Source: a bacterium
Lineage (GTDB): Bacteria > Edwardsbacteria > AC1 > EtOH8
Length of the DNA stretch: 53,664 nt
Direction of reading: 5' to 3'
NCBI GenBank assembly: GCA_030655055.1
Contig: JAURWH010000011.1
Coordinates: 1-53,664, forward strand
A model generated the notes under the pieces. It saw nothing but the letters and a program-made list of their open reading frames with translations, was not told where the DNA came from and ran no database searches. Positions 1 to 53,664 of the stretch are shown in pieces. Positions within the stretch are counted from its first letter, which is position 1. Every line of letters begins with the position of its first letter. The position numbers were made by a program, and so were the translations under genes.

Positions 1-1946
1 TCAAACAGGCCCGCTGGATCCCGGACTACGGGCTGGTCCGGGAGCTGGACTGGCTGAAGAACATGGGTGACTGGTGCATCTCCAAAAAACGCTACTGGGG
101 GCTGGCCCTGCCCATATTCCAGTGCTCCTGCGGCAACTTTGATGTGGCAGGCGGATACGAGGATCTTAAGGCCCGGGCCGTCTCCGGCTGGGATAAATTC
201 GACGGCCACACCCCGCACCGCCCCTGGGTGGATGAGATCAGGGTCAGGTGTTCCAAGTGCGGCCAGGACGCCGCCCGCATCCACGACGTGGGCAACCCCT
301 GGCTGGACGCCGGTATCGTGATGTTCTCCACGGTGATGCCTCCGGAGAAGTGCTATACCCCCGGCAAGGAAAAATCCGGAAAGTACCGCTACGATCCCTC
401 CCAGGCCTACCCGGCCAACCGGGAGTACTGGCAGCAATGGTTCCCGGCCGAGTTCATCACCGAGTGCTTTCCCGGCCAGTTCCGCAACTGGTTCTATGCC
501 ATCCTGACCATGAGCACGGTGCTGGAGGGGCGGGCGCCCTTTGAATGCCTGCTGGGCCACGCCCTGGTCAAGGACGAAAAGGGCGACGACATGCACAAGT
601 CGGCCGGCAACTCAATTCCCTTTGACGAGGCGGCCGGCAAGATCGGGGCCGACCTGATGCGCTGGGTGTTCTGCTGCCAGAACCCGGTGATAAATCTGAA
701 TTTCGGCTACCACATGGCCACCGAATTCAAACGCAAGCTGCTGACACTGCACAACGTCTATTCCTTCTACATCACCTACGCCAAGCTGGACGGGTTCGTT
801 CCTAAAGGGAAAAGCCTGGATAAATGCCAGCTGACCCTGCTGGACAACTGGATCCTTTCCGAGCTGAACCTGCTGGTCAAGAACACCCGCCAGAATCTGG
901 ACAACTACGATGCGGCCTCGGCTTGCAAGAAGCTGGAAGCATTCACCGAGGACCTCTCCACCTGGTACGTCCGGCGGTCCCGGAGGCGGTTCTGGAAATC
1001 GGAATCCGACTCCGACAAGGAGGCCGCCTACCTGACGCTGTACACCTGCCTGGAGACCCTGATAAGACTGATGTCGCCCATCATGCCGTTCTGGGCCGAG
1101 GAGATGTACCAGAACCTGGTGCGGTCAATTGACGCCACGGTACCCCAGAGCGTCCATCTAACCGCCTACCCCCAGGCCGATGAAAAGCTGATAGATCAAA
1201 AGCTTTCCCAGGAGATGGCGGTGGTCCGCAAGGTGGTCTCGCTGGGCCACGCCGCCCGCAAGGAGGCCAAGCTCAAGGTCCGCCAGCCGCTGGCCCGGCT
1301 TTTGTTCAAGGGTGATCAGGCCTCCGGGTGGGAAGCGGTGTTAAGGCACCAGGAGATCATCCGGGACGAGGTCAACGTCAAGGCGGTGGAGCAGGCGGCC
1401 GACGCCGACAGCCTGGTGGACTACCGGGCCAAGGGGCTGGTCTCCAAACTGGGTCCCAAGTTCGGCCCCAACGCCAAAGCCATAGCCGAGGAGATATTGA
1501 AACTTGACGGACGGCAGGTGAAAACATTTAAAGCCCAGGGCAAATGTTCCATTCAAATACCGGCCGGACAATTTGAGGTCGAAACCGGGGACGCGGAGAT
1601 CACCGCCGTCTCCAAGCCCGGGCTGATGGTCAAGGAGGAAGGCGGGGACCTGGCGGCTCTGGACATCACTTTGACCCCGGAGCTGACCGGCGAAGGCTGC
1701 GCCCGGGAGCTGGTGCACGGCATCCAGAACATCCGCAAGGAATCCGGCTTTGAGGTCTCCGACCGGATCACGGTCACATACAACACGGATATAGAACTGG
1801 CGGCGGCCATCAATAAATTCAAGACCTATATCATGAACGAGACCCTGGCCCTGGAACTAAAAACGGGATCGCCGGAAACAGCCGGGCAGCAGATGCAGAT
1901 CAACGGCCATCCCATCAACTTAGTCATAGAACAGGTAAAATCCTAA
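1..1946 (+). CDS. ileS: Isoleucine--tRNA ligase, C-terminal ~648 aa; the 5' end lies outside the window
   Basis: The frame is open from nt 3 (KQARWIPDYGLVRELDWLKNMGDWCISKKRYWG). It has a KMSKS-class motif (DMHKSAGNS) and a long anticodon-binding/C-terminal region. The ileS-(dksA-like)-lspA neighbourhood is a classic arrangement. Confidence 0.95.
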   Translation, partial: KQARWIPDYGLVRELDWLKNMGDWCISKKRYWGLALPIFQCSCGNFDVAGGYEDLKARAVSGWDKFDGHTPHRPWVDEIRVRCSKCGQDAARIHDVGNPWLDAGIVMFSTVMPPEKCYTPGKEKSGKYRYDPSQAYPANREYWQQWFPAEFITECFPGQFRNWFYAILTMSTVLEGRAPFECLLGHALVKDEKGDDMHKSAGNSIPFDEAAGKIGADLMRWVFCCQNPVINLNFGYHMATEFKRKLLTLHNVYSFYITYAKLDGFVPKGKSLDKCQLTLLDNWILSELNLLVKNTRQNLDNYDAASACKKLEAFTEDLSTWYVRRSRRRFWKSESDSDKEAAYLTLYTCLETLIRLMSPIMPFWAEEMYQNLVRSIDATVPQSVHLTAYPQADEKLIDQKLSQEMAVVRKVVSLGHAARKEAKLKVRQPLARLLFKGDQASGWEAVLRHQEIIRDEVNVKAVEQAADADSLVDYRAKGLVSKLGPKFGPNAKAIAEEILKLDGRQVKTFKAQGKCSIQIPAGQFEVETGDAEITAVSKPGLMVKEEGGDLAALDITLTPELTGEGCARELVHGIQNIRKESGFEVSDRITVTYNTDIELAAAINKFKTYIMNETLALELKTGSPETAGQQMQINGHPINLVIEQVKS

Positions 1947-1964
1947 GGAGGTATCAAACCCGGT

Positions 1965-2360
1965 ATGAACAAAAAAGAACTGCAGAAATTCGAGAACATC
2001 CTGCTGGACGAAAGAAAGCGCTTCATCACCGAACTGGCTCAGATCAAAAGCGAGGGACTGATGGCCAGCCAGAAGGAATCTTCCGGGGACCTGTCCTCGG
2101 CCTCCTATCATCCGGCCGACCAGGGTTCCGACACCATGGAAAAGGAAAAGAGCGTGTTCCTGGCCTCCAGCAAGGGCAACGAGCTCTACGAGATCGACCA
2201 GGCCCTGATGCGGGCCAAGGATGGCAAGTTCGGGATCTGCGACAGCTGCGGCAAAGAGGTGGATCCGGCCAGGCTGGAAGCCATGCCCTACGCCCGATAC
2301 TGCATCAAATGCAGCCGCCAGGCCGAACAGGTGATCAAGAACGGCAACAAGGAACAATAA
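1965..2360 (+). CDS. DksA/TraR-family C4 zinc-finger protein
   Basis: 131 aa with a C-terminal CDSCGKEVDPARLEAMPYARYCIKC four-Cys finger. An AAGGAGG RBS lies upstream. Confidence 0.8.
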   Translation: MNKKELQKFENILLDERKRFITELAQIKSEGLMASQKESSGDLSSASYHPADQGSDTMEKEKSVFLASSKGNELYEIDQALMRAKDGKFGICDSCGKEVDPARLEAMPYARYCIKCSRQAEQVIKNGNKEQ

Positions 2361-2369
2361 GGGGCCTTT

Positions 2370-2930
2370 GTGACAGAACTACGACTGCGCAACCGCATCG
2401 TCATAATAGCGGTGACCCTGGGGGTGTTCGTGCTGGACCGCTGGACCAAGCTTTTGGTGGAATCCCGCCTGGCCCTGGGAGAAAGCCATGAAGTGCTGGG
2501 CCAGACCCTGCAGTTCACCCATATCACCAACAGCAACGGAGTGATGGGCATTTCCTTCGGCCCCTTCAGCCGCTACCTGATGCTGCCCCTGTCTCTTTTG
2601 GCCATCACCGCCATAGTGTATTTTTATCTCCGCAGCCAGAGCCGGAGCCTGCTGGCGGCATTGGCCACCGGCTCCATCCTGGGCGGGGCGGCCGGCAACA
2701 TGCTGGACCGGTTCCGCACCGGGGCGGTGACGGACTTCATAGACTGCGACATGCCGGATATCATCATCCACCCGTTCCAGGCGGGGATCCTGAGATTTTC
2801 GGGCTTTTACCTGGACCGCTGGTACACCTTTAACATCGCCGACAGCGCGGTGATGGTGGGGGTGGCCCTGATGATTGTTATTACCATAAAAGAAGAGTAC
2901 CGGGCCGATGCCGGTATCGCGGACAAATAA
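2370..2930 (+). CDS. lspA: Lipoprotein signal peptidase (signal peptidase II)
   Basis: GTG start, 186 aa, four hydrophobic segments. LspA-like blocks are present: VLDRWTK, NSNGVMG, GGAAGNMLDR, FNIADSAV. Confidence 0.9.
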   Translation: MTELRLRNRIVIIAVTLGVFVLDRWTKLLVESRLALGESHEVLGQTLQFTHITNSNGVMGISFGPFSRYLMLPLSLLAITAIVYFYLRSQSRSLLAALATGSILGGAAGNMLDRFRTGAVTDFIDCDMPDIIIHPFQAGILRFSGFYLDRWYTFNIADSAVMVGVALMIVITIKEEYRADAGIADK

Positions 2931-2958
2931 TAAACCAGCAAAATATTCTTCCCAACCG

Positions 2959-5409
2959 ATGATAAAAATCCGGAGACATAGGCGGCGGCCCTTGGGGTAT
3001 TGGCCGCTGTTTCTGTTTTTGGCGGCCTTCAGCATGACGGCCGCCCCGGATTTGCTATGGGGACAAACCTCTCCTCTTCCGGCAGAAACAGGGGCCGCCG
3101 ACTCGCTGGCTGCCGGTCCGGGCGCAACAGATTATCCTGCCTTGCCGGATTCTGTAAAACCCAAAAAAGACACCACCGCCAAAGCTGTTTCCAACGAATG
3201 GGGCCTGGCCAATGACGACACCACCAAAACCGCCATCCGCTACCAGGCCGACCTGATAGACTACCGGCTGGACCTGAGCCTGATCAGCCTGACCGGAAAG
3301 GCTGAGGTGCGATACAAGGAGATAAAAGTTACCGGGGACAGCATCAGCCTGGACACCAAGAACCAGATGCTGACGGTGGACCAAAGCCCGGTGCTGTATG
3401 ACGGCAACGAGCCCATCAGGGGAGACCGGATGGTATATGATTTCAAGACCCGGCTGGGCTGGATATACAACGGCAACACCGATTTCAACAAGGGCCGCTA
3501 CTGGGGCCGCCGGGTCCGCCAGGTGGACGACCGGGTGCTCAACATAGACCAGGGCCGATACACCACCTGCGACTGCGATACCCCGCATTTTTACTTCTGG
3601 TCGCGGCAGATGAAGATCTACCTTAATGACAAGATCGTGGCCCAGCCGGTATTGTTGTGCTTTAAGGGGATCCCGGTGCTGGCCATACCTTTCTGGTTCT
3701 TTCCCATGCGCAAGGAGCGGCATTCCGGCTTTTTGATGCCCCGGTTCGGCAGCAACAACTACGAGGGGGCCTTCGTCAAGAACCTGGCCTATTACCAGGT
3801 GTTCAACGACCAATCAGACGCCACCGCCTCGGCCGATTTTCTGGAGAACATCGGCTGGCGCGGCAATTTTGAGGCCCGTTACATGATGCCCCCCCGGTTC
3901 TCCTCCACTTTGAATTTTTCCTACCAGAACGACCAGAACACCGGTTACCAGCGCTGGAGCCTGAACGGATTATACAGCCAGATACTGGGCAAGAGGACCT
4001 ATCTAAACGGCAACGCCAATTTCGTCAGCGACCGGAATTATTACACCGATTTTTCCGACAACCGCACCGTCCGGATGGACCGCAACCTGCATTCCTACCT
4101 GGCCCTCAACACCCCCTTGTCCACCATCGCCAGCCTGACCGGGGCGGTTGATCACTACAACAACCTGGAAACTGAGACCAAAAGCAGCCGGTTGCCGGAA
4201 GTCACCGTCAGCCTTTACCGCAAGGACATCATCAAGGGCTTGCTGGGATTTTCAGGGACCTCCCACTTTCTGGCTACGGACAAGCGGGATACGCTGATGA
4301 CCGAAAAACACCAGGGATGGGAAAATAACATCAATTTGGATGCCACCTTCAATGTTTTACGTTGGATAAACCTGAATCCCAACGCAAGAATATCGGGGAC
4401 CTGGTACGACCGCGACACCAGCCAGAACCGCAACGCCCTGCGCTGGCTGTACAGCGGGGGGGTGGGCGCCAGTACCACCCTCTATGGTTTGCTGGATTTC
4501 GGAGACCGCAAACTTAAGGCCCTGCGTCACGTGGTAAAACCACAGGCCTCATTCTCCTATTCTCCCAAGATAGACCAGGGCAGGTTCGACAGCTTTTTGG
4601 GAGGAGGCCAGGGGGAGAGCAAATCAATGAGTCTTTCCCTGAGCCAGCAGTTCCAGGCTAAGTTTAAAAAGGATACCACGGAACAAAAGATAGACCTGCT
4701 GACAATATCCTCCGGCACCAGTTACAATTTTCTGGCCACGGGCGACAAATGGGGCAGTCTGACCAGTTTTCTCCAGGTTCTGCCATATGTCAGTCCTTTG
4801 GACTGCCAGTTCTCCTGGGAATACAACTTTTACCAGAAAAGGAACCAGTGGGCCAGGCTGGACATGAGTTACGGACTTTCCGGTAGTTGGCTGGGATGGC
4901 TTGAGCCCAAGGACTCGGTCCTGGCCAAACCAGATAGCGCCGATTCCGCCGCCGCAGTAATGCCAACCGATACACTGGCCCGGCCAGAAGCCTGGCCGGC
5001 CGACAGTTTGCCCTTGCCGGGCGGCGACAGTTTGGGGGCTGAAACTGATACCGCTGCTGTTCCCGCCCCGGTCCAGGCCCCGTCCAAGGGCCTGCCCTGG
5101 TCCATTAATCTTGGGTTCGGTCAGAATTGGCTGAAAAATATGGGGGTTTCAGGTTCAGACCTGAACGGGTCTGCCAATTTCAACCTGACCAAGAACTGGA
5201 ACATCAGCTACCACCGTTACTATAACATCAAGACCGGCGAGATGATATCCCAGGACTATTCCCTGTTCCGGGACCTTCATTGCTGGGAGGCCAGGTTCTC
5301 CAGCAGCAAAAGCCAGAATAATTGGTCGTACATGTTCGTGATCAGATTGAAGGCCATTCCCGAAGTAAAATTGGAGAACAAGTCGGGCCGGGTGGTAGGG
5401 TATCAGTAA
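2959..5409 (+). CDS. lptD: LPS-assembly outer-membrane protein LptD/OstA family
   Basis: It has a signal peptide (WPLFLFLAAFSMTAAP) and an OstA-like N-terminal beta-jellyroll pattern. The LptD-type block YTTCDCDTPHFYFWSRQMKIY...IPVLAIPFWFFP is present, followed by a long Y/W/N-rich barrel region. I took the ATG at 2959; the ORF-track start at 2908 overlaps lspA. Confidence 0.75.
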   Translation: MIKIRRHRRRPLGYWPLFLFLAAFSMTAAPDLLWGQTSPLPAETGAADSLAAGPGATDYPALPDSVKPKKDTTAKAVSNEWGLANDDTTKTAIRYQADLIDYRLDLSLISLTGKAEVRYKEIKVTGDSISLDTKNQMLTVDQSPVLYDGNEPIRGDRMVYDFKTRLGWIYNGNTDFNKGRYWGRRVRQVDDRVLNIDQGRYTTCDCDTPHFYFWSRQMKIYLNDKIVAQPVLLCFKGIPVLAIPFWFFPMRKERHSGFLMPRFGSNNYEGAFVKNLAYYQVFNDQSDATASADFLENIGWRGNFEARYMMPPRFSSTLNFSYQNDQNTGYQRWSLNGLYSQILGKRTYLNGNANFVSDRNYYTDFSDNRTVRMDRNLHSYLALNTPLSTIASLTGAVDHYNNLETETKSSRLPEVTVSLYRKDIIKGLLGFSGTSHFLATDKRDTLMTEKHQGWENNINLDATFNVLRWINLNPNARISGTWYDRDTSQNRNALRWLYSGGVGASTTLYGLLDFGDRKLKALRHVVKPQASFSYSPKIDQGRFDSFLGGGQGESKSMSLSLSQQFQAKFKKDTTEQKIDLLTISSGTSYNFLATGDKWGSLTSFLQVLPYVSPLDCQFSWEYNFYQKRNQWARLDMSYGLSGSWLGWLEPKDSVLAKPDSADSAAAVMPTDTLARPEAWPADSLPLPGGDSLGAETDTAAVPAPVQAPSKGLPWSINLGFGQNWLKNMGVSGSDLNGSANFNLTKNWNISYHRYYNIKTGEMISQDYSLFRDLHCWEARFSSSKSQNNWSYMFVIRLKAIPEVKLENKSGRVVGYQ

Positions 5410-5425
5410 AACCGCCAGATTTAGC

Positions 5426-5455
5426 TTGACAAACGTTACATTTTTATGCTATCTT
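5426..5455 (+). promoter_or_regulatory. Sigma70-like promoter (TTGACA-N18-TATCTT) upstream of the first M23 gene
   Basis: -35 at 5426-5431 and -10 at 5450-5455. Confidence 0.4.
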
Positions 5456-5513
5456 TATACTGGGCCTGAAGCCTATTTAGGTTTTCAGCTATTTTTCCAT
5501 TTAATAAAGACTT

Positions 5514-6437
5514 ATGGCCATCAAGGACAAGACATATCTAACCCTGATAATCGTACCGCATCAAAGCGGCCGGACCGTCACTTTAAGGCTGCCCACTTGG
5601 GCGGCCAAGACTCTGGCGGTTTTAGCCGTGTTCATTGTATTGGGCCTGGTCGGTGTTACCACCGGCTACGTCGGCAAGTTCGTGGATGCCTCCATGCTGC
5701 AGACCCTGAAACTTGAGAACCGGATATTAAGGGACAAGGTTTCGGAATTCGGGAACAGTCTGGCCGGATTGCAGGACCAGATCAACGAATTTGTCAACTT
5801 CGATTCCAAGGTCCGGATGATGACCGGTCTGTCTCCCATCGACCCGGATGTCCGGAGGGTGGGGGTGGGCGGTTTTGCTCCGGCTCCATTGCCCGAGGGG
5901 ATCACCCCCGGAACCGCCGCCAGCCTGCAAACAGTGCAGCAGGACCTGGAGAAGCTGGACCGGGAGGCCCGCCTGCAGCTGGAAAGTTTTGAAGCCATTG
6001 TTTCCGCCTTAAGCGAAAAACAGGAGATGTGGAACCATCTTCCCTCGATCCAGCCCACCCCGGGATGGATCATCAGCACCTTCGGCGTGCGGCGCGACCC
6101 GCTGGTGGGCGAGCTTAGAATGCACGAGGGGATAGACATCTCCGGCCCCGATGGGACCATCATTGCGGCTCCGGCCGCCGGGTCGGTCAAGTTCGTTGGT
6201 TACCGCAACAACTACGGCCTTTGTCTGGAACTGGACCATGGGTACGGCATCACCACCAGGTTTGCCCATTGCTCCCTCATCAAAGTATCGGTGGGGCAGA
6301 ATGTGAGCCGGGGGCAGGTAGTGGCTCTGGTGGGCCAGACCGGCCGGGTGACCGGGCCCCATCTGCATTACGAAGTGATGGTCAACGGACAGCCCAAAGA
6401 TCCCACCAGCTATATCCTGGCCGCCCGGATGTTTTGA
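5514..6437 (+). CDS. Membrane-anchored M23 family metallopeptidase
   Basis: N-terminal TM segment, coiled-coil region, and M23 catalytic motifs HEGIDI ... GPHLHYEV. Confidence 0.9.
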   Translation: MAIKDKTYLTLIIVPHQSGRTVTLRLPTWAAKTLAVLAVFIVLGLVGVTTGYVGKFVDASMLQTLKLENRILRDKVSEFGNSLAGLQDQINEFVNFDSKVRMMTGLSPIDPDVRRVGVGGFAPAPLPEGITPGTAASLQTVQQDLEKLDREARLQLESFEAIVSALSEKQEMWNHLPSIQPTPGWIISTFGVRRDPLVGELRMHEGIDISGPDGTIIAAPAAGSVKFVGYRNNYGLCLELDHGYGITTRFAHCSLIKVSVGQNVSRGQVVALVGQTGRVTGPHLHYEVMVNGQPKDPTSYILAARMF

Positions 6438-6514
6438 TCCTGTTTGTCCCAGGTATTTTTTCCCAGTTCATTTTATGGTATAATGGACTGGGTTTTTTTA
6501 TGGCCGGGGGCACC

Positions 6515-6560
6515 TTGCCACAAAGACACAGAGACACAAAGGCACTAAACACACAGAGGG
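6515..6560. repeat. CACARAGA 8-mer periodic repeat copy
   Basis: TTGCCACAAAGACACAGAGACACAAAGGCACTAAACACACAGAGGG lies between the first M23 gene and the CapA gene. Confidence 0.6.
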
Positions 6561-6585
6561 AAAATATATTGCATAAGGTATTTTA

Positions 6586-7611
6586 ATGAAAATCCTGTTT
6601 TTATCAACCATTATGTTTTTTATCAGCCTGGCAAAGGTTTCGGCACAGAGCGATTCCGGCAGGGTTTCCATCCTGGCGGTGGGTGATGTGATGACCGGCG
6701 GGAGCATGGCGCCCTGGGTCAACGACAGCGGGCCGGATTATCCCTTCAGCAATACCCGGTCCTTGATACAACAGGCAGATATCGCCGTCTGTAATCTGGA
6801 GGCGCCTTACGGCACCAAGGGGAAAGCTTTCGACAAGAAGTTCACCTTCCTGGTCCCGCCCCGGCTGGCCGCCGGCATAAAGGAAGCCGGTTTCGACGTG
6901 GTGGCCATGGCCAACAACCATATGATGGACTATGGCCCGGAGCCGCTTAAAGCCACGCTGGTTCTGTTGGATTCATTAGGCATAGCCCACAGCGGGGCGG
7001 GGATGACCCTGGCCGGGGCCAGGAAGCCTGCCATTGTGGAAAGAAACGGGATCAAAGTGGCTTTTCTCTCCTATTCCCGGGTGCATCCCACCCAGTTCTG
7101 GGCCACGGCCCAGAAGGCCGGAACCGCCCCGGCCTACGAAAACCAGATAAAAGAGGACATTCAAACCTCCAAGGAGCTGGCGGACCTGGTGGTCGTTTCC
7201 TTTCACTGGGGGGCCGAGCTGATGGACACCACCAAGCTTTATCAAAGGACCCTGGCCCATTTCTGCATCGACCAGGGGGCGGATCTGGTGCTGGGGCACC
7301 ATCCCCACATCCTCCAGGGGATGGAGCTTTACCAGGGCAAACTGATCGCCTACAGCCTGGGGAATTTCGCCTTCGGCTCGCGCAGCCGGAAATGCACCGA
7401 GAGCGTGATCCTTAAAACAGAGTTCGATTCCACTGGGTTAAAACGGATCGAACTGGTGCCGCTGTGCGTGGACAACAACCGGGTGTTCTTTAAGCCCACA
7501 CCTTTATCCGGGCCGGAAGGGTTGGCCGTGCTGTCAAACCTGGCCCGGCTTTCAAGGGACCTGGGGTTTGAGTTTGTGCCCAGCGACAGCACGGCGGTGG
7601 TGGAGTTCTGA
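6586..7611 (+). CDS. CapA/PGA_cap-family metallophosphoesterase-like protein (poly-gamma-glutamate capsule family), secreted
   Basis: Signal peptide MKILFLSTIMFFISLAKVSAQ. Family blocks ILAVGDVM, CNLE, ANNHMMDYG, SFHWG, GHHPH are present. Confidence 0.8.
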   Translation: MKILFLSTIMFFISLAKVSAQSDSGRVSILAVGDVMTGGSMAPWVNDSGPDYPFSNTRSLIQQADIAVCNLEAPYGTKGKAFDKKFTFLVPPRLAAGIKEAGFDVVAMANNHMMDYGPEPLKATLVLLDSLGIAHSGAGMTLAGARKPAIVERNGIKVAFLSYSRVHPTQFWATAQKAGTAPAYENQIKEDIQTSKELADLVVVSFHWGAELMDTTKLYQRTLAHFCIDQGADLVLGHHPHILQGMELYQGKLIAYSLGNFAFGSRSRKCTESVILKTEFDSTGLKRIELVPLCVDNNRVFFKPTPLSGPEGLAVLSNLARLSRDLGFEFVPSDSTAVVEF

Positions 7612-7623
7612 GATCTTTTATCC

Positions 7624-7652
7624 TTGATTTTGGGGCTGTTTGATGCTAAAAT
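7624..7652 (+). promoter_or_regulatory. Sigma70-like promoter (TTGATT-N17-TAAAAT) upstream of the ferredoxin-AOR pair
   Basis: -35 at 7624-7629 and -10 at 7647-7652. Confidence 0.4.
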
Positions 7653-7711
7653 GAAAATCCAATATCTGAAAAATCCAAAATAATCATATAAACCACACGA
7701 GGTCAAACCAA

Positions 7712-8095
7712 ATGAAGTATCTCAAGACCAGTCCGGCCATATGCAAGGGGGTGCGGGCCTGCGAGAAGATATGCTCCAAGACCTTCTTCAAGACCGAGGA
7801 TCCGTCCAAATCGGCCATCCAGGTCAAGGAAGCGGACGGAAAGTTGGAGATCAATGTCTGCAACCAGTGCGGGGAGTGCATGCCGGTCTGTCCGGTGGTG
7901 GCCCTCAAGCGCAACAAGCAGGGGGTGGTGATGCTGGACAAGAAGCTGTGCGTGGGCTGCCTGATGTGCGTGGGCTACTGTCCCACCCTTTCCATGCGGA
8001 CCCATCCCGAGCTGAGGGAGCCCTTCAAGTGCGTGGCCTGCGGGGCCTGCGTCAAGGCCTGCCCCGAGAAAGCCCTGGAGATCGCAGAACGGTAA
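7712..8095 (+). CDS. 4Fe-4S polyferredoxin
   Basis: Three CxxCxxCxxxCP motifs (CNQCGECMPVCP, CVGCLMCVGYCP, CVACGACVKACP) plus an N-terminal Cys cluster. It sits directly upstream of the AOR gene. Confidence 0.85.
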   Translation: MKYLKTSPAICKGVRACEKICSKTFFKTEDPSKSAIQVKEADGKLEINVCNQCGECMPVCPVVALKRNKQGVVMLDKKLCVGCLMCVGYCPTLSMRTHPELREPFKCVACGACVKACPEKALEIAER

Positions 8096-8109
8096 TCTTA
8101 TAACAGTAA

Positions 8110-8129
8110 GGGCACGATGCATCGTGCCC
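8110..8129 (+). promoter_or_regulatory. Perfect 20-nt palindrome/hairpin between the ferredoxin and AOR genes
   Basis: GGGCACGATGCATCGTGCCC equals its own reverse complement. It lies 15 nt after the ferredoxin stop and 17 nt before the AOR ATG. Confidence 0.5.
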
Positions 8130-8145
8130 CAACCAGGAGGGAACC

Positions 8146-10347
8146 ATGGACGAGAACAAGGTCTTTGAATATACCAAATACACCCAGGACATCGAAAAGA
8201 TGAAGGCGGCCCACCAGGTGCTGGCCGAATATGCCTTCACCCCCAGCCTGCCCCAAAAGGGCTACAACAACCGCTCCCTGCATGTCGATCTGAGCACTTT
8301 CAAGATAACCGAGAAGAAGATCGACGAGGCCATGAAGCAGACCTTCACCGGGGGACGGGGCTTTGGCCTGAAATACCTGTGGGATGCCATCAAGCCCACC
8401 ACCAAGTGGAACGACCCGGAGAACGACATCATCATCTCCCCCGGCCCGATCTGCGGCATCACCCAGTACCCGGGGGCCGGCAAGTCGCTGGTGGTCACCC
8501 TGTCGCCCATCACCAACATCCCCATCGATTCCAACGTCGGCGCCTACCTGGGGCCGCTGCTGAAGTTCTCGGGTTTCGACGCCCTGGAGATCCAGGGCAA
8601 GGCCCAGGAGGACGTGATCGTGGTGCTGGACGGGGTCAAGGGCAGGGTCACCATCGAACTGGCGCCGCTGGAGTCGGTCAACTCGCACATCGCGGCCGAG
8701 CAGTTCACCCACGAATATGCCACGGATGAGGCCGACCTGCGCAATGTGTCGGTGGCCTCGGCCGGGCAGGCCGCCGAGCACTCGCTGATCGGCTGCCTCA
8801 ACTTCTGCTACTACGACGTGCGGCGCAAGGTGACCCGGCTGAAGCAGGCCGGGCGGGGCGGCATCGGCACGGTGTTCCGGGACAAGAAGATCAAGGCCCT
8901 GATCGTTCACGGGCCGCAGGTGAAAGGCGACATGAACCATCCGGCCGACCTGGGCCGGATCCAGCGGGCCGGGGTCCGCCTGCACAAGGAGATGCACGAC
9001 TTCGACGACAAGATGTGCGGGATGCGCAAGGTGGGCACCACCAACATCGTGGGCGTGATGAACTCCTACGACCTGCTGCCGGTGATGAACTTCCAGTACG
9101 GCAGCCACGTGGATGCCCCCAAGATAGACAAGACCACCTGGATCAAGCAGTTCACCCAGGGCATCCCGGATGGCTGCTGGTACGGCTGTTCCATGGCCTG
9201 CGCCCACGGGGTGGACGAGTTTGCCCTGCGCACCGGGCCCTACAAGGGCCACAAGGTGGTGGTGGACGGGCCGGAATACGAGACCGCGGCCGGCTGCGGC
9301 TCCAACTGCGGGATCTTCGACCCGTTATGGGTCATTGAATGCAACTTCTACTGCGACACCTATGGCATAGACACCATCAGCTTCGGCACCATCACTGGCT
9401 TTGTGATGGAATGCTGGCAGAGGGGCATCCTAAATGCCGAGCGCACCGGGGGACTGGACCTGTCCTGGGGCAACGGGGAATCCCAGATGGAGATGATGCA
9501 CCAGATGGCCCGGGGCGAGGGATTCGGCCTGATCGCCGGGCAGGGCGTCCAGCGGATGAAGCGGATCTTCGCCGACAAGGGCTGGGGGGACTTCGCCTTT
9601 CTTACGGACATCGGGCTGGAGGGCAAGGGGCTGGAGCAGTCGGAGTACATGTCAAAAGAGTCGCTGGCCCAGCAGGGCGGCTACTACCTCACCAACAAGG
9701 GCCCCCAGCACGACGAGGCTTGGGTGATCTTCATGGACATGGTCAACAACCAGATCCCCACCTTTGAGGACAAGGCCGAGGCCCTGTATTATTTTCCGAT
9801 GTTCCGCACCTGGTTCGGGCTGAACGGCCTGTGCAAACTGCCCTGGAACGACATCGAGCCCGGGGACAACCGCACCAAGAACGCCCCCATGGACGCGGCC
9901 AAGGTGCCGGAGCACGTCCAGAACTACGTCGACCTTTTCTCCGGGGTCACCGGCCGGGAGATCACCAAGGAGGAGATCATCAAAATGTCGGAGCGGGTCT
10001 ACCAGTTCCAGCGGGTCTTCGACCTGAGAATGGGCAAGGGGGTCAGGAAATACGACCAGCCGCCCTACCGGGCCATGGGGCCGGTCACCAAAGAGGAATA
10101 CGATTCCCGCCAGGAGCGCTATGACAAGCAGCTGAAGGACTGGATGCAGATAGACCCGGCTGGAAAATCCACCGAGGAGAAAATGGCCCTGCACCGCAAG
10201 TACCGGGAGGACCGCTATCAGAAACTGGTGGAGGCGGTCTACAAGCGCCGGGGCTGGACCGCCGACGGCGTCCCCACTCTGGAGACCCTGAAGCGCAATG
10301 GGATAGATTTTCCCGAGGTGGTGGAAGTGGTGGCCAAGCACCAGTAG
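8146..10347 (+). CDS. aor: Aldehyde:ferredoxin oxidoreductase family (tungsten/molybdopterin) enzyme
   Basis: AOR-type blocks are present: GGRGFG, AGRGGIGTVFRDKKIKALIV, DGPEYETAAGCGSNCGI, CDTYGIDTIS. At 733 aa it is at the long end of the family. Confidence 0.9.
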   Translation: MDENKVFEYTKYTQDIEKMKAAHQVLAEYAFTPSLPQKGYNNRSLHVDLSTFKITEKKIDEAMKQTFTGGRGFGLKYLWDAIKPTTKWNDPENDIIISPGPICGITQYPGAGKSLVVTLSPITNIPIDSNVGAYLGPLLKFSGFDALEIQGKAQEDVIVVLDGVKGRVTIELAPLESVNSHIAAEQFTHEYATDEADLRNVSVASAGQAAEHSLIGCLNFCYYDVRRKVTRLKQAGRGGIGTVFRDKKIKALIVHGPQVKGDMNHPADLGRIQRAGVRLHKEMHDFDDKMCGMRKVGTTNIVGVMNSYDLLPVMNFQYGSHVDAPKIDKTTWIKQFTQGIPDGCWYGCSMACAHGVDEFALRTGPYKGHKVVVDGPEYETAAGCGSNCGIFDPLWVIECNFYCDTYGIDTISFGTITGFVMECWQRGILNAERTGGLDLSWGNGESQMEMMHQMARGEGFGLIAGQGVQRMKRIFADKGWGDFAFLTDIGLEGKGLEQSEYMSKESLAQQGGYYLTNKGPQHDEAWVIFMDMVNNQIPTFEDKAEALYYFPMFRTWFGLNGLCKLPWNDIEPGDNRTKNAPMDAAKVPEHVQNYVDLFSGVTGREITKEEIIKMSERVYQFQRVFDLRMGKGVRKYDQPPYRAMGPVTKEEYDSRQERYDKQLKDWMQIDPAGKSTEEKMALHRKYREDRYQKLVEAVYKRRGWTADGVPTLETLKRNGIDFPEVVEVVAKHQ

Positions 10348-10365
10348 GCGCTAAAACGATGGAGA

Positions 10366-10405
10366 AGCCCGGCACTCAGGCAAGCAATGACTGAGATGCC
10401 GGGCT
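10366..10405 (+). terminator. Stem-loop downstream of AOR (no clear U-tract)
   Basis: AGCCCGGCACTCAGG ... CTGAGATGCCGGGCT forms an imperfect ~14-bp stem, followed by TTGAAG. Confidence 0.35.
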
Positions 10406-10432
10406 TTGAAGTCGGGCAATGGAACAGACAAG

Positions 10433-10598
10433 CCCTAAAAACTAAAAACCTAATATCTAAATCACCGCCGTTGGCGGGATCCCGCTTCTGCGGGACAATT
10501 TCGAATCCCCAATTCTCAAAACTGTTTTGAGTTTGAAACTTCGATATTATAATTTGTTTAGTGTTTCGAAATTAGTAATTAGAAATTGGTCCAAAGTT
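10433..10598. repeat. AT-rich palindromic repeat module in the dtd leader
   Basis: It contains the core CTCAAAACTGTTTTGAG (10515-10531), TTCGATATT and GTTTAGTGTTTCGA. These blocks are shared with 24885-25035 and partly with 27820-27889. Confidence 0.6.
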
Positions 10599-11051
10599 AT
10601 GCGGTTAGTGATCCAACGTGTTTCATCCGCCAGCGTCACAGTTGACGGCGCCGTGATCGGGAAGATCGGCCCGGGCCTGTGCCTGCTCTGCGGGTTCACC
10701 CACGGGGACACTGAATCGACTGCGGAGCAGATGGCCGCTAAGTGCCTCAATCTCCGCATTTTCGAGGACCAGGACGGCAAGATGAACCTATCTCTTTCGG
10801 AGGTCAAGGGCTCGGTGCTGGCCGTCTCCCAGTTCACCCTGTACGCCGACTGTAAAAAGGGGCGGAGGCCGTCTTTCACCGACTCGGCCGAGCCGGTAAC
10901 CGCCGAAAAGCTCTATGAAATGTTCGTAAAAATACTCAAAAGTACTGGTGCTGAGGTCAAAACCGGAAGCTTTGGGGATAAGATGCTGGTGGATATTCAG
11001 AACGACGGGCCGGTGACCATTGTGTTGGACTCAGCCGCCCTGGGATTGTAA
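10599..11051 (+). CDS. dtd: D-aminoacyl-tRNA deacylase
   Basis: MRLVIQRVSSASVTV...GPGLCLLCGF...SQFTLYADCKKGRRPSF...GPVTIVLD. I took the ATG at 10599; the ORF-track extension from 10527 runs through an AT-rich repeat element. Confidence 0.9.
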   Translation: MRLVIQRVSSASVTVDGAVIGKIGPGLCLLCGFTHGDTESTAEQMAAKCLNLRIFEDQDGKMNLSLSEVKGSVLAVSQFTLYADCKKGRRPSFTDSAEPVTAEKLYEMFVKILKSTGAEVKTGSFGDKMLVDIQNDGPVTIVLDSAALGL

Positions 11052-11065
11052 GGTTCCCTTTACAG

Positions 11066-11095
11066 TTGACTTACGGGTCATAAATAGGGTATAAT
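11066..11095 (+). promoter_or_regulatory. Sigma70-like promoter for rpsO (TTGACT-N18-TATAAT)
   Basis: -35 TTGACT at 11066-11071 and -10 TATAAT at 11090-11095, about 90 nt upstream of the rpsO ATG. Confidence 0.5.
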
Positions 11096-11183
11096 TACAG
11101 GTCATTTAACTTTGCCCTGCCTGCCCCTCTTCGCAGGTTGCGGCGTATCAAAAACAACCCATATTTTAGGAGACGGAAAGACC

Positions 11184-11453
11184 ATGCCTTTGCAAAAGGA
11201 AAAGAAGCAGGAAGTGATCACAGTCCACAAGAAGCACGAGAGCGACACCGGATCACCCGAGGTCCAGATCGCCCTGCTGACCGAGCGAATCAACCAGCTG
11301 ACCGGGCACCTCAAGGCCAACAAGAAGGACCACGCCACAAGGCGCGGACTTCTGATGATGGTGGGCCGCCGCCGCAGGCTGCTGGATTATCTCATCAAGC
11401 GCCATGCCGCCAGGTACCGGGCCATCGTGGAAAAATTAGACTTAAGGAAGTAA
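11184..11453 (+). CDS. rpsO: 30S ribosomal protein S15
   Basis: 89 aa with [62 protein letters not shown]. The ORF-track start at 11112 is rejected. Confidence 0.95.
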
Positions 11454-11460
11454 AAATCTG

Positions 11461-11488
11461 GGGGCGATTTTACGGTTAAAATCGCCCC
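11461..11488 (+). terminator. rpsO terminator/attenuator hairpin at the start of the pnp leader
   Basis: GGGGCGATTTTA-CGGT-TAAAATCGCCCC forms a 12-bp perfect stem, followed by TT. Two more stem-loops follow before the pnp RBS. Confidence 0.55.
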
Positions 11489-11579
11489 TTGTCATTAACC
11501 TAACCGGAACAATTCCTCCCGGATAAAAAAGCCGGGAGAAGCCCAGACTCAAGGAGCCTGGGACAAAAAAGGAGGTTTT

Positions 11580-13658
11580 ATGGTTCATACCAAGGAACTG
11601 GAGATCGGCGGCCGCAAGCTCATCATCGAGACCGGCAGGATCGCCAAACAGGCCCACGGCTCGGTGACGGTGCGCTACGGAGGGACCGTGGTGCTGGTGA
11701 CCGCAGTGGGATCCGACTCGCCCCGGGAGGGAATTGACTTCTTCCCCTTGTCGGTGGAATACCGGGAACAGGCCTACGCCGCCGGGCGGATACCGGGCGG
11801 GTTCTTCAAGCGCGAGGGCAAGCCCCGGGACAAGGAGATCCTTTCGGCCCGGCTGATCGACCGGCCCATCAGGCCGTTGTTCCCCGAAGGCTACCGGAAT
11901 GAAGTGCAGATAGTCTGCCTGATCATCTCGGCCGACCGGGAGAACGATGCCGACGTTTTGGGCCTGACCGGAGCCTCGGCCGCCCTGTCGCTGTCCGACA
12001 TTCCCTTTAACGGGCCGATAGCCGCGGTGCGGGTGGGCAAGGTGGACAATCAGTATGTCATCAACCCCACCTTCCAGCAGCTGGAACAGAGCCGGCTGGA
12101 CATTGTGATCTCCGGCAGCAAGGATTCCATCACCATGGTGGAAGCCGGGGCCCGCGAGGTTTCGGAAGCCGAGATCATCGAGGCCATAGAGTTCGGGCAT
12201 AATTACATCAAGCAGATCATCGCCCTCCAGGAGGAACTGGTGGGACTGTGCGGAAAACCCAAACGCAAGCTGGAGATCGCCCCGGTCAACCAGGCCCTGC
12301 TGGAAAAGGTCAAGGCCTTGACCACAGAAAAGATCCAGGCAGCCAATGTCATTGCCCTCAAGGAAGAGCGGCAGGACGCCGTCAAGAAGATCTGCCAGGA
12401 CGCCGCCGAGGCCCTGTTGACCGAATTCCCGGAAACGGGAAAGCAGATCAACGCCATGGTGGAGGAGATCCAGAGCCACGACCTGCGGGAGCGGATATTG
12501 AGCAAGGGCCAGCGGGCCGACGGACGGAGCCTGACCCAGATCCGGCCCATCACCGGGGAGGTCGGGTTTCTGCCCCGGACCCACGGTTCGGCCATCTTCA
12601 CCCGGGGCGAGACCCAGAGCCTGGTGGTGACCACCCTGGGCACCGCCTCTGACGAACAGCGGATAGAGGACCTGGAGGGGGAATACTCCAAGAGCTACAT
12701 GCTGCATTATAACTTCCCGCCCTTCTCAGTGGGCGAGGTCAAGCCCATCAGGGGTCCGGGCCGGCGGGAGATCGGGCACGGAGCCCTGGCCGAGCGGGCG
12801 GTGGCCCCGGTGATCCCATCGGAAGACCTTTTCCCCTATACGGTGCGGGTGGTCTCCGAGATCCTGGAATCAAACGGGTCATCTTCCATGGCCTCGGTCT
12901 GCGGAGCCTCGCTCTCGCTGATGGACGCCGGGGTGCCCATCAAGGCGCCGGTGGCCGGCATCGCCATGGGCCTGGTGATGGAGCAGGGCCGGGTGGCCAT
13001 CCTCTCCGACATCATGGGGCTGGAGGATCACCTGGGAGACATGGACTTTAAGGTAGCCGGCACCAAGGACGGCATCACCGCCCTGCAGCTGGATATCAAG
13101 GTGCAGGGATTGAACAAGGACATCCTGGAAAAGGCCCTGACCCAGGCCCACCAGGGGCGGATGCACATCCTGGGCGAGATGGAGAAGGTCATCTCCGTTC
13201 CCAAGGCCGAGATCTCGGTCTATGCGCCCAGGATCCTGGCGTTGAACGTCCCGGTGGAAAAGATCGGAATGATAATCGGGCCCGGCGGCAAGATGATCCG
13301 GGCTTTGCAGGAGGAATTCTCGGTCAAGATCGACATCAGCGACGAAGGCAAGGTCACCATCGCTTCAGTCGATGTGGGCGGAGCCCAGGCCTGCTTCGAG
13401 AAGATCAAGGCCATGACGGTGGAAGCCGAGATGGGCCGGATCTACCAGGGGCGGGTGGTGAAGATCATGAACTTCGGGGCCTTTGTGGAATTCATGCCGG
13501 GCACCGAGGGGCTGGTCCACATCTCCGAGCTGGACAAGACCCGGGTCAACAAGGTGGAGGACATCGTCAAAGAAGGGGACTCCATCACGGTCAAGCTGAT
13601 CAAGGTGGATCCCGACACCGGAAAGTACAGCCTGTCACGCAAGCAGGCCATGGCCTAG
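11580..13658 (+). CDS. pnp: Polyribonucleotide nucleotidyltransferase (PNPase)
   Basis: 692 aa with two RNase PH-like halves, a KH domain (IGMIIGPGGKMIR) and an S1 domain (GRVVKIMNFGAFVEF). The rpsO-pnp synteny is canonical. Confidence 0.97.
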   Translation: MVHTKELEIGGRKLIIETGRIAKQAHGSVTVRYGGTVVLVTAVGSDSPREGIDFFPLSVEYREQAYAAGRIPGGFFKREGKPRDKEILSARLIDRPIRPLFPEGYRNEVQIVCLIISADRENDADVLGLTGASAALSLSDIPFNGPIAAVRVGKVDNQYVINPTFQQLEQSRLDIVISGSKDSITMVEAGAREVSEAEIIEAIEFGHNYIKQIIALQEELVGLCGKPKRKLEIAPVNQALLEKVKALTTEKIQAANVIALKEERQDAVKKICQDAAEALLTEFPETGKQINAMVEEIQSHDLRERILSKGQRADGRSLTQIRPITGEVGFLPRTHGSAIFTRGETQSLVVTTLGTASDEQRIEDLEGEYSKSYMLHYNFPPFSVGEVKPIRGPGRREIGHGALAERAVAPVIPSEDLFPYTVRVVSEILESNGSSSMASVCGASLSLMDAGVPIKAPVAGIAMGLVMEQGRVAILSDIMGLEDHLGDMDFKVAGTKDGITALQLDIKVQGLNKDILEKALTQAHQGRMHILGEMEKVISVPKAEISVYAPRILALNVPVEKIGMIIGPGGKMIRALQEEFSVKIDISDEGKVTIASVDVGGAQACFEKIKAMTVEAEMGRIYQGRVVKIMNFGAFVEFMPGTEGLVHISELDKTRVNKVEDIVKEGDSITVKLIKVDPDTGKYSLSRKQAMA

Positions 13659-13689
13659 TTATTTGTTTTTGATACTGTCAGGTCATAAG

Positions 13690-13721
13690 AAAAGCGCCCC
13701 GCAATTAGCGGGGCGCTTTTT
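13690..13721. terminator. Bidirectional rho-independent terminator between convergent pnp and the Kelch-repeat gene
   Basis: AAAA-GCGCCCCGC-AATTA-GCGGGGCGC-TTTTT. Confidence 0.85.
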
Positions 13722-13741
13722 CGTTTGGATCCGTGCCGGTT

Positions 13742-16700
13742 TTATTTGATCAGGTTCATGGTCCGGGCGGCCGAGGTTCCGTTGGCGGTCAGGCGGTAGA
13801 AGTAAACGCCGGTGGCGGCCTGCCGTCCGGATTCATCCCGCCCGTTCCAGGAAACGGTGTAGCGGCCTGCCATCTGGGGATGGTTCACTATGGTCTTCAC
13901 CAGTTGCCCGGCCACGTTGTATATCGCCAGTTTCACCGGTCCATCCGCCGCCAGCTGATAACTGATGGAAGTATTGTCCCTTAAGGGATTGGGCCGGTTC
14001 TGTGCCAGCAATGTTACAGCCGGCAGAGCAAAGGAGGTCCCCAGAACTGCTTTGGCGTAATCGACCTTTCCGGCTATTATCTTGAATTCCCTGACCGTCT
14101 CGCCGGGTTCCGGAGCAAAGCTGTAAGTGTTGTTGTCTTTGATGTTCACCGAAACCTGGCGGCTGAGATCGGCCAGGTAACATTCGGTCCCGGCCGGGAA
14201 TTCCACCGGCAGGGTGAGGGTCAATTTGGTCTGGCCCTGGCAGTCCACCGCAAAATCCCAGGTCTGGCCGTCGCCCAGTTCCGGGCGCAGATCCACGGCG
14301 CACTCGCCGTCTTCCAGTTTAAAATACCCGGCGGTTCCGGCAATGCCCTTGGGCGGTTCGGAGTAATCGTAAGCATCCTTGCCCAGGGTCATTCCGGCGC
14401 CGATGCCGAAAAAGTTCTGGCCGTCGCTTCCGTCATTGGTGCTGACTGCCACCTGGCCCCGCCATCCCTGGGGCCACTGCAGCGCCGGGGTTTCGTTCTT
14501 ATATCCCGGCGCCCGGCGGTGCATGATCCAAAGGCTGGACGCATTGCCTACAGGCGTTTTGTAGCTGTAGCCCCTGAAAGGCATCATGGGCTGGGTGCTG
14601 ACCGTGACCGGCAGTTGCCAGTCAGAGCCGTCAAAAGCATAGGGGCCTTGAATTCCCAAGCTTGGATTATATACAACGGAATCCCACGGCACCGGGAACA
14701 TAAAGGGGTTGGCAATATCCGTCCAGCCCTCGGGCAAGCCGGTCAAAGCGCCGGGATAATTGTCATCGCCCGAGGTCCAGGTCTCCAGCCCGCCGTTGGC
14801 GGTGGCTTCCAGATCAATGGTAACCACACCCCCCATCCGGTGGCGCAGCCAGAAGGCCCGCAAATTGTCGACATAACAGGTATTGGGGCCGCCATGCTCG
14901 AGATACTTGGAGCTGTATGAATCCCAGGTAAAAAGCCTCCATTTGGCGGGGTCGTAGCTTCCCAGATCGTCTGACAGTTCGTTATAAATGGAGATGTTCT
15001 TCATATTGCCCGGGAAAGAGTACATCCGCCACTGGTCATTGGGAACTGCTATGGTAAAAATGTTTTTGGCTTCGGTTGAGTTGATGGAGACCGGGTGGTG
15101 GTGATAAAAACCGGCGGCCATAGACTGGGTGGAGTCGGGATAAATGGTCACCGCCCCTTCATCGCTCCGGGCAGCGATCCGGTATTGCAGTCCGTCAGCC
15201 CGCGGGAAGCTTTGGCCACCTAAAGAGGAGCCAGCATTGGCACCCCATAAGCTATCTGAGTAGTTGGATAAGTTAAGCGAATCGATCAGGGTATGGGTCC
15301 CGGGAACGTAAAACCTGATGGAAACTCCGGCTATCCCCCAATTTCCGCTTACTGCACCAGGCTTAACAGCTGAAACCTGAGCGCTAAATCCCTGGGCGTA
15401 GGCGGCGGTAGCCGAAGTGCATGGTTGGACATGCAGGCGGGGGGGCAGGCTGGCGGCCGCGGTGGTAAAATTCCACCCGTAGCTGGATACCAGGTTGTTG
15501 CCGGCCAAGTCGGTGGCAGCAGTGACCATGAACTGTGTATTTTGTCCAGCTACAAATGGAGCATGAGTGAGGGTCACGGTATCGCTGGCCAAGTTCCAGG
15601 ATTCTATCCAGTTTCCGGGATCCGGGGAGCAGGTGAAGGAAAAGCCTGTGCCGCTGGTGTGATTTATTCCCTCGGAGAATCCGATGACAACAGGGCTGGA
15701 AACAGGAATATTGCCTGCGCTTCCTGCCGGGTCGGTATAGGTTACGTAGGGAGCGGTCATGTCAACGGTGAACGTGGGAACTTCGCTCCAGCCCGACCAG
15801 TTGCCAACCGAGTCCCTGGCCCTCACCCGCCAGTAATACAAGTCGTCGCCCCCGCCATATGAGGTCAGGTTGATGGATATCCCAGTTGATGAGATGGTGG
15901 AATCGTTGATCAACGGAGTGATGAATAATCCGTCAAAGTTGTCTATTTGCAGATTATAAACCACGGCGCTGTCCACGGGGAACCAGGAGAAATTAACGTT
16001 GGAACTGTTCAGGATGGAACCGTCTGCCGGGGTTGAAAGTATTGGAGTGCTTGGTCCCGTCAGGTCCAAGGTCAGTTTTCGCACCGGTGACCAGCCGGAG
16101 CTGTCGGGCAGGGACCAGTTGTAGGCCTTAACCCGCCAGAAATAAGATCCTCCCGAGCTGATATATATTGAGGGATAAAGCTTGCTGGTGTCCGAGGTGG
16201 AGCCCTGAGCGACGTCAATGGTGACGAAAGTGGGATCTGAAGATATCTCGTACCTATATTGGGTGCAACCCGGCACCGACCCCCAGTAGAACTCGGGGTA
16301 GTTGTTGTTTGTCAGGGCGTTGTTCAGCGGCTGGATCAGCGGCGGCGGGCTGGGGGCCAGGGGCCGGTACTGCCAGACGCTGTCGCTCTGCATGGAAGTG
16401 GTCTTATTGTATCCGCCAAAGACGTAGATGGCGTTGTTCAATCCCGCGGCTCCGGCCCGGCACAGCGGCTCGGGTATGGAGTCCCCCAGGGTCCAGGTGT
16501 CGGTCTGGGGGTCGTAGATGTCGACCCGGCGGGTGACGGTGCCGATGAGGTCAACGATGCCGCCGATCACATAGATCTTTCCTCCCAGCAACGCCCCGGC
16601 TGCCTGCCAGCGGCCGGAGCCGGGCATGTTGGTCTTGTATGTCCATGAGCCCTGTGGCCCGGTGGTATCATATACCAGCACGGTGTTGGTAAGGACCCCG

Positions 16701-17344
16701 CTAAAACTCTTCCCTCCGATCACGAAGATGTGCGGTTTGCCGTCCTGACCCAGGGCCCCGGCCACCACTGCGTTGGCCCGGGCGGCGGGCATATCCTTGC
16801 TCCAGGTCTTGGTCATTGACTGGGGGTCCAGTCTTTCCATCAGGCTGTCGGCCGGACCGGTGGTCATGCCGCCAACGGCATACATATATACCCCGGAATA
16901 GACGTTGGGAAGCCAGACAAAACCGTGATTGGCCATGTAGCCGGTGGTGGCCAGGCCGGATACTTCATGCCAGTACCCGGTATCCCGCATGGTGTAGGTG
17001 GTGGTGCTGTAGCTGCCGGCCGACTGGCTGTATCCCCCGTTAAGAAAGACCAAGGTATCACTAATACTGAGCGCCCTGGCTCCGATCAGGGTCTTGGGGA
17101 TCGGCGCCTTATTATACCAGTAATTTGAGGCCGGATTATAATAGGTGACATCATACAATGAGCTGCCGCCCCGCTGCCCTCCAATGGTCATGATACAGGT
17201 GCTGCCAAGCGAATCCTTGAAGGTGGTCACCGCCATGTCGTCGGCCGCTCCCTGGAGCATGTGGCTACTCATCTGCCATACCCCGGCCAGGGCCATCGAG
17301 GATAAAGCAACAGTCAATATAAGAGCAAAAAATATTTTTTTCAT
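13742..17344 (-). CDS. Large secreted Kelch-repeat / Ig-like multidomain protein with a FlgD-Ig (T9SS-type) C-terminal domain
   Basis: 1200 aa with signal peptide MKKIFFALILTVALSSMALAG. The N-terminal ~300 aa carry Kelch-like repeats (YVIGG, YVFGG, VIGGK). The middle has FN3/Ig-like repeat patterns. The C-terminus is NRPNPLRDNTSISYQL...YNVAGQLVKT...WNGRDESGRQAATGVYFYRL. Confidence 0.8.
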   Translation of the reverse strand: MKKIFFALILTVALSSMALAGVWQMSSHMLQGAADDMAVTTFKDSLGSTCIMTIGGQRGGSSLYDVTYYNPASNYWYNKAPIPKTLIGARALSISDTLVFLNGGYSQSAGSYSTTTYTMRDTGYWHEVSGLATTGYMANHGFVWLPNVYSGVYMYAVGGMTTGPADSLMERLDPQSMTKTWSKDMPAARANAVVAGALGQDGKPHIFVIGGKSFSGVLTNTVLVYDTTGPQGSWTYKTNMPGSGRWQAAGALLGGKIYVIGGIVDLIGTVTRRVDIYDPQTDTWTLGDSIPEPLCRAGAAGLNNAIYVFGGYNKTTSMQSDSVWQYRPLAPSPPPLIQPLNNALTNNNYPEFYWGSVPGCTQYRYEISSDPTFVTIDVAQGSTSDTSKLYPSIYISSGGSYFWRVKAYNWSLPDSSGWSPVRKLTLDLTGPSTPILSTPADGSILNSSNVNFSWFPVDSAVVYNLQIDNFDGLFITPLINDSTISSTGISINLTSYGGGDDLYYWRVRARDSVGNWSGWSEVPTFTVDMTAPYVTYTDPAGSAGNIPVSSPVVIGFSEGINHTSGTGFSFTCSPDPGNWIESWNLASDTVTLTHAPFVAGQNTQFMVTAATDLAGNNLVSSYGWNFTTAAASLPPRLHVQPCTSATAAYAQGFSAQVSAVKPGAVSGNWGIAGVSIRFYVPGTHTLIDSLNLSNYSDSLWGANAGSSLGGQSFPRADGLQYRIAARSDEGAVTIYPDSTQSMAAGFYHHHPVSINSTEAKNIFTIAVPNDQWRMYSFPGNMKNISIYNELSDDLGSYDPAKWRLFTWDSYSSKYLEHGGPNTCYVDNLRAFWLRHRMGGVVTIDLEATANGGLETWTSGDDNYPGALTGLPEGWTDIANPFMFPVPWDSVVYNPSLGIQGPYAFDGSDWQLPVTVSTQPMMPFRGYSYKTPVGNASSLWIMHRRAPGYKNETPALQWPQGWRGQVAVSTNDGSDGQNFFGIGAGMTLGKDAYDYSEPPKGIAGTAGYFKLEDGECAVDLRPELGDGQTWDFAVDCQGQTKLTLTLPVEFPAGTECYLADLSRQVSVNIKDNNTYSFAPEPGETVREFKIIAGKVDYAKAVLGTSFALPAVTLLAQNRPNPLRDNTSISYQLAADGPVKLAIYNVAGQLVKTIVNHPQMAGRYTVSWNGRDESGRQAATGVYFYRLTANGTSAARTMNLIK

Positions 17345-17356
17345 TGTCTTTTCTCC

Positions 17357-18100
17357 TTATGGCCTTATGGTTGGCGGGAGGGGGATGGTGTTGTCTACGA
17401 TCGGGGTCTCATCAACGGCGGGAGTGGAACTGCCGCCGGCCAGAGCCGCGGCCGCGCCGCCGGCGCCCAGCAGGCCGATGCCTCCCCAGAACCACCATTT
17501 TTTGTAGAGGGGTTTTCCTTCGGAGGCAGGCTTGGGCATGGCCTGAGCCACCGGCTTTTTCTCCGACTTCTGGTCCTGTTTGTTCTCGGCTTTTTGGGCC
17601 TTCTGGTCCGTGGTCACCGAGTTGGCCAGGGTGTAGGCCACGGTCTTCATGGTGCTGGTCAGCAGCTTGTCTATCTCTCCGGTGTAGTCCTCGGTGACGC
17701 TGCGCTCGATCCGGCCGGTCTTGACGTCTATCATCCTCAAGTTCACGGTATAGGTCTTGCCCACCCTGCCCAGGGAGCCGCCGATGATCTTCTGGACCCC
17801 GATCATCTGGCCGATCTCCACCGCGCAGGCGTCGGTGTTGCAGGCCCCGCTCTGCTGAAAACCCTGTTCCTTAAGCACGTCCTGCATCTTGCCCCGCTCC
17901 ATCACGTCAAAGGCCCCGGTGCGGAAAAGCTCGGTGCGCAGGCGGTCGGAAAGGGCCGAGACCTCGTTCTCGGGCACTCCCTTGGGCTCCATATCCATCA
18001 CCGCCACGCTGGCCCGGGCCTGGCTCTGGGCCACCGCCAGGGAGGCCGTGAACGGCGAAAGCAGGATATTGAGCGCCAAAAATACGGATAACCATTTCAT
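17357..18100 (-). CDS. CsgG/LpoB-like (TolB-N-like fold) secreted protein with a K/Q-rich linker and a C-terminal hydrophobic anchor
   Basis: It has a signal peptide. The pattern VAVMDMEPKGV...LSDRLRTELFRTGAFDVMERGKMQDVLKEQ...IGGSLGRVGKTYTVNLRMIDVKTGRI is typical of that family. C-terminal WWFWGGIGLLGAGGAAAALAGG forms the anchor. It lies 13 nt upstream of the Kelch gene. Confidence 0.5.
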   Translation of the reverse strand: MKWLSVFLALNILLSPFTASLAVAQSQARASVAVMDMEPKGVPENEVSALSDRLRTELFRTGAFDVMERGKMQDVLKEQGFQQSGACNTDACAVEIGQMIGVQKIIGGSLGRVGKTYTVNLRMIDVKTGRIERSVTEDYTGEIDKLLTSTMKTVAYTLANSVTTDQKAQKAENKQDQKSEKKPVAQAMPKPASEGKPLYKKWWFWGGIGLLGAGGAAAALAGGSSTPAVDETPIVDNTIPLPPTIRP

Positions 18101-18160
18101 TGTTGAGTTCGCTCCATTGTGTTTTATTTGCTTTGTAATGTCTTAGAAATACATCTAATT

Positions 18161-18189
18161 ATGATACTATGAAAGAGGATTAAAGTCAA
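18161..18189 (-). promoter_or_regulatory. Sigma70-like promoter (minus strand TTGACT-N17-TATCAT) for the 18100-13742 operon
   Basis: On the minus strand, the -35 is at 18189-18184 and the -10 at 18166-18161. Confidence 0.45.
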
Positions 18190-18235
18190 CAATATTTAAG
18201 ATTATTTTTGACCTAAAAACCGCCTCGGGATAAAA

Positions 18236-18263
18236 TAAAAATCCCGGCATGATATGCCGGGAT
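18236..18263 (-). terminator. Rho-independent terminator after secF
   Basis: AAAAA-ATCCCGGCAT-GAT-ATGCCGGGAT-TTTTTT is symmetric, so it would work on either strand. Confidence 0.8.
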
Positions 18264-18281
18264 TTTTTCTGTAATGGAAAA

Positions 18282-19214
18282 CTATTTCTTGCGCTTGATG
18301 GGGGATTTTATTTCCCAGTCCACCACCAGGCTGGCCACGATAAAGATCGAGGAGTAAGTGCCGATGATCAGTCCGAACAGCATGGGTTTGGTGAAATCGG
18401 ACAGCACCCGTCCCGAGAAAAGCTGCAGGGCGATCAGCACCAGGAAGACCGACACGGCGGTGACCAGGGTCCGGGACAGGGTCTCGTTGATGGACCGGTT
18501 CACCAGTTCGCCGTAGGTCTCCTTGTGGGGTTTCTTGACGTTCTCCCGGATCCGGTCGGCCACCACGATGGAATCGTTGATGGAGTAGCCGAGGATGGTC
18601 AGCAGCACCGCCATCGACTGCATGTTGAACTCCATGCCGGTCAGGGAGATGAAGCCGACGGTGCAGGCCACGTCATGGAACAGGGAGATGATGGCAGCCA
18701 CCCCGAAACGGAAGTCGAACCGGAAGTTAACGTAGATCAGGATGAACAACAGGCCCACCAGTACCGCCCAAAGCGCCTTCAGCTGAAGCTCCTTGCCGAT
18801 CTTGGGCCCCACGGTCTCGTCGCTGTCGACGGTCACCGCATTCTGCGGCAGTTTTTGGGTCAAAGCCTCGGCCATCTGCTGGCCCATGGACCTGTCCTTT
18901 CCCGCCGCGTCGTTCTGGAGGCCGGTCCGGATCAGGAAGGCGTTCTTGATCTTGTCGGTGTCCTTGATCTTCTGGATCTCGGAGATGCTGAACCCGGCAT
19001 CGGACAGCGCGGCCCGGACCTGATCGGTGCTGGCTGGCGTTTGGAAATGCACCTGAAGCAGGGTTCCTCCGGTAAAATCAACCCCCAGCTTAAGGCCCCC
19101 GTGGGCCAGCACCGAAACTATGGCCACCACTGTGATGGCGATGGAAAATATATAGGCTTTATACCGGTTGGGTATAAAGGCGAACTTGGGGATGCTTTTG
19201 AAAATTGAAATCAT
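18282..19214 (-). CDS. secF: Protein translocase subunit SecF
   Basis: 310 aa with LKLGVDFTGGTLLQVHF and six TM segments. It sits immediately downstream of secD. Confidence 0.92.
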   Translation of the reverse strand: MISIFKSIPKFAFIPNRYKAYIFSIAITVVAIVSVLAHGGLKLGVDFTGGTLLQVHFQTPASTDQVRAALSDAGFSISEIQKIKDTDKIKNAFLIRTGLQNDAAGKDRSMGQQMAEALTQKLPQNAVTVDSDETVGPKIGKELQLKALWAVLVGLLFILIYVNFRFDFRFGVAAIISLFHDVACTVGFISLTGMEFNMQSMAVLLTILGYSINDSIVVADRIRENVKKPHKETYGELVNRSINETLSRTLVTAVSVFLVLIALQLFSGRVLSDFTKPMLFGLIIGTYSSIFIVASLVVDWEIKSPIKRKK

Positions 19215-19226
19215 GCTGCTGTCTCC

Positions 19227-20831
19227 TTAAATGTATAGTTTGGACGTGTTCCACCTGACTGTGATCCAGTCAAAGATCAATCTGGTGACCACTACGGCGG
19301 TGAACATCGACACCAACAGGCCGATGATCAGCGAAACGGCGAATCCTTTGACCGGACCGGTCCCGAACCACAGCAGGGCCACCGAGGAGAAGAAGACCGT
19401 GGCGTTGGAATCCAGGATGGTGGTGAAGGCCTTGTCGTATCCGGCCTCGATGGCCGCCCGGACCGTCTTGCCGGCCAGGATCTCCTCGCGGATGCGCTCG
19501 AATATCAGCACGTAGGTGTCAACCGCCATGCCGATGGTCAACGCCACACCGGCGATGCCGGGCAGGGTCAGGGTGAAGCGGAAGGCGGCCATCACCGCCA
19601 GCAGCAGCACTGCGTTCAGCCCCAGGGCCATCACTGCTATCAGCCCGCTCAGGCTGTAATAGGCGACCAGGAACAGGATCACGGCCGCGCCGCCGATCAG
19701 GGTGGCCTTCATGCCGTTGGAGATGGAATCCAGTCCCAGGGTCGGGCCCACCGAACGTTCTTCGATGATCTCCACCGGGGCTGGCAGGGCGCCGGCCCGC
19801 AGGATGATGGCCAGGTCCTTGGCCTGGTCGGGATTGGAGGAGGTGCCCAAGGTTATCTGCCCCCGTCCGTTGGGGATCCGCTCCTGGATGACCGGGGCCG
19901 ACTTGACCACGCCGTCCAGCACGATGGCCAGCCGCCGCTTGACGTTGGCCGCGGTGACCCGGGAGAAGAGATTGGCTGCCTGGCGCACCAGCACAAAGTC
20001 CACATAAAGGCCGCCGGGATTGTCGGCCGTGCCCACCCCCATCCGGGCCTCGGCCAGCGAGGCCCCGGTGATCTCAGGCTGTTTTTTCATCATATATAAC
20101 GGATAGCCCCGGAAGTTCTCGCCGCTGCTCTTCTCGCCCCACAGGAACTGGTAGTCCGGGGGGATGGCCGCGACCACCAGGGGATCGGCCAGCAGTTTTT
20201 CCACCAGGGGCTTGTCCTGCTCCATCACCATCAGTTCGCTGCCGGTGGGGGCCAAAAGCGCGCTGAAGGGCTTGTCCTCAATTCCCAGCATGGCGCTGTC
20301 AGAGGCGATCTTCCGGGTCTTGTCGGACAACAGGGCCTTGTCTATCTTGTCCAGCACCTCCATGGTCACCTTGTCCTCCTGGACCAGTTTGAATTCCAGC
20401 AGGGCGGTGGTCCCGATCAGGCCCCGGGCCCGGTCCTTGTCCACCCCCGGCAGCTGGACCACTATCCGGTCGCTGCCTTGTTTCTGGATGGAGGGCTCGG
20501 CCACGCCGAACTGGTCCACCCGGTTGTTGATGATCTCCAGCGCCCGGTCGGTGGCGTCGGACATCTCCTTTTCGGTGATATCAGACGGTTCCTTGCCCAT
20601 GGCCTTGGCCAGGCCCTTGCGGTTGATCTCCATCACCAGGTGCATGCCGCCCTTAAGGTCCAGGCCCAGGTGGATGGCCTTGGTGTAAAGCCGGTTCAGC
20701 TCCTCGCGGGGCATTTCGGCCTTCTGGGTCTCGGTCAAACCCTGCAGCTTGAATGTGGGGATCAGCTGCCAGATGGCCGCTGCCAAAAGGACCACAGTAA
20801 GCAAGGCTTTCCATAGATTGGCTTTTCTCAT
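19227..20831 (-). CDS. secD: Protein translocase subunit SecD
   Basis: 534 aa with LGLDLKGGMHLVMEI, a large periplasmic domain, and C-terminal TM bundle block LTLPGIAGVALTIGMAVD. Confidence 0.92.
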   Translation of the reverse strand: MRKANLWKALLTVVLLAAAIWQLIPTFKLQGLTETQKAEMPREELNRLYTKAIHLGLDLKGGMHLVMEINRKGLAKAMGKEPSDITEKEMSDATDRALEIINNRVDQFGVAEPSIQKQGSDRIVVQLPGVDKDRARGLIGTTALLEFKLVQEDKVTMEVLDKIDKALLSDKTRKIASDSAMLGIEDKPFSALLAPTGSELMVMEQDKPLVEKLLADPLVVAAIPPDYQFLWGEKSSGENFRGYPLYMMKKQPEITGASLAEARMGVGTADNPGGLYVDFVLVRQAANLFSRVTAANVKRRLAIVLDGVVKSAPVIQERIPNGRGQITLGTSSNPDQAKDLAIILRAGALPAPVEIIEERSVGPTLGLDSISNGMKATLIGGAAVILFLVAYYSLSGLIAVMALGLNAVLLLAVMAAFRFTLTLPGIAGVALTIGMAVDTYVLIFERIREEILAGKTVRAAIEAGYDKAFTTILDSNATVFFSSVALLWFGTGPVKGFAVSLIIGLLVSMFTAVVVTRLIFDWITVRWNTSKLYI

Positions 20832-20949
20832 CGCCTTAAACTAAGCTCCTATCCTTAAGTGATAATGATTGTATTATTGACAGTAAACCATTATTTTAGC
20901 CTAAATTACAAGGTCTTGTCAAGTATAATCGGACATTTCCATTTTACCA

Positions 20950-20978
20950 TTGACATCCCAAATTTATCGTGATATTCT
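20950..20978 (+). promoter_or_regulatory. Sigma70-like promoter (TTGACA-N17-TATTCT) facing the TPR gene
   Basis: -35 at 20950-20955 and -10 at 20973-20978. The implied ~200-nt leader contains a dispersed repeat copy. Confidence 0.4.
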
Positions 20979-20995
20979 TACCGATTAAGTACACT

Positions 20996-21049
20996 AGCCA
21001 CTAAGACACAAAGCATGCCCTGAGCCATGCCGAAGGGTCACTAACTAAG
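20996..21049. repeat. Copy of the dispersed short-period repeat family plus a CCTGAGCnAnGCCGAAGG hairpin module
   Basis: AGCCACTAAGACACAAAGC + GCCCTGAGCCATGCCGAAGGGTCACTAAC. A close relative, GTCCTGAGCAAAGCCGAAGGACACTAAAC, lies at 24911-24939. Confidence 0.6.
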
Positions 21050-21188
21050 AATTGTTTACAATTCCCGATTTACAGTTTGCCGTTTTATATCTTTTCCTGC
21101 CAAGCATGACTTTGGAGCTATTCTTATCCCTTTGGTAAAACCGGAAATTCTTTGTGAAACTGCTTTGACAATAAAGCCCGAAAATCTG

Positions 21189-22355
21189 ATGCACCCCAAG
21201 AAGGAAATAACAGCCGAAGTGGTGGTCAAACTGCTGGTCAACAGCGCCTTGGTCGCCAAACTGCTGACCGACTACCCGGATACGGAGTCCCGGCTTAACC
21301 GGGCGGCAGCCTTGGCCGAAACAGTTGGCCAGGCTGAAATGAAGAACAAGGTTCTGGCCGAAAAGGCGGCGCTGTATTATCTGTGGGGCCGGTTTGATGA
21401 AGGCTTGGAGCTGACCCGGCTGGTCATTTCATCTGAGGTTGTTGACAATCATGAAAACCGGGCCAGCGCTTGGAATACTTCGGGAAACATCCACCTGCGG
21501 CGCTGCAGTTTTAGGTTGGCCGAAGAGTCATTTCTCCAGGCTCTGGAACATTACCAAAAATTAGAAATGGATACCTCGGTCGGCATAGTCAGGAACAACC
21601 TGGCAAATATCCATAACATTCAAGGCAATTATCCCCGGGCGCTGGAACTCTATAGACAGGCGCTTGATTGCTTTGAAAGGCAGAATGACATTTACCGCAC
21701 CGCCCACGTTTTACATTCCATGTCACAGATATTGATGGCCCAGAAAGATATAACCCAGGCCAAGGCTTTATTGATTCGCTCGCTTGCCTTGCGCGAGCAG
21801 GTAAATGACTACCGCGGTATCGTAAACAACCTTTTAACCCAGGTAGGATTGCAAGCGGGGGAAAGGGAGTTCGACAAGGCCCAGGAGTTCCTGCAAAAGG
21901 CTGATCAGATAATAAGCGGGCACGGCCTGACTGATCCCCATCTGGTTACATACCGGCACGGTGAAGCCGGGACTTTGTATTTTTCGGCCGGTCAACACGA
22001 AAAAGCAGAAGAATGTTTTATCCGCCTGATAGATGTCTCGGAAAAGATGAAGATGATGTCGTTTTTATCCGGAGGCTACAGCTGGCTGGGCAAAAACAGG
22101 GTGTTCAGGGATAATAACGATGCCGGAATTTCCCACATCAAAAAGGGCCTTGCTTTGGCCGAATCAAGCGATCTGCCATACGAATTTAAAAATGCCCTGG
22201 GCTGTCTGGTTGAGTGTTATTGTCGTCTGGGCAATAAACCCCTGGCCGAGCAGGCTGCCAGGAATTATACCGCAGAAGCCTTGAAACAGGGAATTTCCCA
22301 GCCGGAGATCGAGGCGGAATTGTTGCAGTTAACGGAACGGCAAAAGAACCAATAA
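21189..22355 (+). CDS. Tetratricopeptide-repeat protein
   Basis: ~389 aa of repeated TPR-like helices (W/Y...G.Y..A...Y..AL patterns, for example NIQGNYPRALELYRQALD). I took the ATG at 21189 inside the ORF that the track opens at 21132. Confidence 0.7.
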   Translation: MHPKKEITAEVVVKLLVNSALVAKLLTDYPDTESRLNRAAALAETVGQAEMKNKVLAEKAALYYLWGRFDEGLELTRLVISSEVVDNHENRASAWNTSGNIHLRRCSFRLAEESFLQALEHYQKLEMDTSVGIVRNNLANIHNIQGNYPRALELYRQALDCFERQNDIYRTAHVLHSMSQILMAQKDITQAKALLIRSLALREQVNDYRGIVNNLLTQVGLQAGEREFDKAQEFLQKADQIISGHGLTDPHLVTYRHGEAGTLYFSAGQHEKAEECFIRLIDVSEKMKMMSFLSGGYSWLGKNRVFRDNNDAGISHIKKGLALAESSDLPYEFKNALGCLVECYCRLGNKPLAEQAARNYTAEALKQGISQPEIEAELLQLTERQKNQ

Positions 22356-22614
22356 CCAAACCCATAACATATAATCACAGGAGCACAGGAAATGCCTCAA
22401 AAAATGAAGGCATTTGAAAACCGTAAGGTTTTCATTAAACAAAATTACCTTGAGACACCTCGCAGCTTGCTGCGAGGTGATTCATTATTTCGCCCGGTTG
22501 GTTCTTGAACAGGGGAACAGCCGGGAAATGGTGGATGCTGAAATAGCCAGGTTACTTTCTGGGGGAATAAATATACAATATCATAAAATCATTTAAAATT
22601 TGAGGAGGGATCAA

Positions 22615-23646
22615 ATGCGCGCCCTGGTAAAAAACGAGCGGGCACCGGGCCTGACCATGATGGATGTACCCTTGCCGGAGATGGGACCCAACGATGTGCT
22701 TATCCGCATTCACAAATCCGCCATTTGCGGCACCGACATGCATATCTGGAATTGGGATCCATGGGCCCAGAAGACCATACCCGTGCCGATGCCGGTGGGG
22801 CACGAATACGTGGGGGTCATTGAGAAAGTGGGCAGCGCCGTCACCGGGTACAAGGGGGGCGAGCGGGTGACGGGCGAGGGCCATCTGGTGTGCGGCCATT
22901 GCCGCAACTGCCGGGCGGGCAAGCGCCATCTCTGCCCCAACACCACCGGCGTCGGCGTCAACCGGCCGGGATCATTCGCCGAATATCTGGCTATCCCGGC
23001 GGAGAATGTCTTCCCGGTGCCGGACAGCATCCCCGACGAGGTGGTCTCGATCTTCGACCCTTACGGTAATGCGGCCCACACCGCCCTTTCTTTTGACATG
23101 GTGGGGGAGGACGTGCTGATCACCGGGGCCGGCCCCATAGGCATCATGGCCGTGGCCATCGCCCGGCACGCGGGCGCATGCAACATAGTCATCACCGACG
23201 TCAATGATTACCGCCTGGACCTGGCCAAGAAGCTGGGAGCCACCCGGGCCGTGAATGTGGCCAGGGAAGACCTGAAGACTGTGATGCGCGACCTGGGGAT
23301 GACCGAAGGATTTGACGTGGGTCTGGAGATGTCGGGTAACGCCGCCGCCTTCCGCAGCATGCTCGATGCCATGCTCAACGGAGGTCGCATCGCGATGCTG
23401 GGGATCATGGGCGAAAATGAGGCCATTGACTGGGGCAAGGTCATATTCAAAGGCCTGTTCCTGAAGGGGATCTACGGCCGGGAGATGTTCGAGACCTGGT
23501 ATAAGATGACCGCCATGATCCGCTCGGGGCTGGATATCAGCCCTGTCATCACCCACCGTTTTCCCATCGAAGAATTCAAATCGGGGTTCGAGGTCATGGG
23601 CAGCGGCAAATCAGGCAAGGTCGTTTTGGACTGGGGGGTGAAATAA
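22615..23646 (+). CDS. tdh: L-threonine 3-dehydrogenase (zinc MDR family)
   Basis: [13 protein letters not shown]...[32 protein letters not shown]...[15 protein letters not shown]...GAGPIG. A GAGGAGGG RBS lies 6 nt upstream of the ATG at 22615. Confidence 0.92.
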
Positions 23647-23763
23647 GCACCCGCCTGTGAGAGCCAAAGGACTAGGTCAAGGGCTTTGACGCGGACAAGA
23701 AGAGGATGAAACTATAACAGCTCTTCTTGATAAGATAGAAATGGTCGAAGTTGGAACATTCAA

Positions 23764-23791
23764 ACGCCCCGGTTTTCCGGGGCGTTTTTTT
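23764..23791 (+). terminator. Rho-independent terminator after tdh
   Basis: ACGCCCCGG-TTTT-CCGGGGCGT followed by a 7-T run. Confidence 0.85.
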
Positions 23792-23802
23792 GTCTTATAT
23801 TA

Positions 23803-23831
23803 TTGCATTAAAGCCGATATTTTGATATCAT
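23803..23831 (+). promoter_or_regulatory. Sigma70-like promoter (TTGCAT-N17-TATCAT) for satP
   Basis: -35 at 23803-23808 and -10 at 23826-23831, ~85 nt upstream of the ATG at 23915. Confidence 0.4.
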
Positions 23832-23914
23832 TAAGGCTTATATTCTTTCAGTTACCCCGGCTTAAAAAACAAAACCAACCTAACCATAAAATCCAAATTT
23901 TCAGGAGACGCTGC

Positions 23915-24502
23915 ATGGACAACGCCACCAAGATCCAGGACACCACCGCCAATCCCGCTCCCCTCGGCCTGATGGGCTTCGGCATGACCACTATCCTTTT
24001 GAACCTCCACAATGCCGGGTTCTTTGGCCTGGACAGCGCCATTCTGGCCATGGGCCTGTTCTACGGCGGCATCACCCAGCTGATCGTCGGCATCATGGAA
24101 TGGAAGAAGGGCAACACTTTCGGCACTGTGGCCTTCACATCTTACGGCGCCTTCTGGATCACCCTGGTGGGCCTGATGGTGATGCCCAAGCTGGGCTGGA
24201 CCGAGGCCCCGTCCCCGGCCTCAATGGCCAGCTACCTCTCGGTCTGGGGTTTCTTCTCGTTCCTATTGTTCATCGGCACCCTCAGGCTGAACAAGGCCCT
24301 GCAGCTGGTGTTCGGGACCCTGGTGGTCCTGTTCTTCCTGCTGGCGGCGGGCAAGGCCACCGGGAATGCCGCCATCCTTACCTTTGCCGGGTACGAGGGC
24401 ATCGTCTGCGGTCTGTTGGCCATGTACGCGGCCATCGCCCAGGTCTTCAACGAGATGCACGGGAAAGTGGTGCTGCCGCTGGGCCCGGTCAAGATACAAT
24501 AA
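23915..24502 (+). CDS. satP: GPR1/FUN34/YaaH-family acetate (succinate) transporter
   Basis: The [24 protein letters not shown] signature is present with six TM helices. RBS AGGAGA. The ORF-track start at 23741 crosses the tdh terminator and is rejected. Confidence 0.85.
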
Positions 24503-24534
24503 AACAGTTTTTCTTGCCAAAACTTATTGTTAAT

Positions 24535-24588
24535 GTTCTTTTTCTTTTTTGTGCCGCCAACTAAGAAAAAGAACCAAAAAGAAAAAAG
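24535..24588. repeat. AAGAAAAAG-flavour copy of the dispersed hairpin repeat
   Basis: GTTCTTTTTCTT (24535-24546) pairs with AAGAAAAAGAAC (24563-24574) around a TTTTGTGCCGCCAACT loop. It continues as CAAAAAGAAAAAAG. Confidence 0.55.
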
Positions 24589-24591
24589 CTC

Positions 24592-24732
24592 GTCGCAAAG
24601 AACCATCCGGGCGCTGCGCTTCTCGTTGCCGTCGGGCTTGTCTGAACTCGGGCTTTGGCCAGCCCTCAAACAGGCCAGACAAGCTTTTAACCGCCGTCAA
24701 CTGCGATGCTCACTGATGGTTCTTAACGCGAC
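24592..24732. other. ~140-nt GC-rich imperfect long hairpin (candidate structured RNA or MITE-like element)
   Basis: These arm segments pair: GTCGC/GCGAC, AAGAACCATC/GATGGTTCTT, GCTTGTCTG/CAGACAAGC, GGGCT/AGCCC. The apex is near 24655-24660. Confidence 0.45.
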
Positions 24733-24820
24733 AACCAGGGTTGATACGGGGAACTTGGACGCAGCTTTGATGAGACATTTAGCCGCACATTAGCCGGTAG
24801 GCAGGTTTACTTGATTGCCG

Positions 24821-24849
24821 TTGACTTTGAAATTCACAGATGCTATACT
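24821..24849 (+). promoter_or_regulatory. Near-consensus sigma70-like promoter (TTGACT-N17-TATACT) upstream of acpS
   Basis: -35 at 24821-24826 and -10 at 24844-24849. The ~190-nt leader is occupied by an AT-rich palindromic repeat module. Confidence 0.5.
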
Positions 24850-24884
24850 TTTCTGAATGCTGGCGCTAAAAGGAACCGGGGATA

Positions 24885-25035
24885 ATATCTAAAGGCTAAT
24901 TTCTAAACTTGTCCTGAGCAAAGCCGAAGGACACTAAACAAGCGCTAATACCGAAACACTAAACTTAAAACAGTTTTGAGAATTATCCATTCGTATTTAG
25001 ATATTGTTTAGGGTTTCGAGTTTAGTGCCTGGGAT
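24885..25035. repeat. AT-rich palindromic repeat module in the acpS leader
   Basis: It contains AATATCTAAA/TTTAGATATT, CGAAACACTAAAC/GTTTAGGGTTTCG and the core CTTAAAACAGTTTTGAG (24964-24980). It is related to 10433-10598. Confidence 0.6.
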
Positions 25036-25044
25036 TTGAGTAAG

Positions 25045-25407
25045 ATGGTTCTTGGCATCGGGGCAGATATCGTGGCGGTGGACAGGTTCAGAACGCTTAA
25101 GGACAAGGAGGAATTCCTGGCCCAGGTCTTTTCGCCCGAGGAACTGTCCCGCGCGCCCAAGGCAAACCGGGACCGGTTCTACGCCTCGCTGTTCGCCGTC
25201 AAGGAGTCGGTCTTAAAGGCCCTGGGATGCGGCCTAAGCCAGGGGTCTTTCTGGCACGATATCCAGATCTCCCAGGACATGCGGGCAGTCATCGCCGGAT
25301 CCTTGATGCGATTTGTCCCGGAGGGTTCAAACCCCAAGATCATGGTCAGCCATTCCAGCACCAGGGAATACGCCACGGCCTGCGTAATAATCGAAATTAA
25401 AATATAA
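25045..25407 (+). CDS. acpS: Holo-[acyl-carrier-protein] synthase (4'-phosphopantetheinyl transferase)
   Basis: MVLGIGADIVAVDRF...FAVKESVLKALG...SHSSTREYATACVIIE. Confidence 0.85.
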   Translation: MVLGIGADIVAVDRFRTLKDKEEFLAQVFSPEELSRAPKANRDRFYASLFAVKESVLKALGCGLSQGSFWHDIQISQDMRAVIAGSLMRFVPEGSNPKIMVSHSSTREYATACVIIEIKI

Positions 25408-25482
25408 AAACGAATTTTACTGCGGCAATACTGAACTGACGGAATAATTATGCAGGTGCATTTTAATGTATCGCATTTTTCC

Positions 25483-25515
25483 GGTTTTCTTTTCTTTCCG
25501 TGGTTCTGTGGTAGG
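25483..25515 (-). repeat. Inverted copy of the short-period repeat (CCACAGAACCACGGAAAGAAAAGAAAACC on the minus strand)
   Basis: The plus strand reads GGTTTTCTTTTCTTTCCGTGGTTCTGTGGTAGG, in the acpS-acsA spacer. Confidence 0.45.
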
Positions 25516-25564
25516 TTTCCTAAATAATCCAAAGGAATAAAAATATTAACTTGGGAGAAACAGA

Positions 25565-27265
25565 ATGAGCAACATCGGTTCCTACGAGGATCGCTACAAG
25601 AGTTTCGACTGGAAACTTTCGGAACAGGAGCTGGAGTACGGGAAGAACGGGCAGTACAACATCGGTTATTACTGCAGCGACCGGATCTGCGAAAAGGGCC
25701 TGGGCTCAAAGCTGGCCCTGATCTGGGAAGGGTTCACCGGCGAGATCAAGAAATACACCTACGACGACATCCGGGCCTACAGCAACACCACCGCCAAATT
25801 TCTGCAGGACCAGGGGGTCAAGCCGGGCGACCGGGTCTGCCTGTTCATGGACAAGATCCCCGAGCTGTACATCTGCTTCCTGGGCATCTTAAAGATGGGG
25901 GCCATCGCCCAGCCGCTGTTCTCGGCCTTCGGCGAAGAGTCCCTGATCACCAGGCTGGACGACGCCAAGACCAAGGCGGTGCTGACCACCAGGAAACATG
26001 CCGGCAAGGTCCGCCGGATCCGCAAAGACCTGCCGGAGCTGGCCACCATCATCATCGTGGACGCCGACGACAAGCCGCTGAACGCCGGTGAGGCCGCCTT
26101 TGCCATGGAAAAACTGCCCCGGGTGGAAAAGTTCGACATCGTAAAAGTTGAGCCCGAGACCGCCTCGGTGCTGCATTACACCTCGGGCACCACCGGAAAG
26201 CCCAAGGGGGCCCAGCACGTCCACAATTCCCTGGTGGCCCAGTACATCACCGCCAAGTGGGTGCTGGATCTGAAACCGGAGGACATCTACTGGTGCACCG
26301 CCGATCCCGGCTGGGTCACCGGCACCTCCTACGGCATCATCGGGCCCTGGGCCAACGGGGTCACCCAGGTGGTGCTGGACGCCGGTTTCAGCGCCCAGAA
26401 CTGGTACGCCTTCATCGAGAAGATGAAGATCACCATGTGGTACTCGGCCCCCACCGCCATCAGGATGCTGATGAAGGAGGGAGTGGAGGCGGTCAAGAAG
26501 CACAACACCTCCTCCCTGCGCCACCTGTGCAGCGTGGGCGAGCCGCTGAACGCCGAGGCCGTGATCTGGTCGGAGAAGGCCTTCGGCCAGCCGTTCTACG
26601 ACACCTTCTGGCAGACCGAGACCGGGGCCATGATGATCTGCAACTATCCCGGGATGAAGGTCAAGCCCGGATCCATGGGCAAGCCCTTCCCCGGCATCAC
26701 CGCCACCGTGGTCAACCCCAAGACCTTTGAGCCGGTGAACCATCCCGGCACCGTGGGGCTGATAGCCTTCAAGCCCGGCTGGCCCTCCATGATGCGGGCC
26801 TACTGGAACAACAAGGAAACCTACGACGGCAAGTTCAAGAACGGCTGGTACCTTTCGGGCGACCGCTCCAGCATCGACGCCGACGGCTACTACTGGTTCG
26901 TGGGCCGCGATGACGATGTCATCAACACCGCCGGCCACCTGGTGGGGCCGTTCGAGATCGAGTCCGCATTGCTGGAACACCCGGCGGTGGCCGAGTCGGC
27001 CGCGGTGGGCAAGCCCGATCCCCTCAACATGGAGGTGGTCAAGGCCTTCATCGCCCTCAAGCCGGGCTTCGAACCTTCCAGCGATCTGGAGATGGACATC
27101 ATGAACTTCATCCGCAAGAAGCTGTCGCCGCTGGCCATGCCCCAGGAGATCGAGTTCATGGCCTCGATGCCCAAGACCCGGAGCGGGAAGATCATGCGCC
27201 GGATGCTGCGGGCCAAGGAGTGGGGCGAGGAGATCGGAGACATCTCCACTTTGGAAAATGACTAG
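25565..27265 (+). CDS. acsA: Acetyl-CoA synthetase, short AcsA type (AMP-forming)
   Basis: 566 aa, collinear from memory with Bacillus-type AcsA. Matching blocks: HYTSGTTGKPKG, KWVLDLKPEDIYWCTADPGWVTGTSYGI, WYSAPTAIRMLM, GSMGKPFPG, KGWPSMM, PKTRSGKIMRR. Confidence 0.9.
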   Translation: MSNIGSYEDRYKSFDWKLSEQELEYGKNGQYNIGYYCSDRICEKGLGSKLALIWEGFTGEIKKYTYDDIRAYSNTTAKFLQDQGVKPGDRVCLFMDKIPELYICFLGILKMGAIAQPLFSAFGEESLITRLDDAKTKAVLTTRKHAGKVRRIRKDLPELATIIIVDADDKPLNAGEAAFAMEKLPRVEKFDIVKVEPETASVLHYTSGTTGKPKGAQHVHNSLVAQYITAKWVLDLKPEDIYWCTADPGWVTGTSYGIIGPWANGVTQVVLDAGFSAQNWYAFIEKMKITMWYSAPTAIRMLMKEGVEAVKKHNTSSLRHLCSVGEPLNAEAVIWSEKAFGQPFYDTFWQTETGAMMICNYPGMKVKPGSMGKPFPGITATVVNPKTFEPVNHPGTVGLIAFKPGWPSMMRAYWNNKETYDGKFKNGWYLSGDRSSIDADGYYWFVGRDDDVINTAGHLVGPFEIESALLEHPAVAESAAVGKPDPLNMEVVKAFIALKPGFEPSSDLEMDIMNFIRKKLSPLAMPQEIEFMASMPKTRSGKIMRRMLRAKEWGEEIGDISTLEND

Positions 27266-27526
27266 GAACGCTCCCACGAAACACACGAAAAGACGCGAAA
27301 AATCTTGGTTCAAACTTATTTTAGAATGTTTAGTTCTTTTAGTGGGCAAAGGAAACGCACCCACGAAATACACGAAAAGAAACGAAACTACCCCTAATCT
27401 ATATTTTAGAATATTCGTGCTTTTTAGTGGGCAAAAAGAAACGCACTCACGGAAAACACGAAAAAACTCGAAACAACCCCCAATTTTATATTTTTAGACT
27501 ATTTCGTGCTTTTTAGTGGGCAAAAA
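27266..27526. repeat. Tandem array of three ~86-bp units (CACGAAA flavour), each an imperfect hairpin
   Basis: Units start near 27266, 27352 and 27437. Each has a left arm CCCACGAAAYACACGAAAAG and a right arm TTCGTGCTTTTTAGTGGGC (degenerate in unit 1: TTAGTTCTTTTAGTGGGC). The array fills the acsA-acp spacer. Confidence 0.85.
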
Positions 27527-27561
27527 ATCAATCAATAAACAGTTTACTTTAGGAGACAACA

Positions 27562-27819
27562 ATGTCCGACGAAATCAAAAAAATGATCATCGAATACGTC
27601 AAAAAAGAGTACCTGGACGAGGATTCCGACCAGGAGGTCAAGGAAGACACCAAGCTGATCTCCAGCGGGATCGTGGACTCGTTCTCCATGGTCTCCCTGA
27701 AGACCTACCTGGAAAAGAAATTCAGCATCAAGCTGCCGGACGAGGACGCCACCCCCGAGGCTTTTGACTCGGTCAACAACATCATCGAGCTGATCAAAAA
27801 ATTCGGAGCCAAGGTCTAA
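27562..27819 (+). CDS. Stand-alone acyl/peptidyl carrier protein (phosphopantetheine-binding)
   Basis: 85 aa, acidic, with a GIVDSFSMVSL serine attachment motif in the expected helix-2 position. RBS AGGAGA. Confidence 0.75.
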   Translation: MSDEIKKMIIEYVKKEYLDEDSDQEVKEDTKLISSGIVDSFSMVSLKTYLEKKFSIKLPDEDATPEAFDSVNNIIELIKKFGAKV

Positions 27820-27889
27820 ACTAAATCACTAATTACTAATTCAAAATTCTGAATTCGATATTCAGTATTCAGATTATAAGGGAGGTAAG

Positions 27890-29137
27890 ATGGCCTACAG
27901 TTCCAAAGCCAAGGATTTCTATTCCGGAGAACTCCAGGGGATGAAGGACAAGGGGATCTTCAAGGAAGAACGATACATCCAGTCGCCCCAGGCCGCCAGC
28001 ATCAAGGTGGAATACCCCAAGGGGGCCGAGCCCAAGCAGGTGCTGAACTTCTGCGCCAATAATTACCTGGGGCTTTCCAGTCATCCAGACGTGGTCAAGG
28101 CGGCCCACGAGGCCCTGGATTCCCGGGGCTACGGGCTGTCCTCGGTCCGCTTCATCTGCGGCACCCAGGACATCCACAACGAGCTGGAGATCAAGATGAG
28201 CGAGTTCCTGGGGATGGAGGGCACCTGCCTGTTCCCCTCCTGCATGGAAGCCAACGCCGGGCTGTTCGACGTGGTGCTGACCCCGGAGGACGCCATGATC
28301 TCGGACCGGCTGGTCCACGCCTCCATCGTCGACGGGCTGAAGCTGTGCAAGGCCCAGATGTTCAACTACAAGCACAACAGCATGTCCCACCTGGAGGAGA
28401 AACTGCAGGAGGCCCAGAGCTGCCGTCTGCGGATGATCATCACCGACGGGGTGTTCTCTATGGACGGCGACATCGCTCCATTGGACAAGATCTGCGACCT
28501 GGCCGACAAGTATGACGCCATGGTGATGGTGGACGACTCCCACGCCACCGGGTTCATCGGCAAGACCGGCCGGGGCACCCACGAGTACCACAATGTGATG
28601 AAGCGGGTGGACATCATCACCACCACCTTCGGCAAGGGTTTGGGCGGCGCCACCGGCGGCTCGGTAAGCGGCCCCAAGGAGATCGCCGAGATGTGCCGGC
28701 AGCGGGCCCGTCCCTACCTGTTCTCCAACACCATGCCCCCGGCGGTGGTGGCCGGATCGCTAAAGGTGCTGGAGATCCTCTCCAAATCCACCGACCGCAG
28801 GGACAAGCTGGAAAAGAACACCACCTACTGGAGGGCGGGCCTGACCAAGGCCGGTTTCGACCTGAAGCAGGGCGATACCCCCATCGTCCCGGTGATGCTG
28901 TACAATGCCAAGCTGGCCCAGGACATCGCCCGCGACCTGTACCACGAGGGGATCTACGTGACGGGCTTCTTCTTCCCGGTGGTGGCCCAGGGGCAGGCCC
29001 GGATAAGGACCCAGATCTCGGCCGGACATGAGATGGAGCATTTGGACAAGGCCCTGGCGGCCTTTACCAAGATCGGCCAGAAGTACGGGATACTGGGGCT
29101 GAAGAAGGACGAGATCATAGCCAAGTACGGACTGTAA
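27890..29137 (+). CDS. Alpha-oxoamine synthase, divergent 2-amino-3-ketobutyrate CoA ligase (Kbl)-like paralog
   Basis: 415 aa with FCANNYLGL, SVRFICGTQ, DGVFSMDGD, VDDSHATGF, TFGKGLGG (PLP lysine) and ARIRTQIS. It differs from the canonical Kbl blocks: LFPSCMEANAG replaces LYSSCFDAN, and DRLVHASIVDG replaces D.LNHASIIDG. It also has a short C-terminal extension. Confidence 0.85.
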   Translation: MAYSSKAKDFYSGELQGMKDKGIFKEERYIQSPQAASIKVEYPKGAEPKQVLNFCANNYLGLSSHPDVVKAAHEALDSRGYGLSSVRFICGTQDIHNELEIKMSEFLGMEGTCLFPSCMEANAGLFDVVLTPEDAMISDRLVHASIVDGLKLCKAQMFNYKHNSMSHLEEKLQEAQSCRLRMIITDGVFSMDGDIAPLDKICDLADKYDAMVMVDDSHATGFIGKTGRGTHEYHNVMKRVDIITTTFGKGLGGATGGSVSGPKEIAEMCRQRARPYLFSNTMPPAVVAGSLKVLEILSKSTDRRDKLEKNTTYWRAGLTKAGFDLKQGDTPIVPVMLYNAKLAQDIARDLYHEGIYVTGFFFPVVAQGQARIRTQISAGHEMEHLDKALAAFTKIGQKYGILGLKKDEIIAKYGL

Positions 29138-29142
29138 AACAT

Positions 29143-29171
29143 TTGCCACCAAGACACAAAGACACCAAGGG
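29143..29171. repeat. Half copy of the CACAAAGA-flavour repeat
   Basis: TTGCCACCAAGACACAAAGACACCAAGGG lies immediately after the first kbl-like gene. Confidence 0.55.
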
Positions 29172-29274
29172 TTTTCAATTATTCGGGCTTACGTGTCATT
29201 GCGAGAAGGCCCAGTAGTTGACGGGTGAAGCAATCCAGGCTATAATACAAGCCGTAATTTAGAGAGTAACAATG

Positions 29275-29309
29275 CGGCGGGAAGGGATTTAACTCCCGTC
29301 CCGCCGTTT
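29275..29309 (+). terminator. Stem-loop with a short T-tract upstream of the GNAT gene
   Basis: CGGCGGGAAGGGA-TTTAAC-TCCCGTCCCGCCG forms a 13-bp stem with one mismatch, followed by TTT. Confidence 0.4.
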
Positions 29310-29399
29310 GTGCTTACTGTCCAGGTTTAAAAACCGCAAAATTGCATACCAACCAGGTTGGCATGCAATAAACATTTACTCAAGCGCTGGTGCAGAAAG

Positions 29400-29906
29400 A
29401 TGATCAGTGATAGAATCAAGCTAAGGCCTTTATCGGAACAGGATCTTGAGGCTCTCTTAACAGGTCAGAATAATATAAATAACGTCAATATTGCATCACT
29501 TGCGATTTCCGAGCCATTAAAAAAAGCAATTAATATAAAGCTTGTAATGATGAAAAGTGCTGCTAATGAAGATAAACTATGGCTTACTTACTGGCTAATA
29601 ATAAAGAATGACAACTCGGAAGCGATCGGGACGATAGGTTTTAAGGGGATAGATAAAGAAGAAAAATCAGCTGAGATAGGTTATGGAATATCGGGAGAAT
29701 TCGAGGGAAAGGGATACGCCACAGAAGCTCTAAGCTTGATGGTCGCCTGGGCTTGGAATACAAAGAAAATAGAGAAGGTCACAGCCATTGATGTATTGGC
29801 TAGCAATATTGGCTCGCAAAAAGTATTGGAGAAAAACGGTTTTTATAGGACCAAAGTCAATATCGACACAATTGATTATGAAATCAACTTGAAAAATTCA
29901 AGATAG
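29400..29906 (+). CDS. GNAT-family N-acetyltransferase (RimJ/RimL-like)
   Basis: MISDRIKLRPLSEQDLEAL..., an EIGYGI...GKGYATEA acetyl-CoA binding block, and KVLEKNGF. The gene and its flanks are visibly much more AT-rich than their neighbours. Confidence 0.8.
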   Translation: MISDRIKLRPLSEQDLEALLTGQNNINNVNIASLAISEPLKKAINIKLVMMKSAANEDKLWLTYWLIIKNDNSEAIGTIGFKGIDKEEKSAEIGYGISGEFEGKGYATEALSLMVAWAWNTKKIEKVTAIDVLASNIGSQKVLEKNGFYRTKVNIDTIDYEINLKNSR

Positions 29907-29997
29907 TCTCAAAAGGTGAATGTTTGAAGCCCTGAGATTTAAACTTTGTTAACTTTTATCTTTCACATATAAAACAAGGGGTAATCACCAACTCATC

Positions 29998-31209
29998 ATG
30001 GCACTTCACATCAAGGTAAAGGAATTTTACCGCAAGGAACTGGTGGAACTGCAGGACGCCGATCTCTTCAAGGAGGAGCGCTACATCCACACGCCCCAGG
30101 CGGCCAGCATCAAGGTAGAGTACCCGCCCAACTCGCCCCAGAAGGAGGTCATCAACTTCTGCGCCAACAACTATCTGGGGCTCTCCAGCCACCCGGCCAT
30201 AGTGGCCGCGGCCAAGCAGGGCCTGGAGGAACGGGGCTTCGGGCTGTCGTCGGTCCGGTTCATCTGCGGCACCCAGGACAAACACAAGGAGCTGGAGCGG
30301 AAGATCTCCAAATTCCTGGGCATGGAGGATGCCATCCTGTATTCTTCCTGCTTTGACGCCAACCTGGGCGTGTTCGAGGCCCTTTTAGGCGAGGAGGACG
30401 CCCTGATCTCGGACGAGCTGAACCACGCCTCCATCATCGACGGCATCAGGCTTTGCAAGGCCGAGCGGCGCCGCTTTAAGCACATGGACATGCACGATCT
30501 CGAAAATCACCTGAAGCAGACCATGAACAAGCGCTTTAGGATGATCGTCACCGACGGGGTCTTTTCCATGGACGGTGACCTGGCCCCGCTGGAGCAGATC
30601 TGCAACCTGGCCGAGGAGTACGAGGCCATGGTACTGGTGGACGAGAGCCATGCCAGCGGGTTCGTGGGTTCCACCGGCCGCGGCACCCACGAGCATTTCG
30701 ACGTGATGGGCCGGGTGGACATCATCACCACCACCTTTGGCAAGGCCCTGGGCGGGGCCTCCGGCGGTTGTGTCTCCTCCAGCAAGGAGATCGTGGACCT
30801 CCTGCGCCAGCGCTCCCGGCCCTACCTGTTCTCCAATACCATCAGTCCGTCAGTAGTGGCCGCCACCATCAAGGCGATCGAGATGATGCAGGGTTCCACC
30901 GTCCTCCGGGACAAGGTGATGGAGAACGCCAAGTACTTCCGGCAGAAGATCCGCGAGGCCGGTTTCGACATCCGGGACGGGATACATCCCATAGTGCCCA
31001 TAATCCTGCACGAGGCCGAGATCGTCCAGCAGATGTCCCGGATGCTTTACGACGAGGGCATCTACGTGGTCGGGTTCTTCTACCCGGTGGTGCCGCGGGG
31101 CCGGGCCAGGATCCGGGTCCAGATCTCGGCGGCCCACGAGCGGGAGCACCTGGACAAGGCTATTGCAGCCTTCACCAAGGTGGGCAAGAAACTGGGGGTA
31201 CTGAAATAA
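29998..31209 (+). CDS. kbl: 2-amino-3-ketobutyrate CoA ligase (glycine C-acetyltransferase)
   Basis: 403 aa, collinear from memory with E. coli Kbl: LFKEER, INFCANNYLGL, SVRFICGTQDKHKELE, FLGMEDAILYSSCFDAN, LNHASIIDG, DGVFSMDGD, VDESHASGF, GRVDIITTTFGKALGG, RPYLFSN, GIYVVGFFYPVVPRGRARIRVQISAAH. Confidence 0.92.
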   Translation: MALHIKVKEFYRKELVELQDADLFKEERYIHTPQAASIKVEYPPNSPQKEVINFCANNYLGLSSHPAIVAAAKQGLEERGFGLSSVRFICGTQDKHKELERKISKFLGMEDAILYSSCFDANLGVFEALLGEEDALISDELNHASIIDGIRLCKAERRRFKHMDMHDLENHLKQTMNKRFRMIVTDGVFSMDGDLAPLEQICNLAEEYEAMVLVDESHASGFVGSTGRGTHEHFDVMGRVDIITTTFGKALGGASGGCVSSSKEIVDLLRQRSRPYLFSNTISPSVVAATIKAIEMMQGSTVLRDKVMENAKYFRQKIREAGFDIRDGIHPIVPIILHEAEIVQQMSRMLYDEGIYVVGFFYPVVPRGRARIRVQISAAHEREHLDKAIAAFTKVGKKLGVLK

Positions 31210-31210
31210 A

Positions 31211-31291
31211 CTGCCACAAAGACACGAAGGCACCAAGAGTTATTTAAAAAATGGAAAATTGGAAATCGTGTTTGTGTCTTGGTGGCAAAAG
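31211..31291. repeat. Complete CACAAAGA-flavour hairpin repeat unit
   Basis: The left arm CTGCCACAAAGACACGAAGGCACCAAGAG pairs with the right arm CGTGTTTGTGTCTTGGTGGCAAAAG (GCCAC.AAGACAC/GTGTCTT.GTGGC). It fills the kbl-M23 spacer. Confidence 0.75.
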
Positions 31292-31299
31292 GGGAGCTT

Positions 31300-32292
31300 A
31301 TGATCTTCAAAAAGTCTTATTCCTTCATCATCCTGCCGCACCACGGGGAGCAGGGCAAGTCGGTGTTCTTCCACTCGCAGTGGCTGAATGCCCTCTTGCT
31401 CATCACCGTGGCGGGGCTGGGCGTCTCCGGATTTTTCATCGCCCGGCACCTGCTTTACCACCACAAGCTAAAGACGGCCTTTGAGCCCACCTTCAAGGAG
31501 AACGAGGTCCTGCGGGAGGAGCGCAAAGGCTACGGGCAGGTAAAGGATTCCCTGTCCCACGATATCTCATCGCTGCAGGCCCAGCTTAAAAAGGAGCGCT
31601 CGGTCTACCTGTCCTCGGTCAACGGGCTGGCCCGGGAGCTGGACAACCTCAAAAAACTGGCCATCAAGGTCAAGATCCAATCCGGTTTCAAGTCCTCCAA
31701 CATAGTGGACGAGAACGAGGCCGCCGGGGGCCCGGCCGGCGAGCGGACCTACATCGGTTGGCAGGACGTGAACCAGCCGATAGATCCCGGCCCCCTGGAA
31801 AACAAGGTCCGCCCGGGAATAGGGGAGCAGAACGTAGAACTCAAGGAGATCGACGCCTATCTTTCCACCAAGGAATCCCTGGTATCCGACACCCCGGAAC
31901 TGGCCCCGCTGTTCGGCCGGATGACCTCCAACTTCGGGGTCAGGCGCTGGCGGCGCAGCGGCCATACCGAGAACCACGCCGGGTTGGATATTGCAGTTCC
32001 AAAAGGCACTCCGGTCTATTCCCCGGCCGAGGCGGTGGTGATCTATGCCGGCCGCAAGGGGGATTACGGAAACCTGATAGAGTTGGACCACGGGAACGGC
32101 TATACCACCCGTTTTGGCCATCTCTCCTTGATAGAAGTGGAGATAGGGGACAGGGTGATCAAGGGGCAGATCATAGGAGCAGTAGGCTCCACCGGCCGAT
32201 CTACCGGCCCCCACCTGCATTACGAGGTTCGGTTTCAGGGGAAAGCCATAGATCCCATAGGCTATTTAGGGTCGGTAGGACAAAAACAATAA
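31300..32292 (+). CDS. Membrane-anchored M23 family metallopeptidase (paralog of 5514-6437)
   Basis: Same architecture: N-terminal F/LIILPH motif, TM segment, coiled coil, and HAGLDI ... GPHLHYEV. I took the ATG at 31300, with an AAAGGGGA RBS. Confidence 0.9.
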   Translation: MIFKKSYSFIILPHHGEQGKSVFFHSQWLNALLLITVAGLGVSGFFIARHLLYHHKLKTAFEPTFKENEVLREERKGYGQVKDSLSHDISSLQAQLKKERSVYLSSVNGLARELDNLKKLAIKVKIQSGFKSSNIVDENEAAGGPAGERTYIGWQDVNQPIDPGPLENKVRPGIGEQNVELKEIDAYLSTKESLVSDTPELAPLFGRMTSNFGVRRWRRSGHTENHAGLDIAVPKGTPVYSPAEAVVIYAGRKGDYGNLIELDHGNGYTTRFGHLSLIEVEIGDRVIKGQIIGAVGSTGRSTGPHLHYEVRFQGKAIDPIGYLGSVGQKQ

Positions 32293-32308
32293 TACTCTAA
32301 TTCCCTAC

Positions 32309-32337
32309 TTGACTTTAAGCGCATAATTTGTTATAGT
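32309..32337 (+). promoter_or_regulatory. Sigma70-like promoter (TTGACT-N17-TATAGT) ~200 nt upstream of tRNA-Val
   Basis: -35 at 32309-32314 and -10 at 32332-32337. No ORF lies in the intervening leader. Confidence 0.4.
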
Positions 32338-32533
32338 TTAAACTGATAGACTATCCAGTTCGTCAAAAAAAGAGAATTCTCTAAACTTTGGCATTACCTC
32401 AATATCCGTGTTTTAACAGGCGTTCAAGAGATCATCAAATCCCTTAGTAACGCATTCATAACACTGGTATTGGGCGTTCTTCGCTGGCACCGGAAGATGA
32501 CAAATTCAGGATGACGAATGCAAAATATAAGAT

Positions 32534-32610
32534 GGGCGATTAGCTCAGTTGGTTAGAGCGTCTGCTTTACACGCAGAAGGCCGGGGGTTCGAGCCCCTCA
32601 TTGCCCACCA
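32534..32610 (+). tRNA. tRNA-Val (anticodon TAC), CCA encoded
   Basis: I folded the cloverleaf by hand. The acceptor stem is GGGCGAT/ATTGCCC and the D stem GCTC/GAGC. The anticodon stem TCTGC/GCAGA carries loop TTTACAC. The T stem GGGGG/CCCTC carries a TTCGAGC loop. Discriminator A is followed by CCA. Confidence 0.92.
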
Positions 32611-32946
32611 TTTTGTGCAAAACATTTGCACAATGCAAAGATTGCAGAAAGTCTAAAATTGATGGTCCGGAGGCATTATTATCAATGATACATTATTTCT
32701 CAGTTATGATCACTCTCTCGGTACAGGTAAATTAGCCGATGTAACTTTAGAGCTGATTTCCTTTACCCCTTTTATTGGTCAAATAAGAGCAATATAATAT
32801 AAGGGGCCAGAAAACAAGGGTTTGTACCGGACATTCTCAATGATCCGCCCAATTCTTTCCCAAAAGATTATGATAAAATCGTTATCAAAATCAGGGCTGT
32901 ATTTGTTGGCATAGATTATGCAAATATAGTTAAGTGGAGGTTTGAG

Positions 32947-33147
32947 ATGGATATTGCGGAGATCGGCGGAAATGCGGGGTTGGTTTGGAAAGCACTGAAT
33001 CAAAAAGGTTCCCAGACCGCAACCACACTTAAGAAACTTACCGGACTTGATGACAAGAATTTATGTCTTGCCTTGGGATGGCTGGCCAGGGAGGGGAAGA
33101 TAATTTTCCGCTCCGAAAAACGCAGCATCATGATCGTTCTCAAATAG
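32947..33147 (+). CDS. Small winged-helix protein (DUF2582-like wHTH)
   Basis: 66 aa. IGGNAGLVWKALNQKGSQTATTLKKLTGLDDKNLCLALGWLAREGKI matches my recollection of the DUF2582 pattern. A GGAGG RBS lies 7 nt upstream. Confidence 0.55.
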   Translation: MDIAEIGGNAGLVWKALNQKGSQTATTLKKLTGLDDKNLCLALGWLAREGKIIFRSEKRSIMIVLK

Positions 33148-33159
33148 GCCCTGGATCAT

Positions 33160-33214
33160 TCCCGCCATCCTGATCAATGTTTTTTACATTGGGCAATACT
33201 AGGGCGGGATTTTT
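33160..33214 (+). terminator. Compound stem-loop plus T5 after the wHTH gene
   Basis: TCCCGCC ... GGCGGGA encloses CAATGT-TTTTT-ACATTG and is followed by TTTTT. Confidence 0.35.
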
Positions 33215-33335
33215 GTCTAAAAACGGAAAATGCCTGTTGGCTAAAAACCAAATAAAAATATTTTTTTCCGGAAGCCCGTCAATTTTAAAACCATCCCCGG
33301 TCATTAATGAAAATCACTATAAAGCGCGTGTAATC

Positions 33336-33854
33336 ATGAAGAGTAATATTTTAGTCATTGTATTTATCCTGATTTGCTGCGGCATTTCCCAGGCCCAGGT
33401 GAATTCATCGCTGACGATAGATTTTAAAAACCCGGCGCTGTTGAGCATGGAAATAGACCGTTCGCAGATCTCGGTTCAGCTTACCAAAAATTTTGCCTCG
33501 GGACCGGTGGCCTTGAGCAGTCCGGTGATGGTCACCATAAAAAGCAATGTGCCGTGGGCGCTGGCCGCTACTGCCAACACCGATTTCCTGTGCACCGATA
33601 ATGCATTGAACACCATTCCCTGCAGCCAGCTGGAATTCAAATCACGCCTCAGCGGCAGTACCGAGAATGTCCGGGAGCAGCAGGAAGAATACTTGAGCTT
33701 TGCCAAGGGCCAGGCCATGACCATAGCCCGGGGCGATGCCACGCCCAACGAGGGGCTGTATATCCTGGTGGAATACCGGCTGGTGACCAGTCTTAAGAAC
33801 CCGGCCGGGAATTACAGCCTGCCCCTGGTATTTACCCTGAGTCCGTCTCAATAA
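33336..33854 (+). CDS. Small secreted beta-rich protein, subunit-like (A)
   Basis: 172 aa with signal peptide MKSNILVIVFILICCGISQAQ. It shows alternating beta-strand patterns and ends AGNYSLPLVFTLSPSQ. The next gene's GTG follows 2 nt after the stop. I took the ATG at 33336 inside the ORF that the track opens at 33177. Confidence 0.55.
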   Translation: MKSNILVIVFILICCGISQAQVNSSLTIDFKNPALLSMEIDRSQISVQLTKNFASGPVALSSPVMVTIKSNVPWALAATANTDFLCTDNALNTIPCSQLEFKSRLSGSTENVREQQEEYLSFAKGQAMTIARGDATPNEGLYILVEYRLVTSLKNPAGNYSLPLVFTLSPSQ

Positions 33855-33859
33855 TAGTG

Positions 33860-36781
33860 ATGAACATTAGGTTATACATAATGCTGATTCTGTCGGCTGG
33901 TATTTTTACACCGCTGACAGGGCAGGCTGTTCCTTTAACCGGCCAGGGGTCCGCCGGTATGTCCGGCAGCAAGGGCACTGGCGGACCGGATGCCTACGGC
34001 TACAGCTACATCGACAATAACCCGGTACAGGCCGGCAGCCCCGCCTATGTCTGGATCGACACCATCGGAGCGGGCTGGACCACCGTTACCGGCCTGGGGG
34101 ACGACAATTTTTCCGGGCCGTTCAACATCGGTTTCACTTCTCCGTTCCCATATTACTGGAACACTGCCACTCAGTTCTGGGTTCATGCCAACGGCGGGAT
34201 CTCCTTGTCCCAGCCTTTGAGGGGCTGGACCCCTTATGCAAGCGGGGAGAACGGCTTTCCCAACCTGGCCAAACCCCAGGACCTGGTGGGCGGGTTGGGC
34301 ATAGACCTTGATCTTACCAACGCCGGCAAGTGCAAATACCGCTCCCGCAACGATTCGCTGGTGGTAAGCTGGAACGGGGTGCGGGGCTGGAACACCACGG
34401 CCTGGTATAATTTCCAGATACTGCTGACCAGTGCCGACAGCTCCATCAAACTGCAATACCACCGCATCGACCCGGCCTTTCCCGCCGCCAATGCCAGCAT
34501 CGGCATAGAGAACAATAACGGCACGGTGGGCTTAAGTTACTACAACAACGGCGTCCCGGCCGGCAATCTTCCGGCGGCGGGCCGGGCGGTCAGGATATAT
34601 CCGCCGGCCAGTTCCTCATACACTTCCACCGATGCCGGCGCGGCCTGGGCCCTTAACCCCCAAAGCGGGGCGTTGGTGATGCATACGTTGGATATGTTCC
34701 AGCCCCAGGCTTCAGTGGCAAATTTCGGGACCGGACCGGTGGTCATTCCCATGACCATCTGCCGGATAAGGAACGCGGCAGGAACGGTGGTCTACGCCGA
34801 CACCATCCTGAACATCGCGCTGTCAAAAAGCCAACAGCAGGACACGGCCTTCATTAAAACATTCAATCCTATGGTGGCCGGCACCTATACCCTGGTGGTC
34901 AGGACCGAGGGTCTGGCCGAAAGCCCGGCCAACCCGGCCAACGATTCGGTGATCGTGGAACTGCCGGTGGTGGCTTACCAGTCGTGGCTGCGCTACGACG
35001 ACAACACCGCCGAAGCTTTTTGGGCCTGGAGCGGGGCCAGTGCCACAGCCCAAAAGGGATTCGGATCGTATTTCGAGCTAAGCCGCTACCCGGTGATGGT
35101 GGACAGCGCCCAGGTCTATATCAATTACCGCAACAAGGATGCCATATTCATACAGGTTTATGACGCCTCCGGGCCGGGCGGGGGGCCGGGAACCCTTTTG
35201 GCTACCGACACGATAAGGGTGAACGGCAATAACCAATATAAATGGATACCGATTTCCTACACCACCAGAAATATCACCATTTCCAACGGTAAGTTCTTCA
35301 TCTGCGTAAAAACATCCGATCCCACCGTGCGCTTTGGCCTGGACCAGAACAGTCCCATATCCCGCAGGACCTGGGAATTCACCGGGAGCTGGACCCCTTT
35401 CCGGGGACTGGAGACCCAGGATGTGATGATCCGGGCTAATGTCCACAAACCCCGCAATTCCGCCATCTATGTGGATGCCGTGGCCGGCAGCGACCTTAAT
35501 CCCGGCACCAGCGCATTGCCGCTAAAGACCATGACCCACGCGGTGGAGGTGATAAGCAGTACCGATACCTGTTATGCCCGCAGCGGCAGTTACACCGGCC
35601 GGCTGACCTTCACTCCTCGGCATTCCGGCACCGCCGCCAACCGGACGGTGATCACCGCCCAGGCCGGGCATACTCCCCTGCTTTACGCCGGCGGGGCGGA
35701 CGGCTCCATCATCGACAGCGCCGCTTCCTACATTACCTTCAACGGATTCACGGTTTATCCCGGCAGCGTGGTCTCGGCCTATTTCCAGGATGCCGTCCAG
35801 GTGCAGTTCACCAACAACCGGATCTATGTCCCCACCATGGGCTTCGGGCTTCTGGCCGTCAGTTCGACAACATCGCTAATCAAGGGCAACACCGTGGGAC
35901 CCGCCGCCGACAACGTCAACCCGGCCGAAGGAGTCTATCTATGGGGAACGGACCAGGTCAGGATCGACAGCAACCGGATCTCGGGTATGATAGACGCCGG
36001 CATTGTGCTGGACTCGGACACCCGCACCACGGTCTGCCGCAACCTTTCGGACCACTGCTTTTTTGGGATCGATCTATGGGGCAGCAGCGGCGATTCGCTA
36101 TACAACAACACATTTGACGGCAACCTCAATTCCGGCATCCATGTCCAGGGCCTCAGCGGGACGCTGGTCATCCGCAATACCAACAGCACCAACAATATCT
36201 ACGGCATCTGCTGGGACAGCTCCGGCTCGGTCTTCAGCGACTATAATAATATCTGGAACAACACTTATAACTACAAGAACCCGCAGGCTCCGGGAGACAC
36301 CAACGTTGTCCCGGCCGGCGTCCACGACATATCGGCCGATCCGCAGTATACGGCCGCTTATCACCTGCTGTCCACCAGCCCCTGCCGCAACGCCGGGATC
36401 CCGGTGGGCCTGCCCTATCTGGGAACGGCCCCGGACATAGGCGCTTACGAGGACTGGGCCAAGTTCCTGGATGTTGACGGCGCATACCCCGGAGGCTTGA
36501 CCCCGAAATTCGGCTTAAAACAGAACCGGCCCAATCCGTTCGTCCGGACCACCACCATCACCTATCAACTGCCGGCTGCGGGGGCGGTCAGTCTAAGGGT
36601 TTACAACATCACCGGACAGCTGGTGAGGAGCCTGGTAAGTGAAGTTCAGAATCCCGGAGAGCACAGCGTAAACTGGGACGGGAGGGATGCCGGAGGACGG
36701 ATTGTGAGCGCGGGCGTCTACCACTGCCGGCTGGCCAGCGGGGGCCAGACGCAGACTCGGTCACTGCTGTATGTCAAGTGA
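33860..36781 (+). CDS. Large secreted right-handed beta-helix protein with a FlgD-Ig (T9SS-type) C-terminal domain
   Basis: It has a signal peptide and an N-terminal GGPDAYGY...YVWIDT...GDDNFSGPFNIGF module. The middle carries parallel beta-helix repeats (NRI...GI.L.., SGIHVQG, NNIYGICWD). The C-terminus is NRPNPFVRTTTITYQL...YNITGQLVRS...WDGRDAGGRIVSAGVYHCRL. Confidence 0.8.
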   Translation: MNIRLYIMLILSAGIFTPLTGQAVPLTGQGSAGMSGSKGTGGPDAYGYSYIDNNPVQAGSPAYVWIDTIGAGWTTVTGLGDDNFSGPFNIGFTSPFPYYWNTATQFWVHANGGISLSQPLRGWTPYASGENGFPNLAKPQDLVGGLGIDLDLTNAGKCKYRSRNDSLVVSWNGVRGWNTTAWYNFQILLTSADSSIKLQYHRIDPAFPAANASIGIENNNGTVGLSYYNNGVPAGNLPAAGRAVRIYPPASSSYTSTDAGAAWALNPQSGALVMHTLDMFQPQASVANFGTGPVVIPMTICRIRNAAGTVVYADTILNIALSKSQQQDTAFIKTFNPMVAGTYTLVVRTEGLAESPANPANDSVIVELPVVAYQSWLRYDDNTAEAFWAWSGASATAQKGFGSYFELSRYPVMVDSAQVYINYRNKDAIFIQVYDASGPGGGPGTLLATDTIRVNGNNQYKWIPISYTTRNITISNGKFFICVKTSDPTVRFGLDQNSPISRRTWEFTGSWTPFRGLETQDVMIRANVHKPRNSAIYVDAVAGSDLNPGTSALPLKTMTHAVEVISSTDTCYARSGSYTGRLTFTPRHSGTAANRTVITAQAGHTPLLYAGGADGSIIDSAASYITFNGFTVYPGSVVSAYFQDAVQVQFTNNRIYVPTMGFGLLAVSSTTSLIKGNTVGPAADNVNPAEGVYLWGTDQVRIDSNRISGMIDAGIVLDSDTRTTVCRNLSDHCFFGIDLWGSSGDSLYNNTFDGNLNSGIHVQGLSGTLVIRNTNSTNNIYGICWDSSGSVFSDYNNIWNNTYNYKNPQAPGDTNVVPAGVHDISADPQYTAAYHLLSTSPCRNAGIPVGLPYLGTAPDIGAYEDWAKFLDVDGAYPGGLTPKFGLKQNRPNPFVRTTTITYQLPAAGAVSLRVYNITGQLVRSLVSEVQNPGEHSVNWDGRDAGGRIVSAGVYHCRLASGGQTQTRSLLYVK

Positions 36782-36925
36782 TCCAAAACACTGTTATTTA
36801 ATAAACAACATAAACATTAATTAATAACCAAAACGAAAGGAAACGCATCTTTGAAAAAAAGCATTCCTTATCAGCAGGGCCTGGCTGATGTCAACCAACA
36901 AATCAATAGAAAGGAACCCAAAAAC

Positions 36926-37444
36926 ATGAGGAAATCATTACTGATTCTCACGGCATTAGTGCTGGCCACCAGCATGGTATGGGCCGATGCAATCACCGGA
37001 CCTTCCCCGGTATCCCACAACGTTACGGTTACCGTGATCGTCCCGGGACGGCTGGGCATCAACATTCCCGCTATCGAGCATAACTGGACGCTTGACCTGG
37101 CATTAGATCCGACTTATCCGCCGGCCGCCCTGACCCCGTACCTGATCACCAACAACGCGACCGTGCAGATCATCTCCAACAATGCGTTCACTTACGGCTA
37201 TACCGCTTCCATGACAACAACCTTGACCAATCTGACAGTGGGTGATTTCCAGTATGACGCCACCGGCTGGATCCCTGGCTGGGCAGGCTGGCAGAACTTC
37301 GGTGCGGCCGGTACCTTCGAGACCGGGCTGGCTGCGACCGCTGGCTGGGTCAACCGCAATATGATGTACCGGGTGAACCTTGACGGCACCGAGGCAGTGG
37401 GCACTGGCGTAATGACTCTGGTCCACACCATTACCCAACCGTAA
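36926..37444 (+). CDS. Small secreted beta-rich protein, subunit-like (B1)
   Basis: 172 aa with signal peptide ending VWA/DAITG. It has an NWTLDL motif, a W/G-rich DATGWIPGWAGWQNFG loop, and the C-terminus GTGVMTLVHTITQP. I took the ATG at 36926 with an AAAGGA RBS. Confidence 0.7.
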   Translation: MRKSLLILTALVLATSMVWADAITGPSPVSHNVTVTVIVPGRLGINIPAIEHNWTLDLALDPTYPPAALTPYLITNNATVQIISNNAFTYGYTASMTTTLTNLTVGDFQYDATGWIPGWAGWQNFGAAGTFETGLAATAGWVNRNMMYRVNLDGTEAVGTGVMTLVHTITQP

Positions 37445-37504
37445 TTACAACTACAGGCAAATGACAACAGGGGGGCGCCACCCAAAAAGAGCATTGGCGA
37501 TTTT

Positions 37505-37538
37505 CATCCCGGCCCAGATCGAGGATCGGGCCGGGATG
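37505..37538 (+). terminator. GC-rich stem-loop between B1 and B2 (possible attenuator, no U-tract)
   Basis: CATCCCGGCCCAGATC-GAG-GATCGGGCCGGGATG forms a ~15-bp stem with one bulge. Confidence 0.4.
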
Positions 37539-37776
37539 ATGGGCTTTGTGGTGACGCCCCTCTCAGCGCAGTATAGGCGATAAAAGACCTGTTAGAGCAG
37601 AGAAAAAACCGGGAAACACCGGGTGACGTGGTATGGGCGGGAGGCTCAGAGCCGGCATGCAGGCACCGACAATGGTTGCTTTTGTTTGCAGGCTTAAGGT
37701 CAGCAACAGATGCAGTCGCTGCTGTTTATTCTGTAGCGGCGCCAGTTAAACTTTAAATTGAAAAAGGTAGCAGGAA

Positions 37777-38295
37777 ATGAAGAAACTACTAATTCTTCTT
37801 GCCGTATTGGCAGCAACCGCCGGTATGGTATGGGCCGATGCAATCACCGGCACTTCGCCGGTATCCCACAACGTAACATTCACCGTGATCATCCCGGGGC
37901 GGCTGGGCATCAACATTCCTGCGGTCGAACACAACTGGACGCTTGACCTGTCGCTTAATCCTTTGTACCCGCCGGCCGTGACCACCCCTTTTGTGATCAC
38001 GAACAACGCAACCGTGCAGATCCTATCAAACGATCCGTACACCTACGGCTATACCGCTTCCATGACCACTTCATTGGCCAACCTGACCGTGAGCGATTTC
38101 CAGTATGACGCCACCGGCTGGATCCCCGGTTGGGCCGGCTGGCAGAGCTTCGGAGCGGGAGGCACCTTCCAGACCGGGCTGGCCGCAACGGCAGGTTGGG
38201 AGAACCGCAACATGATGTACCGGGTGAACCTTGACGGCACCGAAGATATCGGCACAGGCGTAATGACCCTGGTCCACATTATTACCCAACCGTAA
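37777..38295 (+). CDS. Small secreted beta-rich protein, subunit-like (B2, tandem duplicate of B1)
   Basis: 172 aa, collinear with B1 without indels. My hand alignment gives 25 substitutions in the 152 predicted mature residues. The ~20 nt after the stop (TAATTACAACTAYAGG) is shared with B1. Confidence 0.7.
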   Translation: MKKLLILLAVLAATAGMVWADAITGTSPVSHNVTFTVIIPGRLGINIPAVEHNWTLDLSLNPLYPPAVTTPFVITNNATVQILSNDPYTYGYTASMTTSLANLTVSDFQYDATGWIPGWAGWQSFGAGGTFQTGLAATAGWENRNMMYRVNLDGTEDIGTGVMTLVHIITQP

Positions 38296-38338
38296 TTACA
38301 ACTATAGGTACAGGTAAATGAAGACGAGCGGGCATCAT

Positions 38339-38431
38339 ATGAAAAAAATCATATTGGCAGTATTTATCCTGGCCATGGCCGCGGGACCGGGCCGGGGGCT
38401 GGGCTGTTTAGTGACCCCCCCCCCGCTGTGA
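38339..38431 (+). other. Orphan signal-peptide ORF ending just after a C10 tract
   Basis: MKKIILAVFILAMAAGPGRGLGCLVTPPPL-stop; an in-frame upstream ATG also exists at 38318. Removing one C fuses it in frame to the 38439 ORF. Confidence 0.6.
38415..38424 (+). repeat. C10 homopolymer at the frameshift point
   Basis: GTGA-CCCCCCCCCC-GCTGTGAG, counted directly in the sequence. Confidence 0.95.
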
Positions 38432-38438
38432 GTTAACG

Positions 38439-39128
38439 ATGGCTTCGGGTCAAAGCCAAACTGTGATCATAAACATAATCAATAAAGACAGCACTGCGCC
38501 GCGGAGATTAAAGGTTTCGGTCAAAGGCTGGGAGAAAGAAAGAAACGGCCAAATCACCTACTACGATCCCGCCGGCAAGAACCGTTCCTGCGGGAACTGG
38601 CTGGAGGTCAATCCCTCCGAATTCGAGATGCCGGCCGGAGGCGTTGAGGCAGCGAGGTTTACCGTTACCGTACCGGAAACTGTCAGTGGTTCATATTGGG
38701 CGATAATCTTCTTTGAGAGCCAGCCAGACACAATGGTAAAGACCACTGTGGGGGTCAGGTTTGTCGGCCGGGTGGGCGTTTCGGTGTATGTTAACGTCGA
38801 CGGCACCCTGCAGTACCAGTCGGAAATGACGGGTTTGTCCTATAAAAGAGGGGGATATAAAAAGCACGAGTTTAAAGTGGGGATCAAGAACGCCGGCAAT
38901 GCATATTTCAGGCCCAAGGGCACAGTGGAGATCAAAGATGCCGCGGGCAAAAAGATAAATACCACACCTTTTCCAGATGACCTGGTCGTCCTTCCCGGAG
39001 CGCAGAATGACATAAAGATCACCATCAATGAGGTGATCCCACCGGGACACTACACAGCCAACATCACCATCGACTGCGGTCAACCGGAGCTGCTGGAGGG
39101 CGAGACCTCTTTTGAGGTGGTGCCTTGA
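38439..39128 (+). CDS. Two-domain Ig-like (beta-sandwich) protein C1, as called lacking its signal peptide because of an upstream frameshift
   Basis: 229 aa. Domain 1 has the block CGNWLEVNPSEFEMPAGGVEAARFTVTVPETVSGSYWAIIFFES. Domain 2 has the block FKVGIKNAGNAYFRPKGTVEIKD...VLPGAQNDIKITINEVIPPGHYTANITI. It is a paralog of 41621-42730. The same frame upstream of the ATG (PPPRCELT) still aligns to the paralog. Confidence 0.7.
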   Translation: MASGQSQTVIINIINKDSTAPRRLKVSVKGWEKERNGQITYYDPAGKNRSCGNWLEVNPSEFEMPAGGVEAARFTVTVPETVSGSYWAIIFFESQPDTMVKTTVGVRFVGRVGVSVYVNVDGTLQYQSEMTGLSYKRGGYKKHEFKVGIKNAGNAYFRPKGTVEIKDAAGKKINTTPFPDDLVVLPGAQNDIKITINEVIPPGHYTANITIDCGQPELLEGETSFEVVP

Positions 39129-39198
39129 TAAGGCAGATGCTTTTAATCCGGCCCGGCCGCCTTCATCTGCCGGGCTTCCTTATTTTTAAGGACTAAGC

Positions 39199-41619
39199 AT
39201 GGGCCGTTCAGCCTACATATCGGCCTGGCTGCCGACCCTTTTGGTGTTGGCCGGGTTTAGCCAGGTCCGGGCCTATAGTTTCATGAATCTGGAATACCGC
39301 GACTATCTTTACCAGCCCAGCGGGCAGAGATACTATCAGGCATATTATCGCATCGGCTCCGACCAGACCGCCGGGGATTTTCGTACCCGGTATTTTTTGG
39401 AATTCAACGACAATGCAATCAAGGATCCGGCCTTGAACCGGATCGAGATGCAGTTCTCGGGCTGGAAATTCCTGGGGGGAAGATGGGACGCCAGCCTGGG
39501 CGATATCACCATGTCACCGGTCTCCCCGGGCCAGAGTTCGGTTTCCCTGCGGGGCACCAAACTGGTGACCGGGTGGGGACAGAAGATCTCCGCCGAAACA
39601 TTCGCCGGAAGGATACCGGACCTTTATCACCGGGCCAATTTCCCCACCTTCAATAACAATAATATTTTAATTTCCCAGGGGATCAAGGGGATATTATCCA
39701 AACAATTCAATTTTAAATCCAGGGTATCCTACCGCCGGGATAAGAAGGCCGAGCTGTATTACAGTTATCTCAAGGCTAAGGACCTTTGCGAATGGGCCAA
39801 CCGGGTGGAATGGGACCTCCGCCCCAACTTAAGGGGGCAGCACCAGCTGGCCTTAAGCTATAACCGGGACTTTAACGGCATCCGGCGAACCGATATCAGC
39901 GGAAGCAGCAGCTGGGAATATTTCAACCCCTGGTTCCGCAGCTCGGCCGATTACCAATACCGGGGTCCGGGCTACATCAGTTCCGCCAACGACGGCAATG
40001 GTTGCGGAGAAAACCAGCTGGCGCTTTCCTCCAGCGGGGTGCTGCTGAAAAAGATCACTCTTTTCGGCAACTACAGTCAAAAATGGGCCAGGACTCCGGA
40101 TGACACCACCCTGTTCTGGAACCAGTTCCAGAAGTGGGGCACCGGCCTGCAGACGGCGATCCCCCGCTGGCCCCTGTTCAGCTACAAATTTGACCGTTAC
40201 ACCTGGGGCTATCACCGGGGACGGAGGACCTTTCAGGATATGGTGCAGTACACCAACAGCTTGGAACTGCAATACAACTGGCGGCTCTATCTTTGGAGGC
40301 TGGGTTACCAGCTGCAGGAGTCCCGGGATCTCATTGCCGGAAGCCAGAGGCTCTGGCACCAGGGATCGTTGACCGGAAGTTACCGCATGGGGAGCTTTGG
40401 GCTGAACCTGGACCAAAGGGGCAGCCGCTATAACAGCCCCAAGCAACTGCAGTGGTCTCAGAGCTTCGGCTTTGACCAGCGCTGGGGCCGGCTGCTCAAC
40501 ACCTCATTATCGGCTAACTGGTGCCAGGGCAATTCCGAAACCTACCGCTGGAAGACCGAGAACTGGGGCTGGAGCCTTAAGGCCGGGACAGACCGGACCA
40601 GCGGCTGGAACCTGTCGGCCGACCTCGGCCAGAACTATTATTATTATTCCGACCTGGGCCCGGTGGTCCGGAACACCAGCTGGGGGTTCAAATTGGAGCG
40701 GCGCTTTGACGGCTGGGGCCAGCTGGTCAGCCTGGGTCAGATAAACGGGCGGGTTTACGAGGACGCCAACGGAAACATGACCTTTGACAACGGCGACAAG
40801 GGCATTCCCGGGATACCGATAATGATAGACGGGAAAGAGGCCGCCCAGACCGGCCGCAGCGGAGAGTACCGGGTATTGGGGGTGGCCGCCGGCAGCCATT
40901 CGGTGAAAATGGACATTTCCAAGCTGGATGCCGGGATGGATCCCAGCATCGGAGGCCAGCGACGATTCACCACCGTCGGGGTCTGGGGCCCCAGGGTGGA
41001 TTTTCCCCTGGCCCCGCTCAACGAGATCTACGGCAATGTTTTTCTGGATGAGAACCGCAACGGCATCCGCGATGAGGAAGATGCCGGACTGCCAGGGGTA
41101 TTTGTGCTGATGGGAGACAACCGCCGGTTTACCGCCAGCGACAATGAAGGGGATTTTATCTTCCATAATGTCCAGCCGGGAAGGTACCGGGTCTTTATCG
41201 ATCCCCGCTTCCTGCCCGACACTCTGGCCGTGACCGGGGAGCAGCAGCGTTTCATTGAGGTAGAGAACAAGAACGATGTAGGCGGCGTAGCCTTCGGAAT
41301 AGGCAAAAAGGTAAGGCCGGTAAGAAAGATGGTCTTCGCCCCATCCCAAGTGACGGAGCCCGGTCCCAAAACCGTTCCGGTAAAACCGGGCCGCTCCAAA
41401 ACCGGCCAGCCGGTCAAACAAATCGCCAAGGCTTCGGCGGAAGAGATCAAGAGGCTGTATGATCTGGGGATCAAACAATATTCAACCGGAGATTACCAGA
41501 GCTCCATGACCACCTGGAACCAACTACTTAGGATTGATCCCGGAAACGGCGAGGCCAGAAAAAACCGGGACAGGACCAAAGGGAAGTTGGACGCCCTGCA
41601 GAAGATCAAAGGCCAATAG
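39199..41619 (+). CDS. Predicted outer-membrane beta-barrel protein with two SdrD-B/carboxypeptidase-regulatory-like beta-sandwich domains and a C-terminal TPR-like tail
   Basis: It has signal peptide MGRSAYISAWLPTLLVLAGFSQVRA. About 500 aa are Y/W/R/N/G-rich alternating strands. Two repeats follow: GRVYEDANGNMTFDNGDKGIPGIPIMIDG...GEYRVLGVAAGSH and GNVFLDENRNGIRDEEDAGLPGVFVLMGD...GDFIFHNVQPGRY. A P/K-rich linker then leads to YSTGDYQSSMTTWNQLLRIDPGNGEARKNRD. Confidence 0.65.
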   Translation: MGRSAYISAWLPTLLVLAGFSQVRAYSFMNLEYRDYLYQPSGQRYYQAYYRIGSDQTAGDFRTRYFLEFNDNAIKDPALNRIEMQFSGWKFLGGRWDASLGDITMSPVSPGQSSVSLRGTKLVTGWGQKISAETFAGRIPDLYHRANFPTFNNNNILISQGIKGILSKQFNFKSRVSYRRDKKAELYYSYLKAKDLCEWANRVEWDLRPNLRGQHQLALSYNRDFNGIRRTDISGSSSWEYFNPWFRSSADYQYRGPGYISSANDGNGCGENQLALSSSGVLLKKITLFGNYSQKWARTPDDTTLFWNQFQKWGTGLQTAIPRWPLFSYKFDRYTWGYHRGRRTFQDMVQYTNSLELQYNWRLYLWRLGYQLQESRDLIAGSQRLWHQGSLTGSYRMGSFGLNLDQRGSRYNSPKQLQWSQSFGFDQRWGRLLNTSLSANWCQGNSETYRWKTENWGWSLKAGTDRTSGWNLSADLGQNYYYYSDLGPVVRNTSWGFKLERRFDGWGQLVSLGQINGRVYEDANGNMTFDNGDKGIPGIPIMIDGKEAAQTGRSGEYRVLGVAAGSHSVKMDISKLDAGMDPSIGGQRRFTTVGVWGPRVDFPLAPLNEIYGNVFLDENRNGIRDEEDAGLPGVFVLMGDNRRFTASDNEGDFIFHNVQPGRYRVFIDPRFLPDTLAVTGEQQRFIEVENKNDVGGVAFGIGKKVRPVRKMVFAPSQVTEPGPKTVPVKPGRSKTGQPVKQIAKASAEEIKRLYDLGIKQYSTGDYQSSMTTWNQLLRIDPGNGEARKNRDRTKGKLDALQKIKGQ

Positions 41620-41620
41620 C

Positions 41621-42730
41621 ATGAACAGAGAAACAAAAATAAATATGAACCGCATTTTATTTACCATAGTATTTTCAGTCATGATGATCCAGCTGGCCGC
41701 CGAGGTTCCGGCGCAGGCCACGCCCGGCCTGATGGCCTGGCCCAGCAAGATCGATCTATCGGTCAAGGCCGGCGGCGCCAAGACCGGTTATGTAAATGTG
41801 CAGAACCAGGGATTGAACAAAGTGCGGCTAAAAGTTAACATAATGAATTGCCGGATGACCGAGGATGGGGCGATAATTTACACTAATAAGAATGTCTCTT
41901 TCGGTTGCAGCCAATGGCTGAAGGTTGATCCGGCGGAATTCAACCTTTCACCCCGGGCCAGCCAGCAGGTACTCTACTCCATAGAGGTTCCCCAGAGCGC
42001 CCAGGGCACCTATATGGCGGTGATCCTTTTCGAGACCAATGTTTCAAACGGCGACTATCAGAACCTGCCGGGAGCGCTGGTGGTTGAGAATGTGCCGGGA
42101 ACGGGACAGAAGAGGGCAGACCTGACGGAGCTTTCCTTTCAAAAAGGCATCGACGGAGGGAACGCCAATGCAGTGCTGGGGATCAGCAACTCCGGGTCGA
42201 TGATATGCAATCCCACCGGCACTCTGGAGGTCACCGATCTCAAGCGGGGCGGGAAGGTGAACTTTGCCATCAACCGGGAAAATGAACCGGTGCTGCCCGC
42301 CTCCATGCGCCGCTTCCGGATCCCGCTGGAGGGGCTTTACAACGGACAGTATAAAGTGCTGGCGGTGGTGGACTATCAGGGCAGCGAGATACTGCAGGGC
42401 GAGGCCACGGTGACCATCAACGCCGGAGAACTGATAGCCCAAAGCAACCGGACGGCCAACGGCAGGACCAAGGGCGGAGACCGGTTATCGTCCGAAGGAC
42501 AAAAGAAGACTCCCGGGCCGGCCGAGCCGAAAAACTCTTCTTCGCTTTCTTCCGCCGAGATCGAGACGCTGAACCGGGAGGCGGTGAAATTATATTCCGA
42601 GGGGGATTATGAAAAAGCCCTGGCCCAGTGGCAAAAGGTGCTGCGGGCCGATCCCGGTCACAACGGGGCCAAGAACGGGGCCGAACGCGCCAGGAAGAAA
42701 ATAGAAGCCTTGAAGAAGGCCAGGGGATAG
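41621..42730 (+). CDS. Two-domain Ig-like (beta-sandwich) secreted protein C2 with a C-terminal TPR-like tail
   Basis: The signal peptide ends VPAQA/TPG. It has CSQWLKVDPAEFNLSPRASQQVLYSIEVPQSAQGTYMAVILFET and a second sandwich domain ending GQYKVLAVVDY. The tail is YSEGDYEKALAQWQKVLRADPGHNGAKNGAE. I took the ATG at 41621, 2 nt after the upstream stop; the ORF-track start at 41534 overlaps the barrel gene. Confidence 0.65.
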   Translation: MNRETKINMNRILFTIVFSVMMIQLAAEVPAQATPGLMAWPSKIDLSVKAGGAKTGYVNVQNQGLNKVRLKVNIMNCRMTEDGAIIYTNKNVSFGCSQWLKVDPAEFNLSPRASQQVLYSIEVPQSAQGTYMAVILFETNVSNGDYQNLPGALVVENVPGTGQKRADLTELSFQKGIDGGNANAVLGISNSGSMICNPTGTLEVTDLKRGGKVNFAINRENEPVLPASMRRFRIPLEGLYNGQYKVLAVVDYQGSEILQGEATVTINAGELIAQSNRTANGRTKGGDRLSSEGQKKTPGPAEPKNSSSLSSAEIETLNREAVKLYSEGDYEKALAQWQKVLRADPGHNGAKNGAERARKKIEALKKARG

Positions 42731-42752
42731 CAGATACTGAGGCAAATGATAG

Positions 42753-42786
42753 AAAAAAACCGGCTTGCATAGCAAGCCGGTTTTTT
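42753..42786. terminator. Bidirectional rho-independent terminator between convergent genes
   Basis: AAAAAAA-CCGGCTTGC-ATA-GCAAGCCGG-TTTTTT. Confidence 0.85.
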
Positions 42787-42801
42787 CATGTTGGCCGCGA
42801 A

Positions 42802-44865
42802 TTACCGCAGCAAAAGCACTTTATGTATCAATCGTTCATCGTTGGTTTGCAGGCGCAGGAAATAAAAGCCGTTGGGCAGTCTTCGCCCTCCGTCGCCGGT
42901 TCCGTTCCAAATGAAATGATGAATGCCGCCGGCCATCTTTCGCCGGGACAGGAAGGTCTTGACCAGCTGTCCCGATATGTTATATGCCGAAAGGCTGGCC
43001 GGACCTGGTTTAGTTAACTGCAAATTGATCATTGTTAGTTGGCTGAACGGATTGGGGGCGGTACTGAGAGATATTCTGCCGGTCAAAATATCACCGGATA
43101 TCTCCCGGCCTTCAACCCCGGTGGGGGAGCACAGGATTGCCGTGACTGAATCACGGACAGTGCCTGTTTGATCGATCACTTTTATATGCGCCCGGTAGGT
43201 AAGATTGCTGTCCAATCCGGCATTATTGAAGGTCAGCCGGATGCTGTCGCTGTCCGGCGGGGTAAAACCGCCGCTGGTTTTGGATAAGGTCAGCCAGAGC
43301 GCATTGTGGGCGCGGATGTCATAGGCCGCCAGCCGGTCGGTGGCATCCTGCAGCAGGCCCAGCAGGACTCCGCGCCCCGGCACCAGTCCAGTGCTGAAGG
43401 TGGCGCCCCCGGCGCAGGCGTTGGCCGGGTCGACGGCCGGGCACTGGAACTCAACCCCGGTATAACTGCCGGAGGAAGGGTCGAACTGGCTGGCCTGGAT
43501 CTGAGGCCAGCCGTCCTGGCTGAAGACCCAGAGCCAGGGACCGTCGGGAGCGGTGGCATCCCAGGCCAGGCCGAAGATGTTCTTGCTGTTGGGCCATGAA
43601 CCGGCCAGGCTGCCGTCGCGGTTCACCCGTCGGATATCATCGGAATAATTGGCGGTGTAAAAACAGTCGGCCGCCGGGTCATAAGCCAGTCCCCGGCAGG
43701 GGCTGGTGTGGGCGGAAATCTTCACTCCAGTGACCGCGCCGCTGGCAGTGTCTATCTGTTCTATCGAATCGCCGGAAGCGGCGTAAAGGTAAGCGCCGTC
43801 GAAACACAGGTCGCGCCAGCCCCAGCCATTACCGGAAGGCTGGGGATAGCTGGCCAGCAGGGAGCCGCCTTTATCAAGCTTATACAGGTAATTGGGGTCG
43901 GCAGCGGGGTCATCTGCCGCCCCGGTGACCCATAAGTTGACGCCGTCGTATTCAACTCCCAGGCAGAGGTTGTCGCCGGTGATGCCGCTGATATCCAAGC
44001 CCCACAGGGAGTCGCCGAAGGATTTGCTTTTAGCCGCCTGTTCCGGCCATTCCACGGTATACTGCAGATCCCTTGTACCTCCAATTCCCAAATGAAGGTA
44101 TTGTGAGGAATCAATGGAATTGGGGGACAGGACAACGCTGACCGATTCGGCCGGGTTCAAGGCAACCGTGGGGTAGCCCAGGGAAAAGTCCACTGAAACC
44201 GTTGCGCCCACCGTGAGATCGATGGCGGTGACAGCGGAGTCAAGGTAATTTGTCTTCCGGGCAGTAAGGGTATAAGTGCCGATGGGGGCCGAGGGAAAAC
44301 TGTAATTCCCCGCCATGGTGGTATCAACCAGCAGCGTTCCGCCGGAGGTGGCAGTAATTATTACTCCATCCAAGGGAATTCCCCCGGCATTGTCGTCGGT
44401 AACCAGGCCCTCGATCTGTCCGGTATATTCGAAGGTGGCAAATCCCTGCTGGAGGGTGTCGTTGGCAGTGACTTCATCCCCGGTCAGGACAAGATATGCC
44501 GTAGCGGTATATTTCATCAATGACTCAGGGACAAACGCGGTTCCAAAAACAAGCTGGCGTCCGGCACCCGGGGCCAGGCTGTCAGTCATCATCAGGGAAT
44601 CAAAGTAGACCCTTTGGGCCAGGCTGTCGTCGATGGCATAGTAAGCCCAAACACTGTCCTCGTAATAAATGCCGAAATTCTCCAAAGTGAAGGCCGGATA
44701 AAAGGGCATTCCCGGCGGCACCAAAGCGGCGGCCGGGGTATCGATGGAAACGGCCGCCAGATCGTGTTCCACCCCCGGACCGAAATGGTCCTGTTGCATC
44801 ACTGCGGCTGGAGACAGTGATGCGGTTGCGGCAGCCAGCAAAAGAGGGATCAGAAAGTATCTCAT
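42802..44865 (-). CDS. Secreted multidomain protein (CARDB-like, carboxypeptidase-regulatory-like, beta-propeller-like) with a FlgD-Ig (T9SS-type) C-terminal domain
   Basis: It has signal peptide MRYFLIPLLLAAATASLSPA and the block GQIEGLVTDDNAGGIPLDGVIITA...GNYSFPSAPIGTYTLTA. The C-terminus is APNPFSQLTMINLQL...YNISGQLVKT...WNGTGDGGRRLPNGFYFLRL. I took the ATG at 44865 inside the ORF that the track opens at 44940. Confidence 0.8.
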   Translation of the reverse strand: MRYFLIPLLLAAATASLSPAAVMQQDHFGPGVEHDLAAVSIDTPAAALVPPGMPFYPAFTLENFGIYYEDSVWAYYAIDDSLAQRVYFDSLMMTDSLAPGAGRQLVFGTAFVPESLMKYTATAYLVLTGDEVTANDTLQQGFATFEYTGQIEGLVTDDNAGGIPLDGVIITATSGGTLLVDTTMAGNYSFPSAPIGTYTLTARKTNYLDSAVTAIDLTVGATVSVDFSLGYPTVALNPAESVSVVLSPNSIDSSQYLHLGIGGTRDLQYTVEWPEQAAKSKSFGDSLWGLDISGITGDNLCLGVEYDGVNLWVTGAADDPAADPNYLYKLDKGGSLLASYPQPSGNGWGWRDLCFDGAYLYAASGDSIEQIDTASGAVTGVKISAHTSPCRGLAYDPAADCFYTANYSDDIRRVNRDGSLAGSWPNSKNIFGLAWDATAPDGPWLWVFSQDGWPQIQASQFDPSSGSYTGVEFQCPAVDPANACAGGATFSTGLVPGRGVLLGLLQDATDRLAAYDIRAHNALWLTLSKTSGGFTPPDSDSIRLTFNNAGLDSNLTYRAHIKVIDQTGTVRDSVTAILCSPTGVEGREISGDILTGRISLSTAPNPFSQLTMINLQLTKPGPASLSAYNISGQLVKTFLSRRKMAGGIHHFIWNGTGDGGRRLPNGFYFLRLQTNDERLIHKVLLLR

Positions 44866-44956
44866 TTTTCTATTAGTAAAATTAAAGGGGATCATTGAAA
44901 ACCAACGGTCAATCATGAACTGTATTGCGACGGTGATCACCCGGCCATGTCCGCTT

Positions 44957-46716
<1,760 letters not shown>

Positions 46717-46720
<4 letters not shown>

Positions 46721-47403
46721 TCTTCCTCTTTGATCTTGTAGCCGAAGGATTTGACGGTCAGGATGGCCGCATCCAGCAGGGGGATCTTTTTCCGCAGGTG
46801 CCGGATATGGACGTCCACCGTCCGGTTGCCGCCGTAGTAGTCCTGGCCCCAGACTGCATTCAGTATCTGCTCCCGGGAAAGCACCCGGCCGGGACGTTTA
46901 AGCAGATATTCCAGCAGGCCGAATTCCTTGGCGGTCAGTTCCACTGCCTTCTTGCTGACGCTGACCACATGGCGTTCTCCGTCCAGAGTTATCTTTCCGT
47001 AGTTCAAAACGGCCTTGGCTTCCTCCGGCGGCTGGTTGCGGCGGAAGACGGCCCGGATCCGGGCCATCAGTTCCTTGGGGCTGAAAGGCTTGGTTAGGTA
47101 GTCGTCGGCCCCCATCTCCAGGCCCACGATCTTGTCGGTCTCCTCGGCTTTGGCGGTCAGCATGATGATGGGCAGCCTTTTGGTGGCCGGCTCGGAACGG
47201 AGGATCCGGCAAAGCTCCAGGCCGTCCATCCCGGGCAGCATCAGGTCAAGCACCAGCAGGTCCGGGGGCTGGCGGCGGATGCGCTCCAGCGCCCGTTGGC
47301 CGTCGGAAATGGACTCGGACCTGAAGCCGTCCTTTTTAAGGTAATGCTCCACCAGGTCGGCGATGTCCCGCTCGTCCTCCACTATATAAATAAGTTTCGC
47401 CAT
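46717..47403 (-). CDS. phoB: OmpR/PhoB-family response regulator
   Basis: The receiver domain has IVEDE, DLLVLDLMLPGMDG and GADDYLTKPFSPKEL. The winged-helix output has RVLSREQILNAVWG...RTVDVHIRHLRKK. Confidence 0.88.
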
Positions 47404-47502
47404 AAGTACCCCCGGTTAAAATTGCTTTTCTACAAAACCGTTATATTACAATGATAATAAAAAACAGGGCCAATGTAAAGTGAAAAAGAGGTGAATCTGG
47501 TG

Positions 47503-47550
47503 TTAAGCCGGAGTTAACTTGCCGCCAAACCATTTCACATTAAATTAACA
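47503..47550 (+). promoter_or_regulatory. Candidate Pho-box-like array: TTAAnn/TTCACA hexamers phased ~11 bp apart
   Basis: TTAAGC at 47503, TTAACT at 47514, (CCAAAC at 47525), TTCACA at 47534, TTAACA at 47545. The array lies in the divergent phoB / PHP-porin-pst spacer. Confidence 0.35.
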
Positions 47551-47616
47551 CAGGCCATACGGGGAAGAAACGCGGTTGGATTATATTTGGGACGTAAACT
47601 TAAAGGACTGGTTAGA

Positions 47617-47781
47617 ATGAAAAACGAAGCGTCATTTCTAGTACGGTATGGGGTGATCTTAGTGGGAGTATTTTATATATTGCTATTGTCCGGATTGTTC
47701 GTTTTAAAAGAAATCTGCGGACCTGAACCAGTCAGGCAAAACCGGCTGCCAAGCCGAAGCCCGAAAATAGGAGGCAATTAA
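47617..47781 (+). CDS. Possible small membrane protein
   Basis: 54 aa with one hydrophobic helix (VILVGVFYILLLSGLFVL). It has an AAAGGA RBS, and its stop is 1 nt before the PHP gene ATG. No recognisable family. Confidence 0.3.
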   Translation: MKNEASFLVRYGVILVGVFYILLLSGLFVLKEICGPEPVRQNRLPSRSPKIGGN

Positions 47782-47782
47782 T

Positions 47783-48496
47783 ATGGGTAAAGCGGACCTT
47801 CACATTCACACCAACTATTCGGACGGTTCCGCCACCGTGATGCAGGTGCTGCGGCGGGCGGTGGAAATGGGACTGGATACCATAGCCATCACCGACCACA
47901 ATGAGATCGCCGGGGCCGTAAAGGCACGGGAACTGGCGGAGCGGTGGGGGCTAAAAATTGATGTGATATTAGGGGAAGAGATCACCACCTCGGACGGGCA
48001 TGTGGTGGGCCTTTTCCTGAAAGAAAGGATCCGGCCCCTGATGACAGCCCAGGCCACGGTGGACGAGATCCACCGCCAGGGCGGGTTGGCGGTAGCGGTG
48101 CACCCGTTCTCACTTTGGCTCAAGCTTTTCAAATGCGGCGGGGTGGGACGGCTGGCGGATCGGCTTCAATTCGACGCGCTGGAGGTGGCCAACGGCGCCT
48201 TAACCGAAACTTTCAGCAACCGGTACACCAAGGCCTATAACAATAAGGTGGCAAAGCTGGCCGGAGTTGGCGGCTCAGACGCCCATACCATAGAGGCTTT
48301 GGGTCAGGCATATACGGTGTTTCCCGGCCGGGGAGCGGCCTGGTTAAGGAAATCCATCACCCATAAAGCCACCAGAGATGTAATAACCGGCTCCCAGTTT
48401 AAAGCTCTGCTGGATTTCATCGGCGAACACTTAAAAGGAAAGCTGGCGTTGTACGGCTCCCAGGGCGGAGGCTTGGGACAGACGGAACCGGTTTAA
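47783..48496 (+). CDS. PHP-domain metal-dependent phosphoesterase
   Basis: ADLHIHTNYSDGS, AITDHN, VAVHP and GGSDAH motifs. RBS AGGAGG. Confidence 0.85.
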   Translation: MGKADLHIHTNYSDGSATVMQVLRRAVEMGLDTIAITDHNEIAGAVKARELAERWGLKIDVILGEEITTSDGHVVGLFLKERIRPLMTAQATVDEIHRQGGLAVAVHPFSLWLKLFKCGGVGRLADRLQFDALEVANGALTETFSNRYTKAYNNKVAKLAGVGGSDAHTIEALGQAYTVFPGRGAAWLRKSITHKATRDVITGSQFKALLDFIGEHLKGKLALYGSQGGGLGQTEPV

Positions 48497-48580
48497 CATA
48501 CTTTTAATCTGGCGGGAAAGCGGACGAAATATTACAAATATATAATGGCGACAGTAAACTGCAAGCAGGAAAATAAAAAA

Positions 48581-49939
48581 ATGAAAAAGAAAGGAACCAC
48601 CATGGGATTCAACAAGGTCGTTTTAACAGGATTGGCGCTGCTGGCCGCCGCCAGCTTGGCCTCGGCCCAGACGGCCAGGAAGGCCAAACCGGATACCACG
48701 GTAATGGAACTGAAAAAACAGGTGGAATACCTGGGTTCAACGGTCAATGTCTTGAATCAGCAGTTGAGCGCGACCAAGTTGCAGATTGACCAGATGTCTT
48801 CCACTGCCGGGCAGAACGCCAATGCCGAAGAGCAGGTGTCTGTGGTCTCCGACCGGGTGAACGGGCTGGATGAAAGGCTGCTGACTGCCGAAAGCTCCAT
48901 AGCGGGGCTGAGCAAGCTTAAGGTTTCGGGCTATCTCCAGACCAGGTTTGAATACTTCAAGAACATCAAGATAGACACCCTGCCCAACGCCGCAGACAAG
49001 GGCGCCGACTCCAGCTGGTTCTACGTCCGCCGGGGCCGGATCAAATTCGTTTATACACCCAGCACCACCTCCCAGTATTGTATCTACCCCGACTTCTCCA
49101 AGAATACGGTTTCCCTGAAAGAGGCCTGGGTAACCCTGTCCGAACCCTGGACCCCGATGGGCTTCAAACTGACCATGGGCCAGATGAACTGGCCGTTCGG
49201 GGTGGAGATCGAAAGATCATCCTCGGTGCGGGAGCTGCCGGAACGTTCCACCGCCTCCGGTAAATTGTTCAAAGGCGAGCGCGACCGCGGCGTAAAATTG
49301 TCGTTCACTCCGCTGACCAAAATGGGACCGCTGGCGTCGCTGGTAGTGGACCTGGGGGTTTACAACGGCTACGGCATTGACAACAGCACTTTCCCCTGGA
49401 ATGACCCCACCAAGCCCAAGGATTTCATCGCCCGGGCCAAGGCCGACCTGGGGGTGGTGGCCCTGACAGCCTCCTATTATGACGGCAATGAAAAAACCTC
49501 GGCCACCTCAGGCAACTATTACAAAGGCCGGCTGGGCGGTTCGCTGGAAGCCTATTATCAGTTCCTGCCCATCGGCGGAACGGCTTTGCTGGCCGAGGGC
49601 GTCCAGGGCATTCAGACCGGCAAAAAGGTGCTGGGCGGATATGTGATGCTGGTCCAGAACATCGGGAAAAAGTTCGGTCTGGCTTTCCGGGCCGACACCT
49701 ACGATCCCAACACCTCTTCCGACACCACGTTATACGGCGGGACCGCCAACGACCTGAAGTACGACCAGACCTCGAATCTCTCGGCAGCCTTAAATTACTG
49801 GTGGGATGACGCGGTGCGCTTTACCCTGTCGGCCGACCGCACCCTGTACAACACCGACATGATGATCATGGACCAGCACCCCAAGTACAAGACCTACCAG
49901 ACCGACCGGCTGATCGCCCAGATGCAGATCAAGTTCTAA
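48581..49939 (+). CDS. Phosphate-selective porin O/P family outer-membrane protein
   Basis: It has a signal peptide ending ASAQ and an N-terminal coiled coil. The Porin_O_P-like block is FYVRRGRIKF...LKEAWVTL...LTMGQMNWPFGVEIERSSSVRELPERS. The C-terminus ends in F. It sits directly upstream of pstS. Confidence 0.75.
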   Translation: MKKKGTTMGFNKVVLTGLALLAAASLASAQTARKAKPDTTVMELKKQVEYLGSTVNVLNQQLSATKLQIDQMSSTAGQNANAEEQVSVVSDRVNGLDERLLTAESSIAGLSKLKVSGYLQTRFEYFKNIKIDTLPNAADKGADSSWFYVRRGRIKFVYTPSTTSQYCIYPDFSKNTVSLKEAWVTLSEPWTPMGFKLTMGQMNWPFGVEIERSSSVRELPERSTASGKLFKGERDRGVKLSFTPLTKMGPLASLVVDLGVYNGYGIDNSTFPWNDPTKPKDFIARAKADLGVVALTASYYDGNEKTSATSGNYYKGRLGGSLEAYYQFLPIGGTALLAEGVQGIQTGKKVLGGYVMLVQNIGKKFGLAFRADTYDPNTSSDTTLYGGTANDLKYDQTSNLSAALNYWWDDAVRFTLSADRTLYNTDMMIMDQHPKYKTYQTDRLIAQMQIKF

Positions 49940-49965
49940 GAATAAATAAATAAGGAGAATTGAAA

Positions 49966-50793
49966 ATGACCAAAAAAATCATCATATTTGCGGCGGTGGC
50001 TCTGGTCGCTGTCATGGCCGGGATGTCCCTGGCCGGCAAGGCCATAACCCTGAAAGGATCAGACACCATGCTGATGCTGGGCCAGCGCTGGGCTGAAATT
50101 TACATGCAGAAAAATCCCGGAACGGTGATCCAGGTCACCGGCGGCGGGTCGGGGGTGGGCATCGCCGCCCTGATCAACGGCGCCACCAACATTTGCCAGG
50201 CCTCCCGCAGCATGAAGGATTCGGAAAAACAGAAACTGCGGGACCGCTATTTCAGCCTGGGATATGAGGTGCCGGTGGCCAAGGACGGTGTGACCCTGTA
50301 TCTTAACGAAAAGAACCAGATCAGCGAGCTGACCCTGGACCAGATCAAGGATATCTACACCGGATACACCACCAACTGGTCCCAGCTGGGCGGGCCGGAC
50401 GCCAAGATCATTGTCTACGGCCGCGAGAACAGCTCGGGCACCTACGTATTCTTCCGGGAAGTGGCCCTGAAGAATGCCGATTACACCTCCAGCATGCAGT
50501 CCCTGCCCGGCACCGCGGCGGTGGTCAATGCCGTGGCCAAGGATGTCTACGGGATCGGATACGGCGGAGCCGCCTATGCCAAGGGCGTCAAGGAAGTGGC
50601 CATCAAGACCGCCAAGGGCAGCTTTAAGCCCACCACCGAAACCGTCAAGAGCGGGCAGTATCCACTGGCCCGGAACCTTTACTGGTACCTGCAGGGCAAG
50701 CCTTCCGGTGAGATGAAAAAATTGGTGGACTGGGTCCTTTCTCCCGAAGGACAGGAGATAGTGAAAAAAGTCGGTTATTTTACCATAAAATAG
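49966..50793 (+). CDS. pstS: Phosphate ABC transporter substrate-binding protein
   Basis: LKGSDTMLMLGQRWAEIY...VTGGGSGVGIAALINGATNICQASR. RBS AAGGAGA 7 nt upstream of the ATG at 49966. Confidence 0.9.
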   Translation: MTKKIIIFAAVALVAVMAGMSLAGKAITLKGSDTMLMLGQRWAEIYMQKNPGTVIQVTGGGSGVGIAALINGATNICQASRSMKDSEKQKLRDRYFSLGYEVPVAKDGVTLYLNEKNQISELTLDQIKDIYTGYTTNWSQLGGPDAKIIVYGRENSSGTYVFFREVALKNADYTSSMQSLPGTAAVVNAVAKDVYGIGYGGAAYAKGVKEVAIKTAKGSFKPTTETVKSGQYPLARNLYWYLQGKPSGEMKKLVDWVLSPEGQEIVKKVGYFTIK

Positions 50794-50817
50794 GCCGGTC
50801 AAAACCATGAATGCCTG

Positions 50818-50854
50818 ATCCAGGGGACTTTTACCGGCCCAAGGTCCTCTGGAT
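50818..50854 (+). promoter_or_regulatory. Intercistronic stem-loop between pstS and pstC
   Basis: ATCCAGGGGAC ... GTCCTCTGGAT forms an 11-bp stem with one mismatch. This fits the common pstS-distal attenuation/stability hairpin arrangement. Confidence 0.4.
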
Positions 50855-50881
50855 TTAGGCGTTGTTATAAGGATCAACTTC

Positions 50882-51808
50882 ATGAGCCTCCAGAAAAAAA
50901 GGTTCCGTTACTTCTGGGAATCCGTGATAGAGGGCAACATCAAGATCACCGCCACCCTGGCCATCATCGCGATATTCCTGATTTTTCTGTTCATACTGCG
51001 GGAGACATTGCCGATCTTCTTCAGCCGGGAAGTGATGCAGGAGATAACCTTCGGGCAATTCTTCAAGGGGATCGACTGGCAGCCGGTGTCGGATAATCCC
51101 CGGTTCTCGCTGTGGCCGATAATCCTTGGCAGTTTAAAAGTGACCCTGATATCCCTGGTTTTTGCGGTACCAACGGCCGTCGGAGCGGCCCTCTACAGCT
51201 CGGAGTTCGCCGGGCGCCGGCTCAAGGAGTTCATCAAGCCGGTGGTGGAATTGCTGGCCGGGATACCCTCGGTGGTGCTGGGGTTCTTTGCCCTGATAAT
51301 AATGGCCTCTTTCCTGAAAAGCGTCTTCGGCTGGACCTACCGCCTTAATGCCGTCAATGCCGGCATAGCCCTGGGGTTTGCCATAATACCGGCCATTTAC
51401 TCCCTGGCCGAGGACGCCCTGAATGCCGTGCCCAGATCTTACCGGGAGGCGGCTCTGGGGCTGGGCGCCACCCCCTGGCAGACCGCGGTCAAAGTGGTGC
51501 TGCCGGCGGCCCTGCCCGGGGTATCGGCGGCGGTGCTGTTCGGCATGGGCCGGGCGGTGGGCGAGACCATGGTGGTGCTGATGGCCGCCGGCAACGCCCC
51601 GCTTTTGTCGTTCAATCCGCTGGAATCCACCCGGACCATGACCGCCACCATTGCGGCCGAGCTGGGGGAGGTGGTCTTCGGCGGCGGGCACTATCACGCC
51701 TTATTCTTCATAGGACTGGTGCTGTTCCTGGCCACCTTTGTGATAAACCTGGTCTCCTGGGCGCTGTTTGACGGCCTGATGATCAAATTGTACGGAGCCA
51801 GGAAATAG
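50882..51808 (+). CDS. pstC: Phosphate ABC transporter permease PstC
   Basis: 308 aa, six TM segments, with an EAALGLGATPWQT EAA-loop. Confidence 0.9.
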   Translation: MSLQKKRFRYFWESVIEGNIKITATLAIIAIFLIFLFILRETLPIFFSREVMQEITFGQFFKGIDWQPVSDNPRFSLWPIILGSLKVTLISLVFAVPTAVGAALYSSEFAGRRLKEFIKPVVELLAGIPSVVLGFFALIIMASFLKSVFGWTYRLNAVNAGIALGFAIIPAIYSLAEDALNAVPRSYREAALGLGATPWQTAVKVVLPAALPGVSAAVLFGMGRAVGETMVVLMAAGNAPLLSFNPLESTRTMTATIAAELGEVVFGGGHYHALFFIGLVLFLATFVINLVSWALFDGLMIKLYGARK

Positions 51809-51814
51809 ACTGAT

Positions 51815-52729
51815 ATGAATTATAAAACAAAAATAAGAAAAATAGGGGATAAGCTTAAGATCGGCCTGACCGGGTCGGCGGTGCTGCTGATCCTGGCCAT
51901 TCTGGCAGTGATACTGGGCACAGTCATAATTGGAGGTTTTAAAAGCCTGAGCTGGGAGTTTTTGACCCAGCCGCCCCGAGAGGGCATGACCAAGGGCGGG
52001 ATATTCCCGGCCATCTTCGGGATGGTTTTCTCATTGATCCTGATGCTGATCGCGGTGGTGCCGGTGGGCGTGGCCACGGCCGTGTACCTGCACGAGTACG
52101 CCCGGTCTGATTTCTTTTTAACCAAACTGATCCGGGGGGCGGTCAACAACCTGGCCGGGGTGCCTTCCATAGTCTTCGGCCTGTTCGGGCTGGGCTTCTT
52201 CATCCAGTTCATCGGCGGAGGCCTGGACCGGTCTTTGGGGCAGAGCGGCCTGTTTGGCCAGCCCTGTATTCTGTGGGCCTCGCTGACCCTGGCCCTGATG
52301 AACCTTCCGATCATCATCGTGGCCACCGAGGAGGCCCTGAGGGCGGTGCCCCAGGCGGAAAGGGCCGGGGCCCTGGCTCTGGGAGCCACCAAATGGCAGA
52401 CCATCCGGCATGTGGTGCTGCCCCAGGCCATCCCCGGCATACTGACCGGAGTGGTGCTGGTGGTCAGCCGGGGAGCCGGGGAGGTGGCGCCCATCATGTT
52501 CACCGGCGCGGCCTATTACCTGCCCTACCTGCCCAAACTGCCAACCGACCAGTTCATGACCCTGGGTTATCACATCTTCGTGATGACCACCCAGTCTCCG
52601 GATATAGACGCCACCGTACCCATAGCCATGGGCGCCACCCTGGTACTGCTGGCATTGACCTTTTCGCTCAATATCATCGCCATCATCATCAGATCCCGCA
52701 CCAGAAGACAGCTTAGCAAAGGAAGATAG
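51815..52729 (+). CDS. pstA: Phosphate ABC transporter permease PstA
   Basis: 304 aa with an [25 protein letters not shown]-loop. Confidence 0.9.
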
Positions 52730-52730
52730 A

Positions 52731-53498
52731 ATGGAAACAAGGGAAAACCGCTTGGAAATAATTGATTTCAGCCTCTTCTACCACCGCACCAAGGCCCTGG
52801 AGGAGATCTCCATGGACATTCCCGAAAAAAAGGTGACCGCCATCATCGGGCCGTCGGGCTGCGGAAAATCCACCCTGCTGCGGTCCATCAACCGGATGAA
52901 CGAGCTGATAGAGGGAGTGACAACCGAGGGGGAGATATTGCTGGACGGGGAGGACATCTATCACAAAAACATAGACGTGGTGGAACTGCGGCGCAAGGTG
53001 GGGATGGTCTTTCAGAGGCCCAACCCCTTTCCCAAGTCCATTTACGAGAACGTGGCTTTTGGGCTGAGGATGGGCGAGAAAGCATATTCCAAGGGCAGAT
53101 TGGAGGAAGTGGTGGAGCGATCGCTTAAAGAGGCGGCCATCTGGGACGAGGTCAAGGACCGGCTGCAGCGCTCGGCCATGGAGCTTTCGGGGGGACAGCA
53201 ACAAAGGGTCTGCATTGCCCGGGCCTTGGCGGTGGAGCCGGAAGTTATCCTGATGGACGAGCCGGCCTCGGCGTTGGATCCAATAGCCACCGCCAAGATA
53301 GAGGAACTGATCTTCAAGCTCAAGGAAAAGTACACCATCGTCATCGTGACCCATAACATGCAGCAGGCGGCCCGGGTCTCGGACCAGACGGCCTTCTTAA
53401 TGCTGGGCAAACTTATAGAGTACGGAGACACGGCCACAATATTCACCAATCCCAAAAATAAGACCACCGAGGAATACATCACCGGAAGATTCGGGTGA
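52731..53498 (+). CDS. pstB: Phosphate ABC transporter ATP-binding protein
   Basis: Walker [10 protein letters not shown], signature LSGGQQQR, Walker B ILMDEP, and the PstB-type C-terminus [10 protein letters not shown]. Confidence 0.95.
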
Positions 53499-53520
53499 CA
53501 TTATAAAACAAGGAGAGATT

Positions 53521-53664
53521 ATGAGAACATTAATGGTTCATTACACTCCGGATGAAGGCGGCGCTTCGATCGCCTCCCAAATTCAGCAAAAACTGTCATG
53601 CCGGTCTGAAGAAATTATGACCGCAGGAAAATTCACCCGTTTAAAAGAGCTGTGGTATAAGGCC
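53521..53664 (+). CDS. 5' part of an unidentified ORF running off the window
   Basis: An AGGAGA RBS precedes the ATG at 53521, which opens MRTLMVHYTPDEGGASIASQIQQKL... This does not resemble a PhoU N-terminus. It is faintly flavodoxin-like. Confidence 0.3.
   Translation, partial: MRTLMVHYTPDEGGASIASQIQQKLSCRSEEIMTAGKFTRLKELWYKA

Follow-up and report, generated by a model that had tools for sequence, protein, structure and literature searches.

A candidate pilus-assembly locus pairing WxLIP-like proteins and secreted subunits with an outer-membrane barrel

The Gram-positive WxL-interacting proteins (WxLIP) are described as surface anchors and stabilisers, not as assembly chaperones, and insertion of a strand into their partner has been predicted for them (PMC10599100). 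The TLP-1a/b fibres, recovered from pond water, consist of protomers that polymerise by N-terminal donor-strand exchange, as seen in their cryo-EM structure; according to the authors, both the source organism and the assembly machinery are missing (PMC11494351). These structures come from the CryoSeek work (PNAS 2024), and the PDB chains are named TLP-1 and TLP-2 (9ikj/9ikk). In the searchable literature, the publications that we found on DUF916 concern Firmicutes only, nothing relevant was found on DUF916/WxLIP in diderms or on DUF4402, and we found no description of a diderm system of the kind presented here.

The locus studied here belongs to a bacterium of candidate division TA06 and lies in a window of 53,664 nucleotides, by which we mean the whole stretch of DNA that was analysed. 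We lean, by a modest margin, towards reading it as a chaperone-assisted, donor-strand-exchange pilus pathway that follows the logic of the usher but is made of non-usher protein families. In this reading, the polymerisation of the subunits, the action of the chaperones and the role of the pore are inferred.

The operon and its chaperone-like proteins

An original prediction, made before any database search, proposed seven co-oriented genes lying close together. A check of the open reading frames places all seven on the forward strand, at the coordinates then given, and the proposal holds with one correction, which concerns the frame of gene C1. The features are the following:

32947..33147, + strand: small winged-helix protein DUF2582, 66 aa (Pfam DUF2582, 5.3e-20)
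33336..33854, + strand: A, secreted pilin-like subunit, 172 aa, of the A-like/TLP-1-like family
33857..36781, + strand: beta-helix/CTD protein, 974 aa (Pfam and TIGR04183)
36926..37444, + strand: B1, secreted pilin-like subunit, 172 aa, tandem paralog of B2
37504..37539, + strand: GC-rich perfect 12-bp hairpin, starting 60 nt past the B1 stop codon
37777..38295, + strand: B2, secreted pilin-like subunit, 172 aa (AF2 model, Foldseek, hhalign)
38339..39128, + strand: C1, two-domain Ig-fold chaperone-like protein, frame broken by a run of ten C
39199..41619, + strand: barrel protein, 806 aa, candidate usher-like pore (Pfam, composition, hhalign)
41621..42730, + strand: C2, second chaperone-like protein, 369 aa (AF2, Foldseek, Pfam)
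42753..42787, unstranded: strong terminator hairpin of 16 bp with A/T runs on both sides, bidirectional, closing the operon

From A to C2, the successive intergenic gaps are 2, 144, 332, 43, 70 and 1 bp, and by inspection each of the seven proteins begins with a signal-peptide-like segment. The hairpin between B1 and B2 is possibly an intercistronic attenuator, a function that is only inferred. A DUF2582 gene also stands directly 5' of A in four other loci (L001, L003, L004 and L014), and its winged-helix product might be a regulator of the locus, a role that again rests on inference alone. Downstream of the operon, a second CTD protein is encoded convergently.

The real start of C1 is the ATG at 38339, with a signal peptide next to it, and the frame is broken by the run of ten C at 38415-38424. 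Deleting one C yields a C1 of 262 aa, colinear with the intact orthologs, whose lengths range from 239 to 269 aa. C1 and C2 are paralogs: they have 26% identity, and 22 columns are invariant across both families. The block C..WL.V.P.EF...G.Y.A.I.FE, already predicted to be shared by C1 and C2, is kept across the wider C family as well.

In C2, two beta-sandwich domains (residues 37-160 and 166-272) are followed by a disordered linker and a three-helix TPR-like tail, which matches TPR_2 at 9.3e-5 (Pfam). Its AF2 model has a pLDDT of 78.5 overall and of about 90 within both beta-sandwich domains. The best Foldseek matches of this model are WxLIP structures (9i25_C/9i1y, E 1e-12), 9i25 being the complex of a WxLIP with a WxL protein. 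Next come about 40 chains of chaperone-usher (CU) chaperones at E 1e-9 to 1e-8, among them CfaA, CsuC, Caf1M and FimC, with a TM of about 0.5. The broad C-family profile (A9, with C1 and C2 included) matches EfmWxLIP1 of E. faecium at E 2.7e-12 over both domains, and its second sequence match, a weak one at E 0.012, is the fimbrial chaperone EcpB. The family profile and the Foldseek search of the AF2 model together show that C1 and C2 are homologous to the Gram-positive WxLIP.

The Pfam models give a fainter picture. Against WxLIP_PGBD (PF06030), C2 scores 20.8 bits (E 4.1e-4) and C1 15.4 bits (E 0.019), both below the gathering cutoff of 27.3; the model is matched by 38 of 68 distant C relatives, and the Deferrimicrobium C ortholog reaches 29.8 bits. 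WxLIP_HBD (PF11797) has no match in C1 or C2 and is matched by 6 of the 68 relatives, but the second domain of the family is still covered by the profile and Foldseek alignments to EfmWxLIP1. The C-terminal transmembrane helix is absent, C1 stopping directly past domain 2 and C2 ending in its TPR-like tail. No protein of the locus matches PapD_N or PapD_C at E<=1 in Pfam or NCBIfam; one C relative is labelled 'P pilus assembly chaperone PapD' by JGI/IMG. The description of C1 and C2 as two beta-sandwich-like halves is thus upheld for C2 by the AF2 model and Foldseek, and for C1 by paralogy; their proposed resemblance to DUF916+DUF3324 proteins is upheld by profile and by fold, with the Pfam gathering cutoffs unmet.

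An exhaustive HMMER search (E<=1e-3) finds about 10,390 clusters of the C family at 50% identity. Word-index searches with C2, B2 or a diverse C alignment return close TA06-like relatives only, and suggest a misleadingly tiny family. We sampled the C family in candidate division TA06, Ca. Edwardsbacteria, Ca. Deferrimicrobium and low-G+C contigs that are probably Flavobacteriales-like. The size of this family, together with the alternation of barrel and secretin, the probable link to TLP-1 and the TPR-like tails discussed below, had escaped the original prediction.

Secreted subunits and the TLP-1 fibres

In subunit A, the N-terminal segment SSLTIDF is a candidate donor strand; the protein also carries the motif SNVPWAL and a C-terminal one, AGNYSLPLVFTL. 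Taken alone, it matches nothing in Pfam, NCBIfam or PDB sequence searches, and it can be aligned with the subunits of 8 other loci. B1 and B2 have 79% identity. B2 has an N-terminal strand, NVTFTVII, of alternating hydrophobic residues, followed by a flexible linker; a word-index homolog search finds only 19 homologs of B2, all from TA06-like assemblies. Its AF2 model, of medium confidence (pLDDT 68.8), is an all-beta sandwich whose first strand is followed by a linker of low confidence (residues 42-53), and its best Foldseek matches are the CU pilins EcpA, BPSL1626 and DraE/AfaE, with weak E values of 6.5e-3 to 0.1. With signal peptides removed, hhalign relates the B family to the A-like family at 64% (E 6.4e-5) over 132 columns. 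Profile searches of the PDB with the narrow A family and with the B family yielded nothing useful. That A, B1 and B2 are incomplete Ig folds polymerising by donor-strand exchange is an inference, and there is no evidence of polymerisation.

By inspection, A, B1, B2 and their orthologs have ordinary Sec signal peptides, and no prepilin leader, LPXTG or conserved cleavage-site Cys. The claim that they are not type IV, type V or sortase pilins is borne out by this inspection; a type V lipoprotein pilin identity was considered, then rejected. The further claim that A and B end in a WxL-like tail fails as a statement of WxL membership: the motif G.Y...(F/Y)T at their C terminus is common to the A-like/TLP-1-like pilin family. 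The three subunits match no WxL model of Pfam or NCBIfam, the A and B profiles do not match the WxL chain of 9i25, and WxL structures are absent from the Foldseek top 50 of the B2 model. On the Pfam and 9i25 results, a WxL-domain identity was rejected.

Three colinear motifs unite the A-like and the TLP-1-like pilins: the N-terminal donor strand, S.V.W.L, and a C-terminal G.Y...V.Y. Comparing the A-like profile with the TLP-1-like pilin family, hhalign gives 93.6% (E 2e-7), and 65.7% (E 5.8e-5) once signal peptides are removed; the narrow A family reaches only 13%. Against the PDB TLP chains, the A-like profile obtains E 0.08-0.16, and this match is lost with a larger profile, to which Deferrimicrobium subunits were added, because long insertions degraded the N-terminal alignment. 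Among 1366 ORFs, the signal-peptide-free A-like HMM matches only pilin-like ones, the TLP-like ORFs at E 9e-6 to 4e-3, and no unrelated ORF scores above these. In the other direction, the TLP HMM has no direct match to A or B, and B1 and B2 show no direct similarity to TLP-1. With moderate support, a remote homology of the A-like subunits to the TLP-1a/b protomer is likely.

The gene neighbourhoods give a second view of this link. In 5 freshwater loci (L022, L029, L034, L043 and L047), a C-family gene lies directly 5' of the TLP-1-like pilin (E 1e-38 to 1e-39). On the downstream side, L029, L033, L034, L036 and L041 have a pilin paralog and then a barrel/SdrD_B/tail protein. This outer-membrane protein, of 1164-1195 aa, has a barrel-like region and two SdrD_B-like domains, to which a charged linker joins a helical tail; it can be aligned with the barrel of the window in the SdrD_B region only, and its N-terminal Ig-like region cannot be recognised as a fused C-like module. 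No C gene stands beside the pilin in L033, L036 and L041, of which L033 is uninformative on this point because its contig starts 188 bp upstream of the pilin ORF. The TLP-type loci begin with a large CTD protein, which is unrelated to the large CTD protein of the TA06 loci. Relatives of the present locus are likely to be the builders of the orphan TLP-1 fibres.

The outer-membrane partner and the recurrence of the locus

The barrel protein comprises a signal peptide, a barrel-like region at about residues 26-505, two SdrD_B/CarboxypepD_reg domains at 518-700 (Pfam 7.5e-15), a Pro/Lys-rich linker and, at 745-806, a TPR-like helical tail. Its composition is that of an outer-membrane protein, with 7% Tyr, 4.9% Trp and about 19 amphipathic beta segments, and residues 495-503 form a beta-signal-like WGFKLERRF. 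Neither Pfam nor NCBIfam has a model that matches the barrel region, and residues 1-510 have no PDB sequence match; in particular, no Usher or PapC model of Pfam or NCBIfam matches, and a PDB profile search yielded nothing useful except TPR and SdrD matches. The fold and the number of strands are inferred from sequence alone, resting on composition and amphipathicity, and the role of the protein as a candidate usher-like assembly pore is inferred too. The two extra beta-sandwich domains that had been predicted are indeed present, and the stated lack of PapD motifs and of an usher plug-like sequence holds at the sequence level in Pfam and NCBIfam. The C-terminal TPR-like modules of the barrel and of C2 are homologous, and this tail weakly resembles the TPR region of Amuc_1098, an outer-membrane protein of type IV pili (E 1e-3).

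The core formed by A, the beta-helix gene, B, C and the barrel recurs in L001, L003, L005, L010 and L014. Synteny with the closest relatives extends over the whole neighbourhood and takes in aminotransferase, M23 peptidase and PhoR/PhoB genes, and an alignment search with the barrel alone found a single genome locus, of the same lineage. Since the flanking genes are syntenic too, conservation within TA06 is weak evidence on its own. The same core is, however, found in L011 with a different downstream neighbourhood, and a core of C, subunits and barrel is found in another phylum, in the Ca. Deferrimicrobium locus L015. This recurrence shows that the linkage of the genes is more than chance. Conservation of the linkage in related genomes had been put forward as a check on the original prediction; it was run, and the linkage is not absent. 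TA06 and Ca. Deferrimicrobium have homologous barrels in spite of their different gene surroundings: hhalign aligns the barrel protein with the protein 3' of the Ca. Deferrimicrobium C gene at 99.2% (E 1.9e-19) over 449 columns that include the barrel.

In every sampled diderm context, the C gene adjoins small secreted A-like subunits and an outer-membrane protein, an association that spans unrelated neighbourhoods, G+C contents from 0.32 to 0.62 and different phyla. The outer-membrane protein is of the barrel type in the window and in L001, L003, L005, L010, L011, L013, L014 and L015; it is a secretin in L007, L008, L016 and L048.

A further possibility is that the genes have nothing to do with one another, the Ig-domain proteins being ordinary periplasmic ones and the outer-membrane protein unrelated to them, and that only the synteny of a lineage holds them together. 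The closest relatives are syntenic throughout, and most of the proteins have no family assignment. Against this, the association of C, A-like subunits and an outer-membrane protein recurs across unrelated neighbourhoods and phyla, the genes are co-oriented with mostly tiny gaps and a single terminator at the end, and C2 and the barrel have a specific tail module in common. This explanation is highly improbable.

The beta-helix protein is of the right-handed, NosD/pectate-lyase-like kind (Pfam Beta_helix 2.4e-15, NosD 3.4e-12, FlgD_ig 1.9e-11), and its residues 892-969 match the T9SS type A sorting domain TIGR04183 with 39.4 bits, the cutoff being 23. Its orthologs match Pel9A-like_beta_helix. 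Every TA06-type locus, and L011 as well, has the gene between A and B; it is missing from L013, L015 and the secretin-type loci. The protein is possibly an associated surface enzyme or adhesin.

With such a protein in the operon, one can imagine an accessory module of the T9SS, in which the barrel and the C proteins would be cargo-specific adaptors of the outer membrane and the periplasm (cf. PorP/SprF) for secreting or anchoring the beta-helix protein, and A and B anchoring subunits. This explanation is supported by the bona fide type A CTD of the beta-helix protein, by the convergent CTD gene downstream, and by the large CTD protein with which TLP-type loci begin. However, homologous loci with C and subunits exist without a CTD protein nearby (L015, L013 and the secretin-type L007 and L048), and the large CTD protein found in TA06 loci is unrelated to that of the TLP loci. 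CTD proteins are moreover very common in these phyla, and we infer that their adjacency could be due to chance. Finally, no T9SS model, PorP/SprF and PorV included, matches the barrel, and a PorP/SprF-like role for it was rejected. We consider a T9SS module very unlikely.

A better-supported rival, which remains unlikely, is a non-filamentous surface complex, the diderm counterpart of WxL/Csc, in which C1 and C2 would be adaptors that hold A, B and the beta-helix enzyme, through the barrel and the TPR-like tails, for the binding or degradation of polysaccharides, without any polymer. In its favour, the C family is homologous to WxLIP, which is proposed to stabilise WxL proteins on the wall and not to assemble fibres (PMC10599100); the composition of the locus, where a WxLIP-like protein and a large carbohydrate-active-like one go with small proteins, resembles that of Csc; and there is the Pel9A-like match of the beta-helix orthologs. 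On the other side, A and B match no WxL model and not the solved WxL chain either, and C1 and C2 are without the transmembrane anchor of WxLIP. A protomer proven to form donor-strand-exchange fibres is a probable relative of the A-like family, and its gene sits in a locus of this kind; a secretin, which is an export channel, can serve as the partner in the outer membrane; and most related loci have no beta-helix protein.

Proposed assembly pathway and known systems

We now return to the preferred reading, a pilus pathway. A, B1 and B2 would leave the cytoplasm through Sec as incomplete Ig-like subunits, each with a donor strand at its N terminus, and would be capped and stabilised in the periplasm by C1 and C2 through beta-strand complementation. 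The barrel would be the assembly pore of the outer membrane, with its two predicted periplasmic beta-sandwich domains placed like the C-terminal domains of the usher. At the barrel, the donor strand of the next subunit would replace the strand of the chaperone, and the fibre would be extruded. The matching TPR-like tails of C2 and of the barrel may tether the loaded chaperone to the pore, or both proteins to a common periplasmic partner. The beta-helix protein, as a T9SS substrate, would be a lineage-specific accessory surface enzyme or adhesin. Elsewhere, the partner of these chaperone and subunit families is a secretin and not a barrel. Against the pilus reading, it must be said that no protein contact or polymerisation has been shown, and that C1 is frameshifted in the window.

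A bolder conjecture, to which we give slightly less than even odds, is that the TA06 operon belongs to a phylogenetically broad, unnamed class of donor-strand-exchange pili with a WxLIP-type chaperone and a non-usher exporter, either an SdrD_B barrel or a secretin, whose pathway also builds TLP-1a/b; the WxL/Csc clusters would then represent, in monoderms, a branch of one ancestral system of strand complementation.

If the pilus reading is true, a widespread new assembly route joins the short list of bacterial pilus pathways, and the logic of a chaperone and an outer-membrane pore is also built with non-usher pores, including secretins. For the orphan TLP-1 fibres, there would then be a gene cluster and a likely host group, and a model of biogenesis that can be tested. 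The Gram-positive WxLIPs, which are linked to virulence and adhesion, would become relatives of pilus chaperones, and their strand insertion into WxL would be reinterpreted.

It remains to set the locus beside the known systems. As in secretin-dependent fibres (type IV/Tad pili, T2SS), sister C/A-like loci end in a secretin gene. They differ in that no prepilin motif was noted in the subunits of the sampled loci, which have Sec signal peptides instead; no Pfam family of prepilin peptidase, assembly ATPase or inner-membrane platform was found in the sampled loci, several neighbours having no Pfam match.

With WxL/Csc, the locus shares the homology of C1 and C2 to WxLIP, and an assortment in which a large multidomain protein and a WxLIP-like one accompany small secreted beta-sandwich proteins. 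It differs by its diderm host and its dedicated outer-membrane barrel, and by the absence of an LPXTG protein, of WxL domains in A and B, and of a transmembrane anchor in C1 and C2. The likeness to TLP-1 lies in the shared A-like motifs and in a locus with a C gene, a pilin paralog and a barrel/SdrD_B/tail protein. The TLP-1 pilins have, however, about 100 more residues, and their contigs are low-G+C and Flavobacteriales-like (PMC11494351).

The logic of the genes is that of the chaperone-usher pili, above all of the archaic and alternative kinds (Csu, CFA/I, Ecp). The profile searches that had been suggested as a check, run on Pfam and NCBIfam, matched no PapD, Usher, WxL, SCPU or TasA model, and the proteins of the locus match none of PapD_N/PapD_C, Usher, PapC_N/C, Fimbrial or SCPU. 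With PapD, Usher and WxL membership unmet, the statement that the locus could not be mapped onto a known system stands. The barrel of the window has no detectable plug or N-terminal chaperone-docking domain, and has SdrD_B-type domains and a TPR-like tail; the chaperone comes as two paralogs, of which one is TPR-tailed, and sister loci use a secretin. What is common is the logic itself: Ig-like subunits, a two-domain Ig-fold protein, and a barrel with two C-terminal sandwiches. The fold of C2 superposes on CfaA, CsuC, Caf1M and FimC, and the structures closest to the B2 model are those of EcpA, a type 1 fimbrial protein and Dr/Afa subunits. The proposed parallel with chaperone-usher fibres therefore holds at the level of folds, the likeness of B2 being weak. 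What would be new here, if the favoured pilus reading is right, is an usher-like pathway of non-usher parts that borders on a new class of pilus.

Layout of the locus and its flanks

The interval 33336-42730 holds seven open reading frames in a single orientation, with intergenic gaps of 2 to 332 bp. They encode three small secreted, pilin-like subunits (A, B1 and B2), two chaperone-like proteins made of two Ig-fold domains (C1 and C2), an 806-aa candidate outer-membrane pore, called here the barrel protein, and a beta-helix protein. Both the gene set and its conservation are shown. The features are:

32947-33147, directly upstream of A: DUF2582 winged-helix gene, 66 aa
33336-33854, + strand: A; no Pfam or NCBIfam match
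33857-36781, + strand: 974-aa beta-helix protein; Beta_helix, NosD, TIGR04183
36926-37444, + strand: B1; no Pfam or NCBIfam match
37777-38295, + strand: B2; no Pfam or NCBIfam match, all-beta sandwich in AlphaFold2
from ATG 38339 (true start), + strand: C1; frame shifted by a ten-C run
39199-41619, + strand: 806-aa barrel protein; two SdrD_B/CarboxypepD_reg domains and a C-terminal TPR-like unit
41621-42730, + strand: C2; sub-threshold WxLIP_PGBD, TPR-like tail
42753-42787: closing hairpin of 16 bp, A/T runs on both flanks; ends the transcription unit

The nearest public genome is a MAG of candidate division TA06 (GCA_016235665.1). The DUF2582 gene also precedes A in four related loci (L001, L003, L004 and L014). 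The promoter region of A contains short direct repeats (TTGKCTAAAAAC, at 33213-33224 and 33237-33248), as does the stretch upstream of the DUF2582 gene (32865-32932). A tRNA-Val(TAC) gene (32534-32610) stands just upstream of the locus, and G+C dips to 0.47 over the tRNA-to-A interval (32001-34000), against a window average of about 0.56: together they could mark an insertion boundary, yet the locus is syntenic in relatives. On the other side, a convergent minus-strand gene (42802-44940) encodes a secreted protein of 712 aa that combines a CarboxypepD_reg domain with a C-terminus of the FlgD_ig/Por_Secre_tail type; it is kept at the same position in L001, L003, L005 and L014, and PhoR/PhoB-like genes (44957-47403) come after it.

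The 332-bp gap between B1 and B2 contains, 60 nt past the B1 stop, a perfect 12-bp GC-rich inverted repeat with a 12-nt loop (37504-37539). Attenuating stem-loops follow major pilin genes, and by analogy this repeat may be one. The 3' flank ccaaccgtaattacaacta is common to B1 and B2, the expected outcome of a tandem duplication.

To take C1 for a 229-aa frame is a misreading: C1 starts at ATG 38339 with a signal peptide, just after which ten consecutive C (38415-38424), a homopolymer without parallel in the 53.7-kb window, shift the frame. With one C removed, the gene encodes 262 aa and is colinear with the intact orthologs; these carry CCCCACCCC (or TCTCCGCCCC) in place of the run. Assembly error, pseudogene and slipped-strand phase variation are all possible origins of the frameshift.

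Fold and family of the encoded proteins

C1 and C2 are paralogs, 26% identical, and the Pfam model WxLIP_PGBD, from the Gram-positive WxL-interacting proteins (WxLIP, DUF916 and DUF3324), falls below threshold for both (0.019 for C1, 4.1e-4 for C2). AlphaFold2 models C2 as two beta-sandwich domains (pLDDT about 90) to which a three-helix tail is attached through a disordered linker. The best Foldseek match in the PDB is the solved WxLIP of E. faecium (9i25_C, in complex with a long WxL protein, and 9i1y; E 1e-12, TM 0.5), followed by many chaperones of chaperone-usher systems (CfaA, CsuC, Caf1M, FimC, DraB, EcpB; E 1e-9 to 1e-8). A profile of 55 sequences, C1 and C2 included, matches EfmWxLIP1 over both domains (2.7e-12), its second match being the fimbrial chaperone EcpB (0.012). 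Among 68 relatives scanned from the best 150 matches, 38 contain WxLIP_PGBD (best 6.4e-12) and six WxLIP_HBD. One relative is named 'P pilus assembly chaperone PapD' in JGI/IMG and another, from Ca. Deferrimicrobium, 'DUF916 domain-containing protein' at NCBI. Fold ranking, profile match, Pfam matches of relatives and database names thus place C1 and C2 in the WxLIP superfamily as divergent members whose fold, as modelled, is close to PapD-like chaperones; they lack the transmembrane anchor that WxLIPs have.

By an exhaustive HMMER search, for which the tail was left off the C profile, this C family counts 10,390 clusters at E<=1e-3; at E<=1e-10, 3,860 remain. Single-unit, tailed and tandem architectures all occur. 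Many members are whole-unit tandem duplications (520-590 aa), while in the C protein of related locus L013 (9886-11592) one full two-domain unit is followed by the second domain three times more (about 157-264 in HMM positions).

Neither Pfam nor NCBIfam has a model that recognises the subunits A, B1 or B2. An alignment of A-like subunits from nine loci reveals three common motifs: an N-terminal alternating-hydrophobic strand, V.V.SN..W.L, and a C-terminal AG.Y......T. With signal peptides removed, hhalign relates B to the A-like family (64%, E 6.4e-5, 132 columns). AlphaFold2 folds B2 with medium confidence (pLDDT 68.8) into an all-beta sandwich whose first strand, NVTFTVII, precedes a low-confidence linker; its nearest PDB folds are the chaperone-usher pilins EcpA, BPSL1626 and DraE/AfaE, with weak E-values (6.5e-3 to 0.1), and no WxL structure is among its matches. 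The 'WxL-like tail' initially seen in A and B consequently does not amount to WxL membership.

In the barrel protein, two SdrD_B/CarboxypepD_reg domains (residues 518-700) precede one C-terminal TPR-like unit. Its first 510 residues match no Pfam or NCBIfam model and no PDB sequence; their composition is OMP-like, about 19 amphipathic beta segments can be counted, and the motif WGFKLERRF resembles a beta-signal. The TPR-like tails of the barrel protein (41431-41619) and C2 (42550-42730) are homologous modules of about 60 aa, each a single TPR-like unit and a helix behind a Pro/Lys-rich linker, with consensus KRLYD..G.Y......W..LL..DP.N...K.......K..AL.K. They weakly resemble the TPR region of Amuc_1098, an outer-membrane protein of type IV pili (NCBIfam, E about 1e-3). 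The 974-aa protein is a right-handed beta-helix (Beta_helix 2.4e-15, NosD 3.4e-12) ending in a genuine T9SS type A sorting domain, or CTD (TIGR04183, 39.4 bits for a cutoff of 23).

Related loci and the TLP-1 pilins

In the TA06 lineage the entire neighbourhood is syntenic, so linkage there proves little by itself. On a 459-kb metagenome contig (L011), a small protein, A (E 3e-28), a beta-helix CTD protein, B (9e-29), C (2e-92) and a tailed barrel (2e-80) appear together; C2 is absent and the downstream genes are other ones. The barrel tail is retained there though C2 is missing. In Ca. Deferrimicrobium (L015), three A-like subunits are accompanied by a C protein that passes the Pfam threshold (29.8 bits) and by a 749-aa protein whose barrel and SdrD_B regions match the window's barrel family (99.2% probability, E 1.9e-19, 449 columns): barrel homology spans two phyla. 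Locus L013 combines two small subunits, one weakly matching DUF4402, a C protein with extra second domains and a 995-aa outer-membrane-like protein with two T2SS-T3SS_pil_N and three SdrD_B domains.

A second architecture, in L007, L008 (TA06 bacterium DG_26), L016 and L048, comprises A-like subunits, a single C, a conserved 200-280-aa protein, a tandem C and a secretin. In L008 an 815-aa fusion (3994-6441) joins an OMP-like N-terminal region, CarboxypepD_reg and a complete secretin (STN, Secretin_N, Secretin 4.8e-45), possibly an intermediate between the two types of partner; its record does not annotate it as a gene.

Because this core recurs, A-like subunits, C and an outer-membrane channel of exchangeable type form the constant set in the sampled loci, for which taxonomy is known in a few MAGs only; there, the beta-helix CTD protein and C2 are lineage-specific extras. 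Linkage to a barrel or secretin is recurrent. Mere synteny is a highly unlikely explanation of the locus.

The additional secreted protein lies between single and tandem C in all secretin-type loci sampled (L007 6834-7673; L008 1415-2245; L016 1376-2089; L048 9308-9916), matches nothing in Pfam or NCBIfam, and has a conserved C-terminus, ...C(N/D)S(E/A)(G/C)(K/E)Y...(L/I)T(V/L)... In L009 (1735-4710), a C-family protein (P0181) sits beside weakly A-like 380-aa and 205-aa proteins and Big_13- and cohesin-domain proteins; the locus shows no outer-membrane component, hence perhaps a monoderm-type context of the family.

The only PDB matches of the A-like profile are chains named TLP-1 and TLP-2 (9ikj, 9ikk; E 0.08-0.16). 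Most likely these chains belong to the TLP-1a/b fibrils that the CryoSeek study described from pond water. In these 8-nm pili, the Ig-like fold of protomer n is completed by the N-terminal strand of protomer n+4, by donor-strand exchange (PMC11494351). The study's authors reported no source species, matching metagenome sequence or machinery; among predicted structures, the closest was that of a Flavobacteriales bacterium protein (PMC11494351). The match was lost once the profile was enlarged, and the link was therefore checked independently.

With a 59-residue aligned fragment as query, 31 freshwater loci from JGI metagenomes were found to encode proteins of 49-75% identity. TLP-1-like pilin genes with 63-75% identity to the density-derived PDB sequence, as on contigs L029, L034, L036 and L041 (G+C 0.32-0.34), are common in these metagenomes. 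The CryoSeek study reported no metagenomic match. A C-family gene lies just upstream of the pilin in five loci (L022, L029, L034, L043, L047; E 1e-38 to 1e-39). The long contigs L029 and L034 read: large T9SS-CTD protein, C, TLP-like pilin, pilin paralog (E 9e-13), and a 1164-1195-aa protein that begins with an Ig-like region, continues with a barrel-like one and two SdrD_B-like domains, and ends in a helical tail behind a charged linker. L036 and L041 have no C gene at the pilin, and unrelated minus-strand genes stand upstream of it in L036; the downstream genes are kept in L041, L033 and L036.

When the A-like and TLP-like families are compared profile against profile, the probability is 93.6% (E 2e-7); without signal peptides it is 65.7% (E 5.8e-5, over 87 columns that start at the donor strand and include the S.V.W.L strand), and with only the narrow A family it is 13%. 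A signal-peptide-free A-like HMM was also run on 1,366 six-frame ORFs taken from the window and every locus; at E<0.01 it retrieves only pilin-like ORFs, 22 of them TLP-like (21 pilins and one paralog). Homology of the two families is likely; their common locus architecture and the linkage of C-family genes to TLP-1-like pilin genes are shown.

A rival reading makes the locus a T9SS cargo-adaptor module. It is weakened by related loci without a CTD protein nearby, and by CTD proteins of TA06 and TLP loci that are unrelated to each other; we consider it very unlikely.

A putative donor-strand pilus among known systems

On balance, and by a modest margin, we favour a chaperone-assisted donor-strand-exchange pilus; the subunit, capping, pore and coupling roles are inferred, without multimer models or any model of the barrel or A. 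A and B would be the donor-strand subunits, capped in the periplasm by C1 and C2. The barrel protein would be the assembly pore, with its SdrD_B domains in the role of usher C-terminal domains, and C2 may be coupled to it through the common TPR-like tails. The beta-helix protein would be an accessory enzyme or adhesin displayed by the T9SS. For WxLIP, insertion of a strand into the WxL partner has been predicted (PMC10599100), and 9i25 is a solved structure of WxLIP in complex with WxL.

Literature searches on DUF916, WxLIP, DUF4402 and related terms returned no description of such a diderm system, and, of the DUF916 papers that they listed, all those whose subject organism is evident from title or abstract concern Firmicutes. 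The chaperone-like proteins share the WxLIP superfamily with WxL clusters, but the locus fails the remaining criteria for one: the C proteins lack a transmembrane anchor, WxL partners are absent, and the host is a diderm. As an alternative to a pilus, a surface complex of the Csc/WxL type that forms no polymer is unlikely. The locus works like chaperone-usher systems, as the donor-strand reading would have it, yet every sequence-family test for chaperone-usher failed (Pfam, NCBIfam). A bolder reading, a distinct and widespread pilus class that also accounts for the TLP-1 fibres, falls a little short of carrying our assent; the scales tip slightly towards a variant within the chaperone-assisted donor-strand-exchange pili.
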